Shown here: positions 1-64,000 of the stretch, piece after piece
Layout of the letters: every line of letters starts with the position of its first letter
Position numbering within the stretch: position 1 is the stretch's first letter
NCBI GenBank assembly: GCA_047967505.1
Contig: CM106538.1
Origin: Dipteris shenzhenensis
Lineage: Eukaryota
DNA length: 64,000 nt
Direction: 5' to 3' (one strand)
Position numbers and translations under genes: made by a program
The notes under the pieces: model-generated
The model's input: only the letters and a program-made list of their open reading frames with translations
The model's database searches: none
Told to the model about the DNA's origin: nothing

Positions 1-2389
1 GGGGGAGAAGCGATTGTCATCAAGCTTTTCAACAAACACTCAAAGTGATCCTCATTCCAATTTCTACTTCTGCTTGGTCCATACATTACATCCAAAAAGG
101 CAACCCCTATTGCCATTGGCTCTTGGTACACATTATGTATAAATTCCATTCCCTCCATGTTTGAACCGACTGTGTAGAACCTCCAAGGCCGGGTGGAATT
201 CGGTCCATGACTTGCACCTTCACTTTGTCCCATAATCCACCTCAGATACCCCTTTGCAGCATCAGGCAATGGTGGAGTTTCCTTGCCCTGTTGAAGCTTC
301 ACTTTTAACCATGAGTCAGAGCAACCACGAATCCGATGATACAATTCTGGAGTAATTTTAAAATGTAATCTGCACTCATCCCAATTTTTTAACATTAAAG
401 AAGGCCGTTCTGCCGATATAAACATATAAAGTTCTTCTTGTAGTGCAGCATCTCTCTTGATTTGCATAGCTCGTCCTTCAATATCAAGAATCATGGCATC
501 AGTCTTTGTTTTAGCTATGACTACTCTACCTTCCTTAATGTCATTTTGAATTTGACCAATTTGATCATCACTCAATCCACGCAAGCATCTAAACATTGAG
601 ACTGTGGGTTGCCTACGGCATTTTCCATCTTGTGAATATTTGCCTGCAATGTAATCCTCAAGGATGGAGATCCAACCATCATAAATGGCATCGCTTGTGA
701 TTATCATATGTACATCCTTCGTGGCAAAGCTATTGCCCAATGTTACCTTGCCAGTGTCAATGAAAGCCTGCAAAATATATGCATCCATTAGAATGCAATA
801 ATTAAGAAAACCGACTTGTAAAAAATGATTCATAATTAAAATCTGTACTTACATCCCAATTCTCACGATCTGGATGTCCTTTTGCAAGCCCTTGTTGTGC
901 TTTCTTGGGTTTGTTAAAGAGAATCCATTGTCCCCTCACCTGCTTAAGTATATCAATGTATGGAGATTGTCTCAAGATATTTTGAGACTCCAGGTTTGCC
1001 ATCTTTGATATCTCCACACAAAAGCGTGCAGGACAATTCACTACAATCCTCGCCTGGCGGGTGCGGTAGTAGTTCTTTCTTTGGGCCGTGCTGTTATCAT
1101 CATTAGATGTGAATATTTTAGCAGCATATATTGAATGTTGTCCAGACAGTATCCAGTAGTGGCACTTGGTTAAATCCTTTTTATCTACCCTTTCCAGGGG
1201 CTGCTTTGTTTCAGGATTGAAAGGCATTAAATCCGCTACAGCAGCAGGAGGCCTAGAGTTATAACCGAAGTCTGTAGCAAGCTTCTCCACATGCTCTTTG
1301 TTCAACCCTCTATATACATAGCTTGGAGGAGCTTTTTGACATCTTGCAACTGGAATTGAAAATATTGCATGCAACCCGAATGGGTAGTATTTTTCATATT
1401 CCACCAAGCCTGATGGTTTCTTTTGCCCTTTTTTTCCTATGACCTTTCCACTTGGCTCCAATTCACTCTCGGGGGGGTCACTATGTATAAACCCTCAATA
1501 TCACGTCGTGCGTTCAAGGCCTATATTTAAAATCCCTTATCTGTAAAAGATTTTGTTAATAAAATGTACCCATTTTCTATACAAATCTATAAATTTTTCC
1601 CAAAACTATTTTAAATAGTCCCTTATGTATATTTATTTCTGTAAATCTTAGAAATAAAAAATATCCTTCTGTTGAACTCACGTGATAGGGTTACATATGA
1701 TGAGTGACCCCCCCGAGAATTCACTACCACTGCTTCTTTCCACAACTGCTAGCATGCCCTCTGGAGGTGTTCCTTCTTGTGGTACATCAACTATAGTTAG
1801 CTTTCCTTTCTTTGCCCCTTCTCTGCTACCACCTGGTGCTTGAACCATAGTTGATTTACCTTTCTTTGTTCCTTCCCCACTATCTTCCCCACTCTTACGC
1901 TTCTTTAATGTTGCTGAAACTTTTCGATATGATTCAATGATTGTTGTCATTGTGTGAATTTCATTTCCATCAATTGATTCAACACTTATCTAGCCTCTTG
2001 AGTGCATGTTGTCATCTACATCAGACTTCATACGAGATTCTTTATAATCACTGGGATCCAAGAGAAACTTCTTATTTTGATTTATAATGATCAACAATCC
2101 AATATCTCCCTCTTTTCCAACCACATCTTCAGTGATTTGATGTACCGATCCAACACAAGTGTATGCACTTTTATTAGGTAACAAAACAAACAAGTGAACT
2201 CGTGTCAACTGTGCTCCCTCAATACTATATATGTCAAAGTACCAAGGTATGCTTTTTTCTGCAAATCCACTTACAACTTTCTCAACCTTCTTCACATTTG
2301 TGTCTTTCCTGTAAAAGACCCAAGAAATATACAAACTATCATCTTTATAATCTTTAATGTTAGACAAAACACATTATCGATAAACATAT
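1..2389 (-). pseudogene. Transposon-associated gene with a ParB/Sulfiredoxin-like domain and a possible degenerate amino-methyltransferase-like C-terminal region; runs off the window edge
   Basis: ORFs 1990..2367 and 1678..1950 share a frame across a TAG. Removing the MITE at 1468-1717 plus one TSD restores SSGSELEPSGKV into ORF 802..1461. A GT-AG intron at 768-852 is followed by a frame open to position 1. Motifs: YRGLNKEHVEKLATDF...HYWILSGQHSIYAAK (ParB/Srx GxH-type) and MAIGVAFLDVMYG...NWNEDHF (DPPY-like position). Confidence 0.55.
1468..1717 (+). mobile_element. MITE copy 1 (250 bp; 14-bp TIR CTCGGGGGGGTCAC; 8-bp TSD AATTCACT)
   Basis: Terminal inverted repeats; TSD at 1460-1467 and 1718-1725; two near-identical copies elsewhere in the window. 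Confidence 0.95.
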
Positions 2390-2452
2390 CTGAAATAGAA
2401 TCTAGAATTGACACTAGACATAGTAGTAGATTTGAGAAAGTACTAGATTCTA

Positions 2453-3853
2453 GGGAGATTTGGCCGCACTAGGGAGATTTGGCCGTGCGGCCAAATCTTA
2501 TGGGCTTCTTTTAAAGCACTGGAAGGGGAGGTTTAGATGTGTGGCCAAATCATATGGGCTTCTTTCAAAGCACCAAAGTTTGGGGAGATATGGCCTTGTG
2601 GCCAGATCTTGTGGGCTTCTTTCAAAGCACTAGGGTCTGGAGAGATTTGGATGTGCAACCAAATCTTGCTAGCTTCTTTCAAATCAGTCAAATCTTTCTA
2701 GCTTCTTTTAAATCACTTGGGTTTAGGGAGATTTGGCTGTGCGGCCAAATCTTGCTAACTTCTTTCTAATCACGAGGGTCTATGGAGATTTGGCCGTGCG
2801 ACTAAATCTTTTCAAAGCACGAGGGTTTGGGGAGATTTGTGTGCAGTCAAATCTTGGTAGCTTCTTTCTAATCACAAGGGTCTATGGAGATTTGGCCGTG
2901 CAGCCAAATCTTTTCAAAGCACCAGGTTTAGGGAGATTTGGCCTTTGGCCGTGCGGCCAAATCTTGCTAGCTTCTTTCTGATCACGAGGGTCGATGGAGA
3001 TTTGGCCGTGCGGCTAAATCTTTTCAAAGCACGAGGGTTTGGGGAGATTTGTGTGCAGTTAAATCTTGGTATCTTCTTTCTAATCACAAGGCTCTATGGA
3101 GATTTGGCCGTGCGGCCAAATCTTTTCAAAGCACCAGGTTTAGGGAGATTTGGCTGTGCGGCCAAATCTTGCTAGCTTCTTTCTAATCACGAGGGTCTAT
3201 GGAGATTTGGCCATACTACCAAAGCTTTTCAAAGCACCAGGGTTTGGGGAGATTTGTGTGCGGTCAAATCATGCTAGCTTCTTTGTAATCATAAGGGTCT
3301 ATGAAGATTTGGCCATGCAGCCAAATCTTTTCAAAGCACTAGGTTTGGGGAGATTTGGCTATGATGCGAAATCTTTCTAGCTTTTTATAAATCACGAGGG
3401 TTTAGGAAAACTTGACTGTGCCAAATCTTGCTAGCTTCTTTCTAATCACAAGGGTCTAGGGAGATTTGGCCGTGCGGCCAAATCTTTTCAAAGCAACAGG
3501 ATTTGAGGAGATTTGATTGTGATGCCAAATCTTTCTAGCTTCTTTTAAATCACCTGGGTCTAAGGAGATTTGGCCATGCGGCCAAATCTTGCTAGCTTCT
3601 TCTAATCACGAGGATCGAGGGAGATTTGGCCATGCGGCCAAATCTTGCTATCTTCTTTCTAATCACGAGTGTCGAGGAAGATTTGGTTGTGTGGCCAAAT
3701 CTTTTCAAAGCAGCAAGGTTTAGGAAGATTTAGTTGTGATGCCAAATCTTTATAGCTTCTTTGAAATCACCATGATCTAGGGAGATTTGGCTGTACGGCC
3801 AAATGTTGTATGTTTTGAAAGAAGCCAGAAGATTTGGCCGCGTGGCCAAATCT
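2453..3853. repeat. Tandem array of ~44-55 bp units, each containing the palindrome AGATTTGGCC-N4-GGCCAAATCT; ~205-bp higher-order period
   Basis: Repeated ggagatttggccgtgcggccaaatctt followed by gctagcttctttctaatcacgagggtc or ttcaaagcaccaggttta. Near-identical spurious ORFs start at 2733, 2945 and 3150. Confidence 0.95.
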
Positions 3854-3857
3854 CCCC

Positions 3858-4010
3858 ATTTAAAATTTAAAATTCAAATCTTAAGATTCAAATTTCAAAT
3901 CTGAAAATTTCAAAATCTTAGATTCAAAATTTAAAATTCAAAATTTAAAATTCAAAATTCAAAATTCAAAATTCAAAATCTTAGATACAGAATTCAAATT
4001 TCAAATTTGA
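3858..4010. repeat. AT-rich (AAAATTC)n-like repeat
   Basis: Repeated aaaattcaaaattc; a reverse-complement version occurs at ~5515-5640. Confidence 0.8.
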
Positions 4011-4399
4011 AGATATGAAAGTCAAATCATATACTTAAGACCCTACTTTCAAATCACATTTTGAGATTCCTACTTTTACAAGACTCTTTCTTTCAAATCG
4101 TGGTGTTCCGAAATGGAGAAAGTGGAGAACATGCATGAATTAGGTACACTTTCGATTTCTTTCATTTTCTTACTTGGATGATTGAGTAGCCATTGTTGTT
4201 TATGAGCTTCTGCTCTTTGGATTTCAAGCAATCGTAGGAGCTGAGGGGATTTTGTCCAAAGGGGATTTCGTGAAGAGGGGTTCTGTGAGATTAACTCGAA
4301 AAAGGAGAAGCTTCAGACTGTTGTTGACGACACGGAAGCCTCACTGACAGTCACGCTGGCGAAGAAGAATGGGCCTGCTGAGGGCTACGAACCTGCCAC

Positions 4400-4780
4400 T
4401 GAATAACTGTGAAGAAAACCTGTGCGGAGGAAAAGTAGAGCGGCACTGAAACTGTGCTACGGAGGAGGAAAAGCAGAGTGGCGCTGAAACTGTGCTGCAG
4501 AGGAAATGAGTGGCGAAGGCAACCGAAACTATGGTAGCGCAGACGAAACTGATGACGAGGATGACAGAGGGAACTGTGGTAGCGCAGCCAGCCGGAACTG
4601 TGGTAGCGCAGCCGAAACTGAGGACGAGGATGGTAGAGGAAACTGTGGTAGTGCAGGCCAAAACTAAGGACGAGGACGGTAGAGGGAAAGAGCGCAACCG
4701 AAACTGAGGACGAGGACGGCAGGGGAAAGAGCACAGCGGAGGAAGAGATGACGAGGAGGGCGCCGAAACAGCAGCAGCGT
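4400..4780. repeat. GC/CpG-rich degenerate tandem repeat (gaaactgtggtagcgcagccgaaactgaggacgagg)
   Basis: Several imperfect copies are visible; the overlapping low-complexity ORFs are probably not coding. Confidence 0.75.
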
Positions 4781-5647
4781 AGGAGGCCTTAACGGAGTGG
4801 CACGGATGAAAGGACGGAAGGAAGCGAAGGAGGAGGACGAGGACGGCGGAGGAAGAAGGCAAGAAATCACGCAAAGAAGGGGAAGAAGCAATCCAAAAAT
4901 AGGCTTTTGGGGGGAAAGAAGCAATCCCCCCAAAAAAGCATGCTTTTGGGGGGAGAGAGCAATCCCTCCAAAAGCATGAAGAGCAAAAAAAAAAAAAAAA
5001 AAAAAAAGAGACCTCTTTCTAATCCAACTATTGTGTGTGGAATCTATGGAGAGTTGAATTGGTAATGGAATTTTAAAACCTACATGGTTAAGTACACATT
5101 GTTAGGACAAAACTGGGATGGGGAGCCTCCCGGGACCTCTTATTTTAATATAGTTTTGAAGTTTTTTGCTTGCAATTAGCTAAGCAAGGGTGGAGGAGTG
5201 TTTTCCAAGAACTACCCCATCTAAGATGTTGTGCTAAAGCTCTCAAACCACCCTAGGCACACATTGGAGATCTAGGAAGGGAGAGAACAAGGTGAGCCTA
5301 GCACTTGATCCCCCATGAAGACGAATTCAATTCCTTCTCATAGGTTTACTTTTTATGCTTGGTTTAAAAGGTTAGTTTAGCTTTGCCTTTTAAAGTTTTG
5401 GTTTTTTTATAGTTTTAGATTTTCTAGTTTGCTTTTAAAGTAAAGTATGATTTTAAAGTGTAATAGCGTGAATCATGAAAAGCATGTATGATTTTTTTGA
5501 AAGTAGGATCTCTACATTTGAATTTCAAAATTTGAAACTTGAAAATTGAAATTTGAATTTTTTATTTTAAATTTTGAATTTTGAATTTTAAAATTTAAAA
5601 TTTAAATTTTAAAATCTGGATCTTCAATTTTTAAATTTAACGTTTGA

Positions 5648-6372
5648 AGATTTGTCCATGTGGCCAAATCTTCCTAGTGATTTGAAAGAAGCTAGCAACA
5701 TTTGGCAGCACGGCAAAATCTTCCTAAACCCTAATGCTTTGAAAGATTTGGCCACACGGCCAAATCTCCTAGAACCTGGTGATTTGAAAGAAGCATGCAA
5801 GAGGAGGTTGCATAGCCAAAACTCTCCATACCTTAGTGCTTTGAAAGAAGCCTACAAGATTTGGCCACACGACCAAATCTCCCCAAGTTTGAAAGAACGC
5901 CACAACCAAATCTTCTCAGTGCTTTGAAAGAAGTCACCGAGGTCTCGAAGGATTTGGCCGTGCATCCAAATCTTGCTAGCTTCTTTGAAAGCACCAAGGT
6001 TTGAGCAGATTTGGCTGTGTGGCCAAATCTTATTGCTTCTTTCAAAGCACTAGTGTCTTAGGAGATTTGGCCATGTGGCCAAATCTTGTTGGCTCCTTTC
6101 AAAGCACCAGGGTCTAGGGAGATTTGACCATGTGGCCAAATCTTGTGGGCTTCTTTCAAAGCACCAAGGTCTAAGTAGATTTGGATGTGTGCATAAATCT
6201 TGATGGCTTCTTGAAAGCACCAGCATCTCGGGAGATTTGGTTGTGTGGACAAATCTTGCTATCTCCCTTTCAAAGCACCATGGTCTGTGAAGATTTGGCC
6301 ATGTAGCCAAATTTTGCTGCCTAAAATTCAAAGCACCAAGGTTTAGGAAGATTTGGTCTTGCAATGAAATCT
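5648..6372. repeat. Second array of the GATTTGGCC-N4-GGCCAAATC palindrome family, with an internal orientation switch near 5935
   Basis: Linkers at 5648-5930 read tttgaaagaagctagcaa (reverse complement of the left array); linkers at 5940-6372 read ttgctagcttctttgaaagcacc (same sense as the left array). Confidence 0.9.
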
Positions 6373-8446
6373 TGTAAAGCATTTTCATCCTAAGTCACAC
6401 CATCAGATATCAATATTGAACTATAACAAATGCTATGTACTATGCAGGTGCCACATTGAAAGTGGGGGTTAAAGTCAACTTGCTTGTCAGTGGAAAGATT
6501 ATTGCCATTGGGACAATATTCTCTACATCACATGATGACATGTGCCAAGGTGTGCCCTTGGGAGAAAACAATGTATCGGTGGCGATCGATATGTGTATGG
6601 ATGAAAGTGCACTTCTTCCATTTCCTACAATGGATGCATTCTTAGTCTATGAGGCTTTGGGTAGTGTTGTTCGTTGGAAAGCACAATCAATGAGTTGTGT
6701 GGACAATGTCAATGGAGCTATTGTACCAATGAATGATATAACATTAGATACCATTGATGTTGAACCTCTATGTGAATATGATGAGTTTTCCATTCGAGAA
6801 TCATGGAAGGACAAGAAAGCCGAAAACCAAGAGCATTGCAGAGGTTGTTGTTTTGTATGTCTACCCATTTGAACCTATAAATTTTGAGATGCTTGGTGAA
6901 GGTAATCTAGGTGTGGGAATTGAAAAGTATCACAGTGATGTATCAAGCATTGATACCATCCACTTAATAAAATGGCCCATTGCACAAATAACCTTTTTAG
7001 TTGGAACTTCATTAAGAATCGATGACACCATGAATTCTTCAAGTGGTTCTGGGAAAAAGCACATGGAAGATGAGGACCCAATGAAAAAATCCACAAAAAA
7101 GAGGCGTTACTACATGATAAAGAGAAAAGCTAAAAAACATGGCATGCCATTAGCATCATCTAGACTCACAAGGGATGCAGTCATAAAAGTATCTATGATT
7201 GATTGTTGTAAACAAAATTGTTGTCAATTTGTCGATCGTCAAATGATCTCCAAATTACGCAGAGTATTGGGGCCAAAGTTTGGAGGCTCGCACCAATTAT
7301 GTATATGACACTCTTGGGGTTGCTTGTCGAAAAGATGACAATGGGTAGTTCAAATATGTCTTTTCATTAAATGGTATTCAAGTTTGTTGTAGAGCATGGT
7401 ATGAAATGCATGGTATTCCAAAAACAACATTTTATCGATACAGTGAGCAATTTGAAATTGGTATACGAAGGTGCATACATGGTAATAAAGGAATCGTGCG
7501 GAGAGGTTGGGACCACACAGAACTGGGTAGAGCCATAATCCAAGATTTTGTGGATAACAATTCTGAGCGTATGCCACACAAAAGTAGAACACTTCAGGAT
7601 GGATCAAGGGAAACACAGTTGGTGATACCGGATGTATACAAGCAGGTTGATATTCTCTGTGAAGTTAACATGCAATTAAAGCATAGTTTGGGTTGTAAGG
7701 AGATGTCAACTTCCACATTCAACCGCATATGGAACTCTGAATTCAAGCATGTAACTTTGTCAAAAACAAGTGAATTCTCTAAGTGTGGTTTATGTAGTGC
7801 AATCAAGGCTTAGCTTGCAGCGACAAAATGCCAAAATGAACGTAATAAGTTGATGGAAGATAGAAGAAAGCACATGTTACAGCAAAAAAGTTGTAGAAAT
7901 GTGTACTACACTTGGCGAGATTTTCTGAAATGTATCCTCAGACATACTTGTGCATTATCCATGATAAGATGGACCAAAAGAAGACAGCCATCCCTAGATT
8001 ACGCAATCGTTCAAAGGACATAGACAAATCGTTTCAGCTCCCAGTGGCTTTGACTGGCATGATAACACATGGACATGGTCAAGGACGTTATGGTCACTTT
8101 TCTTTATCCTTGTGGCCGTCGGATCCTAACTTCACAATTGGTTCATTGGCTTTGTGTTTGAGAAATCTTGAAAGATTTGATAACCATGCACTTGGAGATT
8201 TGGTACATGATGGGATGCCAAGGTCTGACAATGCTCTGCTAAACGCACTAACCTCAAGAGAAGCATTGGATTCTCACTATGTTTCTAATGGCAAGCAACA
8301 ACTTCATCTTGGAGCAGTGGGTGGAACATTCAAAGACCTTGGACTTGGAAGTTCCCATCAAGAAAATCCTTATAAGAAACTACCCGAACACCTATTGTTG
8401 CAGTTGGATAATTGTGGTTTTGAAAACAAGAATAGGTACTTGTTTG

Positions 8447-11106
8447 TGTTGGGATATCTCAAGGTGTATGCCTCAGGCACACCTTGGTTTCTATGTGTGA
8501 GTGCTAGAGGCACAGTTAGGTGCCCATAAGCATAGTTAGGTGGTGGAAGAGCCACATAGGATGATTGAGAGAATCTAGGAGCAGATTGAGGAGATGATTG
8601 TGGAGCTCTGAAGTCATCAGTGATGTCAATGAGCATGTATGAGGTGCCTACTTAAGGACCTCATTCTTCTTCATTCTACAAGCAAGTAATGCAAGTATTC
8701 TGAGTTTGTGTCCACTCTTTGCTTTCCTTTCAGTGTTCAAACATGATATCAGAGCCTTTGATCCCCCTTGAGCCCATTTTTGCCACATCATCTTCTTCTT
8801 CTTCATCTTCTTCTTCTCCATTTTCCTCCTTCTTCCCAAAATCTTTGAGAGCTTGGTTCTCCGCCTACAAACCACCATTGCCCAAACCCTCTGAGCTGGA
8901 AACTCCTCTAGTATGGGCAAACTTCCACCTGCAAGCAATTGAAGAAAAAATGTCTCTGTTGGCTGCCATTCTCCAAAAAGCGAATTTCTTCTGTTGCTCA
9001 ATACTCCCTACCTGCTCTGCCATTGCCTGAGCCCTCTTAGGAGTAGATGGGCGACCTCAAGACGAAGATTTTGAGCCATTTTTCAGGTCGTTTGGTAAAT
9101 TATTAACGAGAGAGAAATCATCAAAACTCAAGTTCAGCCTGTGGCAACTCTCCCGGGCAAAAGTCCGCACCATTTCATCCAACCTCTGTGCTGGACCCTC
9201 TCTGGTATATGAGCTTTCTTTTGCTTCAAAAAGCCCTCTTTTCCTTGCTTTGAAGAGTGAGCTACAAGCCCTCCAAGTTCAGCCTTTTGGTTTTGACAGT
9301 TTTGGACAAGTTTTTGAAGATGATGCTACATAAAATGCTACTCTAGCATTTCTGGTTTTTTTGAAACTTTCAATAACTTCAGTACAAGTGTGGCTTCAGT
9401 TTTGTTTTGAATTACTAGACCTGGTTTTGATTGGAAAGTTCTCATTTTAAGCCACCTCTGTGAAGCATGTAAGAAGAAGCATCATTGTTTGAATATTGGT
9501 CACTAGTCTTTGCTACATCAAGTGCTCATATTTTGGAAGTCTTTCAGTTATTTTTTGCCTTGTAAGAGAGATAGACACTGCCCAATATCTGGGTTAGACC
9601 CTCTCATGGCTACCCTATTGAATCTAGAAAAGTTCAATGGAAAGGGCTTCCATACATGGCAGATGAAGGTGAAATTTGCATTGATGAGGGAGAACTTATG
9701 GGGACTTGTCAAACCTACTCCTACCGCTTCTTCTACGGCCTCCAATGCTGGAGAATCCTCAACTCCGACACGACCGGCAAGGGATCCAGCTAGAGAAGAA
9801 AAAGCATATGGTATCATTGCTCTTGCTTTAGGAGATGATTATATACACCATATCTCTGACTTGGAGTCTCCTTCGGAAGCTTGGTAGAAGCTTGACATGA
9901 TTTTTGGTGCTAGCTCTCACATCTCTAAACTATCACTTAAAATCTCTTTCTTTGAATTGAAGATGACTAGTGGTACTACTTTAGCAGCTCATGTCAACTA
10001 TATGCGGAGTCTTATGACTCAATTAGCTTCTATCAACTCTCCTATTTCTCCAGATGATGCTATGGCAGTGTTACTTAAGAGCATGCCTGAAGATTATGAT
10101 CACATAGTTACCACTTTGAAAAATCTTCCTAATCCTAATCTTGAAGGTATTATCTCTGCTCTCCAAGAAGAAGAAAGGCATATGGAGCTCAGGAAAGGCA
10201 ATGACACTGTGTATGCTGTAAAAGTCCAGAAGGGCAAGTATACCCCTTGCAATCACTGTGGAAAGACAAATCACCTTTCAAAGGACTGCTTCAAAATTAA
10301 TCCATGCAAGCACTATGGCAAGAACAACCATAATGAGAAGTTTTGCAGAGCCAAAGCAAAGACAGAAAATGCAAATCTACTTTCAGTTGATAAGCCTCCA
10401 CAAGATGAGGCATCCTTTGAAGATTATGCATTTTAAAACATCTCTATGTATGCTCCAGATATCTCTTTTTATGTCAAGGTACTCAGCCTGGATAGTCCTC
10501 CAAAATGAATGAAATAAACCATTGTGTTTTGTGTGTTTTGTAAACACCTCTGGTCACCTTATGATGTAGGCCATGTGTATGTTTTGCTCCATGGTACCTC
10601 CTGCAGACATTGTGTGCATGTACATGCAGGGGAGATAACCATTGGAATGTCTTTTTGTATCCCTTTTGTTTACCTTACACCCAAGGGAACCCTTGCTAGC
10701 ATGAGAACCTAGCCATAGATTAATCCTTGACCACCATGAGATGGCATGAGAAACTATGAGACTAGATGTATCCTTGACATAGCCTGAGGCATTCCCTTGA
10801 GGGGGGGTTTGTTGGGATATCTCAAGGTGTATGCCTCAGGCACACCTTGGTTTCTATGTGTGAGTGCTAGAGGCACAGTTAGGTGTCCATAAGCACAGTT
10901 AGGTGGTGGAAGAGCCACATAGGATGATTGAGAGAATCTAGGAGCAGATTGAGGAGATGATTGTGGAGCTCTGAAGTCATCAGTGATGTCAATGAGCATG
11001 TATGAGGTGCCTACTTAAGGACCTCACTCTTCTTCATTCTACAAGCAAGTAATGCAAGTATTCTGAGTTTGTGTCCACTCTTTGCTTTCCTTTCAGTGTT
11101 CCAACA
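8447..11106 (+). mobile_element. Non-autonomous gag-only LTR retroelement (TR-GAG-like, copia-type gag), 2660 bp
   Basis: 297-bp LTRs at 8447-8743 and 10810-11106 (TG...CA; 4 differences counted). TSD GTTTG at 8442-8446 and 11107-11111. PBS TGATATCAGAGCC (Met-type with one mismatch) at 8744; PPT GAGGGGGGG before 10810; no pol. Confidence 0.95.
9606..10436 (+). pseudogene. gag: Copia-type Gag (UBN2-like region plus two zinc knuckles) with one in-frame TAG
   Basis: LEKFNGKGFHTWQMKVK...EAW*KLDMIFG...; CNHCGKTNHLSKDC and CKHYGKNNHNEKFC. Confidence 0.85.
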
Positions 11107-12883
11107 GTTTGCATACCTATCATTACTTGTTGCTCGAGGGATTTTCAAGTCAATTCAATTGGGATTCTTGATGGTTGGGCATACACATGAGGATATTGAT
11201 GCAATGTTTAGCAGGTTTTCAGAGAGGTTAAGAACTAGCCAAACATTGACATTTGCACATCTCATGGATACTTTTAGACAATGTGAGGAGTCTTCTCCAA
11301 TGCCATTTTTGGTAACAGAAGTCCCTGATTTCAAGAGCTATGTTGATGGATGCCTGTGCGATGGGAAAGATTCTTTAGTGGGACACTCAAAGCCTCTCCA
11401 ATTTCAGTTCTTTATGCGAAATGAAGTTCCTATCATGCAATATAAAGTGCATCCACGATCATTAGATTGGCAACCAAGTGAAGGTGGCATTGAGTTGTGG
11501 AAGAGACATCCAGATGGTCATCCAATGCTACCAAGTGGAGAGCCACCTTATGTAACCATGTTCAAGTATGTGAAGGATCACTTAGATGTGATAGTTGGTA
11601 TCAAGGAGTATGTACGCTTTTGGGAAAAATGGGCACACTTGCAAGGTCCAGAAGCATCTTTCACAAAGTTTTACAAGCCAGTAGTGAAGTACTGGAAGAG
11701 CATGATTGATGAGCTTGATAAACCAAACAATAGTGTAGAGGGCATGTACGAGAGATTTTGGCCAAAGACGCAACATATTGATTGTGTGCAAGTAGTTGAT
11801 AATGAAAACGATGAGTTTCAAGGAATTGAAGAGTTGAATGATCATTACTGTGGACCTCAAAGGAAAAAGCCAAAACAATCATTTGATCCAATGGTTGATG
11901 TACAAAAAGGACACTTTCTTTTGGTCCGACCAGTAGAAAAAATTTACCCGATTTGGCTAGGCATTGCTCAAACTGATGTACAGAAGGATAATAAATCTAA
12001 AAACTTCAAGAAGGTTTTCATACAATATTGGGCACCTATATGCAAAAGACACTGCACAAATTGAGGAGGTATATGCAGATTGTTGGAACAAGGTTTGGAT
12101 GTGCAATAAAGGTGATCCTCCACGTTGGGAATCTGTTGATGCTATTGTATGGTCATGGGTTCCAAAATGTAACCTCTCAAAGAAGGTTTCCTCAAAGAGC
12201 AGCAACCTCCCCATCAAGGTGAAGATACCAACCATTGCACGCAAGCGAGCTTTATCCAATTTTTCTCATAGAATAGATTCCGACTCTGATGCTGACTCCA
12301 CAATGGAGTGAAGGTACTTGAAAAGCATGACTTTTTTTTCCTTGCACAACAATAATTTAATTGAATACTGACAAATATTTGGAAGGTATGACATTGATCT
12401 TTTTTCTTTATCTTTTTTTTTGCAGACCATTGCTTTGTGGTTGCAAGTTCTGCACACTCGACAAAATATCAAGGACTAGTGTTGCATTCTTACTTTTTCT
12501 CCAACTAAACTAAAATGGTGTTTTTGAACACCACCTTTTTTCGAGAAGAGGCAAAAAATGCTTCGTTAAACTCAAACAATTGTGAGTTTCATATACACGG
12601 CCAAATCCAAGGAGAAAGTCAATGGAGTGCACTCAATGCATTGTAATTGTAACCCCTCAAAAAATACCATGCATTGGTCGAAACCTCAACATTTGACATT
12701 TTATTTATGTTGATGCAAACCATGCACATTTGCAAGATTTGGATGGACTGCCAAATCTATGGGAAAAATCAATGAAAAACATTGAATGTTACATAATTAC
12801 AACCCCTCAAAAGTTCCCAAATTATCAGGATTTTCCCAAATTCTCTAATATGGTGTTTATATTTTTGCATCTTCTTCTTAGCT

Positions 12884-15800
12884 TTACTCTTCATGGATTT
12901 GTGGTTCTTGGATGTCCTCCCATGCAGCGAATCCCTTGCCCGCATTGCTTGCACCATGACCACCTCGAGCGTTGTTTGTGTGTGCAGGCCATTCCCCCGT
13001 AGGCACATGTTGCATGAGTAAGTTGAATTTGGATGCATAACCTTCCACATCTTGATTTCCCTGGTCCAAGCGGCGCAATCTATCCAGAGTTTGCAAAATC
13101 ATTTTTTCCTGACGAAATCATCTCAAGAATTTAAACATCTCATGCAATGCATTGCTGCAAGTGACACCACCACCATGCCTTGAGTTCTTGAAGTAGGCTA
13201 CCTTCACTCTATAGTGCGACTTCTCCATGTCTTGTGTATTCCAAATGGACAAAGGGCCCCAATTTTGTACAAACCATGGTCCGTGTGGATAGAGAATATG
13301 CTGCAAACATGATGAGAATCATTTAAGCAACAAAAACTATTTATAAAGCAAGTGCTAAATATTACAATGGTGCCAAGATTACCATGTAATGCATAATGTG
13401 CGACTCCCCCCCTGCTTTCACCATTAATTGCATAAACTCTTTCATAGCCATCCTGAATCTTTCATAACACATTTCATCGATTTGAACCTGGCGAAGCAAT
13501 TTTATCAATGCATCTATCTTTGTCCATACTCTAGCTCTCAAATTTGCTACTTGAGGATGAGAAGCCTTATTGGTCATGCATTCACACAATGCTTTCCAGT
13601 ATTCCCAACCCAAACTACTTTGAGACAATGTATGCTTGTCTTTGTCGAGATTGTGGTTCGATAGGAATCTCCTTGCCTTCCCTCCACCCATGGACACTTT
13701 TGCAAGAAGATTTTGTGTTGCCCCATACATTTTCTTATCCTCCTTAAGTTTGACATGTCCTCCATGGAATCCCATCTTTGACAGCAACTTCTCAGCTTTT
13801 GCAATGCACCGTGCAAATACTTCTTGTGGAATTAAATTCCCAGCATAAACAAGATGCAAATACAACAACTTATCAAGTACACACAGTTCTGTGTGTAAAG
13901 TACATATGTGTACTCTCTCAAGTGGGATGGGCAAGATGGGATCCCAGTTTGGATCCTTCTTGTTGCGATTGGGAGCTTGTGTTTGGCTGCAAGATAGAAT
14001 GTCATTCTCCCATTGTAAGCCAGCCTTTTGCTTACGTTGTGAACACATGCAATAAAGGCATGTGTTCATTGCATTTGCCCCTATATCACAACCGTGCAAG
14101 CACTTGAGGGTTTTCAAATCACCAACAAGATGCCATTCAACTTGAAATGTTCCATGGCCATCGACTGTTAATGTTTGCCCTTCCTCTTGTCTTTGGATTG
14201 TTGATAAGATTCCTGTTCTATCTAGAACCCACTTCAATGTCTCATGGCACTCTTTCGGAGTCTCAAATACTACAAGCCACCATATATCTTTCTATGATTG
14301 CATTGAGAAATCTTGCTCTACTTCTCTAACTTGTGTTCTTTCACCAATTGAGCTTCATTGATTTTGATGACAAGTATGAGCTCTCCATTGCAATCTGTAC
14401 AACAAAAGAGAGAAATCATTAGGATAAACATGATATAGGAAATGAACTAAGTAAAGTGTAATGCTATAATGGATTTCCTCTTACCATCCTCTCTCATGCC
14501 ATAGAATTTCACCATTACTTGTTGCAGTTTCTCAACATTTAAGTAGACATTGTTGAAAGCATTCAACTCAAAGTTTTGCAAGCCAGATTTCTTTTTACTC
14601 TTCCAAGTCATTGTGCCCCTTACGCAATGGTACCCTCCAAGCATTTCTCTTGCATGTTGGTTTCTTTCTCGCTGTGCATGTTTCATAGACCAAGGTGTGG
14701 GTAGGGGTACTGTAGACTTCTTATACTTTCCCAAAATAGCAGACTTGAAAATTTTGAAAACAGATGTGTAAGTTTCACGACTTACACTAGTAGTATCACA
14801 GGCTGCAAGCATCTCCTTTGCATCCACAATATCCTTGAAGTCCTTCATCACCTCTTCAGCAACTTGCACATGTAGGCACTTGTGTCTTGGCCCTTGGGTC
14901 CCTTAGTATCCCAATGACATCGCTTGACTTCAATAAACTAGCTAGAGCATATGAACAATCAATACCATCCCTGTCCATTCTTGCTCAAGCCACATGCTAC
15001 GTTCTCTTCACGGAGCTATGCCACTTTTTGCTCCAGTGGTACATGTGCACCCACTAATGCCCTGGACAATTGTGACTAGGTGATCGTCACTTCAATATGA
15101 GCATGTGTATGCTTGTCCTTATAAGATGAGAAGTCCACCTGAACACCCTTTATGAAGTGCATGTACAAGAATTTGGCAAAGTTCATTGCTACTTCATTAG
15201 AGTGTAACGCCTTCCCATATACCTTGATATATATCTACCTGGCATTTTTTCAGATCCATTTATCTTGGCAATTTGTGATCTTCCATCTACCATGCTGGTT
15301 CAAAGCTTCGGTTGGGGTGTTTCCACCTTCGGATCCTCTATTTTTCTTCTATGTCTCCTAGCTTGGATGCTAAGGCTTCACCTTCATCGACCTCCAAGGA
15401 CCAGATCGCCAAAAGCTCTTGTTTTGAGTCAAGCTTGTTGACTTCTTTCCATTGCATGCCTGCAAAACCAACACCCATGGTGTTGGTTGCTAGTTCATAT
15501 GTGATAATTATTGACAAAAGAACTAAGAAATGATAAATCTAATATTAAAAGCATGCAAAATTTTAAATATTAAACATATAGACCTCCAGGATGAGAATAT
15601 ATGGATGTTCGTACGATAGTGTCTGGTACATGCTTGGGGGTTGCACTCGCAACCCTGCATAGCCGCTCGAACTACATGCGTTGATGCTCGGCATGTCGAG
15701 CCTCCTCTTCAGCCTCCTCTTGCATCAATGGATGCTTGTCTACTCTTTTGGAACCTTTTGGTTCCCTAGGTGGGGGAGGAGTACCCTTCCTTGTGACATT

Positions 15801-15935
15801 TTCACAGGAAATTATTGCTTGTTGCAGAGAGTGAAGTGCGGTTGAATACTCTGTGTGTGATAGCATGTAAGGTCTGCATGCATCACATTCAACACTTGTG
15901 TGGAGCCAATGTGTGACATAGGATGCAAGATGCAA
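12884..15935 (-). pseudogene. RAG1/Transib-like (CMC-Transib clade) transposase, spliced and decayed; upstream limit uncertain
   Basis: Motifs in order: LVIKINE; PKECHETLKWVL; LVGDLKTLKCLHGCDIGANAMNTCLYC; VHICTLH; HYM|HILYPHG...GPLSIWNTQDMEKSH (GT-AG intron 13301-13382). Confidence 0.7.
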
Positions 15936-16178
15936 ATGTCACATGCAATATGCTCAATGCAAGATGAATATGTTACATATCCCATGCAAGATGCAAACTA
16001 TTACATGTGCTATGCAAAATAAGTTATAACAAAATTACTTTAATTTAAGAAAATGTACATGTTGCAATCTTTATTTACATTGAATGGTAAACATTAAATT
16101 TTATTTTTGAACAAGAATTTCATTACAATAAGTTTGACACATGGGGTCCCAAAAATATTACAAGACCAAAAAGGTGTC

Positions 16179-18092
16179 TTATGTTGCAAGCCTAAGTGCA
16201 ATTCTCATCTCTTGCATAAGCCTCATATCCAATTCTCCCCCACATTCTACTCTCTTTAAGATATCACTGGTCTCTCTAAGTGGCTTGCTCTAATTGGAAA
16301 TGCAATGCATCATTTGTTCTTTTGCATGATGTTTAATGGCATTAATGACATGAGAAGGAGGCATTTTATGATCATCCTCAAGGTAACTCCAGGCATCTTC
16401 AAAAAATTGAATCATCTAAAAAATGATCCATCCCAATGCATACGTATTTAGGTGAAATCATGTTTAGGTGGTACACTATTATTGTGTGTTAGCACATCTA
16501 AATCTCCACTATTAAGGTATTTCCAATGTCATTCATAAAAATCTAAAAGTTATTATACCACTAGTTAGACTACAAAGAGTCTTAAAAGAACATCATTTTT
16601 TTTCATTTTTGTTCAATTGTCACATGATAGCAATATGAATAATAGTGGTGTCTCGGACACCACTAATTGTACCACCTTAACATGCTTAGAGCCATTTGCA
16701 TGGCATGTATCTTTAACGCTACTTCCTGTAGCTCGGGTGCAATCCATTATTTTCACCCATGCTCTTCCTCTTTCCTATGAACTCACTCAACAAAGTTGGC
16801 ATTTATCTCCAAATACTACTTCTTCAGATGCTTGAATGCCTTTCGACTCTTTGAGAAGTCCATGGCCATCCCCTAGTCTATGATGCCTACTCGACATCTA
16901 GACTTGCCAACAAAATCCAACATGATATTACCCCGGTGTTATGGCGTAGGTCTGTGTGTATCCACCTTCCAACATGTAGCCTTGCTAAAAAATCCACAAA
17001 GTCTGCATGGATGATTTGGAGGAGATTCTCACAAAAGACATTGATTCAGGCAATATCTTCCTTCTCCAATGTAGCTTGGACTCCCCAAGTTGCTGTGGCC
17101 ATCAAATCCACTCCTCCTCTTAGAACATGGTGGAAGTAGCATTTGAACCTACCTTGCATTGGTCCATTGGTAGAATCTGAAGGAACTGCAATAGGCTACC
17201 ACCATTAAAGTAAGGTGTGATGGTCTAGAGTGGCTCTACTCGAGTTGCTACGATCACACGCACAACGATTGGGTGTAGAATCCGCATGAGTTGTTCTCTC
17301 CTTTCTTCTCATGTACGCATCCCGATATTGCCCTTATACTTTTTTCTGGAATATTCGACATGATATGGCAACCCTATAGCTCATACCCTACTCCTAGGTC
17401 AATCGGATTTAAATACAATTCCATAGGTGCCTGAGCCAATTTTCTCGCCAACTTGTATCTCCCTCTCTGTGACATATGCCAAGTGTGACACTCTATCTAT
17501 GTTACTAGCCATGTGTTGTGTCCTTTGCATCTCATAAACTCTCAATGGTTGAGAGGATGGATGCTCTTCACGTACGGCGGCCAGTGACATAGGGATGTAG
17601 AGGATGTAGAGGATGGATGCTCTTCACCTGCGCTACTATAGCCTTCTTGTCCTAGCTCTTAGCCACTGTGACATGGGCAATTTGATGCAAAGACCCTTTT
17701 CTTGTGCATAGCCCACACACCCGTCCATTGTGTTAGCTTGAAGACATAAAACTATTGTGCAAGAGTAGGGTCTACATTGCATGCTTCGTTGAAGTAGGTC
17801 TCTGCATTCCCAATAAAGCTGTCAACCCAAAGCATGGCATCTGTCTCCCATTGTACCCAGATGGCAAGGTAATCATGACCTTCAAACTGCAAACTGCTCT
17901 TAGCATCATGAAGAATCCTCCTCTTCATAGTGTTGACTCCCTCTAGACTAGACATGGTTGATTCCATATCACTCTCCTCCATGTTGCACACCCTAATAAA
18001 AAAGGCATCCTGAGTGCTTCTCATCATTCTCTTGCACTCACCTTACCTAGCTCTTCCCCTACTTTTCACTTAGTGCCAATAGTTGAGGCCAT
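16179..18092 (-). pseudogene. Protein kinase pseudogene
   Basis: GEKIGSGTYGIVFK (~17410-17450), LARLH..WIHTDL..GNIMLDF...VGIID*GMA (~16860-16990), WIAPEL (~16730-16750), xYALG (~16430); many stops and frameshifts. Confidence 0.7.
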
Positions 18093-19192
18093 GCTTATGA
18101 GAAGATCTTACTGTGTGTGTAGAAAGTTTTATTGCTTGACAAAGAGCTACATTTGCCACATGATAGTGAGGAGGCAGGCATGTGACAATAACTCCCACCA
18201 TATGCATTCTTTATTTTTTTAATTACATGAAATGCAAATGAATTATCATGCATTGATGTACAAGTTTAAAGATTTCCTAAAAGCTAATAACTTTCAATGC
18301 ATGCATGCAACAAATTCTAAATAAGTTCTTAAAACATTTGACAAAACAATCCCCCCTTTATGTGGATATACGAGGAAACCTGGATCTTGGTCATGGTTCC
18401 ACCCTGTCCTCTTCAAGACGCAGGACCATGATTTAATTCTTGGAGTAGGCCGCTCGGCCAAGACTTGGAGAGAGGAGGATTTTTACCTCTTCTCAATCCA
18501 GCTTTGGTGAAAATGAGCCTATCGGTTGGCATATATCTTGGGTCAGTAGTATTACCGATGATAATGCCTATATTACCACCGGTAATTCTAGTACTGCCGG
18601 CAATAGCATGTAAATTACTGCCTATAGTAGCAAAATCCCAAGCATGAATATTGCTACTACTGACAGTCATAATATTATGAGCAGTATTTCTGGTACTACT
18701 ACCGGTAGTATTGTGTTAAACTACCGATAGTATTGTGTTAAAGTACTAGCAGTAGTGTTACTACTACCACCGATATATACCCGGTTTCCGGGTCAGGGCT
18801 ACCTGATAGCACAAAAGGGGAAAAGTGGGGGTGGGACGAGGGGGGGGTTGTCGAAAGATATTCTTGTAATTGTGAGGAATAACGATTCTAGATTGAAAAA
18901 AAATAATGATTCTCTTGATGGCTTCTTATAGTTTATTTGCAATTTGTGCAATTTTAGTATAGATTCAATCACATTCATGACATTTGGAACCTCTCTATTT
19001 AAGGAGCAACTAGTCTAAATGATAAGAATTCATAAAAATATGCCTCCTTTATCATGTACTCAATTTGAAGTGGAAGCATTTTCCATGAATAATGTTCAAA
19101 CAATAAGAAATCACAAACATGCTTCCATTGTCAAGTACTCACTTTGATGGGATTGTTGTGATTCTTCCGCATAAGTAGATCCAATTTTAAAA

Positions 19193-21146
19193 TTATAAGA
19201 AATGATGTAGATATGCCTCCACCGTCGTGTACTCAAGCAAAGGGTATAGTTGTGAGGCTTCCCCACAAGTAGGCCCAATGTCAAAATTATAAAGCTCACC
19301 AAGGTAGAAAATGAGGTGAAAGTGACCCATCACTACCTTGCGAAATAAGTCAGCATCTGGAGTCACAAAGAGGGGGAGAGTAGTGTTAGTGCACAATAAT
19401 AGTGTTGTCAAAACCATCCCCTATATGGTAAGCTCAGGCGGTCACTTAAAGGAGAAGATGAATAGTATAGCACTTTAGAGAGTGACACTCAAGAAAAGTA
19501 TAACGCCATTGAGGATGCACTAATTTGCTAAATGCATACAACACTTTATTCATTTATATGAGTGTTTAGCTAATGAAAATATGGCAAAGGAAAGACCTTT
19601 TATCTCCTCAAGCCACAACTTCTCGGGGATGTAGGTCTTGTCTAGTACTTGTCCACATTGCTTTTCCCATATGGCTACAACCTCGTTCTGAGAGAGAATG
19701 TTTGCAGGTGGCCGAATGTATACTGTGGTGTTGACAACGCGAGGATCCTCTATTGTCTTAATTACATAGGCTCCAACGTCCTCTTCGGCCACCCAAATCA
19801 CTGCAGCGAATGTTAAGCCGTGTTGTATCAATCCCTTTTTGCCTCTCCTAATTAATCAATTAATCTACCTCTCCCAATTCTCGAATTAGGCTATGCTTAA
19901 GACTCCAACCCCCCCCCCAAAATAAAAAATAAAAAATAAAACCTAAATCAAACGAAATGCATTAGCTTATTCGCGGCCCCCAAAGAAATTAATTAGTTAA
20001 TAGGGCGTTTTACCGGGCCCTATTTGCCTAAACATTAGCAATTGCAATTTTGCGAAACATGGATTTAGATGGCACTTATATCGGGCATGACAACTGAAGT
20101 GTTCAATTTTCGTTTATGCCGAATTCAAACAGGCACTGTTTCTGAGGCCCAAAACGGTAGTGATGCCCGTCGCGATCTTGGATTTCCAAGCTAGCGACCA
20201 AGTCAGACCATTTCAGCTTGCAGCCGTCAGATAATGACTTTGAAGAAAAAATATACGACTCCTAGCTGAATTTGATATCGTTTCATAGTATACGAGACCT
20301 TCTCGTCATGGCGAGCTTGTAAGTTATTAAGCAGTTCACAAAATGACTAACACACCCACGATTTAAAAGGCTCACCCTTCTTATTGCCATCTCCGTAGAT
20401 AAGCACGCTCTCTGTAGGTGGCAAGAACCGGCTATACTGCGCCAGGCCGGCTAAAAAATAGCCAGCAAAACAGTTGGCAGAGATGTATGTGCGCGGAATT
20501 CCGGCTGCCTCGATAGCACGCCGTACCTTCCTCTTGTCGGTAAAAATATCACCTGCGGGCGAAGGACAATGCGAAAGGCGGTCCGGGTCCATGCCAAATT
20601 CGGAAGGCAGAAACCTCTACAAGTGGCGGTCAGATTCAATACAGTGCTTTGTATATAGCAAACATCAGGAACAGCTCAGAAGCAGTACCTTGATATTTCC
20701 AGCTTCTTTGATAGCCTCGACGAGCTTGAGTTGATCCAGCAGCCGGTCTTCAGCCATGGCTGATATCACAATGTCCACCTGCTTTAGAGCCTTTACTAGG
20801 CTGCTTAAATCGTGAAGGGAGCCCTGCTATTTAACCAAACATGAAGACATTATCGTTTGTATCTCGGAACACAGGACCCCATATTTATGTTCAGGTCCTG
20901 TCTTTTTTTTTGTTAATTGTACGTTCAGGTCCTATCCGCCCAAAGAATTGAACAATATGTTACCTGTAGAAACCTAGCGCCAGATTTCTTGAGGGACATC
21001 AGCTGGCCGACCTTGTGCACATCCGATGCAACATCCGGGCGTACAAGCAGGAAGGTGGGATGACCAGCTGCCAAGCTTGCCCGTGCAATGTGCTTGCCGA
21101 TGTATCCAGTAGCACCCACGATCAACACACGGCCGGGCGTCGTCAT
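19193..21146 (-). CDS. PIP-family (isoflavone reductase / PCBER / pinoresinol reductase-like) NmrA-type NADPH reductase, 308 aa, 5 exons
   Basis: Exons 21146-20964, 20823-20689, 20616-20376, 19800-19597 and 19356-19193 total 927 nt, all with GT-AG introns. Motifs GATGYIG, RFLPSEFGMDP, conserved Lys in DKRKVRR, YISANCFAGYF, YIRPPANILSQNE. Confidence 0.93.
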
Positions 21147-21793
21147 GGTCGAGGAACTCACCGCCTTCTTCTTTGATTCTCTAATTTAAGCGAGTGATCA
21201 GGGATGTTTTGTTTCTCGCCGTTCACAACTATTTGAAGAGGAAGCAATCAGTGCCTGTGTCGCATTTCTCCTTCCCACAATTCAACTGTTAAGGGCATCG
21301 CTAGTGGATGTGCTGTTAAATCCATCGAGCTCTGTTGAGTAGACAGATAAAGATTGACATGTTTACAACCAGCGATTTTTCCTCTGAACACCACAATACA
21401 GTCTTGTCAAAAGCAAGCGATTGCTTCTGGCAGATTCAGGCTTTTGTAACCACTAATGTGGAACAATGCAGAAAATAAAAGTATCCTAGGTTGGTTAAAT
21501 TATTGGCACTAGTAACCTTGACCCATTTGAGACGGGCTGCTCGGCTGGGTCTCAAAGTTGAGATCATAGATCGCCTTTAATAAAATTCATGGTTTCATTT
21601 ATCAATCTTAAACTTTGAGAAATTTTAAGAAAATTTGTGAAAAACGTATATATACATACCAACACACCCGCGCACTCACACACACATATAAATATCCAAG
21701 AATTTTCAGTTGTCTTTCATTAAACCAAACTTCTAAACACACACACATACACATACAAAACACTAAATATTAAAATATAAATAAATATCTTAT

Positions 21794-21795
<2 letters not shown>

Positions 21796-21852
<57 letters not shown>

Positions 21853-22085
21853 TTATGCATACAATTGCAAGCACTTCTAAGTAGAATGGTTTGCTTGCAC
21901 ATTCGTCCACTACATAGCTTTTCGTGGGCATTTCCTCCACTGTTGGTATTAATTTATAAATATGCCCTCATTTCACCAAAAATACTATGCAAGTCATACT
22001 AAGATTTCCTCAACATCTTTAGCTTAGTAGTTTGCCTACATTTCATGTGCATGCTAAGATATTATAGATTATATATACAATATAA

Positions 22086-22168
<83 letters not shown>

Positions 22169-22382
22169 CTCTCTCTCTCTCTCTCTCACACACACACGCA
22201 CGCGCACGCGTGTGCATGCATACTCTCTCTCTCTCTCTCTCTCTCCCTCCCTCTCCCTCCCTCTCTCACTCTATGTGTCTCTCTCTCTGTCTCTGCCTCT
22301 GTCTCTCTACTTCTCTCTCTGTCTCTGTCTCTACGTCCTACCTCTACACACACACACACATATATATGTATCCACCCCCCCC

Positions 22383-22413
<31 letters not shown>

Positions 22414-22436
22414 TCTCTCTCTCACACACACACACA

Positions 22437-22479
<43 letters not shown>

Positions 22480-22482
22480 TCC
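21796..22482. repeat. (CT)n and compound (CT)n/(CA)n microsatellites
   Basis: Long dinucleotide tracts at ~21796-21850 and ~22086-22482. Confidence 0.95.
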
Positions 22483-22872
22483 TCCCCTTGGGGAGCCTTG
22501 TGATTGGATCTACATATCAGTTTGACAGGGGCAATGGGAGGTAACCATTTTTCTTGTCGGTTAATCGTATCCATTGAAACCCACCTTAGTAATGGAGGGT
22601 AATATACAAGGGAATGTGGACAGCATTGGACCACCATCAAGAAAGAAAAAGTGAAGTTTTTAGAAAGAAAAGGAGAGGAAATTCCTCCTCACAGATTTTA
22701 TTTAGCTTTACCTTGCTTGAACCACAAGGAAAATGGGACCATGTACCCTGGATTCCTTGTGCCCTCTATAATCCTTGGGGAGTGGAGTTGAATGAGGGAC
22801 CCCCATGGAATACATTAAAGTGAGAAGATCCACATCCCACATGGAGACTCCATTAGTGGGAGTTGCATTGGA

Positions 22873-23989
22873 GCACAATCATAGAATCCGAAATACTGAT
22901 AGACAGCCAGTACATAACTTTTCTGGCTCTCTCATGCCATCCTTTAAATGCATGCATTTCCTGTTGATTGGGAACATTAGGAAGAACTGGTTCTTCTTCA
23001 TTTCCTGTAATGAACTCCCAATAGCCTTTTCCCATAAGGAAATTTGTCATTCTAAACTTCCATGCTTGGAAGTTGTTCTTGTCAAGCTTTTCAGTGACAA
23101 TCTGTAAAAGAGAATCAGACGCCATTAGAGAACACTGCAAAATATTCTATCACTGCAAAAAACACAGCTTCTGCCTCACATGGGCAAATCTGCAAAATTG
23201 ACGAAAGTGGTATTTGACCACACAGTCACTTCCTAGTGACGATTTTGCATCAACAGGCAATAAGGATGATTTTGTAACTCCCAATATCTCTGCACACAGG
23301 CATACGATGCAATTTCTGTGGCAACTTTTCACCGCCTGCAGAGCAGTGGTTGCACAACAAAAACAGGGCCTTTTTCTCAGTGCCTGTGAAAATCTTCCGC
23401 CACCAAAACGGGCCTCGAAATGGCCTCGAATCAGAAAAACAACATATATTGCCCTCTCACCACACCGCGAAGGGCGTCTCAATCTGAGACAATGCACTCT
23501 TGCACTTTCTGGCTGTGCTACCTGCAGAGATTTACTCCCAAACTCAAAAAAGGAAAGCAACACTGGTCCTCTTACCAGGACACTGCGAACTTGGTTTGCT
23601 TTCTTGAGCTCCTTACCATGAACCAGGCTCTGATACCATGTGAAGATAGTGGGAGAGAAGGAAGGAGTCTCACTTGCGGCTTTCTCACATACACAATGGG
23701 GGAATACACACAAAGGTGGAGGCTGAAAACAGTTTTCCTCTTCTTAGTTGTGAAAGCCAAAAGAACTCTAGTACAAAGAAATAGAAAAACCCTATACGTG
23801 GGTCTCAACCAAACTCAGCTAACTAAGGTGGCATACTAACTGAGCCACGAACTAGAGTACATAAGGATAGCTGTCATACAGCTATTATTCATGGGCGGTG
23901 TACTGACCGCATCTGCAGCTAACAAGTCAATGACATAAATGCACAATGGTCACCCTGGCATATCACGAGTGGAGCACGATATCTCAACA
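22873..23989 (-). mobile_element. Truncated Ty1/copia: complete 5' LTR, PBS, leader and gag N-terminus; same family as 58698-64000
   Basis: LTR 23639-23989 is highly similar to 58698-59049. PBS TGGTATCAGAGC at 23627-23638 (minus). MASDSLLQIVTEKLDKNNFQAWKF... breaks off at ~22873. Confidence 0.9.
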
Positions 23990-24336
23990 ATCAGCCCCTT
24001 CAAACTCCTAGATATATATCTGCTCATGTCATGTTGAGCCACAAGATCTTCTTTAAACAATGTATCGCTCTTCTCTTTGGCACAAACTGGCTTGCTGACA
24101 TTATGGTCTCCGCTGATCCTTTCCTTCTCCCTATGCTTGAGTACAACATCACTTGGGATGTTACCATCTTCATTCTCATATAAGGGAGGATACTATGGTG
24201 TGGTCTCTTGGTATAGAAGCTTCTTTTTAATGTCACTTTCCCAGTGATGAATATCTCTATCACTCAGTTCGAAAGCAGTAGGAAGTGAAGAGGTGCATGT
24301 CGAAGTTTATTACCCCCAACTTCATGTCACATCTTT

Positions 24337-25900
24337 TGGTGGAGACACCGTGTATGTTTGGTATTGGATTCATCCCACCTTATTAAACGGTCTCGGGTGT
24401 ACTTGATTGCATGTTATGCCTAGTATAGGCATGTGTTTTCTGATGTGATAAAGAATATGCCTAGAAGAACTCCGTTAAAAGAGATTGCATCCCATTTAAA
24501 AGAACTAGAAGATTGTGAAGGTGATGCTCAAGCTATTTGCACGGTCATTATGATCATATCCTTTATGTTTGCACTCTGGAATATGTTGGTGAATCAACAA
24601 CACCTGTAGCAGGCACAATCATAGATTGGGGATTGTTTCATGCACTAGCAGCTTGGTGGAAGAAGAGTCGAGTCTTTGGGTAGTTTTTGACTATAATAGT
24701 GGAGTGGTGATTCTCAATGCTTTCAACTTCTTTTGCTATGCAAATGATGATGAGTACAATACCTTGAAGCTGTTATGTGCAGTTCCAATTGTGAGAAGGG
24801 TGATTCTTGAATGCATGTATACACAATGTTTTCATGGTGCTGGTTGGTCACTTATTTTTGAAGATTTTATTGAGGATCACATTGTGGAGGGTTTTCAACA
24901 AGTGGTTATGCATAATAAGTTGGTCTTGGTATATTAAGGCTTTGTGGGATCTTGTTTGGGATATTATTTGGATCTTGGTGTTTCCCTTTTGTGTTTCATC
25001 ATGGTGAAGAGTCTTATCTTCGAGATTTTGTTCGAGGATGCTGGATTTCTGGATGGTCCATGAAGGATCGAGCGGAGATTTTGCCTAATTTTCTTGAAGG
25101 TGTAGCCTTGAGTTGGCATGAGGCCTTGCGGGACTCTACCAAGGAGGACTGGGACCAAGTGGTGGCTGCAATGAAGTAGAGATTTGGGACAATGGAGTCG
25201 CCAAATTCTTTGATGTTGCAGTTGGACCAGTTCTATCAAAGAGAGGGTGAGATGGTCTCTGCATTGGCAATCCGATATGAAACTTTATGGACAAAGTATG
25301 AAAGTGCAGCTTTGTGAGCTGTGGCATCTGCATCATCGGTCCCTCAAAGTCTCGTAGGGATGGAGCACTTAAAGATGATCAAATTTGTTATGGCTTTGGA
25401 GCCTCGTCTTTGCTTGAAAGTAATGAGTAAAGATCCAACAACATACGCGGAGGCAATTCGCATTGCGACCAAGAAAGAAGCTGCTCTAAAGATCGAATCC
25501 TCTTTTGTGTCTTCAACAGCTTCAACTTCTAAGGTGGAGGTAATGGACACTCCTCAGGTACCAAAGTCTTCTGAGTTACATCATAATATCTCCCAATTGA
25601 TGGCAGAGTTTGATGATTTGAGATTGCATTTGGTTAATGCATGACAACCTAGAGCACCAAAGAGTGAGGATAGGCCTCGAGATAAGAGAGGGGTCACTTG
25701 CTGTGAATGTAATGAAAAACATCACTATCGCCCTGAGTGTCCTAGATTGAGAAAGAAATAAGAAAAACAAGTATCCTTGTTAGAAGCTTCTTTAGAAAAT
25801 GAGTAACTCTAACACACATTTAATCAGGGTAATGGATTAGGCCATGGTCAAAGATTAGGTCAGTGGGATATGGCTATAGCGCCAGGTCAACGTGGTTTGA
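24337..25900 (+). pseudogene. gag: Decayed Ty3/gypsy-type gag with a putative tRNA-Ala-type PBS
   Basis: TGGTGGAGA at 24337 follows ...TCACA. LPNFLEGVALSWHEAL...WDQVVAAMK*RF; KDPTTYAEAIRIA; degenerate knuckle CCECNEKHHYRPECP at ~25695-25745. Confidence 0.6.
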
Positions 25901-25959
25901 TGAGTGGAATACTACTAACGCATCGGTCGGTGGCATAGCTTTATGGCACCAACTCGACA

Positions 25960-28460
25960 GGATAGTGAAACACAATGTTGCCAACTAATTTTTGTGGATG
26001 TTTGGGAGATATTGAGTTTTTGTTCTGGTTTTGTTATGCCAGGGGGGTGTTACACTACTTGGACCTTGTGTAGATATGTTCAAATATGAAATTTGAAACT
26101 GCCTTACCATTTTTTGCGTAGAGGGCGATAGCTTCAGCCCACTTAGTGACATACTGAGTGGCTACCAAAAGATACTTCTTTTTGCGGCAGTCATGGGCAG
26201 GGGCCCGATAAAATCTATCTCCCACTTCTAAAATGGATGGATGGACATCACTGGGTGATGTTGTCCAGGACGCAAATCCTTCCTACCAAAGAGTTGGCAT
26301 GGTTCACAAGTTTTGCAATGCATAGTGACATCTTTGAACAAGGTTGGCCAATAGTACCCAACATGTAAAATCTTCTTAGCTGTATAGTCACTGGCATAGT
26401 GGCCTCCACAAAATCCATCATGATAATGCTTCATTACCTTAGGTACTTCATCTGCATCAATAGCCCGTCTTAGTACCCCATCCATGCCTTGACGGTACAA
26501 CACCCCATCAAAGAGGGTGTAGTGCCTACTATCTCCGCGGATCTTCTTTCTCTCATAGCTAGTACTTTCTGGAGCAAAGGAGAAAGTAGTTAGAAACTTG
26601 TAGATACCGCCATACCATGGATCCCCAACTTCTATGGCCGCTACAAGGGTTACATCAAGGCACTCCTCTAAATCAATCAAAGCATTCTTCAAGTTGCAAC
26701 AACCCCCTTTTAAAATTTTGAAAGAAAAATCATATTCTTGTAAAATGGCCAACCATTTGGCCAACCAGCCCATGGGATTTGGTGATTGAAGAACCTGCTT
26801 TGCAAGACCAGTGCTAGTGAGTATAATGAAGGACTTTCTAGCCACATAATGCTTAAATTTCTCAATGCAGAAAACCAAAGACAAGGCATGCTTGTCAGCC
26901 TTTGAGTAGCATCGTTCGGTGTCGAGCAATTGTCGAGAAGCAAATCGAATGGGATACATGAACCGATCCTCCCCTTGCTAGAGAAGAATACCTGCCAGAG
27001 TGTGCTCACCAAACGCAGGATTGATATAGAAAGTCTTTTACCAATCTGGATTGCGTAGAATGGGTTCTGAAGCCAGAGCATTCTCGATTTGTGCAAACCC
27101 ATGATCACAATCCTCATCCCAAGAGAAATCAACCCCATCTTTTAATAGCATGGTCATGGGTCATGTCAAAGCAGCATATTGATCAATGAAGCGGCGATAG
27201 TATCCTACTAGATTGACAAATGAGTGTACCTAACGTTTGGTTGTTGGCGGGGAGGATGGATTCTACCTTCTCGGGGTCAGGCTTGACACCCTCGGATGAG
27301 ACAATATGTCCCAGTAACCTCCCTTGAGTGGCTCCAATGGTGCATTCCTCCAGGTTGAGACTGCCATTTGTATCATTGACCCTTTGGAAGGCCAACGTAA
27401 CCTTCATGAGGTGCTCCTTACGTGATGAGAATATACAAAAATCATCTAAAAACACCTCCAAGAAATCCCCCAAATAAGGAGAAAACACCATTTGCATAAA
27501 TCTTTGAAAGGTCGTAGGAGCATTGGTGAGGCCAAATGGCATTACTTTGAATGCAAATGTCCCCCAGGGTGTGGCAAATGTGGTTTTAAGCACATCTTCT
27601 TCGGCAATTCTGATTTGATAAAACCCAGAGTAACCATCACAGAAAATATACATCTCATGACCACTTACCTTCTCAAGAATGAGGTCTTGAAAGGGAAGAA
27701 AATGATGGTCCCTCTTGGTAGCTGCATTGAGTTTCTTATAGTCGATGCAGACCCGCCACTTGTTGTTTTTCTTTGGGGTGACTACCACTGGTGAAACCCA
27801 TTCAGTATTGTGAACCGGAACAATAAACCCAGCTTCTACAAGCTTCTAAAACTTCGAGCGCAAAGCATCGGTCTGTAGGGGCCCTAATCTCTGATACTTC
27901 TGAGCCACAGGCTTCGTATCAGGCCTTAGCTCTATCTTGTGCTCTATGGCAGCCACATGGCGAAGGTGGTGGTAGCTAGTTGCAAAGAGGTCAGGGAAAT
28001 CTTTGAACATTTCTAGGAACTCATCTTTCTCACTTGGAGTGAGGTCTGGGGAAAGCATAGATTCAAGCTGTTGAGGACTAGCTGTTACCTTTTCTGTAGG
28101 TGGCGGGGTCGGAGACACCCCCATCATATAAACTTCCTCATCTAAGAACTCCTCCCCCCCGTCTGATTCTTCCATTGATTCAGACACCGAGGATGAGAGA
28201 GTATCACTCTCTTGCTCCTCTTCTTCTTCTGCTTCTGAGTTAGACCCCCCAGGTGGTTGTTGCAAGAATTGAGGGGGTTGTGGAGGGACAATCTTCTTTG
28301 AAACAGGATCAAACTGAACTTTATCAAACTTTTGAGCAATCTCATTTGCTAGCACCATAGTTTCTGGATTCTCCCATTTAAGCTTGAGGCGGAATTCATC
28401 ACTTGCTCCTGCTACAAGGTAGGCCAGCACATGCTGACATGCTTTCACCATACTCATGAG
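25960..28460 (-). pseudogene. pol: Ty3/gypsy pol fragment (RT, RNase H, integrase zinc finger and start of core)
   Basis: WRVCIDYKKLN, DGYSGFYQI, MPFGLTNAPTTFQR, FLDD; PIRFASRQL; H..GGH...YYWPTLFKD...CKTCEPCQ. Confidence 0.9.
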
Positions 28461-28709
28461 GCCTTACATATTGATTGTATACCTTTCTCAAAAGTTCCAC
28501 ATGTTGCGGGGGTATGAGATCAATAGAGATGTAGGAGATCATTAGATGGAAATGTAGCCGAATAGTCTTCTCACATTGCTTTGTTAGCTTAGTAAATTAA
28601 GAGAATGGGGGGTCTGACATACCAGCCTAGCTACCTGTTGAGTGTAGTCTAAAACAATCTAAGATTGTGATGTAGGAGAGAGAGAGAGAGAGAGAGATGA
28701 ATTCCAATG

Positions 28710-28956
28710 CTCGGGGGGGTCACTATGTATAAACCCTCTATATCACGTGCGTTCAAGGCCTATATTTAAAGTCCCTTATCTGTAAAAAATTTCATTAATA
28801 AAATGTACCCCTTTTCTATACAAATCTGTAAATTTTTTCCAAAACTATTTTAAATAGTCCCTTATGTATATTTATTTCTGTAAATTTTAGAAATAAAAAA
28901 AATCCTTCTGTTGAACTCACGTGATAGGGTTACATATGATGAGTGACCCCCCCGAG
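28710..28956 (+). mobile_element. MITE copy 2 (247 bp; TSD TTCCAATG)
   Basis: Same TIRs and body as 1468-1717; TSD at 28702-28709 and 28957-28964. Confidence 0.95.
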
Positions 28957-29006
28957 TTCCAATGATGGACAAGGAATGAGAAAGAGTGCACCTCTATGTC
29001 TATCTA

Positions 29007-29072
29007 TGTGTGTGTGTGTGCGTGCACAAGTGTGCATGCTTGCGTGCATGTGTGTGTGTGTGTGCGAGTGCA

Positions 29073-29149
<77 letters not shown>
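29007..29149. repeat. (TG)n microsatellite
   Basis: Long TG tract. Confidence 0.95.
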
Positions 29150-29153
<4 letters not shown>

Positions 29154-30659
29154 AGCCAGAAAAGAAATCAGGACCAGAGGCTAGAGGCTAAGCATGGCGA
29201 CGCTCGAGGGCCATAGAGGAAAGGAGAACGTGAGGGCGAAACGTTATCATGGGAGGGGAAAAGGAATTAGAAGGGGAGGGAATGAAGAGGGAGATTATGA
29301 CACAAGGGGAAAGGGAGAGGGGGAAGAGAAGCATGTACATGATGGGAGGAGGAATGTAAAGATGGAGACATCAAGGGAAGAGGACCATGCTTTATTTTGA
29401 AAGGAAGGGAAGGGAGAAATCAAAGTACTAGCTATTTTGAAAGGAAGGGAAGGGAGAAATCAAAGTACTAGCTAGGTGGCTTTACAAGGGGACGAGCATT
29501 TTCTAAGCGAAATCTTCCGAGCATCCGAGCGAAGGAAAAAAAAAGCTTCCAACTATGCATAAATATGGCAAAAATCGATCAAAAGAAAACATAGTTTCAC
29601 TCAGAAATATGCAAAGTATTATAGCAATGCCTATTTTATACAAAAATCTTTAGGTGAATCTTTAGGAGTGGTGAGAGCATAATGGGATGGATTTTGAAGA
29701 AACCCACATGTAGAGTAGACTTCTCTATGAAAATTCCCTTATGATCCTTCTTACAACTTTTACTTAATAGGGGGTGACATTGAAAACCCTCTCTTAACCT
29801 ATCTTCATGAAAGGTTTTCTTCAAAGAAAACTCATTGAAGCTAGCCATCTAGGTAGTTTCACCAATGAAACCCCTTTGAAGCAGGTCTCCCAAGGTAGTT
29901 TCGCTAGCGAAACTACCTTGGACAGCACTTTTAAAAGTGACATAACTTTCATATCCAATGTCCAAATATAATCATTCAACCACTCAAATTGATTGGAACA
30001 CCCCCTTTGAGCACATCTATGGAGTTATATTTTGGAAAATCTTGCATATATAGTATTAAATATTACATGTATTTTATGAGAGTGATATATAAGCCCAAGT
30101 TAATACTTATTTATAGTACTTTAAACTTCTTTAGAAACATGTCCATAAATATCTTGTTATTTATGCTATAAAAACACTAAAAAGATATTGCCATATGATA
30201 TAAATGTGTTAATAAGTAATTATCTATGCATAGTATTATTACATTGAGAGTGATTATGAGGGATGTTTCTTAAAGGAATCAACACTTTTTTAAGGTAATA
30301 ATAGGGGTACAAGGGGATGTCTCTAAATAAGAAATTTATGTTGTGTAAAAATGAATGAGTGACTAGTCTGTATATTTTTATGATAAAGAGGCCTAGTTCT
30401 AGTGAAAGTAAAAGTGTAAAAACCATATTTCCTAAAGAAATACATTTTTTTAAATCTCTTGAAAAACACGCTCGGAAAAACCTGCTCATAGGTTTTTGCT
30501 CGTAAAATTGACGCATCCGCTTTACAAGAATGAGCATGCCTCATCAAGGAATAGCCCCCTCCTTTTATAGCCAAGAGAGAGGGTCTCTCCCAATAAATGC
30601 ATCCTCCCACATGCATGGTGTGTGTGGAAGAGTCTCCCATGTGGGCTACGCAGTTATGC

Positions 30660-31961
30660 ACTCTCAATTGTGTGCGATAACGCTAAATGCCATGTTGAGG
30701 GTATAGGTATGGTTTCATTTGTTTCTGTAAATGGAGATGTTAAGAAACTATCTAATGTATTGTATGTTCCACAAATTAAGAGAAATTTGCCATCAGTTTC
30801 TTCCATAACTGACCTTGACCATGAGGTGAGGTTCAACAAGACAGGAGCAAAAATTTTGGATAGTGCAGGCAATCTTGTTGGCACAAGAGTAAGGAGGAAC
30901 AACCTGTATGAGCTAAGTGCTCTTACAGCCACTGCTGGAGTGGGCACAAGCAGACTTTGGCATGAAAGATTTGGCCACATCAGATTTGCAGTGCTGAAGG
31001 AGATGCAGAAGCAAGGTATGGTTGCTCACTTACCTACAATCACAGAAATCAAAGAACCATGTGAAGCTTGCATGATGGGCAAGCAACAAAGAAAGGCATT
31101 CCCACAAGAAAGCAAGAATAGAGCAAACGCTCCTCTAGAGTTGGTGCATGTTGACCTGTGCGGTAAGATGCCTACACAGGCCTTGGGGGGATCTTCCTAT
31201 TTTTTATTGATTGTCGACGACTATAGTAGGAAGTGTACTTTCTTCGCGAAAAGGCTCAAGCTTTTGGTAAATTTAAAGAATGGCTACAGCTTGTTGAAAA
31301 TGAAACAAGGAGAAAAGTGAAGAAAATCAGATTGGGTGGTGGTGGTGACTTTGTTTCTACAGAGTTTGGAGATTTCTGCAAGAGCAAAGGGATCAAGCGA
31401 CAAATGACAAAACCACATATGCCTCAGCAAAATTCAGTTGTTAAATGCCGAATGCAGACCACAGTGGAGATGGGGAGGTGTATGTTGAAAGGTGCTGGAC
31501 TGCCAAACCACTTTTGGGCTGAGGCTGTCAATACTGTGGTTTACATCCTTAATCGCAGCTATACAAAGGCACTCAAAGGTAAAACACCACATGAGGCTTA
31601 CAACGGTAAGAAGCTATCTATCTCCCACTTCAAAACATTTGGGTGTGAATGCTATGTGCATGTACCAGACAAAGAGAGAAACAAGCTACAACCAAAAAGC
31701 ACCAAATATATCTTCTTAGGCTATTGTGATGAGAAGAAAGCCTATAAGTTGTATGACCAAGAGGCAAAGAAGATCATAGCGAGCTGCGATGTGGTGTTCA
31801 GGGAGCAGCCACATGCAGTGGAGGCAGAGAAGAGCTCTTCCACTTTATCATCAAGTGAAGAGGTAATTCACTATGGACCTGTCCCAAGAGCTATAAAGGA
31901 GGAGGAAATATCAGATGATGAAGATATAAGTCACGCATTTGGCAACACTAAAACCTGTTGA
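30660..31961 (+). pseudogene. Ty1/copia fragment (GAG-pre-integrase and integrase), frameshifted and truncated
   Basis: LWHERFGH, CEACMMGKQQR, LELVHVDLCG, VDDYSRK, FWAEAVNT, FGCECYVHVP; frameshift at ~31240. Confidence 0.88.
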
Positions 31962-32285
31962 GGGACAACTTAAGTCCATGGTGAATGAGGAAACCAAAAT
32001 TCTAGGAACATTTATGCCATATTTGGAAGTGGAAATCCTAATAGTACAACTTACAGACTAGATGACAAGTTTGTGGGCTCAGATTCAAAATAGGCTGGTA
32101 CATTTTGAAAAACAACTAGTGCAAGTGTGGGATTATCAAAAAGAAGCTACATTGAGTTTTCTTTTGAGAAAGTAGGTAGACGAGTTGCAAAAAGAGGTTT
32201 ATCACGGTCTTAAATCTAAGATTCATGTAGTGGAAAGCTCAAGCCTAACAGATTCTTTGATGGAATAAGATACACATTTGGAAAC

Positions 32286-32533
32286 CTCGTGGGGGTCACT
32301 CATCATATGTAACCCTATCACGTGAGTTCAACAGAAGGATATTTTTTATTCCTAAAATTTACAGAAATAAATATACATAAGGGACTATTTAAAATAGTTT
32401 TGGAAAAAATTTACAGATTTGTATAGAAAAGGGGTACATTTTATTAATGAAAAAATTTACAGATAAGGGATTTTAAATATAGGCCTTGAACGCACGTGAT
32501 ATAGAGGGTTTATACATAGTGACCCCCCCCGAG
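32286..32533 (-). mobile_element. MITE copy 3 (248 bp, reverse orientation; TSD TTGGAAAC)
   Basis: Reverse complement of copies 1 and 2; TSD at 32278-32285 and 32534-32541. Confidence 0.95.
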
Positions 32534-33199
32534 TTGGAAACTAAGGAGGGACAATTCTCTTCAGCCCGGTTATGTTTACCATTTAGGACTTTACTGTCAC
32601 TAGCATTTAGTAATAAAAATGTTAGTTTACCTAATGTGCTATCAGACCTTGCTGATCAATAGAATTCAGTAACTCAAGATAATTTGCTAATTGAGGATAG
32701 AAAGGTAGAAATATTAACCACGGGATTTCATAGTACTAAATCAATTGAGTCTCACACTCGGGGGTTTGAAGCGACCAATTTGCAACTTGCAACAATTAGA
32801 TTATGGATACTTTGATTGATAAAATAATTGAACAAATTATTGAACCTATGATTGTTGATGATGGATACATTGAGATCGTACATAGACCCATAACTCAATT
32901 GGTTTCAATTTTTGAATGTCAGGAAGAGGAGTAGAATATTGCAGACAACATAGACCTACAGGATCATCTGGTTATTGAATCTGCTTTGAATGAACCAATT
33001 GTTTATTCATGGTGGCAGATGTTCTCCCTTCAAACTTCGAGGAGTGGGAACTAGTTGAATCATTCATAGGCAAGTTCATTGCAATTCATGAGGATTTAGG
33101 TAAGCAAATGCAGAGAAGTTGGACTCCTTGCAAATGAAGAATGTGTATTGGCATAATGCAACATACATCACTCCAACGACATCATCAAGCTATGGCCGT

Positions 33200-33890
33200 C
33201 TGTGAACCATTGCACCACCACAACTTCAAGACATGGATTGTAGCAATGTGGACTTGAGGACATTACAATTGTACAAGGACAAGATTGCAAAGGATGTGGA
33301 CATGGCCATGAAGTTTACATTTGGATCCAAATGGGCAAGGTTATCTTGGTTTATGCCTCTGCACATTTTTGCTTCTTTGTTTCAGAATATACATATGCAT
33401 AGAACAAAAACTATGTGGTCCTACAAGCGTGTAGATGAAAATTCTCTTGAAGATTTACTTGGTATGAATTGGGGAACCAGATCAGGTGACGAAAAGGGTG
33501 ATGTGTTTCAATGTCATGCATGTAAAGACAATGTGTTATTAGATACCATTTGTCATGCCAAATGTTGTATTTAGCTTTTCAATATAGGTGGTGGAAGAAA
33601 ACAAATGGCCGGTGGCTTCCCCTAGACTCTAATGATGAAGACAATACGGGGGTACGTTTATCTATTGATGTTGAAGAGGGAGATGTCAAGAATGTGAATG
33701 TCACATTGCAATGGACTCTAAGGGATGTGCAAGAGAACACCTATTGGCCATGGAGGATGGCATGTCAGAGTCCTTCTGCTTTATCTTAAATGGTGGTAAG
33801 ATCAACCGCCGTGTGGAGAAGTGCATGCATAGTGCCAATTTCATTCCTCCAACTTTGAAGATTGCTGGCAATGTGTTCGACTAGTGCAAC
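33200..33890 (+). pseudogene. Decayed gene of unknown function, possibly with a ubiquitin-like C-terminus
   Basis: Overlapping frameshifted ORFs 33233..33574 and 33550..33789; ...VNVTLQWTLRDVQE / SFCFILNGGKINRRVE pattern. Confidence 0.35.
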
Positions 33891-35344
33891 ATTTAATTTT
33901 TTGTCTATCAAATCCTAGTTATTGCTTCAAAAGATGATGGACAATTAAATTAAAAGTTATTTCTTTTAATGTTTTCTCTTTTCAGTTCATGGTAAATGTT
34001 TTTCAAAAAATATGGGGATTTTATGATTAATTTTAATTTTTAGGGTTTTGATATATATTAAGCCCTGGGTTAGAGCCCTTTTTACATCACATTCTCACTT
34101 TCACGTTTAGAGAGCCATAGAAACTCCCACCCTCAAAAGTTACTCCCTCCGTCAGCTGCTATTTGCCATGGAGTCAGCTAGAACTACGTTCCATGACTTC
34201 AATTCATGAACTGCATTTGTAGATCCTGAGGAAGAGCTAATTCTAGTGTTTGATAGGACTTTAGACGTCCTAGGCACATATATGCGAGCCAAGGGTTACT
34301 TCTTAGATCTCATCCTCTACATGTAAGATAATTTCTCATATTTTGGTTATACACTTGACCACTCTTCAAAGAGATGGGTTCCCATTGATTACATAAAGTA
34401 TCTGTTCCTAGAGGAACCCAAGTTTGTAAAGCGTTTGGCCCGCTTATGTGACAGCCTTACAGAGGAAGGGTTTAGGACTATTGAAGTTAAAGACATCCTA
34501 GGCATGGGGATCACAGGAAATACAAGCACAAAATTCCTTTCATGGGAGATGACATTCATCTTCCTCCTCCAAGAAGGAAATTTAGAGGAAGAAGTCTCAT
34601 CATCTAGCACCCCCTCTAGTAGAACTATTGATCTACTCGTCCCTCGACTAGACTTGGACATGTACATGGAAGAGAGTCTTGATGATGCAATAGAGGAGAT
34701 GGAAGTAGCTCAAGCATTGAGCCTACTTCAAGAGCCCCTAGTAGAGCAAGAATTTGCATCGGAGACCACTGACCGAGAATCAAAATTATGCTCCTTGTCC
34801 CCCCTCATAATCGATGGAGAAGAGTACGTATTCCTCCATGACATAGAGGTTCTTTTTGGACTACAAGAGGATGAGACACTCGGAGTCCTATCTAGGTTCG
34901 ATGTTGACACAAGTGTCAAAGATCCCGGGGTTTTAGGTTCCGAAGACCAGACAATGGAAGAGTTTCTCTTGATGACGCTGGTTTCAATGAGGGATGCAGA
35001 CATGTCCATATATGATGCACATCCCTCTAATGCAGAAGCTTCCACCTCTAACATAGGTCAAGAGAAACTGTCCACCTCCCAAATGGAACATCAGCACCTA
35101 GTTCCATCAACATTGCAAAAGAGGAAGGGATAGAAGCCGACGACACTGTAGTGGTAAGTTCGAATAATATTTTTTATTTTGATGTTCTTTTGGTATAATT
35201 CGTTTTGTCAATCTTCTAATGTTTATTGAATTGTTGCAAGACACGTTTAAGCTTGATGAATTCTCATCTCGATGGGGTAATGTTCATAGCGCATTTGGGC
35301 GAGATCATTCTTTGGCCCATTACCTTGGCAATGTCGCAGAGCAC

Positions 35345-38300
35345 TGTAAAGAAAGAGGGAGAGAGATAGGAGACTCAAGTTCAGCTTTCTTCACAACACA
35401 CAAAAGAGAGAGGACACAAGGTTGGAGGGTGAAGCCTTTCTTCACTTTTGCACACAACAACAATACAATAGAAGAGGGAAATACCCTATATGTCAAAACC
35501 TAGAATACGTGGTTCATATGTGAACCCAAACCAAAAACATACGTGGTAGTCTAACTACACCACGAGTACAACTAACATAGGCGGTGACATAAATGATAGT
35601 CATCCAGGAGATATGTCGGGGATAGAGCTTGATATCTCAACACTCCCCCTCAAGCTCAAATCCATCTCACGTACACCAAGCGAGCTCCTAAATCTGCGAA
35701 GCTTCTCGGTACCCAATGCCTTCGTAAAGATATCAGCCACCTGCTCCTCAGTGCTGACATAGACAAGATCAATCTCACCAGCTAGAACCTTCTCTCTCAC
35801 AAAGTGATAATGCACCTCAATGTGCTTCGTTCTAGCATGATAAACTGGGTTATTAGCAAGCATGATGCTGCTAATGTTGTCACAATGAATGACAACTGCT
35901 GCATGAACTGACTGTCCCATATCTGCAAGTAGCTTCCGTAACCAAGCTACCTCACATGCAGCCATTGCTGCACCCCTGTACTCAGCCTCTGTGCTTGACA
36001 AGGCAACTGTTGGCTGCTTCTTGCTGCTCCAACTGATGGCACCACTCCCAAGGGAAAACATAAAACCATTAGTAGATCTCCTGTCTGAGACACTACCAGC
36101 CCAGTCAGCATCTGTGTATCCATGTACCTGTAATGCACACCCAGCTTCATAAAACAGTCCATAATGCAATGTGGACTTCACATACCGCAGTATGCGCCTA
36201 GCCGCATCCAAATGTGGCTTCCTCGGTGCCTGCATAAACTGACTCACCAGCCCCACAGCATAGCTCAAATCTGGTCGGGTTATAGTCATGTAAATCAAGC
36301 TACCTACTATGCGCCTGTACATAGTAATATCTTCAAGAAGCTCACCTGACTCTGCATTGAGCTTCACATTCTGCTCCAATGGAACAGAGATAGGCTTACA
36401 GCCTGTCATCCCATATTTGGACAGCATGTCCAAACCGTATTGCCTTTGCAACAGCCATATCCCACTCGGGGATCTAATAACCTCAATGCCCAAGAAGTAA
36501 CGCAGTTCTCCCAAATCCTTCATCTCAAATTTTTGCTTCAACAGCAGCTTCACTTCATTAATGTCTGCATCACTATCACCTGTAATAATCAAGTCATCAA
36601 CATAGATGACTATAAGCACAATCCCTCTGTTTGTCCTTTTCACATAAAGTGAAAAATCTGAATTGGAAATCTGAAATCCAATAGTGACAAGATATTGCCC
36701 TATCTTGTCTGACCATGCCCTCGGCGCCTGTTTTAAGCCATACAAGGCTTTGCGCAACCTGCATACAAAATCGGGGTGTGCATTATCCTCATAACCTTCT
36801 GGCTGCATCATATAAACCTCTTCCTGCAAGTCACCATGCAAGAAGGCATTTTTCACATCCATCTGATGCAAAGACCATCCCTTTGCAGCAGCCATAGCAA
36901 TTACTGCTCTCACGGTTGCCATCCTTGCAACTGGGCTGAAAGTTTCCTCATAGTCAATTCCATATGTCTGTGCAAAACCTTTGGCAACCAATCTTGCCTT
37001 GTACCTGCTAACAGACCCATCAGCATTGTGCTTTACTTTGTAAACCCACTTGCAGCCAATAGCCTTCTTATCATGAGGCAAAGGCATCAAATCCCAAGTG
37101 TGGTTTGCATCCAAGGCAGCCATCTCTTCATCCATAGCTGCTTCCCAATTTTTATGCCCTGCTGCATCCTCAAAACATGTGGGCTCTGGCTCCTCTAGAA
37201 CCTTGACCATATAAGCATAGTGATGTGCTGTATACACATCATATCTCAGCCTGTCAACTGGATACTTAATACGAGTGGACCTCCGTACAACTGGATCAGT
37301 TGCAGGCGTCTTTAAATCATTCCTGCTTTTCCTTGCACCAGGTGTAACAACAGAAGGAATCCCAAGTTCCTCATCAAGGCTCATTTCAGAGCCGCTTGAC
37401 TCTCCATCAACATGAGAGCTACCAGCAGACACATCAAATACTGGAGCATGGTCCACTTTTTCTTTTCCCTTATGTGATACCTGCACAGCACTATCAGGAC
37501 TGCCATGTGACGATTCACTAGATCTCAATCTCCCTGTCCATGCATTAGATCCACTAGTAGAGGACTCTCTGGGTCCACTCAAGGCTTGAGATTGCTGCTC
37601 TGCATTTATTGCAGCATTCCCATTTCCTGCATCTGCATCTCCTACCATAACAGTTGGTGCATACCAGCTGCTCATTTCATCAAAAACAACATCTCTGCTC
37701 ACTTGCATTTTGCGGGTGGAAGGGTTATAACAGCGATACCCTTTCTGGTGCTGAGCATATCCAATAAAGATGCATTTTTCTGCCTTTGGATCCAGCTTTG
37801 TTCTCTTCTCATCAGGAACATGAACATAAGCTATGCAACCAAATACCTTCAAGTGAGAAATATCTGGTTTTTGGCCTGTATACATTTCTTCAGGCGTCAT
37901 GCCATGGACAGCTGCAGTGGGGGTTCTGTTCATAATATAAACAGCAATTGCTACTGCTTCAGCCCAAAAATAATCAGGCATGTTTTTCTCATTTAGGATC
38001 GCCCGTCCTACTTCTGCAATATGCCTGTTCTTCCTTTCTGCAACCCCATTCTGCTGAGGGGTAGACCTGCATGAGTACTTCCTTTGAATTCCCTGTTCTT
38101 TCAGATATTCACAAAATTCTTCTGAAAAGTACTCTCCCCCTCCATCAGATCTTAGCACTTTAATATGCACACCTTTCTCTTTTTCAACCATGGCCTTAAA
38201 AGCCTTGAAATGGCTGAACACTTCACTTTTGTGCTTCATAAAATAAATCCACACCTTCCTAGTGTAGTCATCAATAAACGTCACATAATAATGGCATCCA

Positions 38301-40634
38301 CCAATAGAAGCAGCTTTGGTTGTCCAAACATCTGAATGGATCACTTCCAAAGGTCTTCTGCTCACCTTAGCATTTTTGGGAAATGCATGTCTGGCCTGCT
38401 TACCCATTTGGCATGCTTCACATACCTTTTGCATTCCCTCAACTCTGAATTTAGGCAAACCTGCAACAATGTTTTTCGTTTGCATAGATTTCAGCCTTTG
38501 TATATTCACGTGCCCAATGCGCTTGTGCCATATCTCAATATCTGCAATGACACCTCTTCCATGCGCAAACATAGCAGCTTTCACCTCAGGCATATCAACA
38601 TCCAAGGTGAACATTCTGCCATTTTTGTTGCCTTTCGCAACCAAGCGGCACTTATTTTTCAAGTCCTCAACGAAGCATCCATCAGGGTTAAATCTAACCT
38701 GCAGACCTTGCTCAACCATCTGGCCAACTGAAACCAGGTTCTTAGTGATTTTTGGAACATGAAGTACATCTGCCAAGTACTTTGTTTTGCCATCCTGCAT
38801 AGCCAATGGCACTTTACCAACCTGCGTAATTGGGTGCGCAGTATCATCACCTGTTTCAACATAACCTGGCTTATCCAAATTTCTGACATCATGAAACCAC
38901 TCACCATGACTGGTCATGTGGTTAGAGGCACCTGAATCAACATACCAAACATCATTGCAAGCTGCAGCATCTCCTGACATGGAGTTAACCATATGCTGCA
39001 TCACAAAAAGGTGCTCATTTCTGTCGTCACCATGCCCACTTGATGATGCATAGTTGCTTTGCTGCAACTTCCCACTTTTGATGTCATTCTGTTTTTTATA
39101 GCATGTATTCTCCTTGTGTCCAGGCTTTCCACAATAATAGCATTCTGTGCTGCTATTTACTTGCTGGTTCCTTTGCCATGAACCACGGCCTCTTTGGCTC
39201 CCCCTGCCTCTAGAACTACCACGTCCTCCTCCATAGGACTGGTTTTCCTGTTGTTGCTGTTGGTTCTGATTTCCTGCACGGCCACCAGAACGGCCTCTTC
39301 CTCTACCCCTGCCTCTACCTGTATTCGAGTAGAAAGCAGTCTCTTGAGAAGTTGAGGTGGCTGAACCACCATTCCTTTGCTCTTCACTCAGCAAGAGAGC
39401 AATAAGTTCCTGAAAATCAGGAAATGTTTCACGGACTCCAATGGATGTCCGAAATTGTGCATAATCTTTCCCAAGACCATTCAAGGTCACGGACACTAAG
39501 TCCTCATCATCAACAGGTGCTCCAATGGAGGCAAGAGAATCTGCAAGGCCTTTCACCTTCAAGGAATACTCATTTATATTCAGATTTTTCCTTTGCACAT
39601 TGTGCAACTCCTGCTTTAGCTGCATCTTTCGTGCTTTGGTATTTGTGCTATACAGCTTCACCAATGTATCCCATGCCTCCTTAGGCGTCTCTAGATCCTG
39701 TATATGCACAATCATAGAATCTGAAATGCTAACGGACAGCCAATACAGGCATTTTCTGGCTTTTTCATGCCATTCTTTAAAGGCCTTCAATTCAGCAGGA
39801 GTGGGAGTAGCACCCAAAACTGGTTCTGCAGTTTCACCACTGATGTAATCCCAAACTCCCTTTCCCATAAAGAAGTTTGTCATCCTGAACTTCCATGCTT
39901 GGAAGTTGTTCTTGTCAAGCTTCTCACTGACAATGGTAGACAGATTCTCAGACATTTTACAAATCACGAATTGCAACAGCAACCTGTAAACACAGCAAAT
40001 GCCTCAGAAGGGCAAATAGCAAAACTTCTGCAAAGAGCCTCACAGGGGCAGATCTGCAACACTGACGAAAGTGGTATTTCACCACACAGTCACTTCCTCG
40101 TGACGATTTTGCATCAACAGGCAACAGGCATGAATCTGCAACTCCCAATATCTCTGCACATAGGCATACGATGCAATTTCTATGGCACCTTTCCACCGAC
40201 TAGCCGCGCGGTGGTCGCACAGCAAAAACAGGGCCTTTTTCTGAGTGCCTGCGAAGATCTTCCGCCTTCAAAACGGGCCCCGAAACGGCCTCAAAACGGG
40301 CCCCGAAACGGCCTCAAATTATACTGCGCTCTCGCCGCACCGCGAAGGGCCTCTCAATCTGAAGCAGTGCACTCCTGCACTTCTGGCTGTGCTACCTGCA
40401 GAGATTTGCTCCCAAACTCGAAATAGGAAAGCTACACTGGTCCTCTTACCAGGACACCACAAACTTGGCTAGCTTTCTTGAGCTCCTTACCAAGAACAAG
40501 GCTCTGATACCATGTAAAGAAAGAGGGAGAGAGATAGGAGACTCAAGTTCAGCTTTCTTCACAACACACAAAAGAGAGAGGACACAAGGTTGGAGGGTGA
40601 AGCCTTTCTTCACTTTTGCACACAACAACAATAC
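35345..40634 (-). mobile_element. Ty1/copia LTR retrotransposon with intact gag-pol; full 3' LTR (35345-35642) but only 122 bp of 5' LTR (40513-40634)
   Basis: PBS TGGTATCAGAGC at 40501-40512 (minus); PPT GAGGGGGAG abutting TGTTG at 35642; the shared LTR part is identical; no TSD found. Confidence 0.93.
35600..39955 (-). CDS. gag-pol: Copia Gag-Pol polyprotein (Gag, CCHC, protease, integrase, RT, RNase H), ~1451 aa from MSENL
   Basis: Single open frame with CYYCGKPGHKENTC, WYVDSGASNHM, WHKRIGH, DGGGE, YKARLVAKG, QMDVKNAFL, YVDD, ADIFTK. Confidence 0.96.
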   Translation of the reverse strand: MSENLSTIVSEKLDKNNFQAWKFRMTNFFMGKGVWDYISGETAEPVLGATPTPAELKAFKEWHEKARKCLYWLSVSISDSMIVHIQDLETPKEAWDTLVKLYSTNTKARKMQLKQELHNVQRKNLNINEYSLKVKGLADSLASIGAPVDDEDLVSVTLNGLGKDYAQFRTSIGVRETFPDFQELIALLLSEEQRNGGSATSTSQETAFYSNTGRGRGRGRGRSGGRAGNQNQQQQQENQSYGGGRGSSRGRGSQRGRGSWQRNQQVNSSTECYYCGKPGHKENTCYKKQNDIKSGKLQQSNYASSSGHGDDRNEHLFVMQHMVNSMSGDAAACNDVWYVDSGASNHMTSHGEWFHDVRNLDKPGYVETGDDTAHPITQVGKVPLAMQDGKTKYLADVLHVPKITKNLVSVGQMVEQGLQVRFNPDGCFVEDLKNKCRLVAKGNKNGRMFTLDVDMPEVKAAMFAHGRGVIADIEIWHKRIGHVNIQRLKSMQTKNIVAGLPKFRVEGMQKVCEACQMGKQARHAFPKNAKVSRRPLEVIHSDVWTTKAASIGGCHYYVTFIDDYTRKVWIYFMKHKSEVFSHFKAFKAMVEKEKGVHIKVLRSDGGGEYFSEEFCEYLKEQGIQRKYSCRSTPQQNGVAERKNRHIAEVGRAILNEKNMPDYFWAEAVAIAVYIMNRTPTAAVHGMTPEEMYTGQKPDISHLKVFGCIAYVHVPDEKRTKLDPKAEKCIFIGYAQHQKGYRCYNPSTRKMQVSRDVVFDEMSSWYAPTVMVGDADAGNGNAAINAEQQSQALSGPRESSTSGSNAWTGRLRSSESSHGSPDSAVQVSHKGKEKVDHAPVFDVSAGSSHVDGESSGSEMSLDEELGIPSVVTPGARKSRNDLKTPATDPVVRRSTRIKYPVDRLRYDVYTAHHYAYMVKVLEEPEPTCFEDAAGHKNWEAAMDEEMAALDANHTWDLMPLPHDKKAIGCKWVYKVKHNADGSVSRYKARLVAKGFAQTYGIDYEETFSPVARMATVRAVIAMAAAKGWSLHQMDVKNAFLHGDLQEEVYMMQPEGYEDNAHPDFVCRLRKALYGLKQAPRAWSDKIGQYLVTIGFQISNSDFSLYVKRTNRGIVLIVIYVDDLIITGDSDADINEVKLLLKQKFEMKDLGELRYFLGIEVIRSPSGIWLLQRQYGLDMLSKYGMTGCKPISVPLEQNVKLNAESGELLEDITMYRRIVGSLIYMTITRPDLSYAVGLVSQFMQAPRKPHLDAARRILRYVKSTLHYGLFYEAGCALQVHGYTDADWAGSVSDRRSTNGFMFSLGSGAISWSSKKQPTVALSSTEAEYRGAAMAACEVAWLRKLLADMGQSVHAAVVIHCDNISSIMLANNPVYHARTKHIEVHYHFVREKVLAGEIDLVYVSTEEQVADIFTKALGTEKLRRFRSSLGVREMDLSLRGSVEISSSIPDISPG

Positions 40635-43600
40635 TAATGCATGTGCAAACCTCAAAAGTCAATGACAAAGGGCAAAAACAACCTCAAGTGAATGAGGTAC
40701 CGGGGTATTTTACATGTACATTTTGATTCTCTAAAAGATTTTGGGTGTGTGAAATATTTGTGTGTTTTGACATGCAGATCAAATCAATAGTGCTCTTAAG
40801 CACCATCGAGAGCAACATGCCGAAGAATGATCAAAGCTAGCAAAGCATAGAAGAAAGTGCTTCAAGAATCCCTCTCTTTATGGACAGTATGGATAAAAGG
40901 AAGACCAATTTGTCTCACTTAAAGAGAGTTTCAAAAGATGTGAAGAAAGATACAATTGTGCAAATGCATCTTGTGGGGGGCTCATGGGATGTCACTTATA
41001 TCACAAAAAGCTCCAAGCTAGGGTATTTTCAATTATCTAGATTTGCATAAATATATTAATCATGATAAATCATCATATTCTCACGTTGTGGGAAGGCCCA
41101 CTTCCAAGAACACTATATATCCATCTCGACAATACAGGTAACAGCAAGAAAAACAAAAACTAGACATTCTTCCATACATGTGTATGTTTGTGGATAAGGG
41201 AATTGTTGATAAGATCAAAGTTGGATTCCTATTGGTTGGTCATACTCACGATCACATATATTAAATACCTAGTACATTCTCCAAGAAACGTGGAAGAAAT
41301 TATGCATTCACTTTAGTAGAGATGATGGATAGATTGTGAAAGAATCTTATATTTCACAACCTGAAGTTTATCACTTAAAAAAGACTTACGATTTCATGAG
41401 ATTTATTCAAGGTGGACCAGGTGATGAATTTTGTATCAAGAGGTTGAATGAGGAGAGCTTTCAACATTAATTTCTCATAAAGAAAAAAGCATATCAAAGA
41501 ACATATCTATATGGTAAGCAATATGCCTCTTCTTTAGATTGGGTATCCATGGGTGGCTTCCCATTCCTATCTTCTTTCGGACTAGTCCGTGAAATTAATG
41601 CTTCAATGCTAGAACCTCTAGTGACTGAGAGTGAGGTAAAATAGGCACAAGATCAAGGAAGGAATTCGACTATGAAAGGTGCATGTCAGAGAATAGAAAT
41701 TTGATAGAGAAGGAAAAAACATACTCTAGAAGTGTAGACAATGGAATGTGGTGGAATACTTTCTTTGAATACCAAGCCCTCATCCTTGAATGGTTCAAGA
41801 GTAACACTACTACTTTGTGCAATGATTTTGTATGGCCAACATATCATCCTCATTCAGAAAAGTTGTACCACCTAAAAGTCTATCACTTGAGGCTGAAGCT
41901 TTAAGCAACATATTTGCACGAGCGATGTATCTTGGTGCACGACTATCTTGCCAAAGACAAAAAGAGCCCACTAAAATGTGGTAGGTTTTGTACAAGATTT
42001 AAAGTGTGGATTGATGATTGCAACTGTTGCTTAAGAGGACCCTCTTGGACATCCATTCTGGATTGAAAAAGTGGTAGAAATTCAAAATTCTATGCAAGGG
42101 TAGGTAACTTCCATTGTTGTGCAATGGTTTAGGACTACACATGCTAATCCATTGAAAGGAAAATATGCTCCTCAAATAGTTGCATGTCCAAAAAAGAAAA
42201 GGACAAGAAGGGACACCAAAAAACAACCACAATTGGATGTTCTTGCTTAGAGAAGTAGACATACTTGTTTATGATCTTCAACTTATAAATGATGGATGCC
42301 TAAGGAAGAAGAAAATAGATGTTCTCTTTGAGAAGGTTCCATCCTATGCAACACATCTTGTTGGATCCTCCTCCTTTAGACTCACACGGTTGCAAATGGA
42401 AGGGGCACTAGACCTTCATAGGGACAAAGAGAATGTTCTTGTTAATAGTGTGGAGGAGGATGAATCATCCACTTTTGGATCATCATGAAATCATGACAAT
42501 GACCTTAATGATAATGAAACTGTAGGTGTTGATACAGATTAGGATGCACTTGTAGAGTGAGATAGTGCATGTACACTCTTTGGTTATGTAGGAATCTCAT
42601 AATGTTCATATTTTTTTGAATATCAGTGTATCAAACAATTGCCTAGCTTTTCAATTCCTCTTATGAAATTACCAAACTATACGAACTGTGTATTGTGTTT
42701 TTTAAAAATATGTAAATTTTGACACATTTAAAAATTGCTAAGAGAAAAGCTCTTAAATTTAGGACATTTTTCTGCATACCTTTTTTCCCATAATGATATT
42801 GTGCAATAGTATTTTTAATTATGATAAAAAAGTATCATTTTTTTTCAAAATTCCATTTAATTCTCGTTTGTGCACAATGTTACTCACTTTATATGCAATA
42901 TTGTTAGTGTGCGAAAGAATCGCTCATGAATTGACAGGTGTTGAGCTCTACGATGTTTGAAACATCAAGTTTTGACAGATTGCATCTCATTATTATGCCA
43001 TAAAAAATTCTGGTGAGAGAGCGAGTTCATTCAAAATTCAAAATGTCACCCCTCGATGCATTGCATCACGGCCGTAAACTATCCCTAAAATAGTTCAGTG
43101 ATTGGCTACACTCGATTATGCATTGACTCACATTAGTTTCAATATTTTGTCATTTGGAAAAAAAATCATGGATGCTGATAAAGCATTCCAAAAAGAACTA
43201 TAGACCCGTATGTATTAATGTAATGCTTATACTGTAATGCTGTGATAAGAATAATCCATATGTGATGCTAATACTAAGATCACTAACAATGAGTCGCCCA
43301 CTTTCTAGAAAGATTCTAGCACAAATAGCATCAAAAGATGCTTCCAAAACCACCAAAATTATTGTATAGTGATGAGCCGTAATTTTCTCCAATGTTAAAG
43401 ACGTGTATTGTTGTCATCTTTTCAAATCTTATGCCACGAGTATGCCACTTGGTATTTGTATCATCTTGACGTCAAGAATTACTTTAATATGTGTAAAGTA
43501 AAAAAGAGCACTTAATCTGTATTAAGTCAAGATAAGTGCTCTTGGATCACGTCAAGCATCGAGGTCTTTGTACTAAAATTCATGAAATCCTTCAAAGAAG

Positions 43601-43732
43601 ACAACTCTCCGTTACCCTTCTATGAAAATAGTCCTAACAATTGTAATCCATTACATTATTGTGGTACACCTTTTAACCCACCTTTGCATAAAAAGCTTCT
43701 ATATATATGTGTGTGTGGGTGTGTGGGTGTAT

Positions 43733-43779
<47 letters not shown>

Positions 43780-44623
43780 CATATAGTAAACAAGGTGGGG
43801 TTCCCACTATGGCCTTACCTTTTGGAGTGTCATTATAAGTCCAAGTGTAAGTAGCTCGATAAATATTTCGAATCACTTGTGAAAGGAAACGATAGGTGTA
43901 AATTGGAAGGAAAGGAAAAGAGAAAAGCAAGTGAATGTGAAGGAATATCTGGAAAGGTACATGAGTGAAAGAGAGGAGAGAAAAGACGTGAAAAGGTGTA
44001 TGTGTGTGTGTGTGTGTGTGTGTGATGGATGGGCCATTAAATAAAAGTGGGGACGAGTGCCTATTTTGGTGAAAGTAATATAAATGTGGTGTCATACAAG
44101 AGACAAAGAGAGCCTCCATCTTTAGAGAGAGATACCTAACAAAAGACAAAAGCTTTAGGATTAAGACAAAAAAACATTTAGGACCTCCACAAGCAGACAA
44201 AAACCTTAAACCCTAAACACACTAGAATTCCTTAAACTTCTACTAACCCACATTTAAGCCTCATACTAACCAAAATTTGTAAGGTCAAATTGACCAAATG
44301 AACTAATTTCAAAGCTATGGCCCTTATTAGCAACTCACTAACCAAGTCATCCCTTAGGACCCTTGGAGGGGCAAAATACACAAACACATATATACACACA
44401 CATATATATATAGAGAGAGAGAGAGAGAGATTGCTAGACATTGGTTGGGATGGGTTTTACTAATACAGCGAGAATAAAGAGGAACGAAGTTTGCTGCAAA
44501 TAGTTATCATGAAGAAGTCCTTAGTGAATGGACCAAGGGAGTCCATTCATGTGGGAGACAAAAGAGCGAATGAAACAGAAAAGGTGAAGCAAATGAGGAA
44601 GGTGAATAAATGATCCTGTTGTG

Positions 44624-45773
44624 TCACAAGTCTTGCAGCTGGAAGCAGCCCACAAGCTCATTCCAGCATTCACAAATCGATTGGTGCTTGCAGAGTGCAT
44701 CGCTTCCTTCCATCATCAACCACAAATCATGATTAATGTGATGGTTGACTCCGTCAGCAGATTGTTCGTGCGTGCCTGTGGTTATCAGATTGCTGCGTCG
44801 AATATTGATCTGTTCCTGGGAGTCGTGTGTGCGGAAATTAGCACTGATATTGCTGCCGCAGAACGTTAATTCGCTAGACGGTTCTGCAATCTGCACCTGC
44901 TTAGTTGATGAATCGTTGCTCGTTGCTACCGTTATTTTATTGGTTATGCGATCGATCCACATCGCCCATTCCGATTCTATTGAGACTTGATTCACGGTCC
45001 TTGCGGAATTAATTGCTTGGGCCTCTTGCGCATTGATCTGGGTGTCCGGAGAGATAGTCGACTCTCCAGAAGTACCCTCAGCATCAAAGAACGATGTGAA
45101 CACAGTTCGCAGCACGGGAATCTTCGCATGACAAACAGGGTTCATCCCTCTGCTGCCACACTCTTCTTTCTCAATCGCGCATGGGGTTTCACTCGTAGTT
45201 GATTCTGTTTTATCGATGCTAATTGTCGTCCGCTGTTTCTGTTCTCGTCTCCTCATGAAAATGTGCCACATGTTCTTCACATCGTTGTCTGTTCTCCCCA
45301 CAAGATGCGCAGCTATCTTGGTCCATCTGTTGTGAGAAAGAACATTTGAGGCAGCGATGTAGTAGTATTCATCGAGTGTCATCAGTCAAAAGTGGAATCT
45401 CATCAATCATAGCAACTACACTCTTCAATACCAATACCTGTTTCCATAGAGTTTTTGCAGCTCATATACATGCATCGCTTCCTCCATCGAGAATTTCCCA
45501 CGCTTTATGCCTGGTCTCAAGTGGTTCATCCAACGTCTCCTACAGCTCTTTCCGCATCTTCCCAGACCTGCTCAGCATCGCAACTGTAAGCCATTTCCAA
45601 AGGAACCTATTCAATCGGCTATGAGAGAGATATATAAATATATCTAGCAAGGATCCACTCACCCGCTTGACGAGCTATGTCGCTCCAAGTGAGGTGGGTT
45701 CGCGGCTCGCGGCCAGGATTCTCAGCAGCTTTTCATCCTCTTCGGGTGACCAAAGAGCTCTCATGCTTACCAT
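44624..45773 (-). pseudogene. MYB: R2R3-MYB transcription factor, 3 exons, with an apparent 1-bp deletion in exon 1
   Basis: Exon 1 45773-45663 (WSPEEDEKL...frameshift...TWSDIARQAG); exon 2 45567-45438 (130 nt: [29 protein letters not shown]...YGNR); exon 3 45326-44624 (WTKIAAHLVGRTDNDVKNMW). Confidence 0.88.
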
Positions 45774-48227
45774 TACCTATGATCCAATTCAGATTTTGAG
45801 TTTAACAGCTATTAATGCATGATCGCGAGCTGCAATATAGCTCAGAGAGACTGATGATATTTTGCTATCTTTACCAATTCCCACGACGGTCTAGTTCTAG
45901 TTCTAGCTTTACTTCGAGACTTGAGCGACTAACCTTTTACGACCGTCAACGAAGATCTCTACGAGGAAGCACACTAGATTGAATTAGTAGTAGGACTGTG
46001 CGTCAACACTGATTGAATATTGTGTTAGGCTGCGCCTTGTGGCTGACGCCGTTCACAAACCGTGAAAACACGCTTTGGGACAAGGAAGCACTTTCTTCCT
46101 GTAGGGATGTTGCGGCGCCAGAACGCCAAAGGCTTGAGACTGTGCGCCTTGTTGCTGTCTTATGATAGGATAGAGCACGGATCACATTTCAATGGATATC
46201 CCTGGACAGTCCATGTATAATTTGTAAACCCATGTCACAGATCATCAGGGTTCAGAAATATCGAGTCAGGAAAGAGTTTTCCGGTCATGAGATGTCTGGT
46301 GGATGTTTGGCCAACACAGAAAGCCAGTGGTCTTGCTGCTTCAATGCACGGACTGATGTGAATGCACAACAAACTATTAATGTGGACATATAATGTATAA
46401 GGTGCAAAATTGTGCAATCCAGCTTCCAGGTGCTAGGACCGGGCTGGATTACGATGAAGAGCCGGCTTCACGAATAGCAGTTTGAAACTCGCATCACCCC
46501 GGCCGCTGGCTCAAGCCTCAGTCTTTGCTCGATCCATTTTTCACGCAAACATGCTGATTTCAACAATAACGACGTGCAATCTATCTGTGCTTTCGACAAG
46601 GCAATCTGAGTCCAATCATTGTCGTTGTCATAGTTTCTGCCAGAGATTCGTCGAGCAAAAGCATCAGAGATTCAGAGGTTGCAAATCTTTGACTGAAAAA
46701 ATATGATTCGAATGGATTAGACTGTATAAGTTGATTCTTCAAATGGTTGAGTCATTGTTTTCATAGACCTCGGGAATGATTTGCAAGAATTGACAACGTG
46801 AGATGACAACCGAGACTGAGCAGTTGAACCGTGAACGTGTGGCTTCAAGCTTCAATGGAGTGTTAGGGCCTGAGGGGGGGCCTTCCTGAAATGTGCAGGT
46901 TTGAGTGATCGCCCACTTAAGTGTTCTGCTGCCTGTCAACGTAATCCACTGGCGGTTGTGTCCCTCGTAGATGTGGGAATTAATTTTTTCTTAACTCAAA
47001 TTTTAACTACTTTTTAACTTTCACTCTTAAGAAAAACTCTTTAAGAGAAATTCTAACAAGGTGAAAGCTTTCACAAGGCCTGCCAAAATGAATCACGAGG
47101 CTAGCTATGTATTGAATGATGGTGGAGATAAAAATGAATCACCAGGGTAGCTAGGTATTGAATGAAGGTGGAGATAGAGAGTCACTAAAATTTCTTAGAG
47201 AACAAAGAAAACTTAATGCAATAGATCTACAAGAAAGAAGCCACTCTTAATTCCCAAATATTTCATCACTCTCTCCTAAAAAGATGTATTGGTCGCATCA
47301 TTAGTTCCCATGAAGTCTAAAGTAGATTATAAGCCAAGCCGAGTTGTCCCATGCAGCATAGACAAGCCACAATGCACAGCTTCAATCCACGATTTTCCCT
47401 TCCAACCGAAAGAAATAAATGATATAGATCGCAAGAAAGAGGCCTACAAGAAACGAGCTTGTAGGTCTCCTCTCACAAGTAAAGCAACTCCTTTCGAGGA
47501 GGTGAGTTGCACATCTTACATGACACTTCTGTTTACCAAGTTTTCAAAGGGCCGCTTCTGTGCTTACATGCATTTCTCAGACAATAGCTAATCTGCTCGA
47601 GCCTTCGTTACTAGCTGCCAATCTGAGCTCCTCTAAGTATGTAACTGGTAGGAAGCAGATCATGCATTCTATAGAGGGTATGGTCAGTCATCAAAACAAG
47701 CAAAAGTTGTGGAGGTAGGCTGGATTCAAGGCATAGGATGATAAGAAGCGAGTCAAAAGATGATTTAGTGCTGGAAAGAGCATAAAGAAGCCTCAAAAAG
47801 ATGCGAAAACAATGGAGAACTTGTTCACTACCTTGAAGATAATTCGAAAGGAGGTGGGGGGATGCACGTTGCTATGCACTCTTCTCTTATTAAGGTGTAG
47901 ATACATGCAAGTTAAAGATCGAGTTGAAGCAAGTTGAGCAGGTTATGCCCATGGTAACAACATGTGTCAAATGAAATTACAACAAAAGCTGAAGGGGACC
48001 ACCAAGTAAAGGTGGAGGAGGCAATGTGTGAAGAAAAGCAAGAAGAAAGTGAGAGTAAGGTGAAAAATAATGGGGTAAAAGTTGTGGCAATGGAAGGCTT
48101 GAAAGGTTGTGGTTATGAAGAAGAAGAAAGTGAGAGTAAAGTGAAAAATGAAAGGGTAAAAGCTATGGCAAAGGAAGGCTTGAAAGATTGTGGCTATGAA
48201 GAAAAAGAAAGGCGCTCCCACTACATT

Positions 48228-48276
<49 letters not shown>

Positions 48277-50339
48277 ATTATTCTAAAAGCCTTGCACACA
48301 GTGAACCATGAGATGTGACATCTTCCTCACCCTTAGATTATCACAACCCTTAAAGCCCCTCTGACATTACCTTTCTATCATAGCATTCTTTAAGGCCCTT
48401 GCACAGTTCCCATAATAAGAGAACCCAAAAAAAACTCTATGGCTTTGCGTGCGGCATGCCAAAAAGCCTCGAATCCTAGGTCCTTTTACCTAGTGATGTA
48501 TGGCATAGCCATGCTTGTAATCATACGATTGTATGAATATATGCTAACTTCAGGGGATTGCTACTCTAGTTTTGTATCAATCCTTCCATGCAATTCAATA
48601 GGGCACACCTTTTGATAACTACTTTTTTTAATTGATTCCGTGCAATTCAATAGGGCATAGCTCTTGATATATACTTGAGGCCAAGGCAACTCATGCATAG
48701 ATCTTTTCTTCACAACCGCGTCTCAAAGCTCTCTGCCTTTTCAAAAAACTGCACTCTTTAGGCTTATATTAATGCCTACTCTATTCTAATCACTTGTACT
48801 GTTGTAATCATTAAAGATCTATGAAAGTGTCCAATCTACCGACGTATTACCTTGCCATTGGGAGGAATTGCCACATGCTACTTTAGCATTGAATTCCCTT
48901 TTGTTAGGATCAATGTGACATATCGCCCTACCATAAGACCACACATCTAGGGATCTTACCACTGGGAGAAGTAACTTGTGGCACCTTCACATTAATTTCA
49001 CTTCCTTTTCATATATAAAACTGATAAAACAAAAAATTTCCAACCATTCCAAAAAAATAGATTAGAAGATCATAAATGAAAATTTTACAATCCATCTCAT
49101 GTCAACCTAAGTGTTTGAACAATGATTTATGGTATTACTTTTTAAAAGCACTCCCTCCCCCAAACATAATTCAAGGCTTTATTTAATTATTTTATGAGAT
49201 GAAGGTTGCAGCTTTGTTTTGTAGAAAGTGAGGCTTTTTCATATTTGCATTGAAATGCACTTAATCTCAGCAAGGGATTAGTGTGTCTATTGTTTGTGAA
49301 AGAAAGTGTAGGTCTTATGCTCACTTAGGTCGCATTTTTGGGCCGATACACAATTGGATCTAGCCAATCAAGGAGCTATTTCTGGAGCATTTTTTGGGCT
49401 ATGCTATGATGTGCTACTCGGAGAGATTTCAAATTCAAGGCAGTATGGCACTCTAATTGGGTTTTTTTCCAACGTATTGATTGCCACACTGGCGTAATGA
49501 TCATGCACATGACTTGTGAGAACTTGCTAGTGTAATCGTTCTGAACACCTAGTAGAGCTTGACACATAGTACTCTAGGTCTTTACTCCATGGGCATATAG
49601 TCATCCTAGAAATAGTGCAAATCTCAACACGTGCCACTCCACGCCTTCACCCTATGGAGCCTGTACAGTCCATGGGCATACAACTATTTCAAACATGGTA
49701 TAGAGCTTGACATGCACCGTGTTGGCTTACAGTTCTATGACCACCACACTTGTTCAAAAAGAGAGCTACTTTAGCATTTTTAAGGTCATTTAAAACCATC
49801 AAGGTGGTTTCAGGAGCTTCTTTCATAGCTATTTGGTGCAAAGAAGTAAATTAACCACTATTTTATCTTATGATGTACCAAATTTTCCCTGAAAATCATT
49901 GCCTAAAGCAAGAATTTTGTGCCCCATTGCATAAAACAAAAATTCTAAAGTTGAATGCTACCTTGAGGGTCCCCAACCTACAAACTAGCATAGGAGATAG
50001 CCAAGGGAATAGATCTCAATGACCTTTGGAAGGCCTGGCATAGATGTGAACCTAGTAGTCCAAGTAGCATGCCAACCATGGCGGTGGCTGGAATGCACTT
50101 TTTAGCACTTTTTAAAAAGTTTAGACATTTTTTAGGGCACTTTTTAGCTCTCTTAGAGCATGCTCATGATTGCATAGAGACTAACACAAAGCAAACAAAA
50201 AGATCACACAAAGATACTCATATTTTATATAAAAAACTAGACTATCATGTGCATTCAATGGTATATTACTAGAAATCCATTAGCACCCCAGTAGTGGCAT
50301 ACTCTACTACAAAATAATAGTCTACTATAAAAAATTTAT

Positions 50340-50605
50340 TAGAATAGTCTAAGTAGATTAAGCATTTGGAACTGTTTCAGAGAATATGAGAAAAGAGAAA
50401 TATGTTTGTAATATTACAAAATTGGTAAGTATTATAAAATTTTGGTAACCTTGGGCCTAGTGTAATATAAAAATTTTATTACAATAGTCTAAGCAGACTT
50501 ACCATTTGGCACTTGTTGGGAGAATATGAGAAAAGAGAAACATGTTTGTATTATTATAGAATTTGTAAATGTTACCAAATTTTGGCCACCTTGGGCCCTA
50601 TTTAC
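50340..50605. repeat. Diverged tandem duplication of ~140 bp
   Basis: aatagtctaag...gagaatatgagaaaagagaaa.atgtttgta...ccttgggcc appears twice. Confidence 0.7.
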
Positions 50606-52594
50606 AATTAGCCGTTTGCATCCTAAGGTACAATCTTGGGCCATATGTACAAAATTTTGGCCGTTTGCATCCCTCAATGCATCCAAAAGGAGGTCAAAAA
50701 TCAAAACAAGGCACCTTCAACTCAAAAGGAATACTGCCCCACCTTGCAAGCCTTTGAAGGAGGTCGGACATCAACAAGGCCACCACTCCGCTTCAAAGGC
50801 AAGTACTGCCTTGCCATTCAAGCCGTTGAAGCAAGTTGAACATTGAATGTAACATAGATGCTAAGGAGCATAAGCAAAAAAATGAGCAAAATCTTCCCAA
50901 AAAATTCGAACTCCTTGATCAATGTCTGAATGGGCTCCATAGAAAAGAACTCAATGCAAGCCATCTGCATTTATCCATGTTAACTCCTCAATCTTGAGAC
51001 CAATCAAGAACCCCTATTGAACACGAAGCATGAACACAACACATGGCATTAAAATCTTTGAGCAATGCAATGTGACCACCTTGAGGAAGGAAGAAGATAT
51101 AATATGGATGTTGTTGGTATAAAGAATGTTGGTAACACTAGGGGGTCAATACAAGAGTGGACATGGTGGAGGGGGGAGTAGTGGAGAAACAGGCAATGAG
51201 CAGTGTAGAGATAGATTCTAATGATGATGACTAGGGGGTCTGATGAGAAGTGGGAAATAGCAATGGAGGAATAGCATTAGTGGAGAAATAGAGTTCTTGA
51301 TGGCAAACAAGGGAGCCAATAAGTAGTGGAGAAATAACATTAGACGCATAAAGATGAGGGTGCTTTTTTATGCGTAGTCTGTGTATTACCAGCCGATTGA
51401 AGAAGTGGCATTTGATCAATTGGCATGTCCAAAAAATCATCAATGGATTTCAAACAATCAAAATGGCCTGGTAATTAATCGCTAGCCAACCTGGTGGCAT
51501 GTCCAGCTAATCATGAGTTGCCTTTAATCAATCAATCTATCAATCATGTGCCCAATGCATGCTAGCCAAGTGGATTTATTCACCACACCAAATTAAAATT
51601 TAAGTCTCGATGATTGGTAACTAATTACTCTACATGCAAGCCCGGTGGTTGTCATCATGTCTAAAATTTGAATCATCATTGCATTCTTAAATTGATACAA
51701 TGCTTGCACAAACTCAATTCAAGCCATATACATGCCAGCTAGGGGGCTCCATGCCCAATGGTTGGGTCATCAAATTAAGCCTCAATGACTAGTTAATAGC
51801 TGCTCACTCTACTTACTCCACATGCAAGCCTAATAGTGCATGTAAGCTTGGTGGTTGTCATCATGACTCGTAATTAACTACTCATTCTATTTACTCTACA
51901 TGCAAGCTCGATGGTTTTCATTGTGATCAGCAATCAAGTGCTTGGGTCCATGGATGATTTTTTCAAGTTAAGGAGCTAAACTTTTATATTGGTGTTGAAA
52001 GTTTGTATGCCCTAATAAAAATAAATGTTTAAAACATTCGCCAGGATTTGAAAGTTATATGCAAAAAAAATTAAAGTTTTGCCAAAATTTACATTTTTTC
52101 CTTCAAAATTCAAAATAAAATATATAAAAAATTACTACATTCTACTCATATTATGAAACTAAAAAAATGATCTTGAAAACTTTCACCAAGATTTTATATT
52201 AATATATAAGCATAGCTTCAATAAAAACAACCCTGCTTGGGTCATTGTTTGCTTGGGTGTAGCCATTTTTGGTGAGGTTTAGGGACTTTTCTGTATATAG
52301 GTATCTTGCATGACCCATAACTTATGCATTGCTCAATCGAATTCGGCAAAATTTGTCTTCAAGTTGTAGTACTCATTCCAAACTTGAACATGAGAGCTAA
52401 AAATTATGGAATAAGGATTTGGAACGAGAGCATTAATGCATTACGAGTGCTATGTTGCATGTGAAGCATGCATCTTGAAGACTATAGGGGAGGTAGCAAG
52501 CTAAGGGTGTCCACTTCCGGACCACTTTCAGGTGAGTGTGACCTCAGTGTGACACCCCCTTGAGTGAAAATACAAAGGTTTTGCTTCGGTGTGA

Positions 52595-53240
52595 AATACC
52601 TCAATCGAAGTATCGTCTCCAATGAAATTCACACACGAGGACAACCGAGCCAAGCCAATACCTCGATCGAGGTCCTAGACTTTCTTTCACTGAACCGAGC
52701 CTATACCTCGACGATCGAGGTCTCGTGGCAAGCCACCTATACCTCGATCGAGGTATCATGGCAAGCCACCTATACCTCGATCGAGGTATTGTGGCAAGTC
52801 CACATACCTCGATCGAGGTATCGTGGATAGATGACTTCGGTCGTGTCAAATACCACGATCGAGGTATGTGGCATCCGACATGGCAGATGACATACCTCGA
52901 TCGAGGTACCGTGGCAAGTCCAAAAACCTCGATCGTGGCATGCTGGACCGATGACTTGGCCGCATGTCCGATACCATGATCGAGGTATGTGGCATCCGGC
53001 TGGCAGCTGGCATACCTCGATCGAGGTATTGTGGCAGGTCCATACCTCGATCGAGGTATGCTGGACGGATGTGTATGTGGCATGTCGAATACCTCGATCG
53101 AGGTATCGAGGTATGATGGAGCGATGTATATGTGGCATGTCAAATACCTCGATCGAGGTATCGTGGCATGTCTATACCTCGATCGAGGTATGATGGATCG
53201 ATGTGTATGTGGCATGTGAAATACCTCGATCGAGATAGTG
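52595..53240. repeat. Array of ~16 copies of the 18-bp palindrome ATACCTCGATCGAGGTAT (about half perfect) with related 12-45 bp linkers
   Basis: Perfect copies at 52739, 52772, 52804, 53012, 53042, 53089, 53144 and 53174; degenerate copies at both ends and in between. Confidence 0.95.
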
Positions 53241-53265
53241 AAACCCTAAATTTTCGTATATAAAG
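53241..53265 (+). promoter_or_regulatory. Telo-box (AAACCCTAA) plus TATA box (TATATAAA)
   Basis: aaaccctaaa at 53241 and tatataaa at 53257, followed by a CpG-rich leader, ATG at ~53357 and a donor AG|GTAAG at ~53410. Confidence 0.6.
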
Positions 53266-53356
53266 AGAGGGACCCCCCTCATTCTTCAAACCTCGATCAA
53301 GCTCCTCCTCATCGAAATCAACGGATTTGCGGGAGCTCGACGGAATTTCAGCAGCG

Positions 53357-56300
53357 ATGGACAACGACCGACAGACAACGACGAAGATGGACAGAGCGGG
53401 AGATTCTAGGTAAGGTTTTTTTAATGTAGCTTTTTTTTTTTGCGAAAATTTATTTAAATTTTATTTTATAAGAATATCTCATTCAATTATAAAATATTTC
53501 AAAATTTCAAATGCATTTTAAAGTTTTTTTAAATTATTTTTTTAATTACATAAGTTTTTATTTAAAATGTGAAAATGTATATATTTTGTTTTTTAAAATC
53601 ATCTATTGAAAAAAAAAAGAGATTAAATTAGTTTTTATGTTATTTTTCAAATTAGTGCTATTTTTATTTAAATAAAAAAACATTTAAATTTTATTTTTAA
53701 AAATCATCTTTTAAAAAAAAAGAAAATAAGAGTTTAAGGTAGCTTTTATGTTATTTAAGTTAGTGAAGTTTTTATTTAAATGTCAAAAAGTATATATTTT
53801 GTTTTTTAAAATCATCTATTAAAAAAAAGAGAGATTAAAGTAGTTTTTATGTTATTTTTTAAATTAGTGAAGTATTGAATTAAATATAAAAATGTTTAAA
53901 TTTTGTTTTTAGAAATCATCTATTAAAAAAAAGAAAATAAGTGTTTAAAGTAGCTTTTATATTATTTTTCAAGTTAGTGAAGTTTTTATTTAAATGTCAA
54001 AATGTATATATTTTGTTTTTTAAAATCATCTATTTCATTTATTTTAAAAAAGAGATTAAAGTAGTTTTTATATTAGTTTTCAAATTAGGGAAGTGTAGCA
54101 TCTTTAACACAAAGTTTGAAATTTCTTTGAAAATGAAATAAGACCAAGGATGTACATCTAAATCCCTTTTTCAATAACACCGTTAAATAACTATTGTGTG
54201 TGCATCTTGCATTGAAGAGTGGAGCAACTTAGAGCATGTAGGGAGTGCATGTGTTGCATTTGCAACATAGCACTATTGTAGGCATAGCCACACATTTGGC
54301 CCATCTATCGTTAGGTGCATAGGATGATCCCAACGACATCCTACCTCATCAAGGAGTACGTGACTAAGTGTAATCAATCAAACAAATAGGAGAGAGTAGG
54401 TCATGTGGCTAGCAATCCCTTTAGGTGGCACGTGAAACTATAGAAATAGGGAACTAGGGAAGGTTGTAGATCTATGTATGGATATAGTTACATAGACAAA
54501 TACAAAGACTTATGTGATTCCATGAAACCTTGTCATGAGCTTTTGCAAAAATTCAATCAAAATTGGTTAGCTAAAAGTTTTCATTACGTAAATAGATTAT
54601 TAAGTCCCATTGAATAGAATATTATTTTCATTACCCAAATAGAATATTAATTTCCATATGTTTTTTTTGTGCATGCACTAGCCAGCGCACAGGTTCTGGC
54701 ACCACTGTTCGTATGCAGATAGCGATTTTGAGAGCTGAGATGAGGGCACTGCAGGATGCTAGGGCACCCCCTCACTTGGTTGCGAGTCTAGATTCAGTCA
54801 TTGATGCTCTAGGTCGATTAGACATAGTTGAGGACATTTTGGATACCTTTTAGGCACAGGTTGAGGTAGAGATCACTAGTCATGGCTTGGATTGGAGAGC
54901 CATTTGAGAGTTGTTTGAGCGTGAGTCACCTCACAGGTAGGCCTTAGAGGATATGCTTTGGGATGGTCACACTGAGGCGATGCGACCATGATCAGGGTTG
55001 CCCTTTTATATTTTACGTTGTAGGCACCCCGTCATAGCAGCACACATTTATCCGAGATATCTCGCTGTGAATGGTGGTCGATTGCCTCACAACCGTCAGA
55101 TAGCCAGGTCATTTGCCATGCAGCTATACGCCGAGTTTGTGCTTGGTCATCGGGTAGACTACCTTAGTACCCGTCCAGGATCAGGAGCGGGACATGGTAG
55201 GATGGGCCGTCAGGAGTGTCAGACTACACGGCGTCGATGCGAGGCACCAGAGCTGCACACTATCCCTGCACCAGCATTGGGAGCTGTTGGAGTACAGATT
55301 AGGGGGGATGTTCATTCAGTGGCCTCATCCTTGCACGACATGGTCTCTGCCCTATCGAGATCACTTTCGATTCCACCTCCCACATCTATGGAGCCTCCCA
55401 CATCTACACCGCCTCAGCATGAGTTGGAGACTCGAGACGCACAGATTGCAGAGTTGGAGGCATTGTTGGCCGAGTCTAGAGATGAGGTTAGTTATTCTGA
55501 TTATTTTAGTTTATTTTTTTGTTGCGTGTTTTGAACTGAAGGGTTTTGGTTAATTCTCACCATGTATGTGACATGTTTGCATTGCAGGCACATCTATTGC
55601 GACAGGATATGGAGTCTCATGTACGACTGTTAGAGGCAAATTTGGAGGAGCAAAGGATTCGGACACGCATAGCCTACCATCGAGCGGAGCACTATATTTT
55701 GTAATTGAGACATATTAGTCATGATCCATCTCGCCATAGGATCGACCCCAGTGTGGCCCTGTACCCCGCTCCTCCTATAGATGTGCTGACTAGGATACCC
55801 ATAGATGCACCAGTCATAGCCAGACTTCCTACCACCACTTGTGTCCTTTGCCATGAGGATTTTGACACCGTAGGGTGGTTTGGACCAGGGTGCGGCCACA
55901 TCGCACATCTCCATTGCATGACCCGCCACATGGTGGCATGATCAGTGTGCCCTGTATGCTTTGTTGACATTAATGTGGCCACATATAGAGGACTAGGCAT
56001 GGATGATCTGTATCCTGGTCATCGTCAAGCCATTGATCCTTTTTCCCGTGTGGTCTTGACAGAGCACTACAGGGAGGAGGCATAGAGAGCTTTGCTGCAG
56101 CAGGAGGGTGTTGATACGTCAGTGGTTGCAGCGTGTGTTCCGCGACGCTTCTCATATGGTGATTTCATGCCAGGTGATGAGGCACGAGCAGAGGAGGCAC
56201 GCCGTATTGAGCGAGAGGTAGAGCTTCAGATATCATTGCAGCAGTGGGTGGAGCAGCAGCTTAGGCGGGGCCGAGACCAGTGTCTTCTACATGTAGAGAC

Positions 56301-56541
56301 AATTACTCGTGCTGGATTTGAGGCATGAGTATTCGCAAATGCACGAATTTGGGAGCTAAGGCATGCATACATAAAGGAGGTGAGGGAGGCAGAGATGGTA
56401 CCAATGGCTCGTGCAGCATGCCCTCCTCTTCATCAGGATGAGGCTGGCCCATCTCATGCAGGAGATGAGGCTGGCCCATCTGATCCGGCAACGGACGGTT
56501 GGGCAGCGGGTCGTACAGGAGCCACGTCAGAGGATGACTAG
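53357..56541 (+). pseudogene. Spliced, decayed gene with a RING-type zinc finger
   Basis: CVLCHEDF...GCGHIAHLHC...*SVCPVC at ~55838-55960; splice sites at ~53410, 54718, 55487 and 55587; several stops. Confidence 0.6.
53540..54090. repeat. AT-rich ~120-bp tandem repeat (intronic)
   Basis: Recurrent tttaaaatcatctatt-a(n)-gagattaaa.tagtttttatgttattt. Confidence 0.8.
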
Positions 56542-56689
56542 AGGATCATATGTGGAGTTATCAGATTCTAATTCAGGATGATTGTTTAGGCTCACACATA
56601 TCTTGTTTAGGGATGCACTTCTGCACAATGATGATGATGATGTACACATTCATTTTGGTACTTTCATGATATTGTTCTAATTCTTCTTC

Positions 56690-57400
56690 TTCAAGGTCCT
56701 TAACCATCAAACTCCAATGTGAGCTACATAAGTAATTAAGAATAATTATTATTTGACACAATGTCATCAATGAAAGAGTAAACATAATTTTGGAATTTTA
56801 CGTACGCCCCATGATATGCCATAAACATGACTCGCATGCCATCCAAATGTAGAGGTTCCAACTAGGCACAAACATCATCTATGGTCTTTGTCTGATCGCT
56901 AAGTATAGAAGAAAGAAGAGAATCCAGCACATATACACGATTTTGTGCCGATCTAGGAAGTTGTGATATAACCATACTATACCCACAAATAAACGAAAGT
57001 TAGCTCATTAGATTGAATCAAAATACTAAAGTATCAAGCTTAGAAAAAGTTGTATCAAACCTAAGCATGGCCATCACTACTTTGTCATTCATCACTTTGT
57101 TAGGATTTGGGAGTATTGAAATCTACTCTGTACCAAATGTCACATACTGAGGTTGCTGTCGAATGATAACCCTAACATTAAATGAGCTTCCAAATTCCTT
57201 CAGTGTAGCCACATTTGCAGAATTGATCTCTATAATAGCCAACATCCTCTCTTCATGCATCTTCAACTCATCTATGCTTGCAACCGACCAAAAAGTGGCC
57301 AAGTTACTACTTCATCTAAATCAACTGTCCAAAACTTGGAGAAATTATACTATTGCCTTAAGTTCAAAACAATTTGGCATCACATTCTTTAATGATATGA
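56690..57400 (-). pseudogene. Ulp1/C48 peptidase-like fragment
   Basis: ISILPNPNKVMNDKVVMAML, AQNRVYVLDS, IIILNYLCSSHWSLMV; truncated after the His motif. Confidence 0.45.
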
Positions 57401-57929
57401 ATGTATGTTAGTAAAGCATTAGAGTTAGTACAATTCTTTGAAGCTTATAAACATTGTGATATTTTCACTGCCACACTAATTTAAAACAAAACTTGATGCT
57501 AATTCTTTTGAGTAATAGGAAACAATAAAAGTAGCGCCACTTATACAAAAACTAGATATGTAATTGAGTTTTTCAAATGGGGTCATTTCTTACTTATTCT
57601 CTTATTGCCATGTTGTCTTTTCCAATCTTCCAAAGGCCAAAGATAAATTCTTGCAATTCTGCTTGTAATATATTGACCCGAGAATCCAAGTTGTTTAGCC
57701 CTTAAGACTGCCTCCACATCACTCATTGAATCCATATTGCACATTAATTGTAATATGTCAAGTTGTTCCACAGACAATTTCTTTAGTGGTGTTGGTTTTT
57801 CCATTAACTGCTTCATTTGTTTTTGTTCATCATGCTTCAAAACATTTGATGGTTTCTTCTCCTTGTCTGAGGAAGAGCAACTTTCTTCCCAAAATATTTT
57901 CGGAGAAGGAATACAACTCCATAGGTTCT

Positions 57930-58697
57930 AAAAATGCTTGATAATGCTCTCAAAGTATCCATACAAAGTATCACTGGAGACTGACCAAAGGGATCTGCTA
58001 TGATCATTGATCAGACATCTGCTGAAACATGTCTTAATTCAAGGAGATAAGGCAATAATTTTTCTATGAGTTTAGCATTGCCTTGACTATGAAGAGTAAA
58101 TGGCTCTGGAAACAAACAAGTTCCAAGAGGATTTACACAATCCTTGTATGGACTATCATCGATCAAGATAGTGTTTGTCTGATCATATTGTCCTTTCCAC
58201 GATTCCCACATGTTATAAAGTGGCTTGAATAATGTTTCTACATACTGCTTGTCCGGTCTAAACAATGGACGACTTTTCCTTTTATAACATTTCTCTTGTC
58301 CCCAAAGCATGAAGAAAAGAAACTTTTTATTTGCTACCTCTTCTAGTAGTTCAATTCTCTGCTTCATATTCCACCTCAAGGCACAAGACCATATGACCAC
58401 ATTAAAGTGTTCTAGAAGAACATGGAGAAATATGCACCCATTCCGTAGCAATATCTTCTCTCTCCCAATGTTATAACATCTATTATCAAAGAAGCTCTTA
58501 TCAACCTTGCATAGCAATAATCCATTTAAGTCTAGAATGATGGCTCTTTTATGAATTCTATGAGTGAACCTTGCATGGACTCTCACATTGAATAATTTGT
58601 TTTGGAGGACCATTCTATATTTTCTCTTGAATCCTCTTGCAAAATGTCCATCTCAATGCCCTCTTGTACTAGTAGAGTATTTGCATCATCCACATCA
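57930..58697 (-). pseudogene. FCP1/NIF-homology (HAD) phosphatase-like domain, interrupted upstream by a copia LTR
   Basis: IILDLNGLL, HFNVVIWS, WGQEKC, FKPL..MW, NTILIDDSPYK..NP, then DV*..DPFGQ. Confidence 0.75.
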
Positions 58698-61600
58698 TGT
58701 GAAGATTGTGGGAGAGAGGGAAGGAGTCTCACTTGCGGCTTTCTCACATGCACAATGGGGGAATACACACAAAGGTGGAGGCTGAAAACAGTTTTCCTCT
58801 TCTTAGTTGTGTAAGCCAAAAGAACACTCGTACAAAGAAATAGAAGAACCCTATATGTGGGTCTCAAACCAAACTCAACTAACTAAGGTGGCATACTAAC
58901 TGAGCCACAAACTAGAGTAGATAAGGATAGCTGTCATCCAGCTATTATTCATGGGTGGTGTACCAACCGCATCTCCAGCTAACAAGTCGGTGACATAAGT
59001 ACACAACGGTCACCCTGGCATATCTCGAGTGGAGCTCGATATCTCAACACTCCCCCTCAAGCTCAATCCCAAATCCTGCACACCAAGCAGGTCTCTGAAC
59101 TTGCGCAGCTTCTCTGCGCCCAATGCTTTCGTGAATATGTCAGCTACCTGATCCTCTGTGTTGACATAAACTAGATCAATAAGGCCTAGTAAAACCTTCT
59201 CCCGCACATAGTGATAATGCACCTCAATGTGCTTTGTTCTGGCATGAAAGACTGGGTTCTTTGCCAAGTGCATACTGCTCATGTTGTCACAATAAATGAC
59301 AACCGGCCCATCTGTAGACTGATGCATATCATAGAGTAGCTTATGCAACCAAGCTACCTCACATGCAGCCATTGCTGCACCCCTGTACTCAGCCTCTGTG
59401 CTCGACAAGGCAACTGTAGGCTGTTTCTTGCTGCTCCAAGTGACTGCAGCACTCCCAAAAGAGAACACATATCCACTGGTAGATCGTCTATCAGAAATGC
59501 TACCAGCCCAATCAGCATCAGTGTATCCATGCAATTGTATCCGAACCCCATCCTCATAAAATAGTCCATACTGCAATGTGGACTTCACATACCTGAGTAT
59601 GCATCTAGCCGCATCCAAATGCGGTTTCCTTGGAGCCTGCATAAACTGACTTACCAACCCAACAGCATAGCTCAAATCTAGCCTGGTAATAGTCATGTAA
59701 ATCAAACTTCCTACTATGCGTCTGTACATAGTAGGGTCTTCTAGAAGCTCATCTGCATCTGCGCTCAGCTTCACATTCTGCTCCAAAGGAATTGAAATAG
59801 GCTTACAGCCTGTCATCCCATATTTGGACAGCATGTCCAATCCATACTGCCTCTGCAAGAGCTGTATCCCACTTGGTGATCTAATCACCTCAATGCCCAG
59901 GAAATAACACAGATCTCCCAAATCCTTCATCTCAAACTTCTGCCTCAATAGCATTTTCACATGAAGGATATCTTCATCACTATCACCTGTGATGATCAAA
60001 TCATCAACATAAATGACCAGCAGCATAATCCCTTTCTCTATTTTTCTCACATAGAGTGAGAAATCTGCCTTGGAAATCTGAAAGCCAATAGTGACAAGAT
60101 ACTGTCCTATCTTGTCAGACCATGCTCTAGGTGCTTGCTTCAAGCCATACAAGGCTTTCTTCAACCTGCAAACAAACTCAGGATGAGTAGCATGAACATA
60201 ACCTGCTGGCTGCTCCATAAAGACCTCTTCTTGCAAATCACCATGCAAGAAGGCATTCTTTACATCCATCTGATGTAAAGACCATCCCTTTGATGCAGCC
60301 ATAGCAATGGCTGCTCTTACAGTTGCCATCCTTGCAACCGGGCTAAAAGTTTCTTCATAATCAATGCCATATGTCTGTGCATACCCCTTGACAACTAATC
60401 TTGCCTTGTATCTATTCACAGAACCATCTGCATTGTGCTTGATCTTATAAACCCACTTACAGCCAATTGCATTCTTGCCTTTAGGCAAAGGCACCAATTC
60501 CCATGTAGCATTAGCATCCAAGGCATCCATTTCTTCATCCATGGCTTTCTCCCATTTTTCATTTCCCATGGCTTGCTCAAAAGAAGTGGGTTCTGGTTCC
60601 TGTATCACTTTGACCATATAGGCATAGTGAATGGCTGTAAATCCATCATATTTCAGCCTATCCACACGATACCTAACCCTGGTAGACTTGTGCAAAATAG
60701 GCTCACTTCTAGGTGCTCTCAAAACATCCCTGGTCTTCCTTACTCCAGGTGTAACAACAGAAGGAATACCCAACTCATCATCAATGCTCTGTTCTGAGCC
60801 ACTGGATTCACCATCCACACAAGAGTGACCTGCATTCACATCAAACATGGGCTGATCTACCTTCTCTTTTCCTTTTCGTGATACCTGCGTACCACTCTCT
60901 ACATTGCTTTGAGGAGATTCTCCTGATCTCAATCTACCTGTCCATGGTGAAGTATGTGAACCACTGCTAGAGGACACTGCAGGTCCACTGATATTTTGTG
61001 ATTGCTGCTGTGAATTCTGTGCAGCAATACCATTTTGTGCATCTACATCAATCATCACATTTACTGGTTTATACCAGCTGCTCATCTCATCAAAAACAAC
61101 ATCTCTGCTCACTGTGAACTTATGTGTAGAAGGGTTATAGCATCTATACCCTTTCTGCTGCAGAGAATAACCAATAAAGACGCACTTCTCAGCTTTTGGA
61201 TCCAACTTGGACCTCAACTCATCTGGCACATGGACATAGGCAATGCAACCAAAAATCTTCAAATGAGAAATATCTGGTTTCCTACCAGTATACATCTCCT
61301 CTGGCGTCATGCCATGTATTGCTGCAGTGGGAGTCCTGTTCATTATATAGACTGCTGTAGCAACTGCTTCAGCCCAATAATAATCTGGTAGATCTTTTTC
61401 ATTTAGCATAGCCCGAGATACCTCTCCAATATGCCTGTTTTTCCTTTCTGCAATTCCATTTTGCTGTGGGGTATGACTGCATGAATATTGGTGCTTTATA
61501 CCATGCTCCTGCAAGAACCTTGCAAACTCATTTGAGAGGTACTCTCCCCCTCCATCTGACCTTAGGCATTTTATTTGCAGGCTTGTTTCTTTTTCCACCA

Positions 61601-64000
61601 TAGCTTTGAAAACTTTGAAGTGCCCAAACACTTCACTTTTCTTTTTCATAAAATACACCCATAGTTTTCTGCTGAAGTCATCAATAAATGTGACAAAATA
61701 GTGACAGCCTCCAATAGATGCAGCTTTTGTAGTCCACACATCAGAGTGGATTAATTCCAATGGCTTTTTACTCTCTTGAACATGCCTAGGAAAAGGTTTC
61801 CTTGCCTGTTTCCCAAATTGACAGGCTTTACAAACCTTGTGCATTTCTGCAACCTTGAATTTAGGCAATCCTGCAACAATATTTTGGGCTTACATTGATT
61901 TTAGTCGCTGTATATTAACATGACCAATGCGTTTGTGCTAGATATCAATATCTGCAACTACACCGGTCCCATGTGCAAACATTGCTGCACTCAATTCAGG
62001 CATGTCTGCATCCAACGTAAACATCCTGCCCTTCTTCTTTCCTTTTGCTATCAAGCGACCATTATTTTTCATATCCTCAACAAAGCATCCATGAGGATTA
62101 AATCTAACCTGCAAGCCCTGCTCAACCATTTGACCAACAAAAACCAGGTTCTTGGTGATGTTCGGGACATGAAATACATCAGACAAGTATTTCTTTTTCC
62201 CATCCTGCATAGACAAAGGAATTTTGCCAATCTGCACAAGAGGATGTGCAGTATCATCACTAGTCTCCACAAATCCTGGTTTTTCCATTTTTCTTGCATC
62301 CTGCATCCATTCAGCGTGACCTGTCATGTGGTTTGACGCACCCGAGTCAACATACCACACATCATTGCTTTCTTCTGCACTTGTTACAGAATTTGTCATA
62401 TGCTGCACCATAAACAAATGCTCATTTCTGTCATCGCCTTGTCTACTAGAGGATGCATAATTGCCTTGCTGCAATTTTCCACTCATAATGTCATTCTGCT
62501 TTTTGTAGCAGTCTTTAGCCATATGACCCATTTTGCCACAATAGTAGCATTCAACATTGCTGTTTGCATTTTGGCTTCTCTGCCATCCACCACGGCCTCT
62601 TTGGCTCCCCCTGCCTCTAGAGTTACCACGTCCTCCTGCATAGGACTGGTTTTCTTGCGTTTGCTGCATATTCTGATTTCTACCACGGCCTGCAAATCGG
62701 CCTCCTCTACCTCTGCCTCTACCTCTGCCAGCATTTGAGTAGAAGACAGTTTCTTTTGAAGTTCCTGCTGAAGAAGATGCACCCCCATTTCTCTGCTCTT
62801 CAGAAATTAGAAGAGCAATCAACTCCTCAAAATCAGGAAAGTTTTCACGGACGGCAATGGATGTCCGGAAGTGTGCATAATCCTTTCCTAGACCATTCAA
62901 GGTCACAGAAACCAAATCATCATCATCCACTGGCGACCCAATGGAAGCAAGTGCATCTGCAATTTTCTTCACTTTCATGTGGTAGTCATTTATGCTCAAA
63001 TTTTCTCTCTGCACATTGTGCAACTCCTGTTTGAGTTGCATTTTCCTGGCTTGAGTATTTGTGCTATACATTTTTGCCAAAGTATCCCATGCCTCCTTTG
63101 GTGTATTTGCATCCTGAATATGCACAATCATGGAGTCCGAAATACTGATAGACAGCCAGTACATAACTTTCCTGGCTCTCTCATGCCATCCTTTGAATGC
63201 CTGCATTTCCTGTTGACTGGGAACATTAGGAAGAACAGGTTCTTCTTCATTTCCTGTAATGAATTCCCAATAGCCTTTTCCCATCAAGAAATTCGTCATT
63301 CTAAACTTCCATGCCTGGAAGTTATTCTTGTCAAGCTTTTCAGTGACAATCTGTGAAAGAGAATCAGATGCCATTACAAAATACTGCAAAATATTCTGTC
63401 ACTGCAAAAAAACACAGCTTTTGCCTCACACGGGCAGATCTACAAAACTGACAAAAGTGGTATTTCACCACACAGTCACTTTCTAGTGACGATTTTGCAT
63501 CAACAGGCAACAGGCATGAATCTGCAACTCCCAATATCTCTGCACACAGGCATACGATGCGATTTCTGCGGCACCTTTCCACCGACTAGTCGCGCAGTGG
63601 TCGTACAGCAAAAAACAAGGCCTTTTTCTGAGTGCCTGCAAAAAACTTCCGCCTTCAAAACGGGCCCCGAAACGGCCTCAAATACTGCGCTCTCGCCACA
63701 CCGCGAAGGGCGTCTCAATCTGAAACAGTGCACTCCTGCACTTCTGGCTGTGCTACCTGCAGAGATTTGCTCCCAATCTCGAAATAGGAAAGCAACACTT
63801 GTCCTCTTACCAGGACAGCACGAACTTGGCTTGCTTTCTTGAGCTCCTTACCAGGAACAAGGCTCTGATACCATGTGAAGATTGTGGGAGAGAGGGAAGG
63901 AGTCTCACTTGCGGCTTTCTCACATGCACAATGGGGGAATACACACTAAGGTGGAGGCTGAAAACAATTTTCCTCTTCTTAGTTGTGTAAGCCAAAAGAA
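58698..64000 (-). mobile_element. Ty1/copia LTR retrotransposon (3' LTR 58698-59049; 5' LTR from 63874 past the window end)
   Basis: PPT abutting 59049; PBS TGGTATCAGAGC at 63862-63873 (minus); LTR similarity; gag-pol homologous to 35600-39955. Confidence 0.95.
59010..63374 (-). pseudogene. gag-pol: Copia gag-pol with two in-frame nonsense codons (61938-61940 and 61890-61892)
   Basis: ORFs 61938..63389 and 59010..61868 share a frame: DI*HKRIGHVNIQRLKSM*AQNIV versus EIWHKRIGHVNIQRLKSMQTKNIV in the intact paralogue. Confidence 0.93.

Follow-up and report, generated by a model that had tools for sequence, protein, structure and literature searches.

The locus and its two genes

The window analyzed here, a stretch of 64,000 nucleotides, carried at its left end two genes that pointed away from each other, with two arrays of a palindromic sequence between them. 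The plus-strand gene (6448-12311) had been taken in an earlier note on this DNA for a DUF7869 transposase, and two Pfam matches bore this out (E = 1.1e-13 at 7897-8529 and 5.3e-27 at 11006-12064), so that by its sequence the protein is assigned to Pfam DUF7869. The 5' part of the gene (6448-8446) consisted of four ORF pieces in different frames, which encoded the N-terminal region and the start of DUF7869, and the 3' part (11112-12311) ran through the remainder of DUF7869 and the C-terminal region to the stop codon. Between the two parts lay a gag-only copia-type LTR element of 2665 bp on the plus strand (8447-11111; Pfam Retrotran_gag_2 and zf-CCHC), whose LTRs (8447-8743 and 10810-11106) had TG..CA ends and only 4 mismatches in 297 bp, with a 5-bp target-site duplication (TSD), GTTTG. 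The LTR element is a later insertion, since the transposase frame was continuous across it, and the transposase is dead in this copy because it is split by these 2.66 kb. In the ORF translation the N-terminal region was rich in cysteines and is a candidate DNA binder; a weak TNP1/En/Spm match at 6420-6872 scored 20.6 bits against the Pfam cut-off of 21. None of the papers searched links DUF7869 or PF25273 to Sola, and the Sola-type label of the earlier note is putative.

The minus-strand gene, referred to below as ORF2, was likewise confirmed: tblastn of a 1125-aa fern protein (P0102) covered 2310-1687, 1443-838 and 740-9. ORF2 ran from 2373 to 1 and continued past the left edge of the window. 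Its N-terminal region (1718-2373), to which no fold was assigned, aligned at 2310-1687 with residues 3-195 of P0102; the alignment ran across an in-frame TAG at 1990-1992, and neither the ORF list nor a reading of the sequence gave an in-frame ATG in this region. It was followed by a 250-bp MITE (1468-1717) with perfect 16-bp terminal inverted repeats (TIRs) and an 8-bp TSD (1460-1467 and 1718-1725), which is foreign to the original structure of the element, the ORF2 frame resuming on its other side. Further copies of the MITE were present in the window at 28710-28956 and 32529-32286 (94-95% identity). Downstream of the MITE in ORF2 came a 205-aa domain with a (S/D)GQHS motif (853-1467), an 85-bp GT-AG intron recognized by sequence reading (768-852) and the last exon within the window (1-767), which encoded a helical linker, followed by the opening strands of a methyltransferase-like domain, and was 37% identical to residues 439-687 of P0102 over 740-9. 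The intron position was conserved in relatives, the exon break following W-(D/E/K)-V in the loci L001, L002, L004 and L006 as in the window. With the MITE, the in-frame stop and the missing start codon, ORF2 too is dead in this copy. A second gene fragment of the ORF2 type, with the FCP1/NIF-like domain only, was located on the minus strand at 57972-58652 (44% identity to P0102 residues 804-992, tblastn E = 3e-41). A copia element at 59010-63398 adjoins this fragment.

Palindrome arrays in the window and in related loci

The whole window was searched for the palindrome AGATTTGGCC-N4-GGCCAAATCT. When up to three mismatches were allowed, 29 matches were obtained against 0.00 expected from 100 shuffles; 28 of them fell within 2475-6314 and one at 12735. 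Up to six mismatches gave 37 matches (mean of 1.5 in 20 shuffles), of which 22 were in 2475-3853, 12 in 5648-6372 and three elsewhere (12735, 18442 and 59820). The earlier note had counted about 40 sites between the genes; both arrays are present, but the number of ungapped sites is therefore 34. A few more units carrying indels were also seen. Of 61 half-sites, 4 were outside the element region, where chance alone would put ~6 in the window as a whole. Array 1 (2456-3853) held its 22 sites in units of 46 and 57 bp with a higher-order repeat of ~102 bp, and array 2 (5648-6375) held 12 sites in units that were inverted at 5648-5905 and oriented as in array 1 at 5925-6375. Both genes were flanked by copies of one palindrome and one 57-bp unit, and 3510-3703 matched 5951-6144 at 76%. 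Between the arrays, an A/T-rich 7-mer microsatellite (3858-4027) formed an inverted repeat, 70-76% complementary, with a second A/T-rich microsatellite (5510-5650). The pair enclosed a GA-rich central region (4028-5509) with 38-, 46- and 69-bp tandem repeats at 4426-4728 and an A-run at 4985-5007. This central region, presumed to contain the divergent promoter and 5' UTRs, gave no match to Rfam families. The arrays had previously been proposed to lie in a first intron; a GT at 5292 and an AG at 6446-6447 do exist, but none of the ORFs extends into the donor.

We infer that the genes and arrays belong to a single element, which takes up 12.8 kb or more of the window, its left end being beyond the edge. 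Downstream of the transposase stop, two units ~150 bp apart (12590-12825) each began with an array-related palindrome or half-site (a palindrome with 3 mismatches spans 12735-12758, and half-sites occur at 12599 and 12749). Since such units occur beyond 12573, the right end that had been placed there is doubtful and probably wrong. Within the window we found neither element termini or a TSD nor a second copy joining ORF2 and a transposase. The window as a whole is a nest of transposons.

Relatives of the 205-aa domain numbered 93 among 1.84 billion representatives. The lineage spread of ORF2 relatives was patchy, the nearest named ones being from a fern and a liverwort, and in the fern Adiantum ORF2-type proteins formed 10 clusters, one with 20 members. 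Because it is multicopy in a fern and a pseudogene here, ORF2 behaves as a transposon gene. In all six related metagenome loci that included at least ~430 bp of upstream DNA, tandem arrays ended ~100-300 bp from the ORF2 start, and the array units of five of the six contained palindromes of ~22-24 bp; in the upstream array of L006 no palindrome was detected, only direct repeats. The palindromes were clade-specific, each ORF2 clade having its own. A core of TGGCC-N4-GGCCA was nevertheless common to the window, L001 and L004 despite a protein identity of only ~40%, the spacers between sites being different. The position of palindrome arrays directly upstream of ORF2 in relatives supports a putative functional link between array and gene. 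Co-occurrence of the parts, suggested earlier as a check on the element, was seen for the arrays and ORF2 (six of six loci) but not for the transposase, which was found in none of nine related loci spanning only 1.2-7.5 kb.

Domains of the ORF2 protein family

The family protein has ~1100 aa and is predicted to comprise the N-terminal region, a ParB/Srx fold, the helical linker and a beta-class N6A/N4C methyltransferase fold; judged by sequence, full-length relatives carry an additional C-terminal FCP1/NIF-type phosphatase-like domain. We modeled the 853-1467 domain with AF2 (pLDDT 89.1) and compared it to 48,161 PDB representatives by VIA. The top eight rows were all of the ParB/Srx fold, with PadC (Z 9.2, rmsd 3.1, 99 aligned) and KorB (Z 9.0) followed by pNOB8 ParB-N (7.8), SerK (7.7), Srx (6.6), SbnI (6.4), Atu1540 (6.0) and again Srx (5.1). 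As the VIA background is usually at Z 7-8, a Z of ~9 is modestly above it, and the call is based on the agreement of the top rows with each other rather than on the height of Z. Among the 30 Foldseek matches listed, 27 were ParB, Noc, KorB, Srx, SbnI, PadC or Atu1540, with a best E of only 2.2e-3. The model and both searches agree with the fold guessed in the earlier note, and we assign the domain, as modeled, to the ParB/Srx fold. Sequence profiles did not detect it: no Pfam family matched this region in the window domain or in 25 relatives scanned, no NCBIfam match was obtained at E up to 1, and a PDB profile search returned a single match at chance level (E 0.62). H111 and S112 of the (S/D)GQHS motif were invariant in 13 sequences. 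By eye, the Ser stands at what would be the Arg position of ParB, Srx and DGQHR proteins. NTP binding by the ParB fold depends on the P-motif arginine (GxxR), according to one account (PMC12704722). In ORF2 neither an HTH nor any other domain for DNA binding was recognized, the ~150-aa helical linker (residues 26-177 of the L006 model) having been covered as part of longer stretches.

The methyltransferase-like part proposed earlier held up on a relative, L006, whereas of that domain the window retains no more than the first ~70 residues. With a model of L006:1788-3197 (pLDDT 69.5), Foldseek gave 66 matches at E <=1e-3 (CcrM, 3.7e-7), and in VIA every one of the top 20 matches was a beta-class N6A/N4C methyltransferase or a type III Mod subunit (Z 12.4-14.7, residues 181-419). 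We accordingly assign the modeled domain, by its fold, to the beta-class N6A/N4C DNA methyltransferases, in which motif IV precedes motif I in a permuted order. Canonical motif IV of this class is (D/S)PP(Y/F). The corresponding position reads D-V-M-Y in the window (last-exon residues 226-229), D-A-A-H in P0102, D-T-T-H in L004 and P0009 and D-L-T-K in L006, and this departure makes catalysis by ORF2 doubtful. A D-x-F-(S/G/A/C)-x-G loop, compared to FxGxG in motif I, followed a strand in L006, P0063, P0009, P0045 and L002, and the sole Pfam methyltransferase match among the relatives, in P0063, scored 17.6 bits, below the cut-off of 26.7.

The NIF part of the main copy falls outside the window. 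Pfam NIF scores were 61.9 bits for P0102, 62.3 for P0071, 35.0 for P0009 and 37.7 for window positions 58014-58652, relative to a curated cut-off of 21.8. While the canonical catalytic motif of FCP1/SCP phosphatases is DxDx(T/V), the window fragment, L002 and the Adiantum proteins have L-D-L-N-G at this site (five of six alignment rows; P0009 unaligned). The ParB-like, methyltransferase-like and NIF-like domains of ORF2 therefore all appear to depart from the canonical catalytic motifs, the ParB-like case being judged by eye.

Interpretation and comparison with known systems

The earlier note knew of no description of this layout in plants. It is not new: it has been published for giant transposons of brown and red algae (PMC12477816; bioRxiv 10.1101/2025.02.11.637652) and is found here in a land-plant-like genome. 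Sola1-1_Ec32 of Ectocarpus, an element of 21.5 kb with 282-bp TIRs and a 4-bp TSD, encodes a 1104-aa ParB and DNA methyltransferase protein on the strand opposite the transposase, for which the authors propose binding and modification of its own transposon (PMC12477816); TIRs and a 4-bp TSD are features of the Sola superfamily (PMC12477816, PMC3627910). As far as the consulted text goes, the likeness extends to a giant DNA transposon, an opposite-strand accessory gene, a protein of ~1100 aa (1125 aa in P0102) and ParB-like and N4C/N6A-type DNA methyltransferase domains, the domains being likened by description and not by sequence. The two differ in host lineage, with a brown alga there and a fern and a liverwort as sources of the nearest named relatives here, and in the catalytic motifs, which are degenerate in the present family; the same text mentions neither a C-terminal FCP1/NIF-like domain, as in the relatives here, nor palindrome arrays for the Ectocarpus element. 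In the red-algal Plavaka elements of Bostrychia moritziana, tandem inverted-repeat arrays adjoin the ParB-type gene PAG3 and were interpreted as a sign of self-binding (bioRxiv 10.1101/2025.02.11.637652). Inverted-repeat arrays beside a ParB-type gene and an N6A methyltransferase (PAG2) are common to both, but in the red-algal case ParB is fused to a 2OG oxygenase, the methyltransferase is separate and fused to SET, and the transposase is of the Plavaka type (EnSpm/CACTA group) rather than DUF7869. With this algal type the locus shares a ParB-type accessory gene beside a transposase and adjacent arrays, here as a divergent pair with the 34 palindromes between.

There are also prokaryotic parallels. 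Phages and prophages encode fusions of a ParB-CTPase fold to an N6_N4 methyltransferase, with a proposed role in anti-defence or DNA packaging (PMC12704722, PMC4738411). In these fusions the same two folds occur in the same order on mobile elements, but with canonical motifs and without a phosphatase-like domain; no Pfam or NCBIfam sequence model linked ORF2 to them. ParB-parS and KorB-OB also combine ParB-fold proteins with repeated palindromic sites, and KorB scored second only to PadC in the VIA comparison. Those proteins, however, bind DNA through an HTH beside the CTPase fold and need the P-motif arginine, neither of which was found here.

With a probability of roughly 0.6, we interpret the region as a decayed large DNA transposon with a DUF7869 transposase, a divergent ORF2 and palindromes that serve as cis sites bound by an element protein. 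The ~34 palindromes would be the element's own sites, to which a protein encoded by the element, most likely ORF2, would bind as a dimer. Once bound, this protein may act on the DNA or chromatin of its own element, or on the presumed divergent promoter that separates the genes. Self-regulation or anti-silencing could follow, a role also suggested for the ParB-type accessory genes in Sola-1 and Plavaka elements of algae.

The palindromes of a single element could instead be transposase binding sites, like the subterminal motifs of En/Spm or Ac, with ORF2 acting elsewhere or on other substrates. The pair of palindrome-related units after the transposase stop, near the expected right subterminal region, would fit this, as would array 2 abutting the transposase gene, the cysteine-rich N-terminus with its weak TNP1/En/Spm-type match and the lack of a recognized DNA-binding domain in ORF2. 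The sites are mostly internal and not terminal, however, arrays lie against the ORF2 start in every related locus having upstream DNA, and the algal arrays have been tied to the ParB-type gene (bioRxiv 10.1101/2025.02.11.637652). We consider this explanation rather unlikely, and it is compatible with binding by ORF2, since both may hold.

It is improbable that ORF2 plus array 1 and the transposase plus array 2 came in by two insertions or are head-to-head remnants of related elements, in which case the arrays would be the subterminal repeats of each element, or that the arrays represent a local satellite. One 57-bp unit and one palindrome recur on both sides, half-sites elsewhere are no more frequent than chance, and a divergent pair of ParB-methyltransferase and transposase genes is reported for Sola1-1_Ec32 (PMC12477816). 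What speaks for separate origins is that no shared termini were found, that the inverted A/T microsatellites and inverted units around 4028-5509 could be facing ends, that the window is a transposon nest and that the ORF2 fragment at 57972-58652 has no transposase nearby. The conserved intron and the long ORF conserved in several lineages would suit a host or domesticated gene lying beside a transposon, with the array as a promoter-proximal repeat. This is very unlikely given that ORF2 is multicopy in Adiantum, is broken here and again in the fragment in the same window, and has relatives confined to patchy lineages.

Within the preferred reading of a decayed transposon with self-bound palindromes, a more specific mechanism is speculative and improbable. 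ORF2 might be a non-enzymatic tether with three pseudo-enzyme domains that forms an array of dimers on the ~34 palindromes. The methyltransferase-like and ParB-like domains would serve as DNA readers, while the FCP1-like domain, with its general-acid Asp changed to Asn (DLNG), would keep RNA polymerase II, by its phosphorylated CTD, or some comparable phosphoprotein in place at the divergent promoter, so that the element could stay transcribed inside silenced chromatin; sites and protein would co-evolve lineage by lineage.

Few transposon accessory proteins are known to recognize the element that encodes them and to act on it, the clearest described example being VANC of the Mutator-like VANDAL transposons of eudicots, which binds repeated motifs of its own element and counteracts silencing (bioRxiv 10.1101/2025.02.11.637652). 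ORF2 resembles it as a transposon-encoded accessory protein associated with own-element repeats, binding being known for VANC and putative for ORF2; VANC, as described there, belongs to an unrelated family with no ParB or methyltransferase fold and acts by loss of DNA methylation. Reports of ParB-type accessory genes have until now come from giant transposons of algae and include no experiments. The copy described here is dead and without a function of its own. Together with its relatives, the window carries the type into the land-plant lineage, as judged by the fern and liverwort relatives, and adds a phosphatase-like domain. It also offers a pair that can be tested: on the DNA side a 24-bp palindrome whose core, TGGCC-N4-GGCCA, is conserved, and on the protein side a family whose sites vary from lineage to lineage. 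If the tether mechanism were true, it would be a new means of anti-silencing in land-plant transposons, and if binding and an effect on chromatin hold, the pair would give a tractable plant system for studying how transposons mark themselves.

Domains and relatives of the accessory gene

We modelled the 205-aa domain encoded at 853-1467 of ORF2, the minus-strand accessory gene that runs from 2373 to 1 and off the left edge of the window, with 45 sequences and obtained a pLDDT of 89. An unbiased comparison with 48,161 PDB representatives placed ParB/Srx-fold proteins in all of the top eight positions: PadC (Z 9.2), KorB (Z 9.0), pNOB8 ParB-N (Z 7.8), SerK (Z 7.7), Arabidopsis sulfiredoxin (Z 6.6), SbnI (Z 6.4), Atu1540 (Z 6.0) and human sulfiredoxin (Z 5.1). 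With Foldseek, 27 of 30 rows among the matches listed belonged to the same ParB/Srx-fold set, at a best E-value of only 2.2e-3. The ParB/Srx fold that had been guessed in an earlier note on this DNA was thus borne out. The next exon was modelled on a related metagenome locus (L006:1788-3197; pLDDT 69.5), and residues 181-419 of this model matched beta-class N6A/N4C DNA methyltransferases. With Foldseek there were 66 matches at E <=1e-3 (CcrM, 3.7e-7), and the top 20 entries of a VIA structure comparison (Z 12.4-14.7) were all beta-class N6A/N4C methyltransferases or type III Mod subunits. The window contains only the start of this methyltransferase-like domain. Full-length relatives end in a C-terminal FCP1/NIF-type domain (61.9 bits in P0102, a 1125-aa fern protein), which for the window's ORF2, copy 1, falls outside the window. 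A second ORF2-type fragment, with the NIF-type domain only, adjoins a copia element at 57972-58652.

The conserved motifs of all three domains are degenerate. At what by eye looks like the place where ParB (GxxR), sulfiredoxin and DGQHR proteins have an arginine, the ParB-like motif of the ORF2 family reads (S/D)GQHS and has none. The canonical methyltransferase motif IV is (D/S)PP(Y/F), and the corresponding position here reads D-V-M-Y, D-A-A-H, D-T-T-H or D-L-T-K; where motif I would lie there is a D-x-F-x-x-G loop. The NIF domain site reads DLNG, as against DxDx(T/V) in HAD phosphatases. Mutation of the P-motif arginine is described as abolishing NTP binding (PMC12704722). Judged from these motifs, catalysis by the ParB-like, methyltransferase-like or NIF-like domain is doubtful.

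No Pfam family matched any piece of the minus-strand gene at 2373 to 1. Scanning all 1.84 billion representatives with HMMER identified 93 relatives, and those with names were hypothetical proteins from a fern, Adiantum nelumboides, and a liverwort, Riccia sorocarpa. P0102 aligns to 2310-1687, 1443-838 and 740-9 of the window. Word-based homologue searches with two ORF2 pieces gave no match, and one with P0102 residues 440-800 retrieved close paralogues from Adiantum, 10 in number, and nothing else; Adiantum has multiple copies of ORF2. A search of genome contigs found no relative, and the single match among viral contigs (L010) was dismissed as spurious, the matched strand having no ORF. The ESM Atlas returned nothing usable for the ORF2 N-terminus, a PDB sequence profile search gave one chance-level match, and NCBIfam models matched P0102 only weakly, to HAD families.

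Palindrome arrays between the genes and beside related loci

The AGATTTGGCC-N4-GGCCAAATCT palindrome had 29 matches at <=3 mismatches in the 64-kb window, 28 of them within 2475-6314 and one at 12735, and none in 100 shuffles. When we allowed <=6/20 mismatches, 22 palindromes fell in 2475-3853 (array 1, 2456-3853), 12 in 5648-6372 (array 2, 5648-6375) and 3 elsewhere (12735, 18442 and 59820; shuffle mean 1.5). Half-sites with <=1 mismatch numbered 61 against a chance expectation of ~6.3, with 54 in the arrays, one at 4656, two at 12599 and 12749, and four scattered. The arrays noticed earlier are therefore real, and the count of "about 40" palindromes is corrected to 34 ungapped sites plus a few units with indels. 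The sites are carried by units of 46 and 57 bp, which make up repeats of ~102 bp, and the units at 5648-5905 have the opposite orientation to all other array units. An A/T-rich 7-mer microsatellite adjoins the inner side of each array (3858-4027 and 5510-5650); the two microsatellites form an inverted pair enclosing a GA-rich core of ~1.5 kb. We rejected the arrays as hairpin-RNA precursors since their stems are only 10 bp, and an Rfam search of 1-15000 found no family.

A scan of metagenome contigs yielded 8 clear ORF2 loci; one weak locus was left out. Tandem arrays were present upstream of ORF2 in all six loci with ~430 bp or more of upstream DNA (L003 and L007, which have none, are outside this count), and in five of the six the array unit contained a palindrome of ~22-24 bp with a 4-bp centre. 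This was of the CCCTATGGCC-N4 type in L001 and L004 and of the GGCTCAAAC-TTAA-GTTTGAGCC type in L002, L005 and L008, while upstream of L006 we found 55-bp direct repeats and detected no inverted repeat. Three clades had full support in the ORF2 tree, and palindrome type tracked them, the GCTCAAAC-TTAA-type site being the palindrome of the other clade as opposed to the TGGCC-core site. Such a match to clades is also expected from shared descent alone. More telling is the core TGGCC-N4-GGCCA, common to the window, L001 and L004; since the proteins are only ~40% identical and the spacers differ, its retention argues for constraint on the site. In L002, a second array of the same palindrome type as upstream (4593-4847) lies in the 2.5 kb that separate the methyltransferase-like from the NIF-like exon and could be a site-holding intron or a nested derivative. 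None of the related contigs, which are 1.2-7.5 kb long, carries a transposase. Short GC-rich tandem repeats were also seen immediately past the palindrome array, on its ORF2-distal side, in L005 (137-269; 27 bp) and in the window (4426-4728; 38, 46 and 69 bp), with no sequence similarity seen between the two.

Insertions, decay and neighbouring features

The plus-strand transposase gene (6448-12311) gave Pfam DUF7869 matches in ORF pieces 7897-8529 (E 1.1e-13) and 11006-12064 (E 5.3e-27), and the profile is interrupted at 8446/11112. The intervening 8447-11111 was rejected as an intron. It is a nested, young, non-autonomous, gag-only copia-type LTR retroelement of 2665 bp. Its direct repeats are 297 bp long (8447-8743 and 10810-11106; 4 mismatches), its ends are TG..CA, the duplicated 5-bp target is GTTTG, and it encodes a copia-type gag with zinc knuckle and no pol. 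By reading of the sequence, the transposase frame is unbroken across it. The 5' part of the gene consists of four ORF pieces in different frames, among which GT-AG enumeration could not distinguish introns from frameshifts; a TNP1/En/Spm-type Pfam match at 6420-6872 was weak, just under the cut-off. An ESM Atlas search with the transposase returned only unnamed and DUF7869 clusters, and in open-access papers and preprints we found no link from DUF7869/PF25273 to Sola.

ORF2 has an insertion of its own. The segment 1468-1717, likewise discarded as an intron, is a 250-bp MITE that has perfect TIRs of 16 bp and is flanked by a target duplication of 8 bp; the ORF2 frame runs on across it. Its family has three copies in the window (1468-1717, 28710-28956 and 32286-32529) at 94-95% identity and is hAT-like by the length of its TSD. 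The true ORF2 intron is 768-852, at a position common to the relatives. The ORF2 frame is also interrupted by a TAG at 1990-1992 and lacks a start codon; together with the damage described to both genes, this means that both genes of this copy are dead.

Several other features were observed in the window. Two long minus-strand ORFs (309 and 151 aa; 13362-14902) converge on the transposase 3' end; Pfam gave nothing for them with the E limit raised to 5, and they could belong to another transposon or represent a third gene of this one. At 41175-41330, beside a copia element, a short plus-strand DUF7869-like fragment with a stop codon shares 38% identity with the transposase's GHTH..D region across 52 aa (E 6.7e-7); it probably remains from another element of that family. 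Of two minus-strand copia elements, the one at 35600-40003 may be intact, as its gag-pol is a single unbroken ORF of 1467 aa, and the one at 59010-63398 is broken into two ORFs. One minus-strand ORF at 44627-45385, with weak Myb and NDUFA12 Pfam matches both about at the cut-offs, may derive from a host gene or may be chimeric, lying as it does among transposons.

A probable single element and its precedents

We favor, with a probability of roughly 0.6, the reading that the two genes and the arrays belong to one decayed giant transposon, whose ORF2-encoded accessory protein would recognise the palindrome arrays and, having done so, would act on the promoter region or chromatin of its own element. 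Its unity has indirect support from the array unit common to the flanks of both genes, from a related pair of units past the transposase stop (12590-12825), from the multiple ORF2 copies in Adiantum and, by analogy, from published algal precedents. The related units at 12590-12825 also make the right terminus proposed earlier at 12573 unlikely; the left end lies beyond the window edge. No second copy joining both genes occurs within the window, a TIR search of 12300-16000 against 52000-58100 gave nothing meaningful, and Pfam searches of 31 ORFs lying between 40 and 58.7 kb in the window found no further part of the element.

The palindromic sites might instead be bound by the transposase, next to whose gene array 2 lies; with arrays upstream of ORF2 in all six related loci that have upstream DNA, we regard this explanation as unlikely. 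Two separate insertions, or a satellite, are a further explanation; with the same unit flanking both genes, we hold this to be quite improbable. That ORF2 is a host gene is hardly credible to us for a gene that is multicopy in Adiantum and broken in this copy.

A single transposon with this layout has close counterparts. The Ectocarpus element Sola1-1_Ec32 (21.5 kb, 282-bp TIRs, 4-bp TSD) is described with a gene for a 1104-aa ParB-like and N4C/N6A methyltransferase protein on the strand opposite the transposase (PMC12477816). In the Plavaka elements of Bostrychia, PAG3 (ParB and 2OG oxygenase) is adjoined by tandem inverted-repeat arrays, PAG2 combines an N6A methyltransferase with SET, and the PAG proteins are interpreted as self-binding and self-modifying (bioRxiv 10.1101/2025.02.11.637652). 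Fusions of a ParB fold to an N6_N4 methyltransferase are described as typical of phages (PMC12704722, PMC4738411). Only the Ectocarpus paper was relevant among the matches listed for ParB with Sola transposons. The earlier note knew of no plant description; we likewise found none for land plants in open-access papers and preprints, but the layout has been published in algae. Given the algal and phage precedents, the layout is of a known kind. What this locus and its relatives add is a lineage of land-plant type, a third domain that is phosphatase-like, degeneracy of the motifs, and explicit palindromes specific to each lineage.
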